Position numbers and translations under genes: made by a program
Assembly: GCA_028826165.1 (NCBI GenBank)
Contig: JAPDFW010000100.1
Span: forward strand, 124,001-188,000
Direction of reading: 5' to 3'
Length of the DNA: 64,000 nucleotides
DNA from: Anaeramoeba ignava BMAN
Lineage: Eukaryota; Protista; Anaeramoebae
Notes under the pieces: model-generated
What the model saw: the letters and a program-made list of their open reading frames with translations, nothing else
Databases searched by the model: none
What the model was told of the DNA's origin: nothing
Shown here: piece after piece, positions 1 to 64,000 of the stretch
How the letters are laid out: every line of letters begins with the position of its first letter
Numbering within the stretch: position 1 is the stretch's first letter

Positions 1-1072
1 TTTCCCTTTATTATCACAAATTTCATGCCAAATTTGACAATTATTTCCTTCTTTTTGTAATGAAAACCCTTTTTTCATTTTGAAAAAGAATTTATCATCA
101 TTTATCCATTTTCTTAATAACTTGAAATACTCTCTTTGTTGAAGTATTGTTGATTCAAGTTTAAATCTTGGTTTGAAAATGATTGAATTGTTCTTTCGAA
201 TAAATTCTCTCCTTTTTTTTGCATTTTTTCGATCATTTTGAAGTTTTTGGAATTGAATTAATTTTTGTGAAATTTGATTTGGAATTAAATCTTCTTTCAA
301 AATATCTTTAAGTTCTTTTTTTGAGAAATCAATAAATCTGATTTTATAAATAAGATTTGAAATTTGATTTTGTAATTGTTCTTTTTCTTCTTTTTCAAGT
401 TTTTGATTTTCTTTTTCTTGATTAATATTTGATTTATGTTTTCCCCATTTTATTATTAATTGGAAAAGTTCAAATTCTTTTTTTGAAATATTTTCATTTG
501 ATAATATTGAATTTAAATGATTTTCTTCAAGTTCAAGAAAAAAAGGAGTTTCAACAAATTCGTTAAATTTTCGAAAAATAAATTCATAAGAAAGATCCGT
601 TAATTCAGTCAAGTTCATTGATTCAGATAATTTAAGAATATCAACAACATTTTCAATTTTAAAACGATATTTGAGAAAATCTGTTACAGATTCAATTAAT
701 TCATCAATTAAATATTTTGATGAAAACATTAAAATTTGAACAACATTTTCTAAACTAATTTCAATTTTTCCTGAATAAAGATAATTCAAAATTGAAGATA
801 AAATTGAACTTGGAACATCTTTTAGAATTAATTTATTTTCTTGATATTCTTTCATTTTTGAATTTAAAAGAGATTTGAAATATTGACTTCTTGATGAAAG
901 AATTGCTTTATGAGTTTTAAATGAAGTTTTATCTTGTTCACAAATTATTTCAAAATCAAAATAACTTTCTTCATTTTTCATTTTGATTTTGAAATAAATT
1001 TTTTAAATCATTTGAAAGTTTTTCTAAATTTGGACAAATTTCTGATGGGTCTAGATCTAAATCTAATTCCAT
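1..1072 (-). CDS. BTB/POZ-(BACK-like)-TLDc domain protein, 3' end beyond window edge; one frameshift near 975
   Basis: Manual translation from ATG at 1072: MELDLDLDPSEICPNLEKLSNDLKNLF, then after an A-run shift YFDFEIICEQDKTSFKTHKAILSSRSQYFKSLLNSKMKEYQE (BTB). Near position 1-130: LLRKWINDDKFFFKMKKGFSLQKEGNNCQIWHEICDNKGK (start of a TLDc-like domain). Absent from the ORF track. Confidence 0.8.
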
Positions 1073-1203
1073 TTTTATTTTGAAAAAATGAAAAATGAAA
1101 AAATGAAAAAAATGAAAAAATGAAAAAATGAAAAAATGAAAAAATGAAAAAATGAAAAAATGAAAAAAAATTTTTGATTTGAATTTTAATTTTGATTTTA
1201 ATT

Positions 1204-2975
1204 TTAATTATTAAATTTGTTAATTAATAAATCAAATAAATTTGGATTTGTTTGATTTAATTGAAAATAATCAATTCCAATTTCAATTTCATTAATTATT
1301 TCTTGTGTAATTTGAATTTCATCTTTAATTTGATTTGAATAAATCCAATATTCAAATAATTGAAATGATTTATTACTTAATTCACTATAATCTGTAACTT
1401 TATTAGATTTATCTTCAGTAACAGATAAAAACATTCCTCGATATAATTCACTTCTCATTATTAATATTAATTTTGGAAATTTATATTGTTTTTCTTTTCT
1501 TTCAATAATAAAATCTTTTTCATTTTCATTTTCATTTTCATTTAAATAAATTCTTTTCATTGTTTCTTCAATTTTTTCATTTGAATTTATAATTTCTTTA
1601 ATTTCATAATATAATTTTGGATTTATTTTAGAATTATTTGAATAAATCATTTCAAATATTTGATTTGATTCTTTAATTGATTTTTTTGAAATAATTTCTT
1701 GAAGTTTTTCAATTTGATTTTGATTTTGATTTAATCTATATTTTAATATTAATTTATGAGCTTCAATTATTTCTCCATTTTCTGTTTTAAATGAAATATT
1801 GCAAAATTCTTTTCTTCTAAATAATTTTATCAAATCTTCTTCAAGATTGGAAAAAGAAAGAGGAGAATAATAAAGAAATGAATTTTCATATCCACAAGAA
1901 ATATGATAATTAAAATATTTTCATTAAATCTTAATTTAGGAAGTTTGATTTGAATTGGAATCGATTGTTCATTTGTATTTCCAGTTCCTAATTGACCATA
2001 TCTATTGTTTCCAAATCCAATTAATTTTTTTTTTGAAGTTAAAATCAAAGTATGAGCATTTCCAACAGAAAAATCAAGAATATTATCATTTTTAAATAAA
2101 GATGATTTGATTTCAGTAAATTCATAAGCATTTTGATTTTTGCCAAGTCCATTATATAGATGACATCCACATGAATAAAGTTTTCTTTTTGGATTTTGAT
2201 TTTGATTTTTTTCAATTTCAATCAACATTATTGAAAAGGTATATCCACATTGAATATCAATTATTTTACCTTTTGAAATATTTTGGATTTTGGTTAATTT
2301 TTGGATTTGCCAATCTTTTTTTCTTGATTCTCCTAATCCAACTTGGCCAAATGAATTATATCCGCATCCAAATAATTCTTGATTTGAATTTAAAAGAAAA
2401 ACATGTGAAGAATTTCCTGAAAATATTTTAGAAACATTTTTCATCATTAAGATTGGTTTTTCTGTTTTTTGAAGTGTTTCAGAATCAAAATTAACTTGAC
2501 AATAATCATTTGAACCAATTCCATAAACATTTTGATTTGAAGTTAATAAGTAAATTGAATTCCATCCAGAAAAAACATCTTCAATTATTCTATCATTTGT
2601 ATCTTCAATTAATGATGAAATATTGAAAAATTGATTTGGATTTTTTGGATTAATATATTTTCCTTTGGCAAATACATTTCCTTCTTTTGTTAAAATAGCT
2701 TCATTTTCAGTACCAACAGTTACTTTTTGAATATTTTCTTTAATTTGGATTTCTTCAGGATTTTGATTTGAATCTTTTTGTTTTAAATATTCTATTGCTT
2801 TTTCATTTTTAAAAAGGAAAATTGTTGAAAAAAAGCCTGTTGAAATTTGTTTAATTTGTTTTTCATTTTCTTTTTCATTTTCAAATTTAAATTGAATTGG
2901 TTTTGTTATTTTATTTGGTTTATTTTTGATAAGTTTTGGATTTTGATTTAAACCAAAAAATATAATTTCATTCAT
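1204..2975 (-). CDS. RCC1-repeat + divergent BTB protein (RCBTB-like putative Cul3 adaptor); single gene split by a 1-nt frameshift near 1912
   Basis: ORF 1830-2975 has RCC1 blades (GYNSFGQVGLG, SVGNAHTLILT, GNNRYGQLGTG). ORF 1204-1833 has BTB-like AHKLILKYR and ILIMRSELYRGMF. Colinear with the intact paralog at 3036-5243, which shows one base missing here. Confidence 0.85.
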
Positions 2976-3035
2976 TTTTGAAAAGAAAAATGAAAAAAAT
3001 GAAAAAAATAATTTTTGAATTTTAATTTTTAATTT

Positions 3036-5243
3036 TTAAAAAATTAAACATTTTTCTTTTGGGTTTTGATTATTAAATTTGTTAATTAATAAATCAAATA
3101 AATTTAGATTTGTTTGATTTAATTGAAAATAATCAATTCCAATTTTAATTTCATCAATTATTTCTTTTGTAATTTGAATTTCTTCTTTAATTTGATTTGA
3201 ATAAATCCAATATTCTAATATTTGAAATGATTTATTACTTAATTCACTATAATCTGTAACTTTATTTGAAGTATCATTTGTTACAGATAAAAACATTCCT
3301 CGATATAATTCACTTCTCATTATTAATATTAATTTAGGAAATTTATATTGTTTTTCTTTTCTTTCAATTATAAAATCTTTTTCATTTTCATTTTCATTTT
3401 CATTTAAATAAATTCTTTTCATTGTTTCTTCAATTTTTTCATTTGAATTTATAATTTCTTTGATTTCAGAATATAATTTTGGATTTATTATTCTGTTTGA
3501 ATAAATCATTTCAAATATTTGATTTGATTCTTTAATTGATTTATTTGAAATAATTTCTTGAAGTTTTTCAAATTGATTTTGATTTTGATCTTTTAATCTA
3601 TATTTCAATATTAATTTATGAGCTTCAATTATTTCTCCATTTTTGGTTTTAAATGAAATATTGCAAAATTCTTTTCTTCCAAATAATTTTATCAAATCTT
3701 CTTCAAGATTGGAAAAAGAAGGAGAATAATAAAGAAATGAATTGAAAGCACCACAAGAAATATGATAATTGGAAATATTTTCATTAAATCTTAATTTAGG
3801 AAGTTTAATTTGAATTGGATTTGATTGATTTTTTTTATTACCAAGTCCTAATTCACCATAACTATTATCTCCAAATCCAATTAATTTATTTTTTGAAGTT
3901 AAAATCAAAGTATGAGCATTTCCACAAGAAATATCAAGAACATTATCATTTTTTTCAAATAAAGATGATTTGATTTCAGTAAATTTAGAGGTATTTTCAT
4001 TTTTGCCAAGTCCATTATAATGGTAATATCCACATGAATAAACTTTTCTTTTTGGATTTTCATTTTCATTTTCAATCAACATTATTGAAAAAGAAAATCC
4101 ACATTTAATATCAATTATGTTACCTTTTGGGATATTTTTTATTTGGATTACTTTATCGATATATGTTTGAAATTCACCTAATCCAAGTTGGCCATAATAA
4201 TTATCTCCATATCCAAATAATTCTTGATTTGAATTTAAAAGAAAAATAGAATTTGAAGAATTTCCTGAAAATATTTTAGAAACATTTTCCATCATTAAGA
4301 TTGGTTTTTCAAGTTCTAATTGTATTTGTTTATTTATATCCATTTCTGTATCTGTATCTGTTTGAGTTTTTGTATCTGTATCTTTATCTTTATCTTTATC
4401 TTTATCTTTATCTTTATCTTTATCTTTATCTTTATCTTTATCTTTATCTTTATCTTTATCTTTATCTGTAAATGTATCTGTTTGAGTATCTGTTTGAGTA
4501 TCTGTTTCTGTATCTGTTTGTTTTAATTTATTTTTTGAATATTTTTCTAAATTTGCTCTCTTAATTATTTCCTTTGATTTTATTTTGCTTATTTCTTTAT
4601 TATCTGTTTCTGTAAATGTATCTGTATCTGTATCTGTATATGTATATGTATATGTATCTGTTTCTGTTTCTGTTTCTGTGTCTACTTGAGCAATTCCGTA
4701 AACATTTTGATTTGAAGTTAATAAATAAATTGAATTTAATCCACAACCAATATCTTCAATTATTCTATCATTTGTATCTTCAATTAATGATAAAATATTG
4801 AAAAATTGTTTTGGATTCCTTGAATTGATTCCATATCCTTTTGCAAATACATTTCCTTCTATTGTTAAAATAGCAATAATTTTATTACCAATAATTACTT
4901 TTTGAATATTTTCAATTTGGATTTTTTGAATTTTTCGAAATAGATAAGTTTCAGTTAAACATTCAAGTGCTTTTCCATTTTCAAAAAGGAAAATTGTTCC
5001 AGAATAACTTGATGAAATTTCTTTAATTTGTTTTTCAATTTGTTTTTCATTTTCCTTTTCAATTTGATTTTGATTTTGATTTTGATTTTCAATTTCAAAA
5101 TTAATTTTAATTGGTTTTTTTATATAATCTGGTTCATTTTTTAAGAATTTTGGTAAAAAATTCCATCCAAAAAATAAAATTTCATTTGTTTTATTGATAT
5201 TTTTATTATTATTTTTGATTTTTTTTAAAGTAATAAAATTCAT
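3036..5243 (-). CDS. RCC1-repeat + divergent BTB protein, tandem paralog, with DT/DK/TY dipeptide insertion
   Basis: 735-aa ORF with GDNYYGQLGLG, ISCGNAHTLILT and GDNSYGELGLG; C-terminal BTB-like region nearly identical to 1204-1833. Confidence 0.88.
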   Translation of the reverse strand: MNFITLKKIKNNNKNINKTNEILFFGWNFLPKFLKNEPDYIKKPIKINFEIENQNQNQNQIEKENEKQIEKQIKEISSSYSGTIFLFENGKALECLTETYLFRKIQKIQIENIQKVIIGNKIIAILTIEGNVFAKGYGINSRNPKQFFNILSLIEDTNDRIIEDIGCGLNSIYLLTSNQNVYGIAQVDTETETETDTYTYTYTDTDTDTFTETDNKEISKIKSKEIIKRANLEKYSKNKLKQTDTETDTQTDTQTDTFTDKDKDKDKDKDKDKDKDKDKDKDKDKDKDTDTKTQTDTDTEMDINKQIQLELEKPILMMENVSKIFSGNSSNSIFLLNSNQELFGYGDNYYGQLGLGEFQTYIDKVIQIKNIPKGNIIDIKCGFSFSIMLIENENENPKRKVYSCGYYHYNGLGKNENTSKFTEIKSSLFEKNDNVLDISCGNAHTLILTSKNKLIGFGDNSYGELGLGNKKNQSNPIQIKLPKLRFNENISNYHISCGAFNSFLYYSPSFSNLEEDLIKLFGRKEFCNISFKTKNGEIIEAHKLILKYRLKDQNQNQFEKLQEIISNKSIKESNQIFEMIYSNRIINPKLYSEIKEIINSNEKIEETMKRIYLNENENENEKDFIIERKEKQYKFPKLILIMRSELYRGMFLSVTNDTSNKVTDYSELSNKSFQILEYWIYSNQIKEEIQITKEIIDEIKIGIDYFQLNQTNLNLFDLLINKFNNQNPKEKCLIF
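4325..4680. repeat. Coding hexamer microsatellites (TCTTTA)n and (TCTGTA)n giving DK/DT/TE/TY dipeptide runs
   Basis: Directly visible; absent from the paralog at 1830-2975. Confidence 0.9.
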
Positions 5244-5327
5244 TAAATGAAAAAAAAAATGAATTTAATTTTTTCATTTTTTTTTCTTTTAAAAAGTTTT
5301 TTTTTATAGTTTAAGAAAAAAAAATTA

Positions 5328-8300
5328 ATGTCTTATTTTATTCAAAACATTTTAAAATTAACAAAAAAGAAATTTAATTTCTCTTTTTTAAAAAATCATT
5401 TTTCAAAAAATTTAAAAGATGAAAATTATTTTTTAAACCAAAAAAACACAGAAGAAATACAAACTAATTGGAAAAAAAGACCCAAAATTGAAAATGTTTA
5501 TTTTAAAATTAAAATTTTTAAATTTAATTCAAATTCAAATTAAAATTTTTATTTAAAAATTTAATAGGAAAAAGAAAGAAGAATTTGGTTTTTTAACTTT
5601 TCAAAAATTTTCCTTTTAAAAAATACAAAAAATTTAAATCAAAAAAATTCTTCTCTTTTAAAAAATTTCATTTCAAATGAAAGAGAATTTGAATCTTTAC
5701 TTAATTCAGGAGAAATTTATCCTTTTGAATTTATTTTAGAAACTATTTATCTTTTATTTAAATTAAAACATTTAGATTTTTCAGGTTTAAATTTTAAAAT
5801 TTAAAATTTATTATTTATTATTTATTATTTATTTTTGAATTGATTTTTAGAAATTAATTTAAATCAATATCAATATTTTTTTGTTTCTCTTCCAATTTTT
5901 AAAATGATATCAAAATCAATTTATAATCGGGAAATTATTTTAAAAAGTGGAACAATTCAAATTATTCCTGAATTATTTGAAATTGCAAATCAAATCATCA
6001 AACCAAAAAGATTTGAAAATGTAATTGAATTGAAAAGAGAAATATTGGTTTGTAAATTTAATTAACTTTTTTCTTTTTCTTTTTGTTTAATTTTTATAGG
6101 ATTTAATTAAAAAAATTCATTCTATCCAATTTTCGGAATTTTTCTTATCCAATATTTGCTCAATACTTCTATTATTTTTAGATACAAATAATATATCAAA
6201 TAATCAATTTAAATGGATTGAAAGTGAAAAATTAATTCCATTATTAATAAGTAAATTTCAAAAACAAAATTGAAAAAAAAAAGGAAAACAAAATTAACAA
6301 AATATTTTTTTCCGAAAACGTTTCTAGGTTTATTTCAACAAAGTTTTCAACTTTCAAATTATTTTTTATGCACTTTAATTCATTATAAAAATGAAATGAA
6401 AATTTTGAGAATATTTCAATTTTTAATTCAACAAAAAATTATTAAAGATGAGTTAATTTTGGAGATTTCAAATTTATTATTCAAAACATTTAATCCTCCC
6501 AATTTTGCAAAACCAATTTTTGGAGATGTTGATACATTTCACAAGCTTTATAAAATCAGGTTGAATCCTGTTCAAGAAGAGGAAAATATAAGTGAATATT
6601 TAAATGAGGATCATGAAAAAAATGAAACAAACCAAGAAATATCCTCAAATGATATTCTTTTTCAAATTAAAGAAAATGTGCATTTGACTCGAATATTTGT
6701 TATTGAAATTATTGATGATTTAATTGTTGGATATCCACATTTGATTCTGCAAATTGGACAAAAAAAATTGATTGCAAATTTAGTTGATTATATTTTATCA
6801 ATTGTCTTGACTTTTTCATCTAAAAACATTTTTACAAGCATTAGAAACATTTCTAATAATAATAATGAAAATAATAATAATAATAATGAAAATAATAATA
6901 ATAATGAAAATAATCAAATTTCTCTCGTTGAAAAACTCCCAGAAAAACTCAAATTGCAAATTGATAAATCTTTTTCTTCATTTCAATATTACAACTCAAA
7001 ATATAATCTTGTTCAACTTGATTTGCAGAGTCTTTCTTTTGATCATATCTTTTCAAATGAAATATTTTCTACAATTTTCCAAACTCTCTCAAAATTATAT
7101 GAATCAAGTTATAAAGTTGAAACCCAATCACAATTAAAAGAACAAAATACTCAAGAAAATCACACACAAATTGTATTATCCAAAAATATTTTTAGGATTT
7201 TTATTGGAATTTTCAAATCCAAATTTCATAAATCCCCAATGAACAAATTGATACGTGATTATATCTTAAATATAAATCCAGAAATTCAATTTTATATTCT
7301 TTTAGAAACTCAAAAATTATTCAAAAAGAAAATTGTTCCTTTTCTACAAATGACAGATTTTTGGAAAATATTTTTCACAAAATATTTTTATTGCCGATTG
7401 AATCCAGTTAATTTTAATTTTTCATTTCACATAAAAATATTAATTTCCATTTTAAATATTTACTTTATTATATTGGAATTAGGATTGGAACCAAAATTTA
7501 CAACCAGAGCTTTTTATTGAATTGAAAAATTATCTTTTTTATTGTGTTTGGACAATCGCAACATCGTCAGATAGAAATTATTTTGAAGAGACTCTTAATT
7601 TTCTGTTTGAATTTGTAATCCATCATCAAACAGATGTTGAAATAATTTTGGATGTTTTTTCGACAATATATCAAATTCTTGATTTTAATACAAAACATGA
7701 TCGTTTCTCATTAATCAATATTTTAAATTCTTCTGGGATAACAACAACTTCACAAATAGCGTTTAATTTGCATTATTTGCATTTTTTATCTCGGACATGT
7801 ATTGAAGACAATGAAAATCGTAATATCGATAAAGAACAATTTACCAAGATCAGATATTTAGTGTTTGGAATATTCAACCATTTAGTTTCAGTTTATTTCT
7901 CGATGATCAACAAAAAAATTGCAATCAAATACCAGATGAATTCGGATATTATCACAATGAAAACATTGCTGAGTTTGATTTACGAACCAGAAACAAAGCA
8001 ATTTATATTGAATGTTTTGGAGCAATTGCTTATATCGAATCATTCACGAACAGATTTTGCCAGTCATAACTTACTAGTTCGTTCGATTATCAAATGCGTT
8101 ATTGATATTGCAACACAATCAAAAACAGAACAAATTCAAATATTTGAAGTTCAACCTGAAAGATTGATCGATGATATTTTGCAAATGTTTGCCAAAATTA
8201 TGAAGCAATACCCGAAATTTATCGGGATATTTGATGTGGAATATTTCCTCAAAGAAATCCAAATCATTCTCAACAATGCGCGGCTTTTCAAGCATTTGGT

Positions 8301-11300
8301 TTTCACTTTGTTTGATATTTTCACAATTTTGTTCCGAAATCAATGCAAAATGGTGAAGTTATTCAAGGAAATTATCAACTTTGATAATTTAGCAGAATGC
8401 ATTAATCAAATCAAGGATGAGGATAATCAATCTCATCTTTTTGAATCGATGATGGATATGCTTGTTTCTCAGGGCAAATTTTCAGTGAAAAATAATTTTA
8501 TGATCCAAAACACAGATATTATCATCACACTTTTCAAGATTTTTTTGGATCCAAGCAACGAGATTGCATCAAGAATTCTTGATATTTTCTCGGCAATTTG
8601 CGACAAATCAAAGCATGTTTGTTCGTGTTGTTCGAACAGTGGACTTGTTTTCTATCTAATTTCCTCGGTTCCAAATTTCGAGCGCAATAGCGAGGATCTG
8701 GAGAAGATGAAGAAATTGATTACTATTATTGGGAAGCATCGAATACAAGCCAAAGAGTTAAAATTGATGCTTCGGATCATGATTAAATATGAAGGAGAAT
8801 TTTCGAAGAATTGTGTGGATATTCTCCAAGAATTATCAAGAAATTTGCCTAACGGACCAAATTCGTTTTTTGATTTCAACGGATATTCCTCGCGATTGAA
8901 ATTACCGTTTATTGAGCAATGGCCATCAGTTCATGGATATTCGTTTTGCACTTGGTTCAGATTTGAAAAATTCTCGAATAAACAACCAACAATGTTTTCA
9001 TTTCGGAACGAAAACAAAGAAGGATTTGAATTGTTTTTCCGGTTTAGTCAAAGAAAACGCAAAAATTTGAAGATTACAAACGATGAAAAAAATGCGGAAA
9101 AAGAAAAATCCTTTCAAATCATTGATGACTACATCAACAATATTAGTGATTCCGAAAATGAATTTGGGAATTGGAATGGGAATCCATGCGATATTGATCT
9201 TTATTATAGAGTAGTTTTGTCACAAAAAAAAGAACAATTTTCAATTAGTTTTTCGCCATTGAGCCAAGGATGGCATTTTTTGGTTGTGACACATCAATAC
9301 AACCGCAAAAAAAATGGGGAGCTGAAAATATTTGTGGATGGAGGAGAAATTATTTACAAATCAACAATTCAGTATCCCAAAATAGGCCAACTCAAGCTCA
9401 ATTATATTGGAAGAAGCGGGTCTAAAAGACCCACCAGTTATTTATGCGGACAAATGGGATCTGTTCATTTTTTCAATGACATTCTCGCAAAGGAACAAAT
9501 ACATGCAATGTTCTCTTTGGGAGCAAATTATGTTCCGCTTGTTGAAAAAATTGAGATGTTCCGAACAAGAACAGAAAATCACAGCGAAAAGCAATTGGAA
9601 GAAATGAGGCAAAACAGGGAATTACTTTCTCACGCCAATTTTGCAAGCAAGGTGTTTCTTAGTTATAATGCAAAGGCTTCTGACGAGCATTTTTGCTTCA
9701 ATCAATTATCCCAAAATGCGCCAACTACAATGAGTGCAAGAATTGTTGATATTGTGAAAAGTGTTTCAGGAACAATTCACGAGGTTATTTATTGCATTGG
9801 CGGAATGAATGAGTTTTATTTGATGATCGATCGAATTTTCCGAAATGATTCCAATGCTTCACCGCAAATTATTGAGCAAATATTTGAAATCATCTCTAAC
9901 GTGCTAATACACTCCCATTTGAATCAAGAGGAAGTTGCGAATTCTCGCGGATTTCTCATTCTCAGCCTTCTTTTGCAAAGGATTCCTGTTGAAAACATCA
10001 CTTTGAAAATGATGAAAATGTGCAAAAACATCGTCAAATCAACATATAATGCAAAATTCCTGAAGCATTTAATTCATGATTTTTTACTCAATTACGACAA
10101 CTGGATATACTGCAGTTATCCAATTCAACGCAAATTAGCGATGATTATTAAATTCATTATCAAATATGCAACCCAAAATCACACGCGACAAGCATTTCGA
10201 TTTGCAATTATTGAAATTGAGGATTTGATTTCGATAATTCGCTCTTATTTATGGACTCAGCAAGAGACATGCTATCGCCGTGCAGAAAAACAAGAAATAA
10301 TGGATGAAAAAACAAAGCAAATTCTCGGAAGCAAACCAAGAAATGAGCAAATTGTTGAATTGCAGAAAATATATTTCCAAATCATTGAGTTGGTGATGAA
10401 TTTCCAGTTTTCTCAAGCACAGTTTAATGTTTTGATCCGGAATTGTGTTCAACTGCAAGACCCGCAAATGGTGATCTCATTGTTAGAAATTGTTTTCGCA
10501 TTGATCTCGAAAAACCTGAGCCATTATCTCGAATTTCTGAAGAATATGAACTATTTTGATCCGTTTCTGGTGCTTATGGGGAATGAGAATGAGCATATTC
10601 GCGACTTATCGCTTAAAATTGCATGTGATATTCATATTGGGATGATTAAAAAAAGAGAAACGCAGAGAAAAACTATTTTTGAGGAGGAAATTGGGGTTGA
10701 GTTAATTAACAAGAAAATTGCTCAGTTTCCAATATCAATTTCAATTATATCCACATTATTCCATTTTTTGACATATGTCAACGGGGCATACAACATTGCC
10801 CAGGATCAATCCAAAGAAATTGTGATTAAAAACCCCAAAATACTCAAGTGTATACTTGAATGGACACACAAAGAAAACGGAGAATTAGGGGTCCAGATTG
10901 TACAGAATATTTTATATTTAGTGCGCAATAAAAAAATCAACAGGAAAATGATATCGAACCAAAACAACTGGCCAAATTGGATGTGGAGCGCAATGGCCGT
11001 TGAAGAAATTGGGAATGAATCCAAAATACGGAAAAATTCGGTTGTTTTTGAAATTATATCATCTGTTCTTCTGTATTGCTTTATGAACGAGGAGCATTCT
11101 TGCAACAATTCTTTTAGTAAAATAATTTCGAGTCTTCGCCAACGAAGAGGCTTTATTGAGATGAATATGATTGAAAGATTATTTCGCGCAATATTGGAGG
11201 AGCTTTCTCGAAAGCTCGAGAAAATGAACCAGAAGTATTTCAATAAGGAAAAAAAGAAGGTTTTATTTCAGAAGAAAACCAGTTTGCAATATTTGCTTGC

Positions 11301-14300
11301 CAAATCATATCCGACATTTTTGAAGAATATTGGGGAATTTATTGTTTGTGTTTGCAACTCGTCTCTTTATAAATCGTTTGTGATGAACGAGGTTTTCACA
11401 ACCAATGATTTGTATTCTAAATCGGAAAGTCAGGATGAAAAGGGAGAATCGTTGAGTTTGATTCAGGATATTATCGACTTCACCGATAATTTTGGATTCA
11501 ATTTGCGGAAATTTAACTTTGGGGATTCTGTTGTTTCTGAGCAAGTCTCATCGTTTCTCTTTAATTTGTTGTTGATTTATATAAGTGAATGGGGATACCA
11601 AAACTTGGATTTGAAGGTTCTGGGATTTTTGCGTGGTTTTTGTGAGCAAAATAACGAGAATATCTTCGTTCTTCTTTCGCACGCAATCAAATGCTTTAGT
11701 TCCTTTTCCAGTAACGAAAGGGAATCGACAGAGGCAAAGGTTTTGAACCAATTTGTGCAAACTTCACTTCGCGAATTTTATCCGAAAATCTCGTCCAAGT
11801 TGGTGGATCAAGAAAACATGCCAATTCTCAGAAATAACGGTGGATTATCCGAAAATATTAATAATTTGGCAATAGATATTTCGAAGATGCTTGAAAACCC
11901 CAAATGGCAATATGCAATCGACAATATATTGAATCCAATGTCAGACCAATTCATGGATAAAATGTTTGAATGGAAACTGAAGTTGATCACGCAACTTATT
12001 GAAAAGGAAAATATTTTGGAGCAAAATGAAATGCAGAGCTATGAAGAAAATGCACATGGAATTTCGAAATTGGAAGCGTTGATGAAAAACTTTGAATTTG
12101 AAATGACTCAATCCGAAAGGAATATTTTGCTGAATCGTGAGAAAATATACCAACAAAGCAAAATGATAGCAAAAAGGAAATGGGACCAAATTATGCAGAA
12201 TTCAATGGAAGAAAGAGAGAAGGAAAAGCATGAGGAAATGCATTGGAAACTTGATCAAACAGAGGATTCATCACGAAGACGAAGGAAATTGAAGATGAAT
12301 AAGAACTTTTTTCCTCACACAAAGGCAACAATATTATCAAGAAAGCTGTGGCAAACACAAGAAGTGGAAGAAGAAGTTTTTCCGCAAGTTCTTGCTTTTG
12401 ATGATTATTTCTCAATTGAGAAAAGCAAGAAATTGGAGAAGGAGTATGAGACTAATTTCAGTGAAAATGACGATAAAATTGGAGAAGAAGATGATGAGGA
12501 AATTGAAACTCGAAATATGAATCAATTATCCTATAATTTACTTGATGAGCAGGATATCAATATTCAAAGTGATCAAAAGGTGTTATTTTCAACCAAATGT
12601 GATTTGATTAAACCTTTGAAAGTTATCTCAGGAATTATTGAAATTACACGAAAAAATTTGACTTTTTATGAAATTATTGAGTTTGAAGATACAATTTTGA
12701 ATGAGGAAAGCAATAACAGCAATAACAACAACAATAACAACAATAATAACAATAATAACAATATAAATATTGAAGAAAATGTCATGAATCAACATGAAAT
12801 TATTGTGGATGGATTTGATGAGAATTTTGATGAGAATTTTGATGATAGTTTTGATCCAAATTTTGTTTCTTTTGTGAATTGCAGAAAATCTCTTGTTTGG
12901 AAATTGGATAGTTTGAAATTAATTTACAAACGCAGATATATTCTTCAACACACTGCACTTGAATTTTTTCTTTTGGATGGAACAAACTTCCTTTTAAATT
13001 TTGAATCCAAAATACGAGAGCAAGTTTTCAATGCGATATTTCGATTGAAACCAATTAATTTGAATTTAAATTTTGATACAACAAATCCCCGAAAATTAGT
13101 CAAAGAATTACAAATTACAGAGAAATGGCAAAGACATCAATTAACAAATTTTGAGTATTTGATGGAATTGAATACTTTAGCTGGAAGAACATATAATGAC
13201 ATTTCTCAATATCCGATATTTCCATGGATTCTTTCAAATTACATTACAAAAACAATTGATTTAAATGATCCACAAAATTATCGAGATTTATCGAAGCCCA
13301 TGGGAGCATTAGATGAAGAAAGGCTTGAGAAATTTAAGATGCGGTTTCGTCAATGTGAAGAATCAGAGACGATACCATTTTTTTATGGGACTCATTATTC
13401 TAGTTCCGGTATAAATATAAATATAAATATTTTAAAATTTATTAAGTATTTTAATATTTTATTTTTCATAAAAAAAGCAATTGTCCTGTTTTATTTAATC
13501 CGTTTGGAGCCTTTTACTACTTTGTCAATTAACCTTCAAGGAGGTACTTTTGATCAAGCTGATAGGCTCTTTGATTCAATCCCAAAAACTTGGGAACGCT
13601 CACTAAAAAGTCCATCAGATGTAAAAGAATTGATTCCAGAATTTTTCTATTTACCAGAATTTCTTGTCAATAAAGATCACCATGATTTTGGATACAAGCA
13701 AATGGAACATGAAAAAATTGACGATTGCGAATTACCAAATTGGGCAAATTCACCAGAACAATTTATTAGAATTCATAACGAAGCATTGGAAAGTGAAATT
13801 GTTTCTCAAAATATTCATAATTGGATCGACTTGATTTTTGGATATAAACAACAGGGAGAAGAAGCGGTTAAAAATTACAACACGTTTTATTATCTCACGT
13901 ATGAAAACTTGATTAGTTTTGAAAAAGTGGAAACATCGCAAGATAAAAAAGCAATTGAGATCCAAATTGAGCATTTTGGACAAACACCTGTTCAATTACT
14001 CAAAAAACCGCATCCCAAACGATTTCCGCGCGAAAAGATCATCAAAACGATGACAAGAACATCGATTTATTGGCGGATGAAGGAATTAAATCAAGTCAAA
14101 ACATTCACAATCAAAATTTGCGATTCACCAATTATTTTCATTCAAGTCAAAAGGGAATCCGGTCTTGTTTCATTTCTCGGGATTCCTGACAAGGTTGTCG
14201 TCATAAATTTGGAGCGCAAACTGGCGACATACACATTTGCAATCGTGAATCAAAAGCAAATGGGGAATGAAAAGGAGGCAGAAGAGGATAAAACAAACAC

Positions 14301-15126
14301 TCCCAATTCTTGCTTCAAATTCCAAAACGAAACACAAATCCGGGAGTCGAATTTGGCTGGGATCTCGTTTTTATTAGATTTGCAGAATTTAAGCAACTGT
14401 TTTTATTCGCCAGAAATGAGCGAAATTTTGTTTAGTTGTGGATATTGGGACAACAGCTTCAAAATCACGAATTTGCAGACTCGTGAATGTTTGCAATCAA
14501 TGATTTGGCACAGGGACATTGTCACCTGTTTGAAATTCGATGGCAACTTTTTAGTAACAGGCTCAAAAGACACAACGCTTGTTGTTTGGGATTGCAATTT
14601 TGTATCCGGAACAAAACCGTTTTTGGATTTTCCCAGAAATATTTTATGTGAGCATCAAGACGAAGTTATGTGTCTTGATATAAGCCAAGATTTGGACATG
14701 ATTGTTTCAGGTTCCTGCGATGGAACATGCATCATTCACACTCTGAGAAAACCCAAATTTGTTCGATATTTGCATAAATTCTCATCAAGTGTCACGATGA
14801 TCCAAATTGCTCTCAATGGGAATATTGTTGTTTACTGCCAACAAGACAACAAGGTTTCTGTTTTTACTATTAACGGCAAGTTTCTTTCACACAAAGTTTT
14901 GGATGAGAAGATTCAATGCTGGTGTTTGACTTCCAATTCTCAGTTTTTGATTTTTGGAACAAATGAAGGAAGAGTTCATTTTTTGTTTCTTGATTCGCTT
15001 TCTGTTTTTACTTCTTTTTCTGTTGGTGAACCAATTAAATCTGTTACTTTGACAAAAGATGAACAATTTTTGTTAATTGGTTCTGAAGAAGGGAATATTC
15101 ATTTTGTTTTATTTTCATTTAGATGA
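5328..15126 (+). CDS. BEACH-domain protein (neurobeachin/LRBA/Lvs-like): ConA-like domain, PH-BEACH, WD40; multi-exon
   Basis: BEACH motifs [55 protein letters not shown] and HNWIDLIFGYKQQG; ConA-like GYSFCTWFRFE; WD40 LVTGSKDTTLVVWD. The 5' exons join via GT-AG introns (5496-5567, 5785-5850, two more at about 6020-6330, about 7407-7482), and there is a further intron at 13409-13477. Confidence 0.92.
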
Positions 15127-15293
15127 TTTCTTCACAATTTTTTGAAGATTTGATCTAATTTTTTTTTTTTAAGATTTGGAATAAAATCGAACGAAAATTT
15201 TGAATATTTTTATTTTAAATATTTATTTTAAATATTTATTTTAAATTTTTATTTTAAAATATTTATTTTAAATTTTTATTTTAAATTTTTATT

Positions 15294-16904
15294 TTAAAGA
15301 TCTAAAATGTATTTTAAAGATTCTTCTAATATTTCTTCTTGTGTAAGTTTTGCATCAATAAAATGTACTTGATAATTTCGACATGTTGAATATTTTGGAG
15401 CTTCAATTTTAACAACTTCATTAAAATATCTTTCTTTCCAATCTTCTGAAGGTTCTTCATTTTCCAAATGATAATAATGTGGTTCATCAAATCTAGCCAT
15501 TCTTCTTTGAAACATTTCATCTGTATCAACTTGAAGATAAATCATTTTATCAAATAATTTAACAATTTCTTCATCTTCGAATAACATATATCCTTCTACT
15601 ATCACAAAATTATCATTATCAAATTCTTTTTCATTTTCATTTTCAAATTCTTTTTCAATTTCTTTTTTTTCAATTTGATTTTGATTTTGATTTTGATTTT
15701 GATTTTGATTTTGATTTTGATTTTGATTTTGATTTTGATTTTGATTTTGATTTTCATTTTCATTTTGATTTTCATTTTCATTTTGAATTTGATTTTGATT
15801 TTGATTTTGATTTTTTGATTTTGATTTTGAATTTGATTTTGATTTTGATTTTGATTTTGATTTTGATTTTGAATTTGATTTTGATTTTGATTTTGATTTT
15901 GATTTTGATTTTCAATTTGAATTTGATTTTGAATTTGATTTTGATTTTGATTTTGATTTTGATTTTGATTTTGATTTTGATTTTGATTTTGATTTTGATT
16001 TTGATTTTGATTTTGATTTTGATTTTGATTTTGATTTTGAATTTGATTTTGATTTTGATTTTGATTTTGAATTTGATTTTGATTTTGATTTTGATTTTGA
16101 TTTTGATTTTGATTTTCAATTTGATTTTGATTTTGATTTTCAATTTGATTTTGATTTTGATTTTGATTTTGATTTGATTTTCATTTTCAATTTGATTTTG
16201 ATTTTGAATTTGATTTTGATTTTGATTTTGATTTTCAATTTGATTTTGATTTTGATTTTGATTTTGATTTTGATTTTGATTTTGATTTTGATTTTGATTT
16301 TGATTTTGATTTTGATTTTGATTTTGATTTTGATTTTGATTTTGATTTTGATTTTGATTTTGAATTTTTGATTTTGATTTTGATTTTGATTTTGATTTTG
16401 ATTTTGATTTTGATTTTGATTTTGATTTTGATTTTGATTTTGATTTTGATTTTGATTTTGATTTTGATTTTGATTTTCGAATTTGATTTTGATTTTGATT
16501 TTGATTTTCAATTTGATTTTGATTTTGATTTTGATTTTGAATTTGATTTTGATTTTGAATTTGATTTTGATTTTGATTTTCAATTTCAATTTGAATTTGA
16601 TTTTGAATTTGATTTGATTTTGATTTTGATTTTCATTTTCATTTTGATTTGATTTATAATATTTCACACGAAGAATTGCATTTTTTAAGGCTTCCCAATC
16701 AATTATTTCTGGTGATTCCCAATTCTTCCATAATCTTGTTGGAGATTTAAAAATAGGAATTGTTTTATTTCTTAAAATAAATTCATCTTGTTCAATAATT
16801 TTATTTTTAAGTTTTAATTTTTTTCTTAATTTATAAGCTAATGTTGATTTTCCTGCACAAGTTGGACCTCCAATAGCAATAATAACTCTATTTTTTGTAA
16901 ACAT
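15294..16904 (-). CDS. Nicotinamide riboside kinase / uridine kinase-like P-loop kinase interrupted by ~1 kb (AAAATC)n
   Basis: N-half IAIGGPTCAGKSTLA...IIEQDEF...NWESPEIIDWEAL; C-half IVEGYMLF...KLFDKMIYL...RRMAR. These are NRK/UK family motifs. Confidence 0.75.
15672..16652. repeat. (GATTTT)n hexamer microsatellite, about 160 units
   Basis: Directly visible; reads as NQ dipeptide in the kinase frame at both ends. Confidence 0.95.
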
Positions 16905-17114
16905 ATTTTTTTAATTAAAAAAAAAAAGAAAAAAAATAAATTAAATATATTTCTCCTTTTTTTATTTTAATTTTTTTTTCTCCTTTTTTTTTTATTTTTT
17001 TTTTTATTTTGATCTTTTAAAAAAAAAATTTTTTTTTTTATTTTTATTTTTTTAATTAAATTTTTTTTATTTTATTTTCATTTTTTTCATTTTTTTTTTC
17101 TATTTTTTTTATCA

Positions 17115-17886
17115 AGTAATTAAATTAAATTAAATTAAAAATTTTTTTTTTGCTTTTTTTTTATATTTATTTATAACTCACACTTATTCTTACTTTTTCT
17201 TTTTTATTTTCTTTTTTATTTTCTTTTTTTTTTTCTTTTTTTTTTCCTTTTTTTTTCTTTTTCTTTATATTTTAGTGGCACAAGAGTGGAGTTCAAGTCT
17301 TTTTGGATGTTTTGGAGATTTTAATATTTGTAAATAAAAAATAAAAAATGCATAAAATATAAAAAAAAAATATAAAAAAAAAATAATTTTTTTTACCACA
17401 ACAAAAAAAAAACAAAACAAGACATTTATATAAAAATAAAAAATAAAAATAAAAAAAAATAAAACAAAACAAGAATAAGACATTTACAAATAAAAATAAA
17501 TAAATAAAAATAATCCAAAAAACATTTAAATAATTTTGACTCATTTTTTTTAAACGTTATTTTTTTTTATTTATTTTTATTTATTAATTTATTTATTAAT
17601 TTTTTTATTAATTTTAATTTAAAATAAAAAAGGTCTTTGTGGGACATGTTGCCCACCAATTTTAGCAGCACGAAATAAAGCAGGAATTGATGGAAGAGAT
17701 TGCACAATTTGCGATTGCATTTGTTGTCCAAGAGAATTTTACACAAGAGCACAAATTCGTTCACAATACGGACTTGGAGAAGCTGTTATGACTGATTGCT
17801 TAATGTCTTGGTTATGTGGTCCTTGTGTTGCTTGCCAAGATGGAAGAGAAATCCAAATTCGTGGACAAATTTCTGGAAAGAACTAA
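17115..17886 (+). CDS. PLAC8-family cysteine-rich protein; introns 17116-17275 and 17330-17632
   Basis: Spliced translation MAQEWSSSLFGCFGDFNICLCGTCCPPILAARNKAGIDGRDCTICDCICCPREFYTRAQIRSQYGLGEAVMTDCLMSWLCGPCVACQDGREIQIRGQISGKN*. It matches the PLAC8 pattern WSSGLxxCxxD, CCP, RxxIRxxYG, DC, CxPCxxCQxxRE. Not in the ORF track. Confidence 0.9.
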
Positions 17887-18229
17887 GCTTTTTTTTTTTT
17901 CTTAATCTTTACTTTACTTTACTTTACTTTCTTTTCTAATTCATTCTTTCCTTTTTTGCTTGATTCCTTTTTTCCGTTTTTTCTTTTCTTTATTTTTTAC
18001 TTTTTTTTTTGAATTTTTTTTTACTTTACTTTACTTTACTTTTTTTTTTTTTGCTTTTGATTTGATTTGATTTTTTTTTACTTTTCAAATTTGATTCTTC
18101 TATTTCTCACTAAAAAGAATCACAGCAAAATATTTTCTATTTTTCTATTTTTCTATTTTAAATTTCTTATTCATTTTTAATCCCTTTTCTTATTTATTTT
18201 TTTTTTTTTTTTTTTTCAATTAGATCATT

Positions 18230-21200
18230 TTTAATTTAATAATCAATTTTATAAATTAATTTAAAAATATAATTTAATAATTAATTTTTTATTAAAATAA
18301 TAATTTAATGTTTTAAATTTAAATATTTTATTTATTAATTATTTAACACATAAATATAAAAAATAAGAATAAATTTAATTTAATATTTAATTTATAAATT
18401 AATTTAAAAATATAATTTAATATTTAATTTTATTATTAAAATAATAATTTATTGTTTTAGATTTAAATATTTTATTTATTAATTATTTAACACAAAAATA
18501 TCAAAAATAAGAATAGATTTTAATTTAATATTTAATTTATAAATTAATTTAAAAATATAATTTAATAATTAATTTTATTATTAAAATAATAATTTAATGT
18601 TTTAAATTTAAATATTTTCTTTATTAAATATTTAACACAAAAATATAAAAATGAAAATAAATTTAATTTAATATTTTAATTAATAAATTAATTTAAAAAT
18701 ATAATTTAATAATTAATTTTATTATTAAAATAATAATTTAATGTTTTTAAATTTAAATATTTTTATTTATTAAATATTTAACATATAAATATAAAAAATG
18801 AGAATAGATTTAATTTAATATTTAATTTATAAATTAATTTAAAAATATAATTTAATATTTAATTTTATTATTAAAATAATAATTTATTGTTTTAGATTTA
18901 AATATTTTCTTTATTAATTATTTAACATAAAAATATAAAAATGGGAATAGATTTAATTTAATATTTAATTAATAAATTAATTTAAAAATATGATTTTAAT
19001 AATTAATTTTATTAAAATAATAATTTATTGTTTTAAATTTAAATATTTTCTTTATTAAATATTTAACATATAAATATAAAAATAAAATAGATTTAATTTA
19101 ATATTTAATTTATAAATTCCAACTTAAAAATATAATTTAATATTTAATTTTATTATTAAAATAATAATTTATTGTTTTAAATTTAAATATTTTCTTTATT
19201 AAATATTTAACATAAATATAAAAATAAGAATAGATTTAATTTAATATTTAATTAATAAATTAATTTAAAAATATAATTTAATATTTAATTTTCATTATTA
19301 AAATAATAATTTAATGTTTTATATTTAAATATTTTCTTTATTAAATATTTAACATATAAAAATATCAAAAATAAGAATAGATTTAATTTAATAATTAATT
19401 AATAAATTAATTTAAAAATATAATTTAATATTTAATTTTATTATTAAAATAATAATTTATTGTTTTAGATTTAAATATTTTCTTTATTAATTATTTAACA
19501 TATAAATATAAAAATAAGAATAGATTTAATTTAATATTTAATTTATAAATTAATTTAAAAATATAATTTAATATTTAATATTATTATTAAAATAATAATT
19601 TATTGTTTTAAATTTAAATATTTTTATTATTTAAATATTTAAAACATATAAATATAAAAATGGGAATAGATTTAATTTAATATTTAATTAATAAATTAAT
19701 TTAAAAATATGATTTAATAATTAATTTTTATTAAAATAATAATTTATTGTTTTAAATTTAAATATTTTATTATTTAAATATTTAACATAAAAATATAAAA
19801 ATAAGAATAGATTTAATTTAATATTTAATTAATAAATTAATTTAAAAATATAATTTAATAATTAATTTTTATTATTAAAATAATAATTTATTGTTTTAAA
19901 TTTAAACATTTTCTTTATTAAATATTTAACATATAAATATAAAAATAAGAATAGATTTGATTTAATAATTAATTTATAAATTAATTTAAAAATATAATTT
20001 AATAATTAATTTTATTATTAAAATAATAATTTATTGTTTTAAATTTTAAACATTTTCTTTATTAAATATTTAACACAAAAATATAAAAATAAGAATAGAT
20101 TTAATTTAATATTTAATTAATAAATTAATTTAAAAATATAATTTAATATTTAATTTTATTATTAAAATAATAATTTATTGTTTTAAATTTAAATATTTTT
20201 TTATTTAAATATTTAACATATAAATATAAAAATAAGAATAGATTTAATTTAATATTTAATTTATAAATTAATTTAAAAATATAATTTAATAATTAATTTT
20301 ATTATTAAAATAATAATTTATTGTTTTAAATTTAAATATTTTCTTTATTAAATATTTAACACAAAAATATAAAAATAAGAATAGATTTAATTTAATATTT
20401 AATTTATAAATTAATTTAAAAATATAATTTAATATTTAATTTTATTATTAAAATAATAATTTATTGTTTTAAATTTAAATATTTTCTTTTTATTAATTAT
20501 TTAACATATAAATATAAAAATAAGAATAGATTTAATTTAATATTTAATTTATAAATTAATTTAAAAATATAATTTAATAATTAATTTTATTATTAAAATA
20601 ATAATTTATTGTTTTAAATTTAAACATTTTCTTTATTAAATATTTAACATATAAATATAAAAATGAAAATAAATTTAATTTAATATTTAATTTATAAATT
20701 AATTTAAAAATATAATTTAATAATTAATTTTATTATTAAAATAATAATTTATTGTTTTAAATTTAAATATTTTATTTATTAAATATTTAACATATAAATA
20801 TAAAAATAAGAATAGATTTAATTTAATATTTAATTTATAAATTAATTTAAAAATATAATTTAATATTTAATTTTATTATTAAAATAATAATTTATTGTTT
20901 TAAATTTAAATATTTTCTTTATTAATTATTTTAACATATAAATATCAAAAAAATAAGAATAGATTTAATTTAATATTTAATTTATAAATTAATTTAAAAA
21001 TATAATTTAATATTTTAATTTTATTATTAAAATAATAATTTAATGTTCTAGATTTTAAATATTTTATTATTTAAATATTTAACATAAAAATATAAAAATA
21101 AGAATAGATTTAATTTAATATTTAATTTTATAAATTAATTTAAAAATATAATTTAATATTTAATTCCATTATTAAAATAATAATTTAATGTTTTAAATTT

Positions 21201-23050
21201 AAATATTTTCTTTATTAAATATTTAACATAAAAATATAAAAATGGGAATAGATTTAATTTAATATTTAATTTATAAATTAATTTAAAAATATAATTTAAT
21301 AATTAATTTTATTATTAAAATAATAATTTATTGTTTTAAATTTAAATATTTTCTTTATTAATTATTTAACATATAAATATAAAAATAAGAATAGATTTAA
21401 TTTAATATTTAATTTATAAATTAATTTAAAAATATAATTTAATATTTAATTTTATTATTAAAATAATAATTTAATGTTTTAGATTTAAATATTTTATTTA
21501 TTAATTATTTAACACATAAATATAAAAATGAAAATAAATTTAATTTAATACAATAAATAATTTAAAAATATAATTTAATAATTTAATTTTATTATTAAAA
21601 TAATAATTTATTGTTTTAAATTTAAATATTTTCTTTTATTAATTATTTAACATATAAATATAAAAATGGGAATAGATTTAATTTAATATTTAATTAATAA
21701 ATTAATTTAAAAATATAATTTAATAATTAATTTTATTATTAAAATAATAATTTATTGTTTTAGATTTAAATATTTTATTTATTAATTATTTAACACATAA
21801 ATATCAAAAATAAGAATAGATTTAATTTAATATTTAATTTATAAATTAATTTAAAAATATATTTTAATATTTAATTTTATTATTAAAATAATAATTTATT
21901 GTTTTAAATTTAAATATTTTCTTTATTAAATATTTAACATATAAATATAAAAATGAGAATAGATTTAATTTAATATTTAATTAATAAATTAATTTAAAAA
22001 TATAATTTATTATTTAATTTTATTATTAAAATAATAATTTAATGTTTTAGATTTAAATATTTTCTTTATTAATTATTTAACACAAAAATATAAAAATAAG
22101 AATAAATTTAATTTAATATTTAATTTATAAATTAATTTAAAAATATAATTTAATAATTAATTTTTATTATTAAAATAATAATTTATTGTTTTAAATTTAA
22201 ACATTTTCTTTATTAAATATTTAACATATAAATATAAAAATGAAAATAGATTTGATTTAATATTTAATTTATAAATTAATTTAAAAATATAATTTAATAT
22301 TTAATTTTATTATTAAAATAATAATTTATTGTTTTAAATTTAAATATTTTCTTTATTAAATATTTAACATAAAAATATAAAAATAAGAATAGATTTGATT
22401 TAATATTTAATTTATAAATTAATTTAAAAATATAATTTAATATTTAATTTTATTATTAAAATAATAATTTATTGTTTTAAATTTAAATATTTTCTTTATT
22501 AAATATTTAACATATAAATATAAAAAATAAGAATAGATTTAATTTAATATTTAATTTATAAATTAATTTAAAAATATAATTTAATATTTAATTTTATTAT
22601 TAAAATAATAATTTATTGTTTTATATTTAAATATTTTCTTTTTATTAAATAAATATAAAAATAAAAATAAGAATAGATTTAATTTAATATTTAATTTATA
22701 AATTAACGAAAAATATAATTTAATATTTAATTTCATTATTAAAATAATAATTTATTGTTTTAGATTTAAATATTTTTATTATTTAATTATTTAACATATA
22801 AATATAAAAAATAAGAATAAGTTTAATTTAATATTTAATTTATAAATCAATTTAAAAATATAATTTAATATTTAATTCCATTATTAAAATATTAATTTAA
22901 TGTTTTAGATTTAAATATTTTCTTTATTAATTATTTAACATAAAAATATAAAAAATAAGAATAGATTTAATTTAATATTTAATTTATAAATTAATTTAAA
23001 AATATAATTTAATATTTAATTTCATTATTAAAATAATAATTTAATGTTTT
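18230..23050. repeat. 143-bp tandem satellite, about 33-34 copies, almost pure A/T
   Basis: Unit ATTTAACATATAAATATAAAAATAAGAATAGATTTAATTTAATATTTAATTTATAAATTAATTTAAAAATATAATT...TTGTTTTAAATTTAAATATTTTCTTTATTAAAT; period measured from 20211 to 20354. Confidence 0.95.
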
Positions 23051-23365
23051 AAATGAAAATGAAAAAGAAAAAGATTTTATAATTGAAAGAAAAGAAAAAC
23101 AATATAAATTCCCAAATTAATATTAATAATGAGAAGTGAATTATATCGAGGAATGTTTTTATCTGTAACAAATGATACTTCTAATAAAGTTACAGATTAT
23201 AGTGAATTAAGTAATAAATCATTTCAAATATTTGAATATTGGATTTATTCAAATCGAATCAAAACTGAAATCAAAATTAAAATTAAAATTAAGAATCAAA
23301 ATAGGAATTGATTATTTTCAATTAAATCAAACAAATCCAAAATTTATTTGATTTATTAATTTTAA
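23046..23365 (+). pseudogene. 3' fragment of an RCC1-BTB paralog
   Basis: LNENEKEKDFIIERKEKQYKFP, frameshift, then MRSELYRGMFLSVTNDTSNKVTDYSELSNKSFQIFEYWIYSN. Nearly identical to the C-terminus of 3036-5243, with no 5' part. Confidence 0.85.
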
Positions 23366-23640
23366 AATATGTGATCAAAAAAGAATAATTAATTGAAAAA
23401 TTTTTTGGAAAAGAAAAAATTGTGGAAAAACATATTTTTAATTAAAATTAAAATTAAAATTGAATTCAAAATTAAAATTAAGAATCAAAATAGGAATTGA
23501 TTATTTTCAATTAAATCAAACAAATCCAAAATTTATTTGATTTATTAAAATTAAAATATGTGATCAAAAAAGAATAATTAATTGAAAAATTTTTTGAAAA
23601 GAAAAAATTGTGGAAAAACATATTTTTAATTAAAATTAAG
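23270..23640. repeat. Tandem duplication of about 190 bp covering the pseudogene 3' end and flank
   Basis: AAGAATCAAAATAGGAATTGATTATTTTCAATTAAATCAAACAAATCC occurs at 23291 and 23480. Confidence 0.85.
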
Positions 23641-23767
23641 AAAATAAAAAAGATCATATTAAATAAAAATTAAAAAAAAACACGAAAGAAAATGATCAAT
23701 TAGAAAATTTAATTTTCTTAATTTTTCATTTTTCATTTTTCATTTTTCATTTTTTTTTACTTTTAAA

Positions 23768-26614
23768 ATGGATTTTTCTTCTTATAATTTATCAACAACA
23801 AATGCAACTGAATTATTTGCAAAAACTTATTTTGTTACAACAGACAATTCTTTATTAAATTTAAATATGAATATGAATATGAATTTGAATTTAAATTTAA
23901 ATACAAATTTTGATGAAAAGATAACTTGGTTAGAATTACCTTCTATTATTCAAGATAATTTCGCAAAAGGAACTTCTTCTTTTGAAGTAAAAAAAGAAAA
24001 AAATCATTCCGTTAAAATTAAAAAAAAAATTTTTTTTTCTTTTTAATTAATTTTTAATTTAGATTGATTTAAAAATGAATAATAATTTAACTAAAAAAGC
24101 TGTATTAATGTTAAATAAAGATGGTTTATCTTTATCTTCACAATCCGATTCTATATTCTTTATCAAAAAATCTTTTATAGATCATCCACTTTTAGATGTA
24201 AATTTTCTTCTTCTTTAATTTATTTAAATTGATAAAAAATTTACATTTAAAAAAAAAAAAAATAAAAGGTTAAAATTTCAACTAAACAAGAAAATCTTGC
24301 TAGATTAGATATTTCACAAGATCAATGTTTTTTATTTGTTCCCAAAAATAGATATGAAAGATATATTATTTATAAAACTTTTCAAATGTTAAAATTTTAT
24401 CATCAATTTGATTTAAATCATTTAAATTCTTCTATTAATATTGATTCAAATATTCTTGGAGGTAAATAATGAAAAAATAGTATTGATTCAAATCAAAAAC
24501 TCATGAATTTTTTGATTAATTTTTTGATTAATTTTTAAAGAAAATCAAGAAATTGAAGCGATTGCTTTAAGAATATTTGTTTCTTCAAAACCAAAGTTTC
24601 AAGTTTTTTTAAATTCAAAAACGAACCAAAATATTCCATGTGAAATTACTTTAACAAAGAAATCAATCAAAATATTTTCTGAAAATAGTATTGATATGAG
24701 TTTAAAATGGACACAAATTACATCAGTAAAATTTTTTCCAATTAAAAATCCAGAAAAAAATTTTTTTAAATTAATTAAATAATTAAAATAGTTTTCTCAA
24801 AACGAATCAAGTTTATCCATTCATTTAACTAATTTTAAAACAATTTCGTTTAATTGCACATCAACAAATTTATCGAGAATACTTCACAATTCAATTTACA
24901 ATTATTATCATTCAAATTCTTATTCACAACCGCTTAAGAATGAACAAATTATTAAAAATTTAAGTACAAAATCAAATTCAAAAGAGAGTTTTGATAAGCA
25001 ATCCAAAAAAGACAACCTTTCAACAGAAACATTATCACAAGAAAGCACAGTTGATATCAAAGTAGATTTTGAACAACTGCCAATTATTCCAATTACAGAA
25101 TTTGAAAATATTTCAGATGAACAATTTGTTTTTCGAGTTAAAACAAAACAAAAAATGGGAGTTAAAAAGGAGACTTTTTTTGCATTTTCTAAAACTGGAG
25201 TTACAGTTATAAGTAATGAACAATTATCAGTTCATATTATTACATCACGAACTCAAGTAAAATTCAAATATAAAAATTAAAATATAAAATTTAAATATAA
25301 AATTATAAATGTAAAAATTCAAATATAAAAGTTCCACTCTCAAAGTGAAAGAAAAGCTTTAGTTATTATGGATGATAAAACTGAATATCATATCAAATTT
25401 CATGATGTTACTCAAAAAAATATCTTCCATCAAATTATTGATTTTTGTCAAAAAGAAGCTCAAAAAACAAATAATAATTCAAAAGAATCAAACAAATATT
25501 TCGCAGCAGAAATTATCAATTTGGAAAAAAAACAAGCTCAAAAAGGAACAATAATCTTCCAAAAAAACACACTTAGTATTGCTCTTCACAAAAGCAATCC
25601 AATTGTAGTTCCTTTTAATGAATCAAATTTAGTATGAAAATAATTTAATTTAATTTAATTTTTCAATTCAAAAAAATTCTTATTGTTTTTCTTTTTTTTT
25701 AAAAAAAAAATAAGTCCATTTCAGAAAATCCAACTTCATCTATTGTTATAATTCAATTCCAAATCAAAGAAAAAAATCAATTTGCTCTTAAATTTTTTAG
25801 CAATTCCCAATATTCAAAATTCCTTAATCTTCTCCAATCCAAAATGCAAAAAAATCAAATTATAAATGAAAATAAAGAAAATCAAATTATAAATGAAAAT
25901 CAAAATCAAAATCAAAATCAAAATCAAATTATAAATGAAAATCAAAATCAAATTGAAAACGAAGAAAAAAACATAAATTTAACTCAAGATGAAATGCAAA
26001 GCGATGAATTTGAAGATTATCAAGTTTCACAGAATGAAGAATCAATTTTTGAAGTTTCATTCCGATTTTCAAAAACAAAAATATTATCAGGAATCATTCT
26101 TATGACACAAAAAAGAGAAATGTTCATTGAAATCCAAGAATCAAAGAAACAATACACAATCAAAAAAACAACGAAAATATTCCACAGTCAAAAAAATAGC
26201 AAAACTGCAAAAATTCAAATTGACGAAAAAACACATTTTGTAGTTACTTTCGCATCAAAAGAAAAAAGACAAGAATTCACTGATCTTCTCAATTCACTCA
26301 CAATCGGAATCAATGTGGAATATCCATATGATTTCGGACAAATTTCCTCTTACAAAATGGAATTTCTTGATACAAATTTCAAAAGTGTTAAATCTGGATG
26401 GATTTTATTATTTGATGATTATCTTCAACTTTGTGAAAATCAACCAAATGAAAATTCTCCAATTTTTTCTTATGAAGAATCAAAGCTTTTCAAACATCCA
26501 CAAATACACGCAGTTGTAAAAATTGAATCCAACACTGATACTGCTGTGATTCGTTTTCTTAACGTTGAAGATTGCGACAAGTTTTTTGATGATTTAAAAG
26601 TTTTGAAAGAATAA
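23768..26614 (+). CDS. Uncharacterised 7-exon protein with about six tandem PH-like modules
   Basis: GT-AG introns 23987-24062, 24198-24268, 24462-24540, 24726-24791, 25257-25331 and 25632-25714 give one continuous frame linking the ORFs at 23768, 25368 and 25844. Repeated beta-rich modules end in a helix (e.g. FVVTFASKEKRQEFTDLL, AVIRFLNVEDCDKFFDDL). Confidence 0.7.
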
Positions 26615-26647
26615 TTTTTTTTTTATTAATTTTTTTTTCTCTTTTTA

Positions 26648-29600
26648 TCATTTCAAAATTGCTTTAATAAAATTGGAAAATTCATTGATGTTCTCAATTT
26701 CTGTTTTAAGTTCAGATCTTGCTTTTGAAAGTATTTGTTTGAATGATTCAATGATATTTGGATGAGGAAGTTCTTTTTCAATAGGTAACGGTTGAGAATT
26801 TGAAACAAGCTGATCAGGAATTGATAAGAAAAGATACATGTGAAAAATTGTTTGACAAGTTGAATTATTTTCTTGTGAAAATCTATCGAGAATTTCAAGA
26901 TTTTCGTTGAAGATTTTGGAAAGAGATGAGAAGAAATCGTCTCTTAATTTGAGGATTCTAATTTCATCAAAATCTGGATTTTCATGTGAAAAACGGACTG
27001 AATCAAAATTTTTCGATCCAAAAACTGAGTGAATAAAACTTGCGACAAAAAGAGAGTTTTTGAGAATTGATTCGCTAAGAGGATCCTCTGTTTGCGATCC
27101 TTTGATAAATTGAGCTACTGTTTCTATTGCCTTGTCAAAAACTGATTTGATGCAAACAAGCAGAAAAAGGATCATTTCGTTTATGTTTCCGTTTGCAATT
27201 TTGAGGTTAGAATAAGCAAAAACAATGTTTTGGAATGCGTGTTCCAGATCGTTATTCATAAGGAAATTTAGTCCGCAAAGATAGTTTCTGATGTACATTT
27301 GATAATTGCTCCATCTCCTTATTTTCAGATTGAAAAATTTTGTGATTCTTTCTGGATAGTTGTGAGTTCTGTAAATTTGAATAGCGTTAATGTTGTTTGA
27401 TTCGTGTTCAACTTCCAAATCTTGATTGAATATTTCTTTGAAAAGTTGCTTTGCAATTGAGAAATCGGTAATTTTTGGATCGGAAATATTCAAGCAAAAA
27501 TGCTCCAAACTTTTAAGAGAAGAATCAACAAGCGAATTCTTCTCAGAAACACATTCGTACTTGATCATTTCAAATATTTCTTGGTGTTTTTTTTCAAATT
27601 CGCTCATTTTTGTTTCATCCTTCTGAATTTTTGTTGCATCATAAATTTGCTCAGTTTGTTCCTTTTTCAAAAACGGTCCAGATCCACGAGGTGCATCCTC
27701 AATGGTATTTTGTGCGCTTCTTTGGTTGTTTTTGGTGTTGTCTTCCCATTTCCAAATTTCGTTGAAAAACTTCATGTTTTCTTCTTTAACTTCATTTACA
27801 ATCTCATGAGGAATGAAAAGATCGTATTTCAATTTTTCTGCGAAATTCAGGAGAGAGGTTCTTATTTTGGGTGTTAAATCGATCGTGATTTGAGCTCTTG
27901 GTTGCTGATTCTTTTCTGGTTCATGAACAAAATCGATTTGTAGATGAGCTTGTGCGCCGATTATTTCTTCTTTTTTCTCTTCGGCCTCTTTTTCGATAAA
28001 GATCTTTTGTTTTTGCATTGAGCGATGAACCTCCTCATTCAGATAAATCAAGCAATAAGCATTTGCTGAATCCATTCCATCGCCATAAGAGTTCTTGAAC
28101 ACTTCTTCCGAAGTGACTTTTGTGACAACTTGGTCGTTGAATTTCCACCAGCACTCTTGCGAATAATCATAAATAAACGCCCAATAATGGCCTGAAAGAG
28201 ACACGCCGCGATGAACCAAAATGGAGAACAAATAATACGGAAGTTCCTTCATGTCTTCAAACATCTTCTCCATTTCTTCCGCGTTATTTTTTATCTTCTT
28301 ACTCAGATCCTCAACTTGACTCTCGATTTTTTCAGTTTCTGTTTCAATTAGTGATATTGATGTTTTGTACTGTTTTGATTTCTCATCCTGATCCGCGTTT
28401 TCTTCCGTTTTCTTCGCGCAGGACTCGAAATAACTCTTCACAGTTTTCAAATAACTTGTTAACGGCTGCTTTTTTTCTCCATATTCATTGAGTTTTTGCA
28501 ATTCCTTTTCAAAATCGTTTTTTTTATTCCTCAAAATTTCGTTTTGTTTTCTTTTTGCAGAAGTTTTTTCGAAATTTTGATCCAAATATCGATCCAAATG
28601 GATGACTTGATCAAAACTGAATTTGGAATTATTTTTGACAGATTTTTTCTGTTTTTGATCAAAAGTCACTCTTTGCAATTGCAATATCAAAACAGGTGGG
28701 AATTGAATAACGCTGGTTCTTTTTTGCGCTTGTGTTTTGAATTTTTTGGGTGTTGTGAATTCAATTGATGTTTCCGAAGTGTACTCATCAAGTGAAGAAT
28801 ACAAATCACTTGTTGAAATATCAAGAATAATTTGTCCGAATTTCATTTCATTTATAAAAGAAAGTAGCGAATCATCTTCTTCCTTTGTTTCAATAAATTG
28901 CTTCATTGCTCCATAAAATAAATCCGAAATGAGCGTTTTTCGGTCTTGCAGTTTTTGCTCTTGATTTTGTTTTTTTTCCGTTTCCATTTCCTTTTGATAT
29001 TCCTTTAGAATTTCTTCTTCTTCTTGTTTTTGCTTTTCTTCTTCTGTTTTCTTCTTTTCCATTTCAAGTTTTTTCATTTTCGAATATTCTGGAAATCTGG
29101 CTCGATAGTTTTTCAAGAATTGTTCATACGGTTGTGCTTTTGAAGTATTTTGTGAATCTTTTTCAATTCCTTGTGAAATTTCATGAACAATATTTTTTAA
29201 TTCATGTTGCATTTCTTCTTCAGTTTTTGGTTCTTTATTTTCATTTTCATTTTCATTTTCATTTTGATTTTCATTTTTCTTTTTCTTTTTCTTTTTGTCT
29301 TCTTTTTCTAATCTCTTTAATTCTGAGCTTCTTTTTTTCTTCTTTTTCTTTCCAAGATTTAAAATCTTCAAATACAAAATATCCTTCTTCAATTCTTTTC
29401 CAAAATAAATCATTAAACTCAGTTACATCATGTTGATTTCCAATATGGAATTGTTTTCCATTTTGATCCTGAACTTTTTCAATTGCATGTTTTGGATCGA
29501 CAGCTTTATAATTAGAAAGTAATTGTCTTGCAAATAATCTTTGAATTTCATGAATTACTAAAAAAAAAAACAATCAAAATATTTTTAATTTTTTTGACGT

Positions 29601-31527
29601 TTTTTTTTTCTTATTTGAAATACAATCTAAAGGAAGAAAATGTATTAAATCATCTTTTGAAAGTTTCATTTCTTTTTTTTGTATTTCCCATTCTTTTTGT
29701 GTTGGTTTAAATTTTAAAATTTCATTTCTAAATGAAGGAAGCATGAAATAAGTTTGTAATAAAGAATTTAGAAAGCATGTATTTCCAACATTTTTTAAGC
29801 CTATTGGAATAAGTTCTTCTCTTAGATTTAATTTAGGGTTTGGTGAATAATTTGTAAAAGAAGAATTCTAGAAATTTTTTATAATTATATAATTTTATAA
29901 TTAAATTTTATAAATAATTTTATAATTATATTTTACAGATTGTGGTGATGCTTTATCACTTCTATAAAGTGTTCTTGCAGCTGAATAATTTTAAATTTGA
30001 AATAAAATCAATTTTTTAAATTCTGAATTAAATTTTAAATTTATATACATTCAGGATCTTTTGTATATCTTTTTCTATATTCATTTATAAAATCATGATA
30101 TGAAGAAAATTCTTTTGATTTTTCTTGAGTTTTTTTTGATCGTCTGTTGGTTTGTTTTCTGGTTTGTTTTCTGGTTTGTCTTCTGGTTTAGGTTCTAATT
30201 TTGGTGGTGGTTCTATTTTTTCTGGAATTTCTTGAATTTTTTCTTGTTGAATTGATTTTTCTGCTTCTTCCTCAGGTTCTAATAAATAAATATATATAAT
30301 TAAATATAAAATATAAATAATATATAAAATAAATATATAAATAAATATATAAATTAATTAAATATATAAATAAATATATAAAAAAAATAAATAAAAAAAT
30401 ATAATAAAATAAATATATAAATAAATATATAATAAATATAAAATAAAATATAAATTAAATATATAAAATAATTATAAAAATAAAAAAATATATAAATAAA
30501 TAAATAAATAAATAAATATATAAATAAATAAATAAAAATATAAAATAAATAAATAAAATAAAAATAAATAAAAATAAATAAAATAAAATAAATAAATATA
30601 TAAACAAAAATATAAAAAATAATAAATATATAAATAAAATATAAATAAAATATACAAAAAAAATAAATCAACCAAATATAAACAAACATAAATAAATAAA
30701 TAAATAAACAAATATATAAAAACAAAATATATAATAAATCAAAAATAAATAAAAAATAAATAAAAAAAATAAAAAACATATATAAAACAAAATAAACAAA
30801 TAAATAAATAAATAATAAATAAATAAAATAAATAAATAAATAAATCAAATATAAACAAAAAATAAAATATATAATTAAATATATAAATAAAATATAAATA
30901 TAAATAAATATATATAAATAAATATATAAACAAAATAAATATATAAAATAAATATATAAATAAATAAACAAAAATAAATAAATAAAAATAAATAAACATA
31001 AAACAAACAAATAAAACAAATAAACAAACAAACAAATAAACAAAATAATAAATAAAAATAAATAAATAAATATATATAATAAATAAATATATAAATAAAT
31101 ATATAAATAAATATATAAATAAATATATAAATAAATATATAATTAAATATATAATTAAATATATAAATAAATATATAAATAAATATATAAATAAATAATT
31201 AAAGTTTGTAATTAAAGTCTGTAATTAAAGTCTGTAAATAAAGTTGGAATTTTAAATTAAATTTGAAATAAAGTTATAAATGTTGTTTACGATGTGTTTT
31301 TGGAGGTGGTTTTTCTGGAATTGATTCCATTTCTTCTGGAAAATAATCCTCTAATTATTATAATAAAGAATTTTTTTATAATAAATTATTTTTAATAAAG
31401 AATTTAACTTACGACTTAAATAATTAAGAATTTGATCGAAATCTCGAAATAATTCAAGAGCTTTTTTTGCTCTTTCTCTTGGAAAACCCATATCTTCTAA
31501 ATCATTTAAAGAAGGAAGTGCAAACAT
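26648..31527 (-). CDS. Ubiquitin C-terminal hydrolase (USP family, USP25/28-like) with N-terminal UBA domain; multi-exon
   Basis: Exon 1 MFALPSLNDLEDMGFPRERAKKALE (UBA). Cys box PIGLKNVGNTCFLNSLLQTYF at about 29745-29810, GNQHDVTEF, and His box HRGVSLSGHYWAFI...WWKFND. Homopolymer frameshifts near 30135 and about 29270-29400. Confidence 0.9.
30279..31290 (-). repeat. ~1 kb intron of the USP gene filled with low-complexity (TTTA/TATA)n
   Basis: GTAAAC...TTAG boundaries on the minus strand join in-frame exons; interior is degenerate AAAT/ATAT repeats. Confidence 0.8.
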
Positions 31528-31752
31528 TTTTTAAATTTTTTTAATTAAAAAGAAAAAAAGAAAAGAAGAAAAAAAAAATGAAAAAATAATTTTTCTCCTT
31601 TATTTTTAATTTAATTTAATAAAAGGAAGGCAAAAATTTTAAATAAAAAGAAAAAAAAGCAAAAAAAAATTTTTTAATTTTAATTTTTTTCATTTTTTTT
31701 CAATTTAATTTAATTGAAATTTAATTTTTAATTTTAAATTTTAATTTAAAAA

Positions 31753-34700
31753 ATGTCAAGAACTGGAAGAACTGCTGGACCAAAAAGTCAAGAATGGGTT
31801 AGATTACAAAGAAAAATTTTCTCAAGATGGGTTAAACAAAAATTATTAAGAACTAGACCAGAAATTCAAGTAAATGATATAGTAGATGATTACAAAGATG
31901 GAATTGTTTTATTGAATTTAATTGAAGTTTTAAGTGAATCAAAATTTGAAGGAAAATACAATCAAAGACCAAAAATGTCAGTTCATCGAATTGATAATTT
32001 AAACAACGCATTGAAATTCGCATGGAGTAAAGGAGTTGATATGAAAGTGAAACCATCAGCAGAACAGTTAGAAAAAGGTGATCAAAAGGCAGCATTAGCT
32101 TTGACTTGGGGAATCATGATGAAATTCATTAAGATTGACGATGGATCAGGCGGAGAAGCTTTAAATGCAAAGGATGCACTTATGATGTGGTGCAAAAACA
32201 AAACCGCAGGATATAAAGGTGTCGAAGTTACTGACTTCAAGAAGAGTTTTGCTGACGGATTGGCTCTCTGTGCAATCATCCACAAACATCGTCCAAAATT
32301 AATTGATTTCGATAGTTTGGATTCAAGTGATCCTATCAAAACCTTACAGGTCGCTCAGGATGCTGCTGAAAAGTATTTTGCTCTGGAAAAATATATCACA
32401 CCTGATGAGATTAGAAAACTTGATGAGAACTCAATGGTTGTTTATGTCAGTGAATATTACTACGGAATTGCGGAACAAAGAAAACTTGATTTGGCAGCTA
32501 GAAGAATTAAGAAATTAATTAATTTGACAAAGGAAAATGACAGGCTTAAAGCAGAATACAATAAGACAGCCAAGAACTTCAAAGAAACGCTGAAGAAGGT
32601 TGAGAAGATTCTTGAGGACAGAACAATCGACAACACAATGGCTGGAGCTAAGCATCGTTTAGAGCAATTTTATGAATACAAAGCAAATGACAAAAATACT
32701 CTTATTGCAAATCAATTGGATCTTGAGTCGAACTACAATAATTTGGCAATGAGACTCGCTCATCACAAGCGTCCCGAATTTAAACCCGAAAAAGGTTGTT
32801 CCCTGAAAGAGGTTGCCCAGGACATGTTGCATTTGGAGGAGTGTGAACAAGAAAGAAAAGTTGCTCTTCATGCTGAATTAAATCGACAATTAAAACTCGT
32901 TAATATTTCAAAACAACATGAATCAAGATACAATAAACTCGTCGACTATTTCAAGGAGAAACAGGCATATCTTCAATTCAGAGAAGAAATTGATTCCGTT
33001 CCTGCTGCCCAATTCCAATTAACTCGTCTTGATCAATACGAAAAGGAAAATGCAACTATGATTAATACTGGTGTTGCTAATTTGAAAAAACTGTCAGCTG
33101 AATTAAAACAAGAAAAATACGAATATCAAGCACATATTGATGAACATGACAAAGATATTGATGAGAAATTCAAGGAACTTGATAAATTGTCAAAGATAAA
33201 AAGACCTATTCTTGATGATCATTTGAAACGCGAACAATTTATTGAAAAAGTCAGACAAATGAATGATGAACATAAAGATAAACACGAAAAACTTGTTAAA
33301 TGGTTTGATATTAAGAAGGCTTATTTGGAAACCAAAGAGGAAATCAACTCAATAAGCACTGCTTCTCAACAATTAAATGTCTGGGATTCTTACACTACTG
33401 AATACAACGAAACAAAAAGTACAACTCTTGTTGAACTTAAAAAATTAGGAGAAAAAACAATGGCTCAAAAATATCAAACAGAATATTCAGAATATATTTT
33501 CAATGAAACTAAATATCAAGGCAAAACATTTGGAAAGAATCAATTTTCAGATCTTACTGATAGACATGATGATATGGATAAGAAATTCCAAGAATTACTT
33601 GATTTGGCTAATGCTAAGAAACTTATTCTTGATGATCATTTGAAACGAGAAGAATTTATTGATAAAGTCAGACAAATGAATGATGAACACAAAGATAAAT
33701 ATGAAAAACTTGTCAAATGGTTTGAAGATAAAAAAGCTTATTTGGAAACTAAAGAAGAAACCAATTCCATTCCTGAAGCTTCAAAAAACTTAAACATTTT
33801 CAATTCTTATGTTAATGAATACAAAAATTATCAAGAAAAAAATCTTGTTGAATTCAAGAAATTAGGAGAAGATACAATGGCTCAAAAATATCAAACAGAA
33901 TATTCTGAATATTTTCAATGAAACTAAATATCAAGGAAAAGCATTTGGAAAAAATCAATTCTCAGATCTTACTGATAGACATGATGATATGGATAAGAAA
34001 TTCAAACAATTACTTGATTTGGCTAATGCTAAGAAACTTATTCTTGATGATCATTTAAAACGTGAAGAATTTATTGAAAAAGTCAGACAAATGAATGATG
34101 AACATAAAGATAAATATGAAAAACTTGTTAAATGGTTTGAAGATAAAAAGCTTATTTGGATATCAGAGAAGAAATCAATTCCATTATTGAAGCAAGAAGT
34201 CAACTCAATTTATTCAATATTTACGATAATGAATACAAAAACTATCAAGAAAATGATCTTGTTGAATTCCATAAATTGGGAGATGACACAATGGCTCAAA
34301 AATATCAAACAGAATATTCAGAATATATTTTCAATGAAACTAAATATCAAGGAAAAACATTTGGAAAGAATCAATTTTCAGATCTTACTGATAGACATGA
34401 TGATATGGATAAGAAATTCAAACAATTATCTGAATGGGCTAATGCTAAGAAACTTATTCTTGATGATCATATGAAACGAGAAGAATTTATTGCTAATGTT
34501 CGAAGAATGAATAACGAACATCAAGATCGTCATGGAAAACTTGTTAAATGGTTTGAAACTAAGAAAGCTTATTTGGAAATCAAAGAGGAAATTAATTCCA
34601 TTCCTGATGCTTCAAAATATTTGGATATTTTCAATTCTTATGTTAATGAATACAATGAATACAAAGAAAACGATCTTGTTGAACTTAAAAAATTAGGAGA

Positions 34701-37241
34701 AAAAACAATGGCTCAAAAATATTCAACTGAATATTCTGAATATATTTTCAATGAAACTAAATATCAAGGCAAAACATTTGGAAAGAATCAATTTTCAGAT
34801 CTTACTGATAGACATGATGATATGGATAAGAAATTCCAAGAATTACTTGAATGGGCTAATGCTAAGAAACTTATTCTTGATGATCATTTAAAACGAGAAG
34901 AATTTATTGCTGATGTTAGAGGAATGAATGATGAACATAAAGATAAATATGAAAAACTTGTTAAATGGTTTGAAACTAAGAAAGCTTATTTGGAAATCAA
35001 AGAGGAAATCAATTCAGTTTCTGAAGCAAGAACTCAACTCAATTTATTCAATATTTATGTGAATGAATACACAAAATACAAAGAGAAGATTCTTGTTGAA
35101 TTCAAGAAATTTGGAGAAAAAACAATGGCTCAAAAATATCAAACAGAATATTCAGAATATATTTTCAATGAAACTAAATATCAAGGAAAAACATTTGGAA
35201 AGAATCAATTTTCAGATCTTACTGATAGACATGATGATATGGATAAGAAATTCAAACAATTACTTGAATGGGCTAATGCTAAGAATTTAATTCTTGATGA
35301 TCATTTGAAACGAGAAGAATTTATTGATAAAGTCAGACAAATGAATAACGAACATAAAGATCAATATGAAAAACTTGTTAAATGGTTTGTTGATCAAAAA
35401 GCTTATTTGGAAAAACGAGAAGAAGTTAATTCAGTTTCTGAAGCAAGAACTCAACTCAATTTATTCAATATTTATGATAATGAATACACAATATACAAAG
35501 AGAAGATTCTTGTTGAATTTAAGAAATTTGGAGAAAGATACAATGGCTCAAAAATATTCAAACAGAATATTCAGAATATATTTTCAATGAAACTAAATAT
35601 CAAGGCAAAACATTTGGAAAAAATCAATTTTCAGATCTTACTGATAGACATGACGATTTGGATAAGAAATTCCAAGAATTACTTGAACTTGCAAATGCTA
35701 AGAAAGTTATTCTTGATGATCATTTGAAACGTGAAGAATTTATTGAAAAGGTTCGAGTGATGAATAACGAACATAAAAACAAACATGAAAAACTTGTTAA
35801 ATGGTTTGAAATCAAAAAGGCTTATTTGGACAAATGCGAGGAAATCAATTCAGTTTCTGAAGCAACAACAGCACTAAATCTATTTGATTCATATGTTGAA
35901 GAATACAAAGCATATCAAGAAAAAGATCTTGTTGATTTCAAGAAATTTGGAGATAACACAATAGCACAAAAATATTCAAATGAATATTCAGAATATGTTT
36001 ATGATGAAACTAAATATCAAGGCAAAACATTTGGAAAGAATAAATTTTCAGATATTACTGATAGACATGATGATATGGATAAGAAATTCCAAGAATTGGC
36101 AGATTTAGCCAAAAACAAGAAAGCTTATCTTGATGATCAACTCCAATTAGAAAAGAAGAAAGAAAAACTTAGACTTGATTTTGCAAATGCTGTTTCTGAA
36201 TACACAGCTCTTGTCAAACTTGAAATTGAAAATGCAAGTCTCAGAGAATTTGGATTCACTCTTGAAGAAGTTGAAGCATTTAGAGCAGTTATTGATGATT
36301 CCGATAAGAAAACAATGGAAAATGTTAACAAAATGAAGACAGAATGTGAAAAAGTGAAAAAAGAACTTGATGTTTATCAAGTAACTGATAATCCTTATAC
36401 AAAACTCACACTTGATGATGTTGAGAAATCACTTGCATCATTAAAAGAAGCACTTTCAGAAAGAATCAAAGCTTATGAAATTGAGCTCAAAAGACAAAGA
36501 GATAATGACGAATTATGCAGAAAATTTGCCGGATTGGCTGATCCATTTTCTAAATGGATTACTGAACAAAAAGACGGAATAACGGCTTCAAAAGAATCAC
36601 TTGAAAAGCAATTGGAGTTTATTAATAATTGCATCAAACAACTTCCAGAAGAGAAGAAAAAATTGGATCCACTGAAGGATCTTCAAGAGAAAATGGATAA
36701 AGCAGGAATCCAAAATAACAGACACACAACTTTGACACTTAAGGATCTAATTGTTCAATGGGAACAATATGAGTCGTTTTTGAACCGCAAGAAGAAAATG
36801 CTTGAGGAGGAAATTGAGCATCAAAAACTGCGCGGTATCACTGAAGAACAAATGCAAGAAATTGAAGAGAATTTCAAACAATTTGATTTTGACAATTCAG
36901 GTACAATTGATAGAAAAGAGTTGATGGCATGTTTATATTCTCTTGGAGAAGAGAGAACCCCTAAGGAGATCAATAAAATCATGGAGGAATATGGTGATGG
37001 AAAAGATATTTCTTATGAGCGTTTCAAAGATTTCATGATTGTTCTTTTTGGTGATACTGATACTAAAGATGAAATCATTAATGGATTCATTTTAATTAAT
37101 CGTGGTTTCAAAGTTGCTAAGAAAGATCTCATGGAATTGGTTATGGAAGACCAGGATATTGAATATATTTTCAAAACTGCTCCGCAAGTTGAAGATGGTT
37201 ATGATTATCATACTTGGACTGAAGAAGTTTTCTCTCGTTAA
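31753..37241 (+). CDS. Elongated alpha-actinin-like protein (CH1-CH2, about 11 spectrin repeats, EF-hands), about 1829 aa once frameshifts are corrected
   Basis: CH1 QRKIFSRWV...DGIVLLNLIEVLS; CH2 AKDALMMWCKNKTAGYKGVEVTDFKKSFADGLALCAIIHKHRP; EF-hand FKQFDFDNSGTIDRKEL. The ORF breaks match repeat-unit length deviations (415, 416, 419 versus 417 bp). Confidence 0.92.
33225..36140 (+). repeat. Seven tandem 417-bp (139-aa) coding repeats inside the actinin rod
   Basis: GATAGACATGA anchor at 33559, 33974, 34390, 34807, 35224, 35643 and 36060. Confidence 0.95.
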
Positions 37242-37419
37242 TTTTTTGATTTTTTAATTTTTTAATCAAAAAATCAAATCAAAAATTTGAAATTTGAAAT
37301 TTTTCTTTTCTTTTCTTTTTTTAATCAAAAAAATCAAAATTTTAATTCAAATTAAAAAAAAAAAGGAAAAAAAGAAAAGAAAAGAATTTTGAATTTTAAT
37401 TTCTTTTTAAAATTAAGTT

Positions 37420-37992
37420 TTACATCAAAAAACATTTTCCTTTTTTCTTTTCTTTTCCTTTTTGTTCTTTTTTTTCTTCTTTTTTCATTAAAAGAATACA
37501 AGATTCATAAAATAATTGTTTAATATTTTCTCCATTTTTAGCAGAAGTTTCAATAAATTTACAATTTAGTTTATTTGCTAATTCTTTTCCTTCTTCAGTT
37601 GAAACTTGTTTTTCTGTAATTAAATCATTTTTATTTCCAACTAAAATTTTTGGATAATTTTCATTTTTAAGGAAATTTTGAATTTTTTCATTCCAAAAAT
37701 TAATCTTTTTAAAACTATCTCTATCAATAACCGAATAAACTAAAATAAATCCTTGACTAAATTTAATCCATGATTCAATTATTGTACTATATTCATCTTC
37801 TCCTTCTGTATCAAGAATATTTATCATAATTTCTTTATCATCAACAATAATCTTTTTTAAAAATTCCCATTCATTTGCTGGATCATAATCATCAACAAAT
37901 CTATCATAAATCAATCTTTTTATTATTGATGTTTTTCCAACACTTCCTTTCCCAAATACTCCAAATTTTAATTTTAATTCTTTCTTTTCCAT
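37420..37992 (-). CDS. Ras-like small GTPase #1 (GKGSVGKT / YDPAN / DTEGE / CFLM)
   Basis: G1, G3, NKND, ETSAK, polybasic CaaX. Confidence 0.92.
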   Translation of the reverse strand: MEKKELKLKFGVFGKGSVGKTSIIKRLIYDRFVDDYDPANEWEFLKKIIVDDKEIMINILDTEGEDEYSTIIESWIKFSQGFILVYSVIDRDSFKKINFWNEKIQNFLKNENYPKILVGNKNDLITEKQVSTEEGKELANKLNCKFIETSAKNGENIKQLFYESCILLMKKEEKKEQKGKEKKKGKCFLM

Positions 37993-38082
37993 TTATTTTT
38001 AAAAATTAAAAAAAAAATGAAAAAATATTTTGATATTTTTTTTTTCAAAATTTAAAAAAAAAGAAAGAAATTATAAAAAGTT

Positions 38083-38664
38083 TCACATCAATAAACATCC
38101 TCCTTTTTTCTTTTCTTTTTCTTTTTCCTTCTCCTTTCTTTTTAAATAATCTTCATTTTCAAGTAAAACAAGAGCAGATTCATAAAATAATTGTTTAATA
38201 TTTTCTCCATTTTTAGCAGAAGTTTCAATATATTTACAATTTAAATGTTTTGCTAATTCTTTTCCTTCTTTTGTTTTCACAACTCTTTTTGTAAATAAAT
38301 CATTTTTATTTCCAATTAAAACTTTTGGATAATTTTTTGATTTAACATTTTGAATAATTTGATCATAAGTTAAAATTTCATTAAAAGTATTTTTATCATC
38401 TATTGAGTAAACCAAAACGAAAGAATCACAATATTTTGCCCAAGATCTTATATTATAAATAGTTTCTTCAGATGAAGCAGTATCTAATATACTTAATATA
38501 ATTTTTTTATCATTAAAATCTTTTTTTTTTCTGTATTCATCTATAAGTATTGGATCATAATCTTCAATAAATCTCTCATCAATAAATCTCATTGTTATTG
38601 TTGATTTCCCAACTCCTTGTTTTCCAATAACTCCAATTTTTAATTCCAATTCTTTATTATCCAT
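38083..38664 (-). CDS. Ras-like small GTPase #2 (GKQGVGKS / YDPIL / DTASS / CLLM)
   Basis: G-box motifs and CaaX in 193-aa ORF. Confidence 0.92.
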   Translation of the reverse strand: MDNKELELKIGVIGKQGVGKSTITMRFIDERFIEDYDPILIDEYRKKKDFNDKKIILSILDTASSEETIYNIRSWAKYCDSFVLVYSIDDKNTFNEILTYDQIIQNVKSKNYPKVLIGNKNDLFTKRVVKTKEGKELAKHLNCKYIETSAKNGENIKQLFYESALVLLENEDYLKRKEKEKEKEKKKGGCLLM

Positions 38665-38761
38665 TTATTTTAAAAATTAAAAAAATGAAAATTAAAAAAT
38701 TGAAAAATGAAAAGTTTTTTCTTAATTTTTGTTCCACTTTTTCTTTAAAAAAAAGCAAAAA

Positions 38762-39361
38762 TCACATCAATAAACAATTTCCTTTTTTCTTTTCTTTTTG
38801 TTTTTTTAATTCTTTCTTCTTTCTTTTTGCTTTTGCTTTTGGAATCGCAAGAATAGAAGATTCATAAAATAATTGATTAATATTTTCTCCATTTTTAGCA
38901 GAAGTTTCAATAAATTTACAATTTAATTGTTTTGCCAATTCTTTTCCTTCTTTTGTTTTAACTTCTCTTTTTGTAAATAAATCATTTTTATTCCCAATTA
39001 AAACTTTTGGATAATCTTCATTTTCCAAAAATTGTTGATTTTTTTTATGAATTTCAATAATTTCTTGGAAACTATTTCTATCATCTATTGAATAAACTAA
39101 AACAAAAGAATAACATTTTCTTGCTATCCTCTCATTTAAAATTTGATATTCTTCTTGTCCTGCTGTATCAAAAATCCATAAATGAATTTTCTCATTATTT
39201 ATATCCATTTTTTTAGAATCTTCATCCATACTTGGATCATAATAATCAATAAATCTTCCTTTTAAAAATCTTTTTGTTATTGATGTTTTTCCAACTCCTT
39301 CTTTTCCAAATATTGCAATTCTTAATTCTAAATAATCATTCCAATTTTTCTTTTTATTCAT
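38762..39361 (-). CDS. Ras-like small GTPase #3 (GKEGVGKT / YDPSM / DTAGQEEY / CLLM)
   Basis: Only copy with canonical DTAGQEEY. Confidence 0.93.
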   Translation of the reverse strand: MNKKKNWNDYLELRIAIFGKEGVGKTSITKRFLKGRFIDYYDPSMDEDSKKMDINNEKIHLWIFDTAGQEEYQILNERIARKCYSFVLVYSIDDRNSFQEIIEIHKKNQQFLENEDYPKVLIGNKNDLFTKREVKTKEGKELAKQLNCKFIETSAKNGENINQLFYESSILAIPKAKAKRKKKELKKQKEKKKGNCLLM

Positions 39362-39410
39362 TTTAAAAATAAATGAAAAAAAATGAAAAATTAAAAATCA
39401 AAAAAAAAAA

Positions 39411-39990
39411 TCACATCAATAAACATTTTCCTTTCTTTTTCTTTTGATTTTCATTTTGATTTTCATTATTTTTTGGAATTCCACAAAGAGTTGCTTCATA
39501 AAATAATTGATTAATATTTTCATTAGTTTTAGCAGAAGTTTCAATATATTTACAATTCAATTTACTTTGCTAATTCTTTTCCTTCTTTTGTTTTCACAAC
39601 TCTTTTTGTAAATAAATCACTTTTATTTCCAATTAAAATTTTTGGATGATTTTCTGATTTATATTTTTTAATAAAATTATCATATCGAAAAATTCTTTGG
39701 AAACTATCTCTATCATTTATTGAATAAACCAAAACAAATATTTCACACATTTCAACCCATGATTTTAAATATCCATCACTTTCTTCAGCTGCTGCTGTAT
39801 CAAGTATTCTTAATAATATTTTTTTATCATTAAAATCAATTTCTTTTCTAAATTCATCTTCAATAGTTGGATCATATTCTTCAATAAATATTTTATGTGT
39901 AAATCTTATTACTGATGTTGATTTTCCAACTCCTTCTTTTCCAAATAATCCTATTTTTAATTCTAAATCATATTCTTTATTTAAATTCAT
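39411..39990 (-). CDS. Ras-like small GTPase #4 (GKEGVGKS / YDPTI / DTAAA); +1 frameshift near 39565
   Basis: ATG at 39990 (MNLNKEYDLEL); the tail after the shift, [24 protein letters not shown]...KCLLM, matches #8. Confidence 0.85.
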
Positions 39991-40085
39991 TTCAAATAAA
40001 AAAATGAAAAGAAAAAATGAAAAATTAATTTTTTCAATTTTTTTATTCCATTTTTTAAAAAAATATAAAAATTGGAATATAAAAA

Positions 40086-40676
40086 TCACATTAATAAACA
40101 TTTTCCTTTCTTCTTCTTTTCATTTTCATTTTGATTTTGATTTTGATTTTCATTTTGATTTGGGATTTTAAAAGAAATAATTTCATAAAATAATTGATTA
40201 ATATTTTCTCCATTTTTAGCAGAAGTTTCAATAAATTTACAATTTAATTTATTTGCTAATTCTTTTCCTTCTTCAATAGAAATTGCTCTTTTCATTGTTA
40301 AATCACTTTTATTTCCAATTAAAACTTTTGGATGATTTTCTGATTTATATTTTTTAATAGAATTATAATAATGAAAAATTTCTTTATAACTATTTCTATC
40401 AGTAATTGAATAAACATAAATAAATAATTCATAACCTCTTGCCAAATTTTCGATATAAGGCCAATATTCTTGACAACCTGCTGTATCAAGTATTCTTAAT
40501 AATATTTTTTTATTATTAAAATCAATTTCTTTTCTAAATTCTTCTTCAATAGTTGGATCATATTCTTCAATAAATTTATCTTCTACAAATCTTATTGCTA
40601 TTGATGATTTCCCAACTGCTCCAGCTCCAAATAATCCTATTTTTAATTCTAAATCATATTCTTTATTTAAATTCAT
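40086..40676 (-). CDS. Ras-like small GTPase #5 (GAGAVGKS / YDPTI / DTAGC / CLLM)
   Basis: True ATG at 40676; G-boxes and CaaX. Confidence 0.92.
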   Translation of the reverse strand: MNLNKEYDLELKIGLFGAGAVGKSSIAIRFVEDKFIEEYDPTIEEEFRKEIDFNNKKILLRILDTAGCQEYWPYIENLARGYELFIYVYSITDRNSYKEIFHYYNSIKKYKSENHPKVLIGNKSDLTMKRAISIEEGKELANKLNCKFIETSAKNGENINQLFYEIISFKIPNQNENQNQNQNENEKKKKGKCLLM

Positions 40677-40773
40677 TTCAAATAAAAAAATGAAAAGAAA
40701 AAAATGAAAAATTAATTTTTTCAATTTTTTATTTCATTTTTTTAAAAAAAATATAAAAATTGAAATATAAAAA

Positions 40774-41359
40774 TCACATTAATAAACATTTTCCTTTCTT
40801 TTTCTTTTCATTTTGATTTTGATTTTGATTTTGATTTTGATTTTCTTTTTGAATTTTCAAAGAAATAATTTCATAAAATAATTGATTAATATTTTCATTA
40901 GTTTTAGCAGAAGTTTCAATAAATTTACAATTCAATTTATTTGCTAATTCTTTTCCTTCTTCAATAGAAACTTTTCTTTTCATTGTTAAATCACTTTTAT
41001 TTCCAATTAAAATTTTTGGATGATTTTCTTTAATTTTTTCAACTCTTTCAAAATAATAACGAAAAATGTCTTTATAACTTGATTTATCAGTAATTGAATA
41101 AACATAAATAAATAATTCATAATCTCTTGCCAAATTTTCAATATTAGGTAAATATTCTTCACAACATGCTGTATCAAGTATATTTAATAATATTTTTTTA
41201 TCATTTAAAATCAATTTCTTTTTTATATTCATCTTCAATAGTTGGATCATATAATTCAATAAATTTATTTTCTACAAATCTTATTGTTATTGTTGATTTT
41301 CCAACTCCTCCAGCTCCAAATAATACAATTTTTGTTTCAATATATTTATTAAAATTCAT
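40774..41359 (-). CDS. Ras-like small GTPase #6 (GAGGVGKS / YDPTI / DTACC); frameshift near 41208
   Basis: [22 protein letters not shown] from 41359 joins ORF 40774-41259 after an A-run shift. Confidence 0.85.
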
Positions 41360-41446
41360 TTCAAATAAAAAATGAAAAGAAAAAAATGAAAATTTTATTT
41401 TTATTCCACTTTTTTAAAAAAGAATATAAAAATTGGAATATAAAAA

Positions 41447-42036
41447 TCACATCAATAAACATTTTCCTTTCTTATTCTTCTTTTCATTTTGATTTTGATT
41501 TTGATTTTCATTTTCTTTTTGAATTTTCAAAGAAATAATTTGGGAAAATGATTGATTAATATTTTCTCCATTTTTAGCAGAAGTTTCAATAAATTTACAA
41601 TTCAATTCCTTTGCTAATTCTTTTCCTTCTTGAGTTTTAACTTTTCTTTTTGTTAATAAATCATTTTTATTTCCAATTAAAATTTTTGGATGATTTTTTT
41701 TAATTTTTTCAATTCTTTCAAAATAATAATGAAAAATTTCTTCATAACTTGATTTATCAGTAATTGAATAAATATAAATAAATAAATCATAATCTTTTGC
41801 CCAATTTTCAATATAAGGCCAATATTCTTCAGCACCAACTGTATCAAGTACTCTTAATAATATTTTTTTATTATTAAAATCAACTATTTTCCGATATTCA
41901 TCTTCAATAAATGGATCAAAATCTTCTTCAATAAATCTATTTTCAAAAAATCTCATTGTTATTGATGATTTTCCAACTCCTCTATTTCCAATTAATGCAA
42001 TTTTTGTTTCAATATATTTTTTAATTTTATTTTCAT
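41447..42036 (-). CDS. Ras-like small GTPase #7 (GNRGVGKS / FDPFI / DTVGA); frameshift just after ATG
   Basis: KYIETKIALIGNRGVGKSSITMRF continues into ORF 41447-41956. Confidence 0.85.
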
Positions 42037-42096
42037 TTAAAAATTAAATTTCAAATTAAAAAGAAAAAGAACTTTTTAAAAAAATAAAATCAAAAA

Positions 42097-42675
42097 TCAC
42101 ATCAATAAACATTTTCCTTTCTTTTTCTTTTGATTTTCATTTTGATTTTCATTATTTTTTGGAATTCCACAAAGAGTTGCTTCATAAAATAATTGATTAA
42201 TATTTTCATTAGTTTTAGCAGAAGTTTCAATATATTTGCAATTCAATTTATTTGCTAATTCTTTTCCTTCTTTTGTTTTAACAACTCTTTTTGTAAATAA
42301 ATCACTTTTATTTCCAATTAAAATTTTTGGATGATTTTCTTTTTTATATTTTTTAATATAATTACAATAATATAAAATTTCTTGAAAACTATCTCTATCA
42401 TTTATTGAATAAACCAAAACAAATATTTCACTCATTTCAACCCATGATTGTACATATGCACTTTCTTCAGCTGCTGCTGTATCAAGTATTCTTAATAATA
42501 TTATTTTATTATTTAAACAAATTTCTTTTCTATATTCATCTTCAATAGTTGGATCATATTCTTCCAAAAAAATATCCTGTATAAATCTTATTGTTATTGT
42601 TGATTTACCAACTCCTTGTTTTCCAAATAATCCAATTTTTAATTCTAAATAATCTTTATTCAAATCCAAATTCAT
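42097..42675 (-). CDS. Ras-like small GTPase #8 (GKQGVGKS / YDPTI / DTAAA / CLLM)
   Basis: 192-aa ORF with G-boxes and CaaX. Confidence 0.92.
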   Translation of the reverse strand: MNLDLNKDYLELKIGLFGKQGVGKSTITIRFIQDIFLEEYDPTIEDEYRKEICLNNKIILLRILDTAAAEESAYVQSWVEMSEIFVLVYSINDRDSFQEILYYCNYIKKYKKENHPKILIGNKSDLFTKRVVKTKEGKELANKLNCKYIETSAKTNENINQLFYEATLCGIPKNNENQNENQKKKKGKCLLM

Positions 42676-42774
42676 TTCAAAGATAAAAAAATGAAAAGAA
42701 AAAAATGAAAAATTAATTTTTGCAATTTTTTTATTCCATTTTTTTAAAATAAAAATAAAATTAGAATATAAAAA

Positions 42775-43371
42775 TCACATCAATAAACATTTTCCTTTCT
42801 TATTCTTATTTTGATTTTTCTTTTGATTTTTCTTTGGATTTTTTAATTCTCCAATTCCAAGAATAGAAGCTTCATAAAATAATTGATTAATATTTTCTAC
42901 ATTTTTAGCAGAAGTTTCAATAAATTTACAATTTAATTTATTTGCTAATTCTTTTCCTTCTTTTGTTTTAACAACTCTTTTTGTAAATAAATCATTTTTA
43001 TTTCCAATTAAAATTTTGCGATAATTTTCATTTCCATCAAGACATTTAGTTGCACTTTTATGAAAATCAATAATTCTTTCAAAACTATCTCTATCAGTAA
43101 TTGAATAAACATAAACAAAAACTTGCGAATATCTTGCCCATCTCCAAGATATTTGATAATATTCTTCACCACGTGCTGTATCAAGTGTATTTAATGATAT
43201 TTTTTTATCATTTAAATCAAATATTTTTCTATATTCTTCTTCAATAGTTGGATCATAATCTCCAATAAAAATATTTTGTATAAATCTTATTGTTATTGTT
43301 GATTTACCAACTCCTCCAGCTCCAAATAATCCAATTCTTAATTGTAATTCATTATCATTATCCAAATTCAT
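42775..43371 (-). CDS. Ras-like small GTPase #9 (GAGGVGKS / YDPTI / DTARG / CLLM)
   Basis: 198-aa ORF with G-boxes and CaaX. Confidence 0.92.
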   Translation of the reverse strand: MNLDNDNELQLRIGLFGAGGVGKSTITIRFIQNIFIGDYDPTIEEEYRKIFDLNDKKISLNTLDTARGEEYYQISWRWARYSQVFVYVYSITDRDSFERIIDFHKSATKCLDGNENYRKILIGNKNDLFTKRVVKTKEGKELANKLNCKFIETSAKNVENINQLFYEASILGIGELKNPKKNQKKNQNKNKKGKCLLM

Positions 43372-43466
43372 TTTAAAGATAAAAAAATGAAAAAGAAAAA
43401 AATGAAATTAATTTTTTGGATTTTTATTCCTCTTTTTAAAAAAAATATAAAATTGGAATATAAAAA

Positions 43467-44043
43467 TCACATTAATGAACATTTCCCTTTCTTATTCTCA
43501 TTTTCATTTTGATTTGGATTTTCTAATTCTTCAATTCCAAGAAGAGCAGATTCATAAAATAATTGTTGAATATTTTCTCCAGTTTTAGCAGAAGTTTCAA
43601 TAAATTTACAATTTAATTTATTTGCTAATTCTTTTCCTTCTTCAATAGAAATTGCTCTTTTCATTGTTAAATCACTTTTATTTCCAATTAAAATTTTTGG
43701 ATGATTTTTTTTAATTTTTTGGATCATTTTCTGGATTTTTTTCATTCTTTTAAAACTATCTCTATCACTAATTGAATAAACATAAACAACAACTTGTGAG
43801 TATCTTGCCCATCTCACATAAACTGAGTAAAATTCTTCAGCTGTTGCTGTATCAAGTATATTTAACATTATTTTTTTATCATTTAATTCAATTTCTTTTT
43901 TATATTCTTCTTCAATAGTTGGATCATATTCTTCAATAAAATGATTAGTTATAAATCTTATTGTTATTGTTGATTTACCAACTCCTTGTTTTCCAAATAA
44001 TCCGATTCTTAATATCCAAATTAAACAAATTATTCAATTCCAT
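43467..44043 (-). CDS. Ras-like small GTPase #10 (GKQGVGKS / YDPTI / DTATA / CSLM); frameshift near 44012
   Basis: [20 protein letters not shown] upstream continues into ORF 43467-43868; ATG at 44043 is out of frame. Confidence 0.83.
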
Positions 44044-44120
44044 TTTAAATTTTTGAAATGAAAAGAAAAAATAATTTTTCAAAAATTTAAAAAATAAAAA
44101 TAAAATTACAAAAAAAAAAA

Positions 44121-44733
44121 TCACATCAATAAACATTTTCCTTTCTTTTTCTTATTTTGATTCTTTTGATTCTCATTTTGATTTTGATTTTGATTATTTT
44201 TTAATTCTTCAATTCCAAGAAGAGAAGATTCATAAAATAATTGATTAAAATTTTCTCCAGTTTTAGCAGAAGTTTCAATAAATTTACAATTTAATTTCTT
44301 TGCTAATTCTTTTCCTTCTTTTGTTTTAACTTCTCTTTTTGTAAATAAATCACTTTTATTTCCAATTAAAATTTTTGGATAATCTTTTTTAATTTCATCA
44401 TTTCCAAAACATTTTTCAAATTTTTCATCAAGTTAATAATTATTTCAAAAAACTATTTCTATCAGTAATTGAATAAATATAAACAAAAACTATGCGAATA
44501 ACTTGAAATCTCCAATCAATAATATAATATTCTTCAGATCCTACAGTATCAAAAATATTTATTAATATTTTTTCATAATTTAAATCAACAATTTTTCTAT
44601 AAGCTTCTTCAATATTTGGTTCATAATCTTCAATAAAAATATTTCTTATAAATCTTCTTGTTATTGCTGTTTTTCCAACTCCTCCATTTCCAAATAATCC
44701 AATTCTTAATTGTAATTTATTTTTATTATTCAA
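44121..44733 (-). pseudogene. Ras-like small GTPase #11 (GNGGVGKT / YEPNI / DTVGS); TTG in place of ATG plus indels near 44430-44450
   Basis: Several lesions, but the 3' half ([12 protein letters not shown]...KCLLM) is intact; could still be sequencing error. Confidence 0.65.
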
Positions 44734-44812
44734 TTTTTTAAAGAAATGAAAAGAAAAATGAAATAAAATTTTTAAGAATTTTTAAAAAAATAAATTTAAT
44801 TCAAAAAAAAAA

Positions 44813-45391
44813 TCACATTAATAAACATTTTCCTTTCTTTTTCTTATTTTGATTCTTTTGATTTTCATTTTCTTTCTTTTTTAATTCTTCAAATGCAAGA
44901 AGAGAAGATTCATAAAATAATTGATTAATATTTTCATTAGTTTTAGCAGAAGTTTCAATAAATTTACAATTTATTTTCTTTGCTAATTCTTTTCCTTCTT
45001 TTGTTTTTACAACTCTTTTCATTGTTAAATCACTTTTATTTCCAATTAAAATTTTTGGATAATCTTCAACATCAAAAACTAATTGAATTTGTTTATGAAA
45101 TTCTAAAATATCTTCCAAAGTTGATTTGTCAAGAACAGAATAAATAAGAGCAAAAGAATGACATTCTCTAATCCAACGATCCATTAAATATGGGAATTCT
45201 TGATAAACAAATTTATGGATTTTTGTTGTAATAACTGCTTCATTTAAAATACAAATTCTGAAAAATTCATCATCAATTGGTGGATCATATTGTTCAGAAA
45301 AAGCTCCATTAATTATTCTTCTAACTATTGATGATTTTCCAACTCCTCCTCTTCCAATTATTCCAATACATACTTCTATTCCATTATCCAT
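44813..45391 (-). CDS. Ras-like protein #12 (GRGGVGKS / YDPPI / KFVYQ - G3 lost / CLLM)
   Basis: 192-aa ORF. Confidence 0.9.
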   Translation of the reverse strand: MDNGIEVCIGIIGRGGVGKSSIVRRIINGAFSEQYDPPIDDEFFRICILNEAVITTKIHKFVYQEFPYLMDRWIRECHSFALIYSVLDKSTLEDILEFHKQIQLVFDVEDYPKILIGNKSDLTMKRVVKTKEGKELAKKINCKFIETSAKTNENINQLFYESSLLAFEELKKKENENQKNQNKKKKGKCLLM

Positions 45392-45520
45392 TATTTTTCT
45401 TTTATTTATTTTGAATGAAAAAAATGAAAAAAATGAAAATGAAAATGAAAAAATTTTCTTTTTGATTCATTCAATAAATAATTTAAAAGATGAAAAAAAT
45501 CTCAAATGAAAGTTTTTTTT

Positions 45521-46120
45521 TCACATTAATAAACATTTTCCTTTTTTCTTTTTCATTTGATTTTGATTTTGATTTTGATTTTGATTTTGATTTTGATTTT
45601 GGATTTTTAAATTGAAAGATTCATAAAATAATTGATTAATATTTTCTCCAGTTTTAGCAGAAGTTTCAATAAATTTACAATTTATTTTCTTTGCTAATTC
45701 TTTTCCTTCTTTTGTTTTAATAACTCTTTTCATTGTTAAATCATTTTTATTTCCAATTAAAATTTTTGGATAATCTTCAACATTAAGAATATTTTTAATT
45801 CTTTTATAATGATAATTTAAAATTTGATTAAAACTATATTTATCAGTAATTGAATAAACTAAAAAGAAAATATTTGATTGTTTGCATAATTCTGGGAAAT
45901 AATCACCATATTCTTCTCGAGGTGTTGAATTAAAAATCAAAAAAGTTATTTTTTCATTATTGAAATTAAATATTTTGGAAAATTGTTCATCAATTAATGG
46001 AGAATATTCTTCATTAAATTTATTTTCGGTAAATTTTAATATTATTGATGATCTTCCAACTCCTCCACTTCCAAATAATCCAATTTTTACTTCATAATCA
46101 AATGATTTATTATTTTTCAT
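45521..46120 (-). CDS. Ras-like protein #13 (GSGGVGRS / YSPLI / NSTPR - G3 lost / CLLM)
   Basis: 199-aa ORF. Confidence 0.9.
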   Translation of the reverse strand: MKNNKSFDYEVKIGLFGSGGVGRSSIILKFTENKFNEEYSPLIDEQFSKIFNFNNEKITFLIFNSTPREEYGDYFPELCKQSNIFFLVYSITDKYSFNQILNYHYKRIKNILNVEDYPKILIGNKNDLTMKRVIKTKEGKELAKKINCKFIETSAKTGENINQLFYESFNLKIQNQNQNQNQNQNQNQMKKKKGKCLLM

Positions 46121-46214
46121 TTTTTTTTATTAAATCAAAAATGAAAAAAATGAAAACTTTTTTTTTTGATAATTATAAATTAAATCAAATAAATTGTTTT
46201 AAAATAAATTATTT

Positions 46215-46821
46215 TCACATTAATAAACATTTTCCTTTTTTCTTTTTCATTTGATTTTGATTTTGATTTTGATTTTGATTTTTGATTTTCTTTATTTTTT
46301 AATTCTTCAAATGCAAGAAGAGAAGATTCATAAAATAATTGATTAATATTTTCTCCAGTTTTAGCAGAAGTTTCAATATATTTACAATTTAAATTTCTTG
46401 CTAATTCTTTTCCTTGTTTAATTGAAATTTCTCTTTTCATTGTTAAATCACTTTTATTTCCAATTAAAATTTTTGGATAATCTTTTCTAATTTTTTTGAT
46501 TGAATAATTATGATAATTTAAAATTTCATCAAAACTATATTTATCAATAATTGAATAAATCAAAACAAAAACTTGTGAATATTCAACCCATCTTGGAAAT
46601 GGATCATAAATTTCTTGTGGATATGTTGTATCAAGTACTTTTAATAATATTTTTTTATCATTTAATTCAATTTCTTTTGTATATTCATCTTCAACATTTG
46701 GATCATATTCTTCAATAAACATATTATGTGTAAATTTTATTGTTATTGATGATTTCCCAACTCCTCCAGCTCCAAATATACCAATTCTTAAATCATAATC
46801 AAATGATTTATTATTTTCCAT
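46215..46821 (-). CDS. Ras-like small GTPase #14 (GAGGVGKS / YDPNV / DTTYP); frameshift in NQ tail
   Basis: [12 protein letters not shown] is present at 46215-46245 in a shifted frame. Confidence 0.87.
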
Positions 46822-46991
46822 TTTTTTTTATTAATTTAAAAATGAAAAAAATGAAAACTTTTTTTTTTAAAATTTTTTTTTTGATAATTAAAAATCAAAA
46901 CAAATAAATTGATTAAAACAAATTGAGAATAAGAAGATTGTCTGTTTAAAATATCATTTTACTTTTTCAAAAGTTTTTAAAAAACTTATTA

Positions 46992-47573
46992 TCACATTAA
47001 TAAACATTTTCCTTTTTTCTTTTTGTTTTGATTTTCTTTATTTTTTAATTCTTGAATTGCAAGAAGAGAAGCTTCATAAAATAATTGATTAAGATTTTCA
47101 CCAGTTTTAGCAGAAGTTTCAATATATTTACAATTTAATTGTTTTGCTAATTCTTTTCCTTTTTTTGTTTTAACTTCTCTTTTTGTAAATAAATCACTTT
47201 TATTTCCAATTAAAATTTTTGGATAATCTTGAACATTAAGAATATTTTTAATTCTTTTATAATGATAATTTAAAATTTCACCAAAACTATATTTATCAAT
47301 AATTGAATAAACTAAAACAAAAACTTGTGAAAATTCAACCCATCTTGGAAATGGATCACAAAATTCTTCTGGATATGCTGTATCAAGTACTTTTAATAAT
47401 ATTTTTTTATCATTTAATTCAATTTCTTTTATATATTCATCTTCAATAGTTGGATCATATTCTTCAATAAAAATATTATGTGTAAATTTTATTGTTATTG
47501 TTGATTTCCCAACTCCTCCAGCTCCAAATATACCAATTCTTAATTCATAATCAAATGATTTATTATTTTCCAT
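46992..47573 (-). CDS. Ras-like small GTPase #15 (GAGGVGKS / YDPTI / DTAYP / CLLM)
   Basis: 193-aa ORF. Confidence 0.92.
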   Translation of the reverse strand: MENNKSFDYELRIGIFGAGGVGKSTITIKFTHNIFIEEYDPTIEDEYIKEIELNDKKILLKVLDTAYPEEFCDPFPRWVEFSQVFVLVYSIIDKYSFGEILNYHYKRIKNILNVQDYPKILIGNKSDLFTKREVKTKKGKELAKQLNCKYIETSAKTGENLNQLFYEASLLAIQELKNKENQNKKKKGKCLLM

Positions 47574-47741
47574 TTTTTTTTATTAATTTAAAAATGAAAA
47601 AAATGAAAACTTTTTTTTAAAATTTTTTTTTTGATAATTATAAATTAAATCAAATAAATTGTTTAAAACAAATTGAGGATAAGAAGATTATCTGTTTAAA
47701 ATATCATTTTACTTTTTCAAAAGTTTTTAAAAAACTTATTA

Positions 47742-48323
47742 TCACATTAATAAACATTTTCCTTTTTTCTTTTTGTTTTGATTTTTAAATTTATTTGGAT
47801 TTTTCTTCATTTCTTCAAATGCAAGAATAGAAGCTTCATAAAATAATTGATGAATATTTTCTCCAGTTTTAGCAGAAGTTTCAATATATTTACAATTTAA
47901 TTGTTTTGCTAATTCTTTTCCTTGTTTAGTTTTAACTTCTCTTTTTGTAAATAAATCACTTTTATTTCCAATTAAAATTTTTGGATAATCTTGAACATTA
48001 AGGAAATGAAGAATTTTTTCATGAATTTCAAGAATTTCTTGAAAACTAGATTTATCAATAATTGAATAAATCAAAACAAAAACTTGTGAATATTCAACCC
48101 ATCTTTGAAATGGATCATAAATATCACGAGGATATGCAGTATCAAGTATACTTGTGTATAATTTTTGATCATTTAATTCATTTAATCTTCTATATTCATC
48201 TTCAATACATGGATCTTGATATTCAATAAAATGATTAGTTATATATTTAACTGCTATTATTGATTTCCCAACATCTACCTTTCCAAACAATCCTATATTG
48301 AAATATAATCCTTCGTCATTCAT
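47742..48323 (-). CDS. Ras-like small GTPase #16 (GKVDVGKS / QDPCI / DTAYP / CLLM)
   Basis: Likely ATG at 48323 (MNDEGLYFNIGLFG). Confidence 0.9.
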   Translation of the reverse strand: MNDEGLYFNIGLFGKVDVGKSIIAVKYITNHFIEYQDPCIEDEYRRLNELNDQKLYTSILDTAYPRDIYDPFQRWVEYSQVFVLIYSIIDKSSFQEILEIHEKILHFLNVQDYPKILIGNKSDLFTKREVKTKQGKELAKQLNCKYIETSAKTGENIHQLFYEASILAFEEMKKNPNKFKNQNKKKKGKCLLM

Positions 48324-48421
48324 TTTTGATTTCAAAAAAAGAAAAATGAAAAAAAATGAAAAAAATTTTTCTTTGATTTTTATTCTCAAAAATTTCAATC
48401 AAAATCCAAAAAAAAAAAAAA

Positions 48422-49027
48422 TTACATCAATAAACATTTTCCTTTTTTCTTATGATATTTATTTTGGTATTTATTTGGATTCTTTTCCAAATCTTGAATT
48501 GCAAGAATTATTGATTCATAAAATAATTGATGAACATTTTCTCCAGTTTTAGCAGAAGTTTCAATAAATTTACAATTTAATTTCTTTGCTAATTCTTTTC
48601 CTTGTTTACATGTGATTCGTCTTTTTGTAAATAAATCACTTTTATTTCCAATTAAAATTTTTGGATAATCTTTTTTATTTTCATTTTTTTCAAGAAGATA
48701 TCTTTTAATTAATTCATGAAAATAATTGATTTCTTTGAAACTAAATTTATTATCAACGGAATAAACCAAAACAAAAAAATCACTAAATTTCAAGCATCTT
48801 TTAATAATAATAGAATCCTCTTCACATCCTGCTGAATCAAGTATTTCGAATATTATTTTTTCATCATTTAATTCAATTTCTTTTCTGTAAGATTCTTCAA
48901 TAGTTGGATCGTATTCTTGAATAAATTTTCCTAATAAAAACCTAATTAAAATTGTTGATTTTCCAACTCCTCCACTTCCATAAAGAACAATTCTTAAGTG
49001 AGGATTGTTCTGTTTTTTATTATTCAT
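48422..49027 (-). CDS. Ras-like small GTPase #17 (GSGGVGKS / YDPTIEESY / DSAGC / CLLM)
   Basis: 201-aa ORF. Confidence 0.92.
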   Translation of the reverse strand: MNNKKQNNPHLRIVLYGSGGVGKSTILIRFLLGKFIQEYDPTIEESYRKEIELNDEKIIFEILDSAGCEEDSIIIKRCLKFSDFFVLVYSVDNKFSFKEINYFHELIKRYLLEKNENKKDYPKILIGNKSDLFTKRRITCKQGKELAKKLNCKFIETSAKTGENVHQLFYESIILAIQDLEKNPNKYQNKYHKKKGKCLLM

Positions 49028-49087
49028 TTTTAAAAAAACAAATAAGAAGAAAAATGAAAAATCAATTCAAAAAAAAAAAATCAAAAA

Positions 49088-49687
49088 TCACATCAAAAAA
49101 CATTTCCCTTTCTTATTTTTCTTTTTCTTTTTCTTTTGATTTAGATTTTCTTCTTCTATTGTTTTCAATCTTTCAATTTCAAGAAGAATTGTTTCATAAA
49201 ATAATTGATTAATATTTTCTCCAGTTTTAGCAGAAGTTTCAATAAATTTACAATTTAATTTCTTTGCTAATTCTTTTCCTTCTTTAATTGAAACTTCTCT
49301 TTTCATTGTTAAATCACTTTTATTTCCAATTAAAATTTTTGGATAATCTTTATCTTCAATATCAAGAATTCTTTTAATTCTTTCATCAAAATATTTAATT
49401 TCTTCAAAACTTTCTTTATAAGTAATAGAATAAATCAAAACAAAAATATTTGTTTCACGAACATAATTTGGAAATGGATCATAATGTTCTTCTTGGAGTG
49501 CTGTATCAAGAATAATGAATTTTATTTTCTTATCATTTAAATCATTTTTTTTTATATAAATATCAGTAATAGTTGGATCATAATCTTCAACAAAAATATC
49601 CTTTAAAAATCTTATTGTTATTGTTGATTTTCCAATTCCTCCACTTCCAAATATTCCTATTTTTATTTCTATTTCTTTATTTTCCAT
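49088..49687 (-). CDS. Ras-like small GTPase #18 (GSGGIGKS / YDPTI / DTALQ / CFLM)
   Basis: 199-aa ORF. Confidence 0.92.
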   Translation of the reverse strand: MENKEIEIKIGIFGSGGIGKSTITIRFLKDIFVEDYDPTITDIYIKKNDLNDKKIKFIILDTALQEEHYDPFPNYVRETNIFVLIYSITYKESFEEIKYFDERIKRILDIEDKDYPKILIGNKSDLTMKREVSIKEGKELAKKLNCKFIETSAKTGENINQLFYETILLEIERLKTIEEENLNQKKKKKKNKKGKCFLM

Positions 49688-49745
49688 TTTTGTTATTTAA
49701 AAAAATAAATAAGAAGAAAAATGAAAAAAATGAAAAAATCAAAAA

Positions 49746-50345
49746 TCACATCAAAAAACATTTTCCTTTCTTATTTTTCTTTTTCTTTTTCTTTTGATTT
49801 AGATTTTCTTCTTCTATTGTTTTCAATCTTTCAATTTCAAGAAGAATTGTTTCATAAAATAATTGATTAATATTTTCTCCAGTTTTAGCAGAAGTTTCAA
49901 TAAATTTACAATTTAATTTCTTTGCTAATTCTTTTCCTTGTTTAATTGAAACTTCTCTTTTCATTGTTAAATCACTTTTATTTCCAATTAAAATTTTTGG
50001 ATAATCTTTATCTTCAATATCAAGAATTCTTTTAATTCTTTCATTAAAATATTTAATATCTTCAAAACTTCTTTTATAAGTAATAGAATAAATCAAAACA
50101 AAAATATCTGTGTATTGCACATATCTTGGAAATGGATCATAATGTTCTTCTTGGGGTGCTGTATCAAGAATATAGAATAATATTTTCTTATTATTTAAAT
50201 CATTTTCTTTTTTATATTCATCTTCAATAGTTGGATCATAATCTTCAACAAAAATATCCTTTGAAAATCTTATTGCTATTGTTGATTTTCCAACTCCTCC
50301 ACTTCCAAATAATCCAACTTTTATTTTCATTTCTTTATTTTCCAT
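49746..50345 (-). CDS. Ras-like small GTPase #19 (GSGGVGKS / YDPTI / DTAPQ / CFLM)
   Basis: 199-aa ORF; 3' half essentially identical to #18. Confidence 0.92.
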   Translation of the reverse strand: MENKEMKIKVGLFGSGGVGKSTIAIRFSKDIFVEDYDPTIEDEYKKENDLNNKKILFYILDTAPQEEHYDPFPRYVQYTDIFVLIYSITYKRSFEDIKYFNERIKRILDIEDKDYPKILIGNKSDLTMKREVSIKQGKELAKKLNCKFIETSAKTGENINQLFYETILLEIERLKTIEEENLNQKKKKKKNKKGKCFLM

Positions 50346-50444
50346 TTTTATTATTTAAAAACAAAAAAATGAAAAAAAATGAAAAAAATGAAAAAAATGA
50401 AAAAAATGAAAAAAAATGAAAAAAATGAAAATTTTTTTTTTGAA

Positions 50445-51090
50445 TTAATAATAATTTGGAAATAAAATTAAATCAATTATTTAAAAAATGAGAAAATAAA
50501 GATTATTTGTTTAAAATTTAATTTTACTTTTTAAATTAATAATAATTTGGAAATAAAATTAAATCAATTATTTAAAAAATGAGAAAAATAAAGATTATTT
50601 GTTTAAAATTTAATTTTACTTTTTCTTGAATTAATAATAATTTGGAAATAAAATTAAATCAATTATTTAAAAAATGAGAAAATAAAGATTATTTGTTTAA
50701 AATTTGATTTTACTTTTTTTAAATTAATAATAATTTGGAAATAAAATTAAATCAATTATTTAAAAAATGAAAAATAAAGATTATTTGTTTAAAATTTAAT
50801 TTTACTTTTCTTGAATTAATAATAATTTGGAAATAAATCAAATCAATTATTTAAAAAATGAGAAAATAAAGATTATTTGTTTAAAATTTAATTTTACTTT
50901 TCTTAAATTAATAATAATTTAGAAATAAATTAAATCAATTATTTAAAAAATGAGAAAATAAAGATTATTTGTTTAAAATTTGATTTTACTTTTTTTAAAT
51001 TAATAATAATTTGGAAATAAATCAAATCAATTATTTAAAAAATGAAAAAATAAAGATTATTTGTTTAAAATTTGATTTTACTTTTTTTAA
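50445..51090. repeat. ~92-bp intergenic minisatellite, 7 copies
   Basis: TTAATAATAATTTGGAAATAAAATTAAATCAATTATTTAAAAAATGAGAAAATAAAGATTATTTGTTTAAAATT... at 50445, 50536, 50631, 50724, 50816, 50908 and 51000. Confidence 0.92.
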
Positions 51091-51102
51091 AAAAATCAAA
51101 AT

Positions 51103-51701
51103 TCACATTAATAAACATTTTCCTTTTTTCTTTTTCTTTTTCTTTTGATTTAGATTTTCTTCTTTTATTGTTTTCAATCTTTCAATTTCAAGAAGAATTG
51201 TTTCATAAAATATTTGATTAATATTTTCTCCATTTTTAGCAGAAGTTTCAATATATTTACAATTTAATTCTTTTGCTAATTTTTTTCCTTCTTTAATTGA
51301 AATTTCTCTTTTCATTGTTAAATCACTATTATTTCCAATTAAAACTTTTGGATAATCTTTATCTTCAATATTAAGAATTCTTTTAATTCTTTCATCAAAA
51401 TATTTAATATCTTCAAAGCTATGCTTATCAGTAATTGAATAAACTAAAACAAAAATATCTCTTCTTCTAATAGAACGTGAGAGTGTATCACCAAATTCTT
51501 CTTGATGAGATATATCAAAAATATTTAATTTTATTTTCTTATCATTTAAATTAATTTTATTTCTTTTTCATATTCTTCTTCAATAGTTGGATCATATTCT
51601 TCAATAAAAATATCTTGAATATATTTGATTACTATTCTTGATTTATAAGATCCATAACCTCCAACTATTCCAATTTTTATTTCCATTTCTTTATTTTCCA
51701 T
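51103..51701 (-). CDS. Ras-like pseudo-GTPase #20 (GGYGSYKS / YDPTI / DISHQ / NNSD / CLLM); frameshift near 51560
   Basis: Manual translation from ATG at 51701 (MENKEMEIKIGIVGGYGSYKSRIVIKY) joins ORF 51103-51315. Confidence 0.8.
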
Positions 51702-51760
51702 TTTTATTATTTAAAAACAAATATTTAAAAAAAATGAAAAAAATGAAAAAATGAAAAAAA

Positions 51761-52330
51761 TCACATTAATAAACATTTTCCTTTTTTCTTTTTCTTTTGA
51801 TTTTGATTTTTTAATTCAATTTCAAGAAGAATTGTTTCATAAAATATTTGATTAATATTTTCTCCAGTTTTAGCAGAAGTTTCAATAAATTTACAATTTA
51901 ATTCTTTTGCTAATTCTTTTCCTTTTTCAATTGAAATTTCTCTTTTCATTGTTAAATCACTTTTATTTCCAATTAAAACTTTTGGATAATCTTTATCTTC
52001 AATATCAAGAATGTATTTAATTTCTTTATCAAAATTTTTAATAACTTCAAAGCTATGCTTATCAGTAATAGAATAAATCAAAACAAAAATATTTGTTTGA
52101 CGAACATAATTTGGAAATGGATCATAACTGCTGTCTTGAGATGCTGTATCAAGAATATTGAATTTTATTTTCTTATTATTTAAATCATTTTTTTTTATAT
52201 AAATATCATCAATAGTTGGATCATAATCTTCAATAAAAATATTCTTTAAAAATCTAGTTGTTATTGTTGATTTACCAACTCCTCCAACTCCAAATAATCC
52301 AATTTTTATTTCTATTTCTTTATTTTCCAT
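51761..52330 (-). CDS. Ras-like small GTPase #21 (GVGGVGKS / YDPTI / DTASQ / CLLM)
   Basis: 189-aa ORF. Confidence 0.92.
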   Translation of the reverse strand: MENKEIEIKIGLFGVGGVGKSTITTRFLKNIFIEDYDPTIDDIYIKKNDLNNKKIKFNILDTASQDSSYDPFPNYVRQTNIFVLIYSITDKHSFEVIKNFDKEIKYILDIEDKDYPKVLIGNKSDLTMKREISIEKGKELAKELNCKFIETSAKTGENINQIFYETILLEIELKNQNQKKKKKGKCLLM

Positions 52331-52407
52331 TTTTATTATTTAAAAACAAAAAAATGAAAAAAATGAAAAAAATGAAAAAAAATGAAAAAAATGAAAATTT
52401 TTTTGAA

Positions 52408-53420
52408 TTAATAATAATTTGGAAATAAAATCAAATCAATTATTTAAAAAATGAAAAAATAAAGATTATTTGTTTAAAATTTTATTTTACTTTTCTTAAA
52501 TTAATAATAATTTGGAAATAAATCAAATCAATTATTTAAAAAATGAAAAAATAAAGATTATTTGTTTAAAATTTTATTTTACTTTTCTTGAATTAATAAT
52601 AATTTGGAAATAAATTAAATCAATTATTTAAAAAATGAAAAAAAGATTATTTGTTTAAAATTTAATTTTAATTTTTTTGAATTAATAATAATTTAGAAAT
52701 AAATTAAATCAATTATTTAAAAAATGAGAAAATAAAGATTATTTGTTTAAAATTTTATTTTAATTTTTTTGAATTAATAATAATTTGGAAATAAAATCAA
52801 ATCAATTATTTAAAAAATGAGAAAATAAAGATTATTTGTTTAAAATTTTATTTTACTTTTCTTGAATTAATAATAATTTGGAAATAAAATTAAATCAATT
52901 ATTTAAAAAATGAGAAAATAAAGATTATTTGTTTAAAATTTTATTTTACTTTTCTTGAATTAATAATAATTTAGAAATAAATTAAATCAATTATTTAAAA
53001 AATGAGAAAATAAAGATTATTTGTTTAAAATTTTATTTTAATTTTTTTGAATTAATAATAATTTGGAAATAAAATCAAATCAATTATTTAAAAAATGAGA
53101 AAATAAAAATTATTTGTTTAAAATTTAATTTTAATTTTTTTGAATTAATAATAATTTGGAAATAAAATCAAATCAATTATTTAAAAAATGAGAAAATAAG
53201 GATTATTTGTTTAAAATTTAATTTTAATTTTTTTGAATTAATAATAATTTAGAAATAAATTAAATCAATTATTTAAAAAATGAAAAATAAAGATTATTTG
53301 TTTAAAATTTTATTTTACTTTTCTTGAATTAATAATAATTTGGAAATAAAATAAATCAATTATTTAAAAAATGAAAAATAAAGATTATTTGTTTAAAATT
53401 TTATTTTACTTTTTTTAAAA
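52408..53420. repeat. ~92-bp intergenic minisatellite, 11 copies (same unit as 50445-51090)
   Basis: Unit starts at about 52408, 52501, 52593 ... 53329. Confidence 0.92.
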
Positions 53421-53430
53421 AAATCAAAAT

Positions 53431-54027
53431 TCACATTAATAAACATTTTCCTTTTTTCTTTTTCTTTTGATTTTGATTATTTTGATTTTCTTTTTGATTT
53501 TCTATTGTTTTCAATCTTTCAATTTCAAGAAGAATTGTTTCATAAAATATTTGATTAATATTTTCTCCAGTTTTAGCAGAAGTTTCAATAAATTTACAAT
53601 TTAATTCTTTTGCTAATTTTTTTCCTTTTTCAATTGAAACTTCTCTTTTTGTAAATAAATCACTTTTATTTCCAATTAAAACTTTTGGATAATTTTCACA
53701 ATCAAAAAATCTCTGAATTTTGTCATGAAAAAATTGAACTTCTTTCAAACTAAGTTTTCTAGTAATTGAATAAACTAAAACAAAAATATTTGATTCTTTG
53801 ATCCAATTTTCAATAATTAGAGAATATTCTTCATTTCCTGCAGTATCAATAATTGAAAAATTAATTTGTTCATCATTTAAAGTTATTCTTTTTCGAAAAA
53901 AATCTTCAATAGTTGGATCATATTCTGGAAGAAATCTTTCATCAATAAATTTTGTTACTATTGATGATTTTCCAACTCCTCCAGCTCCAAAAATACACAC
54001 TTTCACTTTTAATTCTTTATCATCCAT
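53431..54027 (-). CDS. Ras-like small GTPase #22 (GAGGVGKS / YDPTI / DTAGN / CLLM)
   Basis: 198-aa ORF. Confidence 0.92.
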   Translation of the reverse strand: MDDKELKVKVCIFGAGGVGKSSIVTKFIDERFLPEYDPTIEDFFRKRITLNDEQINFSIIDTAGNEEYSLIIENWIKESNIFVLVYSITRKLSLKEVQFFHDKIQRFFDCENYPKVLIGNKSDLFTKREVSIEKGKKLAKELNCKFIETSAKTGENINQIFYETILLEIERLKTIENQKENQNNQNQKKKKKGKCLLM

Positions 54028-54121
54028 TTTGATATTTTGATATTTTTTAAAAAGGAGAATAAAAAAATGAAAATGATTTTTTTTTTGAAAAATTTTTTAT
54101 TTTAGAAATTTGAAAAGAATT

Positions 54122-54775
54122 TCACATTAATAAACATTTTCCTTTCTTCTTTTGATTTTGATTATTTTGATTTTGATTTTGATTTTGATTATTTTGATTT
54201 TGATTATTTTGATTTTGATTATTTTGATTTTGATTATTTTGATTTTGATTTTGATTCTTTTTTAATTCTTCAAATTCAAGAAGTAAAGATTCATAAAATA
54301 TTTGATTAATATTTTCTCCAGTTTTAGCAGAAGTTTCAATATATTTACAATTTAATTCTCTTGCTAATTCTTTTCCTTCTTTACATGTGATTTGCCTTTT
54401 TGTAAATAAATCACTTTTATTTCCAATTAAAATTTTTGGATACTTTTTTTCTTCTTTTGAATAATCAGTAATTTTTTGATAAATAATTTTGATTTGATTA
54501 AAACTCAATCTATCAGTAATAGAATAAACCAAAATAATTCTATCACAATATTCAATAGAGTTATTAAATATAAATTCAGAATCATCACTTGTTGTATCAA
54601 GAATATAAATATAAATTGATTCATCATCTAAATCAAATTTTCTTCTAAATCTATTTCCCATTCCCATTTCTATTTCTTCAACAAATTCATTCATTAAAAA
54701 TCTCATTATCATTGATGATTTTCCAACACCTTTGAATCCAAACAAACCAATTCTTATTTCTAAATCATTATCCAT
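54122..54775 (-). CDS. Ras-like protein #23 (GFKGVGKS / effector loop replaced by IEMGMG / DTTSD / long NQ linker / CLLM)
   Basis: 217-aa ORF. Confidence 0.9.
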   Translation of the reverse strand: MDNDLEIRIGLFGFKGVGKSSMIMRFLMNEFVEEIEMGMGNRFRRKFDLDDESIYIYILDTTSDDSEFIFNNSIEYCDRIILVYSITDRLSFNQIKIIYQKITDYSKEEKKYPKILIGNKSDLFTKRQITCKEGKELARELNCKYIETSAKTGENINQIFYESLLLEFEELKKNQNQNQNNQNQNNQNQNNQNQNNQNQNQNQNNQNQKKKGKCLLM

Positions 54776-54946
54776 TTTTTTAATTATTAAATAAAAATAA
54801 AAATGAAAATGAAAATGAAAATGAAAATGAAAATATTTTTACTTTTTTTTTAGTTTAATTTTTGTTCTCAAAGTAAGAAAAAAAAAACAGAAAGAAAAGA
54901 AATTTTTTTTTTTTTGAGGAAAAATAAATGTTGATCTCCTTTTAAA

Positions 54947-57900
54947 TCATTTTCTTTCTGAAAAATAATTTGTTTTTGTCATTTCTGAAAATTCAATTTT
55001 TGGAGGGAAAATATTAAGAAATCCATTGCATTTTGAAATTTCATTTTGAGTTTGAATATCATAATGTTTGAATTTAATTTCTTTAGATTGACAACCAATA
55101 ATTGAAATTTGAGGGAATCTAACAACACCCGATTTTAAAGGAACAATTTTCCAGAATAAAGTATGTGATAGTTTCCTTTGGAATGTAAAGAAATATTTAG
55201 TTTTTCCAGCAATTAACCATTCAGAAAAATCAGCATTTAATTCCAAACAAAATTTTTTATCGATAGAATTTTGATTATTTGTTGAAAGAATAACTTTGAT
55301 TGAGAAATCCTCTCCAAAATTAAAGGAAACAGGTCGATATATTGAGCAAATTACTTTTCTGGGTGTTTTTGATTGAAATAAATTGAGTGGATATGAAAAA
55401 AACTCCAAAATATCTGGTGGTGAATTTTCTTGTTTTGCAACTTGTTCCAATTGAGCTTTTTTAAAGTAAATGTAGAATTGAGATAATCCTTTCAAGGTTT
55501 TTGGTTTGTCTTCAAGATTCTTTTCAGAATTTGAGTCTAAAATTTCGGATTCGAAAACTTGATTATCGAATCCGAATAATTTTTTTGTGATCATTTTACT
55601 CTTTGGAATATTTTGATCTGAAATAAATCGTTTGGCAACTTTTTTGGAATTTGGAGTGCCATCCAAATTTTCTAAATTTTGGTATGTTTGTGGTTCTTGA
55701 TCTTGTTGTGATTTATCGAAGTTTATTCTTTTCTGGTGATTTATAGTTTCTTCTCCACTTTTTTCTGAAAAAGACATATCTTTTGTTAAATCAATAATGC
55801 ACCAATTTTCATTAGAAGTATTTGATGATCTGTTTGAAATGCTTTGATTATTTTCTGAAGTTTTGATTATTTTCTGAGTTTTGATTATTTTCTGAGTTTT
55901 GATTATTTTCTGAGTTTTGATTTAAACTGATAGAATTAAATACTGGTTCTGTTTTTTCATTTTCATTTTCATTTTCATTTATTTCATTTTCATTTTCATT
56001 TTCAATTACATTTATTTTTGTTTTTTCTTTATCTAAATCACTTTCTGTTTCGCTTTCAATATCACTTTCTGTTTCACTTTCAATATCACTTTCTGTTTGA
56101 CTTTTAGTTACACTTTCACTTATACTTTCACTTTCAGTTTCATGTATTAAATCTATTTCTTGTTCTTGAAAATTAAAAAATAGTGAATTTTCTTCATTTT
56201 GTGAATTGAGGTTTGATTTTTCTTGATCTTGCAATTCTGATAAATTCAATTTCTCACGTTTTTCTTTCAGTTTGTAAACAAAAGAAATTTGTTGAGATGG
56301 TGCAATAACTGTTCCAATATTCAGAGCTTCTTTTGGCAAAGGAACACTTTCGTAAACAATTTTCTCATCATTTTGAATGATATCACTAATCATGATATTT
56401 TGATCCACAATTTCAATAGGAAATGAAACTTTTGATTCTAAAACAATTTGAACAAATTTGAAAAAATCCTTATCAATTTGTATATTTTTGACATTGGTCG
56501 AGATATCAAAGGGAACTTTTGTGTTGAGATTGTATTGATTCTGGAAGATTGTATGAAGATCTTTTGGTTCTTGTTTGGTGTAGTCGAATTTGATTTGGAT
56601 GTTGTTTGATAATTCATGTTTTTCTTTTGGATTATCAAAATTGATGCCATTTTTAATTGGAATTGGAATTGGAATTGGAACAATAGGAAGAAAAAAAATA
56701 ACTTCTTGATTCTTGGGAATATCTTTCATTTCAATTTTTGCTTCGTTATAAAATGGACTTTGTTTGGAAACTTTTATGCAAGTTAGAGGAATATTAATGG
56801 ATGTGAATTTTTGTTCTTGATCTTTGATATAAATTGTGATTTGGTCTTTTTCTTGAAGAGAATCTGTTTTATTTCGAGAAATAGTTGAAAGTAAATGTTT
56901 GATATCGTGTGCTGAATAAATGGAAGCATTTGAAGATTCAATTTGTAAGTTTTGTTTTGGAAGAATTTGTATATTTGACGAAAAAATTTTGAGTGTTCCT
57001 GAATTAATTGAATCGTTTTGAGTTTTTATATTTGCTTGGATCACGCATGGTTTATTTGGTGAGAAAGACTCTGGTTGAAACAATTGGAAATCAAGGAATG
57101 AATTTTTTGGAGAAACTCGACAAAATGTATGATGTTGTTTTTGGTATTTTTTAACAACTCGAAGATTTCCCAAATAAAGTTTCAATTTCGAAAGGATAAA
57201 TCTTCCTATTATATTTGAAATTTGAGAAAATTTCATTGAATTAGTTCCTGGTTGAAGAATAATCGTTGGTTTTTTGTCTTTGTCTTTTTTCTCGTTATTT
57301 TTGTCTTTTTCTTGAATTATTTCTTGAATTATTTCTTTTCCAATTTCAAATTTATATTCTCTTTTTTTGGGACTTGATTTTTCTTTCTTTGTGTTTTTGG
57401 AAGTAAGAATTAAGACTATTCTTTCACAAGAAAAAGGAACTCCAATTAAATTTGTAATTTCGCAATCAATATCAATAGGAAATCCTATTGGAACACTTTC
57501 TTGATTATGTGATTTTTTCAGTTCAATTTTGAATAAAGAATTTGTTGAATGAGTAAAAATACGTGCACAATTTTTAATTTTATTTTGTATATCAAGAATT
57601 ATCAAGTTTTTCTCGTATTCTGGGTATTCAAAATTAGGAGAAAGACTAACAAGACGTGTGATGATATATTTGTCCCAACTATTCATTTTTGAATAACAAA
57701 GCAATAATTTTGGAATTAAATCTTTTGCAAGTGAAAACCAATTTTCTTCCATAAAATTTTGGAGTAATAATCGTAAAATTTCTTCTGCTTGAACAAATTT
57801 TTCATTAATTCTAAAAAGTAATAAATTGAATTAATTAAATTAAATTAATTGAATTAATTAAATAAAATAAAAATTAAATTAAATAAATTAAATTAAATAA

Positions 57901-60900
57901 ATTAAATTAAATAAATAAATTAAATAAAATTAAATTAAATAAAAGGTAAATAAAATGTAAATAAAATGTAAATAAAAAGGTAAATAAATAAAATGTAAAT
58001 AAAATAAATTAAAATAAATAAATAAAAAGGTAAATAAAAGGTAAATAAAATTAAATAAAATGTAAATAAAATGTAAATTAAAATAAATAAAAAGGTAAAT
58101 AAAAGGTAAATAAAAGGTAAATAAAATGTAAATAAAATAAAGGTAAATAAAAGGTAAATAAAATAAAGGTAAATAAAAGGTAAATAAAAGGTAAATAAAA
58201 GGTAAATAAAAATGTAAAATAAAATGTAAATAAAAAGGTAAATAAAAGGTAAATAAAAGGTAAATAAAAGGTAAATAAAAAGGTAAAAAAAATGTAAATA
58301 AAAAGGTAAATAAAAGGTAAATAAAATGTAAATAAAAGGTAAATAAAATGTAAATAAAATGTAAATAAAAGGTAAATAAAATGTAAATAAAAGGTAAATA
58401 AAAGGTAAATAAAAGGTAAATAAAAGGTAAATAAAATGTAAATAAAATGTAAATAAAAGGTAAATAAAAGGTAAATAAAAGGTAAATAAAATGTAAATAA
58501 AAGGTAAATAAAATGTAAATAAAAGGTAAATAAAAGGTAAATAAAAAGGTAAATAAAATGTAAATTAAAGTAAATAAAAGGTAAATAAAAGGTAAATAAA
58601 AGGTAAATAAAATGTAAATAAAAAGGTAAATAAAAGGTAAATAAAAGTAAATAAAGATAAATTAAAAAGTAAATAAAAAGGTAAATAAAATTAAAGTAAA
58701 TAAAAGGTAAATAAAAAGGTAAATAAAAGGTAAAATAAAAGGTAAATAAAATGTAAAATAAATATAAATATAAATTAAATTAAATTAAAGTAAATAAAAG
58801 GTAAATAAAATGTAAATAAAAGGTAAATAAAAGGTAAATAAAAGGTAAATAAAATGTAAATAAAAATTAAAAAATAAAAAGGTAAATAAAAGGTAAATAA
58901 AATGTAAATAAAATGTAAATAAAAGGTAAATAAAATGTAAATAAAATGTAAATAAAATGTAAATAAAAGGTAAATAAAATGTAAATAAAAGGTAAATAAA
59001 AGGTAAATAAAAGGTAAATAAAAGGTAAATAAAAGGTAAATAAAAGGTAAAATAAAATGTAAATAAAAGGTAAATAAAATGTAAATTAAATGTAAATAAA
59101 AGGTAAATAAAAGGTAAATAAAAAGTAAAAAAATAAATATAAATATAAATTAAATTAAATTAAATAAAATGTACATATATGCATTTGCTAGATCAATTTC
59201 AAGTTTTTGAGCAGAATGTGTTCTAAGTTTATTTGATTGACTATACTTATTAATTGTTGATTGAGTAAGAGATATATAAAAGAGCCAAAATTCATTATCA
59301 TTTTGGAAAGCTTGTTGAATCTTAATATTTTCTGCAAAAAATTTATTAAAAATAGAATTTGTAATAGGATCTGCTGATTGTATTGATTTAGGGATTTGTT
59401 TTTCAAGAACAAAAATAGAAAGCTTCCGAGCAAGTTCAACTTTTCCAACCAAATGTTTAAGAGAGAAAATTAAATCACGAACAAAAATATCGAGCTGACC
59501 TTGCATAGCAAATAGTTGTTTGGCTTCATTTTCAGGAAGTAAAGCAAGAGGATTTTCAAGAGTGCATGCACTTATGATATCAAACGAAGATGAAATTGCC
59601 CAAATTGTACTGAAAATGGGAGTGAAATTTGTGTTTAGAAGAAGTTCTCTCTTCATGGATTGAATAAAAATTAAACCGTGTTTTGCAAGATCTTTTAATA
59701 AGCGTTTTTTGAGGAAAAGTTTTGATTTTCTTATCATAATGTATAAACGACAATCAAATTCTGTGATTTTCTTTGATAGAAGAAGATCTCGATAAGGTTT
59801 TGCATTTTCTGATAAAATATTTATTCCCCAATAAGGTGAATTTTCTGATACAAATTCTTGAAATAATTGACCTTTGTTTTTCTTTATTATTGCTTGATTT
59901 TCTTTTATTAAATTATTTGTATTGTTTGTTTTGTTTTTATAAAAATTAATTGTTTCTTTGAGTAAAATTTCTAGTTTATCATATTGTTTAACAGCTTTTT
60001 CGATGAGATCAAATTGTTCGAATAAAAATGCTTTTTGTTCCTTTTTTTAAATTTAAATTTATTTATAAAATTCATTTATAAATTTAAAATTTATTTAAAA
60101 TTTCATTTATAAAATTCATTTATAAAATTAAAATTAAAATTATAATTAAATTTAAATTTGAAATTAAAAATATATTTTTTACTTTTGCTACAAAAATATC
60201 AAAAAAATCTGCTTCTTTTTTATCTTCCATTTCAAGAATCTTCATTGAAATATTTTCCTTTCTTTGACCAAAAGCATTACAAATATTAGATTGAAATTTA
60301 GAAAGAAAATCAGCCCAACTAGGATCTTCAGCAGAAAAATCACCACCTTCTTGAAATTGAACAACTCTAACATGAGAACATCTATTTTTAACAGTAACTT
60401 CTTTTTGGAGTAAATCGTATATTTTTTTTTGTCTGCGTGAAGCAAACATTTTATTGCCGCTATAATAAGTAACAGTTGCAAATAAAATGAGCCAATCGAC
60501 TCTAAGTGAATTCTTGTTTTCCCACCATATTTTAAGTTGTGGTTTAATTGATTTCTTAAATAAATTTGTTTCGTCGCATTTGAATACATAAAGATATAAA
60601 AATGGTTCTTGTTCTTGTTTTTTGCTTGTGTTTCTTGTTGATATTATGTTACGATCAGTTATAAATTGTGGGTTAATTGTCATTGATTCATAAATTTTAT
60701 CTCTTCTTCTTGAATTAATATTTGTAAGTGGAAAATGTTTTTGAAGTGATATTGAAACATCTTTCCAAACATCTGAAACGTCTTCAACTAATTAATATTA
60801 AATTAAATATTAAAATAAATATTATATTAAATATTAAAATAAATATTAAAATAAATATTATATTAAATATTAAATTAAATATTAAATTAAATATTAAATT

Positions 60901-61429
60901 AAATATTAAATTAAATATTATATTAAATATTATATTAAATATTAAATTAAATATTATATTAAATATTATATTAAATATTATATTAAATATTAAATTAAAT
61001 ATTAAATTAAATATTATATTAAATATTAAATTAAATATTAAAATAAATATTAAATTAAATATTAAAATAAATATTATATTAAATATTAAAATAAATATTA
61101 AATTAAATATTATATTAAATATTAAATATTATATTAAATATTATAAATTAAATATTTAAATTAAATATTATATTAAATGTCAAATAAATATTATATTAAA
61201 TATTATATTTAATATTAAATATTATATTAAATATTATATTAAATATTATATTAAATATTATATTAAATATTAAATTAAATATTATATTAAATATTAAATT
61301 AAATATTAAATTAAATATTAAATTAAATATTAAAATAAATATTATAATAAATATTATATTAAATATTATATATTATATTAAATATTATTTGTTATTTTTA
61401 AACAAACCAAATATAATTGGATTTTGCAT
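54947..61429 (-). CDS. TRAPPC10: TRAPP II subunit TRAPPC10 (Trs130/TMEM1); introns 60788-61407, 60041-60182 and 57811-59174; frameshift near 55860
   Basis: Spliced N-terminus MQNPIIFVEDVSDVWKDVSISLQKHFPLTNI, PFLYLYVFKCDETNLFKKSIKPQLKIWW, DWLILF, and KEQKAFLFEQFDLIEKAVKQYDKLE. C-terminal WLIAGK...WKIVPLKSGVVRFPQISI. Confidence 0.82.
57880..59125. repeat. Intronic 11-bp minisatellite (AAAAGGTAAAT / AAAATGTAAAT)n, roughly 110 units
   Basis: Directly visible inside TRAPPC10 intron 57811-59174. Confidence 0.93.
60792..61388. repeat. Intronic 12-bp repeat (AAATATTAAATT and variants)n
   Basis: Fills TRAPPC10 intron 1. Confidence 0.9.
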
Positions 61430-61566
61430 TAAATTTATTTTATTTTTAATTAATTAATTAATTAGAAAAAAATGAAAAAATGAAAAATGAAAAAATGAAA
61501 AAAATATTTTTTTTTTTAAATTTTTTTTAAATTTTTTTTTTCATTTTTTTCCTTTATTCTTTTTAA
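61430..61566. promoter_or_regulatory. Compact bidirectional promoter between TRAPPC10 and Miro, with TCATTTT motifs on both strands
   Basis: Divergent ATGs 137 bp apart; (AAAAATG)n on + near the TRAPPC10 start and TTTCATTTTTTT near the Miro start. Confidence 0.55.
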
Positions 61567-64000
61567 ATGTTACCAAAATATTGCAAAAAAGAAATTTCTC
61601 CAACTGATAATATTAATATTTGTTTTATTGGAGATGGTAAAAATCAAATTTAAAAACAAAAAAAAATTTCAAAAAAAAAAATTAAAAAAAAAAAACAATT
61701 TTCATTTTATAAAAGATGGGGTCGGAAAAACAACTTTAATAAACACATTTATAATTAAGCATTTTCCTTTACAAGTATCAAATACAAAATTTCCAAATTA
61801 AAATATTTAAGAAAACATATTCATTTATGGATATAATAATGATAGGTTCCTGACATTTTATTAGAATCCAAAATTCCAAAAGATTCCTCTCATTTCGAAA
61901 ACATACTTACAATCATGGATACAACAACAAAAAGACTAGAATCAATGTATGCAAAGATGTCTGCATGTGATGTGCTTTGTCTTCTTTATTCCAAAGATAA
62001 CTATGAGTCTTTTTTTCAAGTTGAAAATTATTGGATTCCTTTAATCAAAAAATTGAACCTTTTAAAAATACCTATTATTCTTATTGAGACAAAAGCTGAT
62101 TTAAAATCACAAACAAAAAAAATCACAAAAGAAAATATAGAAACATTATTACGCAATGAACCAGTATTTTATTGTTCTTGTTTTGCTTGTTTTTCTTCCA
62201 AATTAATTTCCGTTGAAATTTTTTAGATTTTTGAATTTTGTGCAAGTTGTTCATCAAGAGAACTTGATTCTGTTGATCAAGTCTTTTATATGATTGAGAA
62301 ATCATGTATTTATCCTCGATTCTTGTTATATGACCTTTCAAAGCAGGTTTAGATCTCTTTATTTTTGTTCAATTTTGGAATTGCTTATTTTTTTTAATTA
62401 CTTTTTTTAATTTAGAATTTAACAAAAAAAGCTGTTGAAGTTTTTCAAGAAATATTTAATCAAATTGACCAAGATAAAGATAATTTACTTTCAAATCAAG
62501 AAATTTCAAAACTTGAAGTATTTTTGATTGAAAATTTTAAAAAAAAATTTAAATCAAATTAAATTAAATCAAATCAAAAAAAAAAGTCTTTTGTTTTTCA
62601 ATCAACATTAAAAGATCAAGAAGTTCAAGGAATATTATCAGTTATTAAACAAAATTATCCGAATGGAATAACAAATGAAAAACTTAATTTTCAAGGATTT
62701 TTATTTTTAATGAAAATATTTATTGAAAATGATGCAAATGAAACAACTTGGATGATTTTAAATAAATTTAATTTTCGGAAAAATTTAACGAAAAAAAAAC
62801 ATTTAAATAATTTAAAGTATATCAAAAAATCAAATAATTAAATATAAAAATGATTTAATTTGGAAATATTTATCAAATAATCAAATAATTAAATAATCAA
62901 TCAAAAAGTGTTAAAGAAGAAAGTGGAAAGGTTAGAAATGAAAATAATAATAACAACAAATTTTAAAGAAATTTAATCAAAAGAAAAAAAAAATTTCTTT
63001 TTAAAATGAAAAATCAAAAGATTTTCGAATTAAATTCAAAAGGAATTCAATTTCTATTAAATTTATTCAAGAAACATGATCAAGATAATGATGGAGCATT
63101 AAGTAGATTAGAATTAAAAAATCTTTTTGAACCAATTGGAGGAATAATTTGGCCAGATAATTTTCAAGAAAATTCAATAAAAAATGATTCAGGAAATTTA
63201 ACTTTAACTGGATTTCTTTCCCAATGGCAGTAAAATATAAATGATCCAAAAAAAAAGGATTTTATTTTAAGGATTAATTGATTGAATGATAAATTTATTT
63301 TCATTTTTATTTTCATTTTCATTTTCATTTGAACTTGATTTAGATTAAGTTTAATGCTTGATCCTCAATTAACTATTAATTATTTGCATGAATTGGGTTT
63401 AGATTTTCCAACACTTGATTTTATTTCAGTTTGTAAAAATAGGAATGTGGATTTTCAATCTAAACAAATTTTAAGAAATGTTTTGGTTGCTTTTGTTATT
63501 GGAAAACAAAAAACTGGAAAATCTTCTATTCTTAATGGTTTAATTGGAAATCCTTTTGATCCAACTTATATTCCAACAACAAAGATCAGAAATACTATAA
63601 ATGAAGTTGATATTGGAGGAAGAACAAAATATCTTATTGTATATAAAAATTAAATTGAAATTTAAAATTAAATTCAAATGAAATTAAAATGAAATGAAAT
63701 TTTAAAAAAATTAAATTGAAAATAAATTTAAAATGAAAAATAAATTAAAATGAAATTCAAATGAAATTAAAATGAAATTAAAATGAAATTTAAAATGAAA
63801 TTTGAAATGAAATTTAAAATGAAATTCAAATGAAATTCAAATGAAATTTAAAATGAAATGAAATAAATTTAAAATTAAAATTAAATTCAAAATGAAATTT
63901 GAAATGAAATGAAATTAAAAATTAAAATGAAATTTATTATTTAAATTCAAATTCAAAAAAAGTTATGCGAAATTCCAGAAAAAAGTGTTTCAAATTTATT
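61567..64000 (+). CDS. RHOT1: Mitochondrial Rho GTPase Miro (GTPase-EF-EF-GTPase), multi-exon, runs past window end
   Basis: ICFIGD|DGVGKTTLI, DVLCLLYS...YWIPLI...IPIILIETKADL, IYPRFLLYD, EF-hands IDQDKDNLLSNQEI and HDQDNDGALSRLEL, LTLTGFLSQW, RNVLVAFVIGKQKTGKSSIL; 22-nt microexon at 62909-62930. Confidence 0.92.

Follow-up and report, generated by a model that had tools for sequence, protein, structure and literature searches.

In the window that we analysed, a stretch of 64,000 nucleotides from Anaeramoeba ignava, 23 intronless units of the Ras family lie on the minus strand between positions 37420 and 54775 (Table 1). The first-pass annotation had reported 23 same-strand intronless copies; the count and the orientation hold, but only 16 of these units are intact ORFs, the other 7 being broken. 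Six-frame motif scans returned 23 ETSAK motifs and 23 CxxM-stop motifs, every one of them on the minus strand within this interval, and none of either kind in the rest of the window. For the five units tested, matches to the Pfam Ras profile (PF00071) had E-values from 1e-33 to 1e-45 and scores of 116-154 bits, against a curated cut-off of 21.6 bits.

The units recur with a period of 649-778 bp, except for two long ones (1357 and 1670 bp) with 92-93-bp minisatellites in their spacers. The gaps separating the coding regions measure 49-168 bp, in keeping with the 50-170 bp first given for most of them, with two exceptions (757 and 1100 bp). The element TTTTCATTTTT, which occurs 87 times in the window versus 9.5 expected, was found upstream of all 23 units and can be read as a putative promoter-proximal element, one per unit.

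Table 1. Units of the Ras-like array and associated minisatellites (positions in the window; residues in Ras numbering).
Feature	Position	Strand	Description
u1	37420..37992	-	Intact Ras-like ORF, 190 aa; G13S, T35A, Q61E; CFLM tail
u2	38083..38664	-	Intact, 193 aa; G12Q, T35I; DTASSEE in switch II
u3	38762..39361	-	Intact, 199 aa; DTAGQEE in this copy only, yet with G12E and T35S
u4	39411..39990	-	1-nt insertion near 39565 breaks the frame; nearest copy u8
u5	40086..40676	-	Intact, 196 aa counted from ATG; Q61C
u6	40774..41359	-	Broken by a frameshift near 41206
u7	41447..42022	-	P-loop not preceded by a start codon; the rest is one open frame
u8	42097..42675	-	Intact, 192 aa; G12Q; DTAAAEE in switch II
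u9	42775..43371	-	Intact, 198 aa; DTARGEE in switch II
u10	43467..44033	-	Start codon lost, stop upstream of the P-loop; CSLM tail
u11	44121..44721	-	Pseudogene with several indels; C-core perfect and mosaic (a u15-like and a u18-like part)
u12	44813..45391	-	Intact, 192 aa; most divergent copy; HKFVY-QE replaces DTAGQE; modelled Ras fold
u13	45521..46120	-	Intact, 199 aa; K16R, D57N
u14	46215..46821	-	Frameshift in a 5-nt repeat of the tail linker puts the CLLM tail out of frame
u15	46992..47573	-	Intact, 193 aa; DTAYPEE in switch II
u16	47742..48323	-	Intact, 193 aa counted from ATG; G12V, G13D, T35C
u17	48422..49027	-	Intact, 201 aa; Q61C
u18	49088..49687	-	Intact, 199 aa; G60L; CFLM tail
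u19	49746..50345	-	Intact, 199 aa; G60P; 175-nt perfect run in common with u18
Minisatellite, 92 bp	50435..51091	.	7.1 copies, 95% matches; spacer upstream of u19
u20	51103..51701	-	Pseudogene: degenerate P-loop, indels, NKxD changed to NNxD
u21	51761..52330	-	Intact, 189 aa; G60S
Minisatellite, 93 bp	52398..53416	.	11.1 copies; same family as the 92-bp one; upstream of u21
u22	53431..54027	-	Intact, 198 aa; Q61N
u23	54122..54775	-	Intact, 217 aa; IEMGMGNRF in place of switch I; long NQ linker

Guanine-binding motifs are retained across the array (SAK in 23/23 copies, NKxD and K16 in 22/23 each, D57 in 21/23), and the G1 P-loop, GxxxxGK[ST], is degenerate solely in the pseudogene u20. For the switch and catalytic residues, retention was 14/23 (G12), 13/23 (T35), 7/23 (G60) and 5/23 (Q61). 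G60 or Q61 is absent from 22 of the 23 copies, so that a G3 motif of the form DxxGQ, with both residues present, is found in u3 only. G12 is replaced in nine copies, and T35 (G2, switch I) in ten, by A, I, S, F, N, P, L, C or G. Across the array, 11 different residues occur at position 61 (one copy has an alignment gap there) and nine at position 60. In the genome's canonical Ras genes, DTAGQEE is intact and the tail is KKKRKLFGKCSLM.

Core beta-strands and P-loop stay conserved across the array. An AF2 model of u12 (pLDDT 86, pTM 0.82) had Rap1b, K-Ras and DiRas1 as its top Foldseek matches (E 1e-18, target-normalised TM 0.9) and an rmsd of 1.7 Å to Rap1 and K-Ras, so that the array proteins are predicted to keep the Ras fold. 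Since Rap functions without Q61, its GAP providing the catalytic residue, loss of Q61 alone is no proof of a dead GTPase. The motif pattern nevertheless suggests that the array proteins would bind nucleotide and are probably unable to hydrolyse GTP.

All 23 copies end in KK..GxCxLM, in which a polybasic stretch runs straight into a CaaX box with M as its last residue, i.e., the K-Ras4B-type signal for farnesylation and binding to acidic membranes. In the last segment of the gene, synonymous sites vary (pS 0.40) while the protein is conserved (pN 0.13); the tail is thus constrained at the protein level, and the constancy first noticed in the K-rich CxLM end is genuine. The A. ignava genome contains three prenyltransferase-beta-type loci and ICMT matches exceeding the cut-off, as well as no fewer than 70 loci for RasGEFs and dozens for RasGAPs. 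Judging from their C-termini, the array proteins would be farnesylated and located at membranes.

The best relatives of solved structure are M-Ras, R-Ras2, Rap1 and K-Ras4B (E ~1e-35), in agreement with the original assignment to the Ras subfamily. In a phylogeny with the canonical Ras and Rap of the same genome and with a second Ras-like array, the units form one separate clade (SH-aLRT 100) with a long stem. Among 5.8 billion sequences, no protein of more than ~50% identity was found outside contig JAPDFW010000100.1. The array resembles the four canonical relatives in fold, in G1/G4/G5 and in the polybasic-CaaX-M end; canonical Ras proteins, however, are encoded by single conserved genes with DxxGQ, whereas here 23 species-specific copies are clustered and G3 is degenerate in 22 of them. 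Rnd, RhoH, kappaB-Ras and RGK keep the guanine-binding motifs but miss the catalytic Gln and/or glycines 12/60, and prenylated members of this pseudoGTPase-like group are constitutive, non-cycling membrane proteins. By motif pattern the array would be akin to them. It differs in carrying many residues at positions 60/61, while each known pseudoGTPase-like small GTPase comes from one conserved gene whose substitutions are fixed.

Pairwise DNA identity averages 67% in the N-half (range 52-92%) and 89% in the C-core (range 84-99%). The first-pass annotation was therefore right in describing a strongly differing N-half that bears the switch surfaces: P-loop residues 11-12, switch I and switch II all fall in the variable region. 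Both motifs of its near-invariant C-half segment were also recovered, PK[IV]L[IV]GNKxDL in 21/23 units and GKELAxxLNCK[FY]IETSAKxxENxxQ in 18/23. What found no support is the idea of a scaffold kept constant by selection. At identical residues, synonymous codon differences in the C-core occur at 25% of the N-half rate (201 observed versus 810 expected), and total dS amounts to 14.0 for the N-half but 3.6 for the C-core, a ~4-fold difference between estimates that are fragile, 92% of third positions being A or T. The C-core is equally fresh in broken and intact copies (0.894 versus 0.898).

The two parts of the gene also have different histories. Their divergences are uncorrelated (rho 0.08), the PHI test for recombination gave p = 0.002, and the AU test found the N and C trees mutually incompatible (p = 2.6e-4 and 1e-8). 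The longest identical run falls in CDS nt 340-520 for 231 of 253 pairs, and FT/TM and KTK/SI haplotypes are mosaic among the copies. Because synonymous sites and dead copies are constant too, and because the trees conflict and the recombination tests are significant, we attribute the constancy of the C-half, which holds for the DNA as well as the protein, mainly to gene conversion. Synonymous depth, tree incongruence, recombination and mosaic tracts concur in identifying concerted evolution. Omega, on the other hand, is essentially uniform along the gene (0.24 in the C-core, 0.32 in the N-half), an outcome that the first-pass annotation had itself set against its reading.

The array probably arose by birth-and-death expansion in this lineage, and it would encode membrane-anchored Ras-like proteins unable to hydrolyse GTP. 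One Ras-subfamily paralogue would have undergone repeated local duplication in A. ignava, giving the 16 live and 7 broken copies. In all copies, dead ones included, a ~180-bp stretch of the 3' core (CDS nt ~340-520) is continually homogenised by short-tract gene conversion; the N-halves, which escape it, have reached their ~4-fold deeper divergence with purifying selection relaxed to the same moderate degree (omega ~0.3). The contrast between variable N-half and constant C-half would then be mainly a difference in age. The copies would most likely be nucleotide-bound, non-cycling proteins at the membrane, because residues for hydrolysis and GAP sensitivity (G60/Q61, G12, T35) have been lost.

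A rather unlikely alternative, closer to the first-pass reading, is a repertoire kept diverse by selection, in which a fixed membrane anchor and scaffold present many switch surfaces (speculatively as decoys or sensors for Ras-targeting bacterial enzymes, or as a membrane-identity code); the constant part would owe its upkeep to conversion, and in the variable part selection would act against conversion. With a single tree for the whole N-half, M2a was indeed preferred to M1a (2ΔlnL = 40, p = 2e-9), placing 12.5% of the sites at omega ~2.9, among them residue 11, G60, Q61 and switch II. This result was unchanged with the 16 intact copies alone, and no M2a-type signal appeared in the C-core control. 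However, when each of three segments was given its own tree, 2ΔlnL dropped to 6.4, 2.4 and 0.0, meaning that the positive-selection signal is not robust to the recombination demonstrated above. Pairwise omega in the N-half ranged from 0.18 to 0.82, exceeding 1 in no pair. For the switch regions, fixed in advance, six independent close pairs gave an omega of 0.47, which is below 1 (p = 0.0016) and not significantly different from that of the rest (p = 0.065).

The reading frames kept open, the sharp N/C contrast (missing from the second Ras array of the genome) and the bacterial symbionts with which A. ignava lives (PMC11550330) would all suit a selected repertoire; the near-uniform omega and the 30% of copies that are broken would not. 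Variable switches and a universal tail survive from the original proposal, whereas a selected scaffold with a selected library of surfaces is unsupported. The site-model signal at residues 11, 60 and 61 leaves room for some diversifying selection in the N-half. That ~16 farnesylated, GTPase-dead Ras proteins form a real variable-plus-constant intracellular repertoire, with selected P-loop and switch II diversity, seems to us quite improbable. If they did, they could, speculatively, act as sensors or sinks for bacterial effectors acting on Ras switches by modification, or label distinct phagosome or symbiosome membranes, and the 3' core could be a shared docking module or a nucleotide-level handle for co-regulation (e.g., one-at-a-time expression).

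It is also improbable that the duplicates are largely functionless, i.e., a decaying by-product of unequal crossing-over, mostly silent, that owes its conserved look solely to conversion by one or a few live copies. Frames are shifted in u4, u6, u11, u14 and u20 and the start codon is lost in u7 and u10, although the single-lesion "pseudogenes" u4, u6 and u14 could be errors of the Nanopore-plus-Illumina assembly. Omega = 1 fits about half of the N-half sites, and catalytic residues are gone almost everywhere. Knock-outs of the minor Dictyostelium Ras genes RasX, RasY and RasZ, moreover, had no obvious phenotype (PMC6304742). Yet for each of nine long-branch copies the neutral chance of an open N-half is at most 0.011, and because the joint probability is ~1e-27 we conclude that selection still maintains intact reading frames. 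The conserved beta-strands and P-loop, the overall omega of 0.3 rather than 1 and the protein-level constraint on the tail equally speak against decay. Mis-assembly inflating fewer real loci, conceivable for a repetitive region in a long-read-based assembly, is extremely unlikely, since N-halves differing by 8-48%, with indels, spacers and linker lengths of their own in each copy, are too distinct to be identical repeats collapsed or inflated.

Dictyostelium, another phagotrophic amoeba, also has additional Ras genes that have diverged somewhat (RasU-RasZ); the array is far larger, occupies one locus and combines near-universal loss of switch II residues with segmental concerted evolution. In its tandem layout, variable N- and constant C-part, mosaic tracts and converting pseudogenes, it is reminiscent of multigene families with partial concerted evolution, such as MHC genes and Giardia VSP or trypanosome VSG with their conserved C-termini, where the variable part escapes conversion and the constant part is homogenised. 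The variable parts of those families, however, face the cell exterior and are under robust positive selection, whereas the array shows omega < 1 and no robust positive selection, and its products are predicted to be cytosolic, lipid-anchored proteins.

The array is a clean natural case of two evolutionary modes in one gene, a ~180-bp block being kept uniform by conversion over 23 copies, dead ones too, while the remainder diverges freely. It also calls for caution, in that neither a constant-scaffold/variable-surface pattern nor even a significant site-model test need result from diversifying selection. Ras hereby joins the gene families greatly expanded in Anaeramoeba; the Anaeramoeba genome paper covers Rabs, and the whole word "Ras" is absent from its text. 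On a single scaffold the array offers ~16 natural versions of Ras that vary at positions 12, 35, 60 and 61, and these could reveal what use a phagotrophic, symbiont-bearing anaerobe makes of non-switching, membrane-anchored Ras.

Elsewhere in the genome, at C60:775-794 kb, the second Ras-like array, with at least 12 intact copies, is likewise tandem and intronless and forms a species-specific clade with a CaaX tail. There, D[YF]YYxDEW replaces switch II, and the tail is S/N-rich, without a polybasic stretch, and ends in CLIF. Unlike the main array, it has neither a separate homogenised block nor a sharp N/C contrast: its N and C halves share their history (rho 0.71), with synonymous difference rates of 0.083 and 0.065.

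The first-pass annotation had placed and described this array correctly: a motif scan and an ORF check returned the same coordinates, copy number, spacing and motifs, and what was noticed holds up and stands out from chance. The 23 Ras-like units (u1–u23) follow each other with a period of 649–778 bp, and the ETSAK motif and a terminal CxLM followed by a stop codon are found in 23/23. Five array ORFs tested against Pfam matched the Ras family (PF00071) with E-values of 1e-33 to 1e-45, and the nearest solved proteins were M-Ras, R-Ras2, K-Ras4B and Rap1 (E ~1e-35). Only two units, of 1357 and 1670 bp, depart from the period, their extra length being due to a 92–93-bp minisatellite in each; a search for Ras remnants in these two long spacers returned the minisatellites only. 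The fact that the same minisatellite fills both spacers suggests that a two-gene block and its satellite were duplicated as one unit.

Features of the array and its surroundings (positions in the window, unless a contig, C, of the same genome is named)
Feature	Position	Description
Ras-like array	37420–54775	head-to-tail, minus strand
Minisatellite, 92–93 bp	50435–51091	7.1 copies, 95% matches; long spacer upstream of u19
Minisatellite, 92–93 bp	52398–53416	11.1 copies, 95% matches; long spacer upstream of u21
RCC1-BTB protein gene	3036–5243	upstream of the array
BEACH/neurobeachin-like gene	7522–15126	2534 aa; upstream of the array
Low-G+C segment	18001–24000	6 kb at 4–10% G+C; no ORF of at least 150 aa
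Alpha-actinin-like gene	31753–37241	read as three ORFs, in succession or overlapping; contains CH domains, spectrin repeats and EF-hands
TTTTCATTTTT examples	1084–1166, 2986–3005, 23723–23754, 31687–31697, 61468–61501	
Canonical Ras genes	C100:101189, C55:389352, C134:116646, C81:259962	196 aa; four contigs, 1–3 residues apart
Second Ras-like array	C60:774952–794230	at least 12 intact genes in tandem, plus fragments
Further Ras-superfamily clusters	C59:153–168 kb, C81:344–352 kb, C61:204–220 kb, C60:1204–1208 kb	

Uninterrupted ORFs of 189–217 aa are present in 16 of the units. The rest, roughly 30% of the array, are disrupted, either by frameshifts (u4, u6, u11, u14 and u20) or by loss of the start codon (u7 and u10). 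The lesion in u4 is an inserted G at a site with no homopolymer, that in u14 lies inside a 5-nt repeat, and u11 and u20 have several lesions apiece.

What settles the question is that the C-terminal half is constant at the DNA level. Within the C-core, the near-constant block from YPKILIGNK to QLFYE (approximately nt 340–520 of the CDS), codons for shared amino acids showed 201 synonymous differences, against 810 expected from the rate in the N-half, the variable 5' part that carries the P-loop and the switches. Under a codon model allowing for the extreme codon bias, the N-half gave ω = 0.32 (total dS 14.0, total dN 4.4) and the C-core ω = 0.24 (total dS 3.6, total dN 0.84), i.e., a history 4–5-fold shallower at a similar ω.

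The two parts also have different genealogies. Across pairs, N-half and C-core divergence were uncorrelated (ρ = 0.08), and the closest relative of a copy was usually not the same one in both; u12, for example, is 96% identical to u13 in the C-core, while its best N-half partner reaches only 61%. The maximum-likelihood (ML) trees of the two parts rejected each other (AU p = 2.6e-4 and 1e-8), and the PHI test on the whole CDS gave p = 0.002. The longest perfectly identical run fell in the C-core in 231 of 253 pairs, and such runs extended up to 111 nt between non-neighbouring copies, as for u5 and u10, a pair with 71% N-half identity. One C-core segment is dimorphic (FT/TM and VKTK/ISI) with every combination present, and over the C-core as a whole broken copies resemble live ones about as closely (0.894) as live ones resemble each other (0.898). 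All of this points to gene conversion, in short tracts and recurrently, within the C-core. The constancy of the fixed scaffold proposed in the first-pass annotation thus mainly reflects conversion, since it is synonymous too and is shared by the broken copies. The polybasic-CaaX end is a different case: it varies at synonymous sites but not in its protein sequence (pS 0.40 vs pN 0.13), so protein-level selection maintains it.

A second Ras-like array, on contig C60, served as an internal control. There, both halves share one history (ρ = 0.71) and have similar rates of synonymous difference; the split is therefore a property of the u1–u23 array and not of the genome.

The variable N-half had been read as a selected library of switch surfaces. 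A Nei–Gojobori pN/pS of ~1.1 in this region was set aside, because third positions are 92% A or T and the pS of ~0.30 is thus near saturation; codon-frequency-aware ML, used in its place, gave ω values of 0.18–0.82 for the 14 closest N-half pairs. In favour of the library, a home-written M1a/M2a test on a single N-half tree was significant (2ΔlnL = 40), assigning 12.5% of the sites, including residue 11, G60, Q61 and switch II (Ras numbering), to a class with ω ~2.9. The outcome was the same with the 16 intact copies alone, and the C-core control gave 0. However, recombination is known to inflate tests of this type, and when the N-half was divided into three segments, each with its own tree, 2ΔlnL fell to 6.4, 2.4 and 0.0. 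The signal of positive selection was therefore not robust, but since splitting also costs power, the fall does not count as evidence against such selection. In six phylogenetically independent close pairs, switch regions fixed in advance (residues 11–13, 30–40 and 58–76) had an ω of 0.47, compared to 0.35 elsewhere (p = 0.065 for the difference), and the switch value was itself below 1 (p = 0.0016). About half of the N-half sites fitted ω = 1, the remainder ω ~0.2.

Overall, this architecture is accounted for best by a Ras paralogue that gave up the canonical switch and then underwent birth-and-death in tandem, gene conversion of one segment and purifying selection of a relaxed kind. The alternative, in which both the scaffold and the library of surfaces on it are products of selection, fits less well.

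When neutral evolution was simulated over the terminal branches alone, no more than 1.1% of trials left the N-half open for any of nine long-branch copies, and the joint neutral probability was ~1e-27, implying that selection kept these frames. Each unit, the broken ones included, has at least one TTTTCATTTTT element 15–60 nt upstream of the start codon. The element occurs 87 times in the window against 9.5 expected (9-fold over-represented), also upstream of unrelated genes. Most occurrences lie on the coding strand a short way upstream of a gene, and tandem repeats of it are frequent. This genome probably uses it as a general initiator or promoter element, with an apparent resemblance to the TCAYW initiator of Trichomonas. 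Exact database matches were found for 11 of 14 array proteins in NCBI/UniRef only, the other three being absent; since control Ras genes on other contigs were likewise found in NCBI/UniRef only, exact matching to transcriptome-derived proteins (EukProt), used as a proxy, was uninformative on expression.

When the 23 copies were aligned, with an X marking every break, the core strands and the nucleotide-binding motifs proved conserved: SAK (G5) is kept in 23/23, NKxD (G4) and the P-loop K16 in 22/23 each, and D57 in 21/23. G12 is kept in 14/23, T35 in 13/23, G60 in 7/23 and Q61 in 5/23. It is well established that canonical Ras needs particular residues to hydrolyse GTP, to respond to GAPs or to sense the gamma-phosphate. 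G60 and Q61 occur together only in u3, which has G12E and T35S, and the other 22 copies lack G60 or Q61; thus, every copy is without at least one such residue. Even the most divergent copy, u12, gave a confident Ras-fold model (pLDDT 86, low only around switches I and II), superposing on Rap1 and K-Ras with an rmsd of 1.7 Å.

The same genome encodes four nearly identical canonical Ras genes with GGGGVGKS, YDPTIEDSY, DTAGQEE and the C-terminus KKKRKLFGKCSLM, meaning that the array inherited its type of tail from the amoeba's ordinary Ras. Three prenyltransferase-beta-type loci and ICMT are also present, as are RasGEF loci, numbering at least 70, and RasGAP loci by the dozen. In the mechanism favoured here, the products of the array would be farnesylated, polybasic-anchored, nucleotide-bound Ras-like proteins, non-cycling and GAP-insensitive, that differ in their effector-side surfaces.

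In a tree with canonical Ras, Rap and the C60 array, the 16 intact copies grouped on a long stem as a single clade with an SH-aLRT support of 100, apart from all three. Among 5.8 billion proteins searched, none outside this contig was more than ~50% identical to any array member, and a literature search found no description of the array. The published genome of A. ignava BMAN (Nanopore and Illumina assembly, A+T 80.65%) is described as carrying greatly expanded gene families; the paper covers Rabs, and the whole word "Ras" is absent from its text (PMC11550330). The assembly comprises 147 contigs and 42.8 Mb at ~20% G+C.

The array is flanked by the alpha-actinin gene and a TRAPPC10-like gene. 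The former has paralogues on other contigs, 77–91% identical, and may contain introns or frameshifts. The C60 array has D[YF]YYxDEW in place of switch II and an S/N-rich tail ending in CLIF, and encloses an unrelated ORF of 323 aa. In the further Ras-superfamily clusters, some matches lie in open frames of 340–415 aa and may represent GTPase fusion proteins.

Follow-up and report, generated by a model that had tools for sequence, protein, structure and literature searches.

A lineage-specific tandem array of Ras-family genes in Anaeramoeba ignava with switch residues apparently released from constraint

Introduction

Several small GTPases depart from the canonical Ras scheme. RhoH and kappaB-Ras are counted, like the Rnd and RGK proteins, among the atypical GTPases, and Rap, which carries T61, hydrolyses GTP with a non-canonical residue in G3. 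Anaeramoebae, the protists considered here, are related to metamonads. Rnd proteins, which bind GTP permanently without hydrolysing it, have been placed in class ii of the pseudoGTPases, and RGK proteins, which hydrolyse GTP although their G motifs have diverged, in class iii (PMC5593906). Within each of the Rnd, RGK, RhoH and kappaB-Ras families the orthologues are conserved and share a single, fixed non-canonical sequence. In contrast, we describe a tandem array of 23 Ras-family paralogues in Anaeramoeba ignava, each with a replacement of its own, in a segment that appears to evolve neutrally. Judged from sequence alone, the array resembles Rnd and RGK in that its catalytic and switch II residues are degraded but its nucleotide-binding motifs retained, a combination that marks class ii at sequence level and is seen in its motif table.

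The array can be read as a mutational scan of Ras carried out by nature, in which G12, T35, G60, Q61 and alpha-2 have been replaced in 23 paralogues and the fold, predicted nucleotide binding and anchor kept; such a scan indicates which parts of Ras would be dispensable once switching by GAPs and GEFs is no longer needed. It also supplies a natural candidate set of atypical, possibly GTP-locked Ras proteins from a little-studied lineage. Furthermore, it carries two cautions for method, since in a genome of 20% GC a naive dN/dS lies near 1 and misleads, and conservation of G4/G5 can mimic selection.

The array and its gene copies

The window, a 64,000-nucleotide stretch of contig JAPDFW010000100.1, holds 23 tandem Ras-family genes at positions 37420-54775, all on the minus strand, as established by listing ORFs, reading all six frames and building a MAFFT alignment in which residue numbering was anchored on the canonical Ras of A. 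ignava itself. The genes are intronless, and each copy joins a G domain to a polybasic CAAX tail, as in a K-Ras4B-like protein. The Pfam Ras profile (PF00071) matches five copies with E 1e-33 to 1e-45, and the closest PDB sequence is K-Ras4B (E 6.5e-41 for copy 19), collinear through the tail. An AF2 model of copy 15 (pLDDT 89.3, pTM 0.86) has K-Ras4B (5tar_A, TM 0.83) as its first-ranking Foldseek match, and its top matches comprise K-Ras4B, RRas2 and Rap1B (TM 0.78-0.83). Among the 5.8 billion proteins of the database searched, members of the family were found in A. ignava alone, on this contig and as one unlinked copy, which supports reading the array as a lineage-specific tandem set of the Ras subfamily. 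GenBank annotates it merely as "ras gtpase", and the passages of the Anaeramoeba genome paper that a term search returned contain no discussion of it (PMC11550330).

Among the intact copies, copy 22 (53431..54027, 198 aa, DTAGN) comes nearest to canonical Ras, retaining G12, T35 and G60 and departing from the full G12/T35/G60/Q61 set by Q61N only. P-loop and T35 are likewise canonical in copies 9 (42775..43371, 198 aa, DTARG) and 17 (48422..49027, 201 aa, DSAGC), and Q61 stands together with G12 and T35 in copies 18 (49088..49687, 199 aa, DTALQ), 19 (49746..50345, 199 aa, DTAPQ) and 21 (51761..52330, 189 aa, DTASQ). Altered P-loops are found in copies 2 (38083..38664, 193 aa; G12Q, I35, DTASS), 3 (38762..39361, 199 aa; G12E, T35S, DTAGQ), 5 (40086..40676, 196 aa; G13A, DTAGC), 8 (42097..42675, 192 aa; G12Q, DTAAA), 13 (45521..46120, 199 aa; K16R, L35, and NSTPR without D57), 16 (47742..48323, 193 aa; G12V with G13D, C35, DTAYP) and 23 (54122..54775, 217 aa; G12K, DTTSD), the last having a replaced switch I (IEMGMGN) and a long NQ linker. 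Copy 1 (37420..37992, 190 aa) reads GKGSVGKT at G1 and has A35, DTEGE and a CFLM tail; copy 12 (44813..45391, 192 aa) has P35 and KFVYQ, lacking D57 and T58 too; in copy 15 (46992..47573, 193 aa) DTAYP is followed by a DPFPRWV motif.

In the assembly sequence, 7 of the 23 copies have suffered a frameshift or lost the start codon. One extra base disrupts copy 4 (39411..39990; G12E, DTAAA) at 39564, outside any homopolymer, and an extra A lies at 41206 in copy 6 (40774..41359; canonical P-loop, DTACC) and at 44013 in copy 10 (43467..44043; G12Q, DTATA), there between the ATG and the P-loop. In copy 7 (41447..42036; G12R, F35, DTVGA) an A-run is one base short, so that the ATG and the P-loop stand in different frames, and copy 11 (44121..44733; N35, DTVGS) has TTG for its start ATG and two 1-base deletions (~44447 and ~44430). 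In copy 14 (46215..46821; N35, DTTYP) the frame shifts where the QN linker begins, so that the CAAX box is no longer in frame and the ORF, as read, ends at 46180, and copy 20 (51103..51701; DISHQ) bears a 5-nt insertion at 51547-51551, a degenerate P-loop (GGYGSYKS) and NNSD for NKxD. The NCBI gene model of copy 20 places an intron across the lesion. Copies with the DISHQ, DTACC, DTVGA, DTATA and DTVGS pentads all belong to this lesion-bearing set. These lesions appear recent, and the array would be turning over by birth and death.

Motif content compared with other Ras proteins

An earlier note on this DNA had listed the 23 switch II pentads, and our ORF listing, six-frame reading and MAFFT alignment reproduced all of them in the same order. 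Its counts hold as well: seven of the 23 copies keep G60 (1, 3, 5, 7, 11, 17 and 22) and six keep Q61 (3, 12, 18, 19, 20 and 21), the two co-occur only in copy 3, along with G12E and T35S, and no copy has the full catalytic set of G12, T35, G60 and Q61. G4 and G5 are, as it had said, intact (NKxD in 22 of 23 copies, SAK in all 23). The P-loop pattern GxxxxGK[ST] is present in 21 copies, the exceptions being copies 13 and 20, and D57 also in 21, its loss falling in two intact copies (12 and 13). T35 is found in 13 copies, with nine other residues elsewhere, and the CAAX box (CLLM, CFLM or CSLM) in all but copy 14, which lacks it through its tail frameshift. Positions 60 and 61, for which G and Q are the inferred ancestral residues, show ten different residues each and 12 Fitch steps each. 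Positions 25, 52, 54, 88 and 95, on the surface of the N-terminal two-thirds, vary as much as these two.

In a background set of 179 Ras-family homologues, each <50% identical to the array, G60 is kept by 178, the single protein without it probably being the array family's own unlinked member, and Q61 by 149, with a Rap-type T in another 29; G12 and T35 are both present in 179 of 179. Set against this, the motif pattern of the array is far from chance. Per-site entropy agrees with the variability claimed for switch II, codons 59-77 averaging 2.29 bits in the array versus 0.87 in the background. The array shares with classical Ras and K-Ras4B the fold, a collinear sequence, the P-loop, D57/T58, NKxD, SAK and a polybasic stretch with a CAAX tail ending in M, but differs in that G12, T35, G60, Q61 and the alpha-2 helix are unconserved. 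In effect the conservation profile is inverted, the array having a variable effector lobe and a constant C-terminal lobe, whereas the 179 homologues conserve the effector lobe.

Substitution rates and selection

Rates were estimated with an in-house, simplified codon model of the MG94 type that allows for AT bias, on fixed trees with proportional branch lengths. Nonsynonymous change ran at 0.96 (0.86-1.11) times the gene-wide synonymous rate in codons 59-77 and at 1.12 (CI 0.74-1.65) times in codons 60-61, with intervals that are too narrow because of the fixed trees, the proportional branch lengths and the near saturation of the sequences; the same ratio was 0.31 in the P-loop, 0.40 in switch I and 0.49 over what is left of codons 5-108. 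On its own synonymous scale, the 59-77 segment has an omega of 0.52. Region-wise omega ranged over 0.37-0.58, significantly <1 in every region, and was unchanged with the 16 intact copies only. Recombination within the 5' part would distort such rate estimates.

The earlier note regarded switch II as the target of diversification, a claim that would fall if codons 59-64 changed no faster than neutral expectation. Their rate is 0.67, alongside the 1.12 and 0.96 given above; moreover, none of the sites 55-78 has beta > alpha, and in recent duplicate pairs switch II is no faster than its flanks. The claim is thus not supported, and the switch and catalytic residues would be changing at a neutral rate rather than being pushed apart by selection. 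We therefore regard as unlikely the idea that diversifying selection drove the effector lobe and switch II apart into a Ras repertoire with differing partners, which would confer novel signalling specificities or supply decoys and escape variants against bacterial effectors that act by modifying switch regions. The pairing of a variable N-lobe with a constant C-lobe does resemble repertoire architecture, reading frames are maintained, switch II motifs are conserved within subclades (DPFPRWV in copies 14-21, WPYIEN in copies 5-7), and position 12 shows beta > alpha at an uncorrected p of 0.046. Anaeramoebae also host bacteria, and A. pumila is reported to harbour a Legionellales symbiont that has Dot/Icm effectors and Rac genes derived from its host (bioRxiv 10.64898/2026.04.11.717937). 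However, besides the duplicate pairs and the absence of such sites in switch II, omega nowhere exceeds 1, and the yield of about five sites at p <0.05 among 155 tests is at chance level.

The rate at positions 60 and 61 bears equally on whether GTPase cycling persists by a non-canonical mechanism, with a GAP acting in trans as for Rap, or RGK-like, so that switch II variation alters regulation and hydrolysis stays. Copies 17, 22 and 5 lack Q61 only, comparable to the T61 of Rap, copies 18, 19 and 21 hold Q61, G12 and T35, and RGK proteins give a precedent for hydrolysis with divergent G motifs (PMC5593906). Yet residues dedicated to such a mechanism would be expected to be conserved, and positions 60 and 61 vary among ten residues at a neutral rate; in addition, 9 copies bear oncogenic-type changes at G12 or G13 (V, D, E, Q, R, K), and D57 is gone from two intact ones. 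On balance, persistent cycling seems improbable.

Neutral change in the switch might suggest that most of the array is dead DNA: a single functional gene would have given rise to duplicates that are now silent or decaying, and their switch II would record pseudogene drift. Seven copies do carry lesions, and an omega of about 0.5 is high for a Ras gene. None of the sequencing runs in which the stretch occurs is recorded as RNA, and none of the 10 intact copies looked up is present in the EukProt transcriptome set, which does contain the canonical Ras paralogues of the species. Against this, neutral evolution should have introduced about 214 stop codons, yet the 23 copies contain none, in spite of about 3 synonymous events per codon in the 5' part; the P-loop, F28, D57, Y82 and S83 are held as synonymous variation builds up (for example at positions 15 and 83); and, of 22 copies examined, 20 have an enriched TTCATTTTT element in their upstream region. 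Because those stops are missing, the array is not simply decaying, and we consider dead DNA very unlikely. The earlier note was right in denying random decay, although the intact G4/G5 on which it relied has to give way to the stop-codon count and the P-loop rate as the reason.

Gene conversion in the C-terminal block

Conserved G4/G5 had also been offered as a sign of targeted diversification. That argument is confounded, as synonymous sites there are frozen too, differences at identical residues amounting to 0.055 in codons 109-159 against 0.19-0.31 upstream, and the trees of the two parts conflict. The homogenised block is abruptly delimited at codons 107 and 159, the trees of the 5' and 3' partitions are mutually incompatible (AU p = 4e-12 and 2.5e-77), and all four haplotype combinations occur between positions 121-122 and 127-128. 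Because of this low synonymous divergence and the conflicting trees, much of the uniformity of the block, and hence of the G4/G5 conservation, is best read as gene conversion, for all its likeness to selection. The nearest relatives are adjacent copies, and this, together with the discordant trees, the four haplotypes and the homogenised synonymous block, is what tandem families under concerted or birth-and-death evolution display. Unlike such families, the array has its tract sharply bounded inside the coding sequence (codons 107-159), and its intergenic DNA is unhomogenised, with ungapped identity of only ~0.45-0.50.

Proposed evolution of the array

Taken together, the scenario that we consider probable is that of a lineage-specific array whose switch residues were released from constraint. 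G12, T35, G60, Q61 and the entire switch II/alpha-2 segment, which make Ras a switch under GAP and GEF control, would have been freed and would now shift at about the synonymous rate, giving many independent replacements. Purifying selection would retain the nucleotide and Mg residues (P-loop K16/S17, D57/T58, NKxD and SAK) and, besides these, the prenylation tail, the hydrophobic core and an open reading frame, and gene conversion or unequal recombination would homogenise codons 107-159 (G4, alpha-4 and G5) among copies, the outcome being a variable N-lobe on a constant C-lobe. Since the P-loop, D57/T58, NKxD, SAK and CAAX are retained, the sequence fits nucleotide-binding, hydrolysis-poor proteins, and it is plausible that the products are membrane-anchored and not classically switched, like class ii pseudoGTPases. 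The DPFPRWV and WPYIEN subclade motifs could mark newly arisen constraints, or episodic selection of a kind that escapes site-averaged tests.

On the latter supposition, the array could be a built-in generator of a Ras repertoire, in which recombination keeps a membrane-facing C-lobe and anchor constant under differing GTP-locked effector lobes, with episodic selection at the bases of the DPFPRWV and WPYIEN subclades; we hold this to be quite unlikely. If true, the cell would have some 16 or more Ras variants, each constitutively 'on', either with distinct partner specificities or as decoys for symbiont or pathogen effectors aimed at switch regions, and control would lie in transcription, not in GEFs and GAPs.

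A second Ras-like array in the genome of A. ignava (G000 C60, ~775-794 kb; L007) is likewise tandem, lacks DxxG and Q61 and keeps NKxD and SAK, but is only ~35% identical to the 23-gene array and has CLIF or CFIF tails. Its switch II reads D-Y-Y-Y where Ras has D-T-A-G-Q, diverged from Ras yet fairly uniform among its own copies.

Array organization and protein family

Between an alpha-actinin-like gene on the plus strand (35658-37241) and a TRAPPC10-like gene on the minus strand (54947-57752), 23 Ras-family genes are arranged head-to-tail and without introns on the minus strand (37420-54775), in a window of ~20% GC within a 237,904-bp contig. Most of the spacers are only 49-170 bp long, and each gene encodes a product of ~190-217 residues in which the G domain is followed by a QN- or K-rich linker and then by a polybasic stretch with a CAAX box. 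Five of the copies matched the Pfam Ras profile with E 1e-33 to 1e-45, and among solved structures the closest in sequence is K-Ras4B (E 6.5e-41), with collinearity extending through the tail. In the AlphaFold2 model of copy 15 (pLDDT 89.3, pTM 0.86), strands and helices follow each other in canonical order, and its top Foldseek matches are K-Ras4B (5tar_A, TM 0.83), RRas2, and Rap1B.

The G domain is joined to the polybasic tail by a microsatellite linker (QN, NQ, or KS) of highly variable length, as seen in copy 23 (54122-54300) and in the other copies. Both long spacers are filled with a ~100 bp tandem repeat of ~9.5% GC (50346-51102, ~7 units; 52331-53430, ~11 units), which starts immediately 3′ of the copy 20 and copy 22 stop codons; sequence related to it also lies 3′ of copies 15 and 16.

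Loss of catalytic residues in switch II

The 23 copies were aligned to a canonical Ras gene of the same genome (L003, with DTAGQEEYSAMRD), for which Ras numbering is valid to about residue 120. This alignment reproduced, in the same order, all of the pentads equivalent to Ras 57-61 that the earlier note had listed, together with its counts: G60 is retained in seven copies and Q61 in six, and both together only in copy 3, which carries G12E and T35S. No copy out of 23 combines G12, T35, G60, and Q61, the nearest being copy 22 with Q61N as the single change. Among the others, copy 19 has G60P, copy 15 has YP at these positions together with DPFP, copy 16 has G12V and G13D, and copy 12 lacks D57. 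Of the G4 and G5 motifs, which the earlier note had called intact, NKxD is present in 22/23 copies and SAK in 23/23. Against a background set of 179 Ras-family proteins across eukaryotes, each with below 50% identity to the array, these losses at positions 60, 61, 12, and 35 are extreme, since the background keeps G60 in 178/179 proteins, Q61 in 149 (plus 29 with the Rap-type T), and both G12 and T35 in all 179. Mean entropy of codons 59-77 is 2.29 bits in the array vs. 0.87 in the background, whereas for codons 109-159 it is 0.47 bits vs. 1.49; the conservation profile of the array is the inverse of that of the Ras-family background. Positions 60 and 61 each hold 10 different residues and require 12 steps under parsimony, G and Q being reconstructed at the root; the catalytic residues were hence lost on many independent occasions in genes still kept open.

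Relaxed constraint rather than targeted diversification

With the naive Nei-Gojobori method (NG86), pN/pS came out close to 1 in every region, which was rejected as an artefact of AT bias, because at twofold third positions an A-to-T change is nonsynonymous and codons ending in G or C are rare at 20% GC. Therefore an MG94-type codon model was fitted instead, using our own likelihood code with position-specific nucleotide frequencies and nucleotide ML trees. Under this model the omega estimates are 0.58 (codons 5-58), 0.52 (codons 59-77), 0.50 (codons 78-108), and 0.37 (codons 109-159), significantly below 1 in each region taken separately (2dlnL 9-16), and the 16 intact copies alone gave similar values. 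With the synonymous rate averaged over codons 5-108 as the unit, codons 59-77 have a nonsynonymous rate of 0.96 (0.86-1.11), codons 60-61 of 1.12 (0.74-1.65), and codons 59-64 of 0.67, compared to 0.49 in the rest of codons 5-108, 0.31 in the P-loop, and 0.40 in switch I. The value for codons 59-64 is not above neutral, which is the outcome that the earlier note had named as refuting its proposal. A per-site test on a grid (155 tests in all) found no site with beta above alpha in codons 55-78; the hits elsewhere (12, 18, 20, 29, and 85; p 0.01-0.05) are about the number expected by chance. Neither does switch II change faster than its flanks in the recent duplicate pairs 14/15, 18/19, 4/8, 5/6, and 9/10. 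The rate of switch II is thus roughly double that in the remainder of the N-terminal two-thirds and approximately neutral, a pattern of relaxed constraint and not of the targeted diversification that had been proposed for this region.

Gene conversion or unequal recombination in codons 107-159

The proposal of targeted diversification had also leaned on the intact G4 and G5 motifs. At the DNA level, codons 107-159 are nearly identical among copies, with sharp edges at codons 107 and 159, and codons that encode the same residue in two copies differ 5.5% of the time within this block vs. 19-31% upstream. For codons 109-159, the ML tree is ~5.5 times shorter than for codons 5-108, and the two conflict in topology. 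For example, the 5′ tree joins copy 10 to copy 9 and shows copy 23 as an isolated long branch, whereas the 3′ tree joins copy 10 to copies 5 and 6 and makes copy 23 the sister of copy 17. The 5′ and 3′ partitions reject each other's tree (AU p = 4e-12 and 2.5e-77), and the FT/TM and KT/SI haplotypes occur in all four possible combinations. Together this indicates that codons 107-159 have been homogenised by gene conversion or unequal recombination, and so the uniformity of G4 and G5 is not to be attributed to selection alone. Intergenic DNA is without homogenisation, its ungapped identity being ~0.45-0.50 in comparisons that exclude the upstream region of copy 5 and the downstream region of copy 6. 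The array is a set of atypical Ras-family GTPases in a concertedly evolving tandem arrangement.

Maintained and damaged reading frames

The earlier note was right to dismiss random decay, but for another reason than the one it gave. With a mutation model fitted over the trees for codons 5-159, ~214 stop-gain substitutions are expected under free drift, vs. 0 in any copy. Furthermore, G10, G15, K16, S17, F28, D57, Y82, and S83 persist in the 5′ part, and some of these binding and core residues do so despite synonymous variation (e.g., at 15 and 83). Overall, the observation in that note is confirmed and its interpretation is partly supported.

Seven of the 23 copies are not intact as assembled. 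A single additional base is located at 39564 in copy 4, copies 6 and 10 have one extra A each (at 41206 and 44013), the ATG of copy 7 is put out of frame by an A-run lacking one base (about 42015), and the start codon of copy 11 reads TTG instead of ATG, with two one-base deletions in the same copy (44430-44447). Copy 14 is frameshifted at the start of its QN linker (about 46230) and thereby loses the CAAX box, and copy 20 (51103-51701) has a 5-nt insertion (51547-51551), a degenerate P-loop, and NKxD changed to NNSD. Once the lesion is ignored, all seven are open through to the CAAX box, so the lesions are either recent or assembly errors. The genome paper describes a Nanopore R9 assembly polished with Illumina reads, with Pilon among the references (PMC11550330). 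Most of the lesions are probably real rather than assembly errors, since several lie outside homopolymers and within the divergent, uniquely mappable 5′ part. Introns were rejected as the cause of the broken copies, the breaks being indels of 1 to 5 nt within otherwise collinear coding sequence. Public gene models mask some of the damage: P0007 (167 aa) spans the 5-nt insertion of copy 20 by an "intron" that deletes switch I. Another model, P0121 (369 aa), is a fusion of two neighbouring copies.

Expression and start elements

No RNA run is recorded among the five sequencing runs that match the stretch as contigs. The ten intact copies that were looked up occur in genome-derived sources only and are absent from the EukProt transcriptome set, which does contain canonical Ras paralogues of A. 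ignava; this absence is weak negative evidence on expression. Of 22 copies examined, 20 have the element TTCATTTTT at most 58 nt upstream of the ATG (39 hits in all vs. ~0.03 expected per 58 nt), for example at 50346-50403, so that each copy seems to be equipped with a start element of its own. The element resembles the TCA-containing initiator of parabasalids.

Predicted function

Beyond the anatomy, rates, and recombination documented here, the array most likely encodes membrane-anchored Ras-like proteins that would still bind nucleotide and would be freed from, and independent of, the GAP/GEF switch. In the biochemistry that we infer for them, these products resemble Rnd, a member of the class ii pseudoGTPases (PMC5593906). 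RGK proteins are an example in which hydrolysis can persist despite divergent motifs (PMC5593906).

Distribution and relatives

The array is unique within the whole genome of A. ignava. One unlinked family member (C106:43816-44385) has DSAPQ and ends in KKKKKNCILM; the tree places it within the array clade, which has 100% support, and it is probably a dispersed copy. The same genome carries four near-identical canonical Ras genes and one further Ras-family paralogue with DTAGQ; the canonical genes, each encoding 196 aa with DTAGQEEYSAMRD, are dispersed over four contigs (C100, C81, C134, and C55). A profile search of 5.8 billion proteins confined the family to A. ignava, with no close orthologue outside this species, as scores fall from over 250 bits to ~190 bits, the generic Ras/Rap level. 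P0019 of A. flamelloides (DTAGC) was considered as a close orthologue and rejected, being a weakly supported sister (63%). The genome paper discusses Rab expansions, and a term search of its text returned no passage on the array (PMC11550330).

A second tandem Ras-like array is located at C60:774500-794500 and is ~35% identical to the 23-copy array. It keeps NKxD and SAK, with D-Y-Y-Y(D/C) in place of DTAGQ, SN-repeat linkers, and CLIF or CFIF tails. As this array is also without G60 and Q61, loss of these residues recurs among the Ras expansions of A. ignava.
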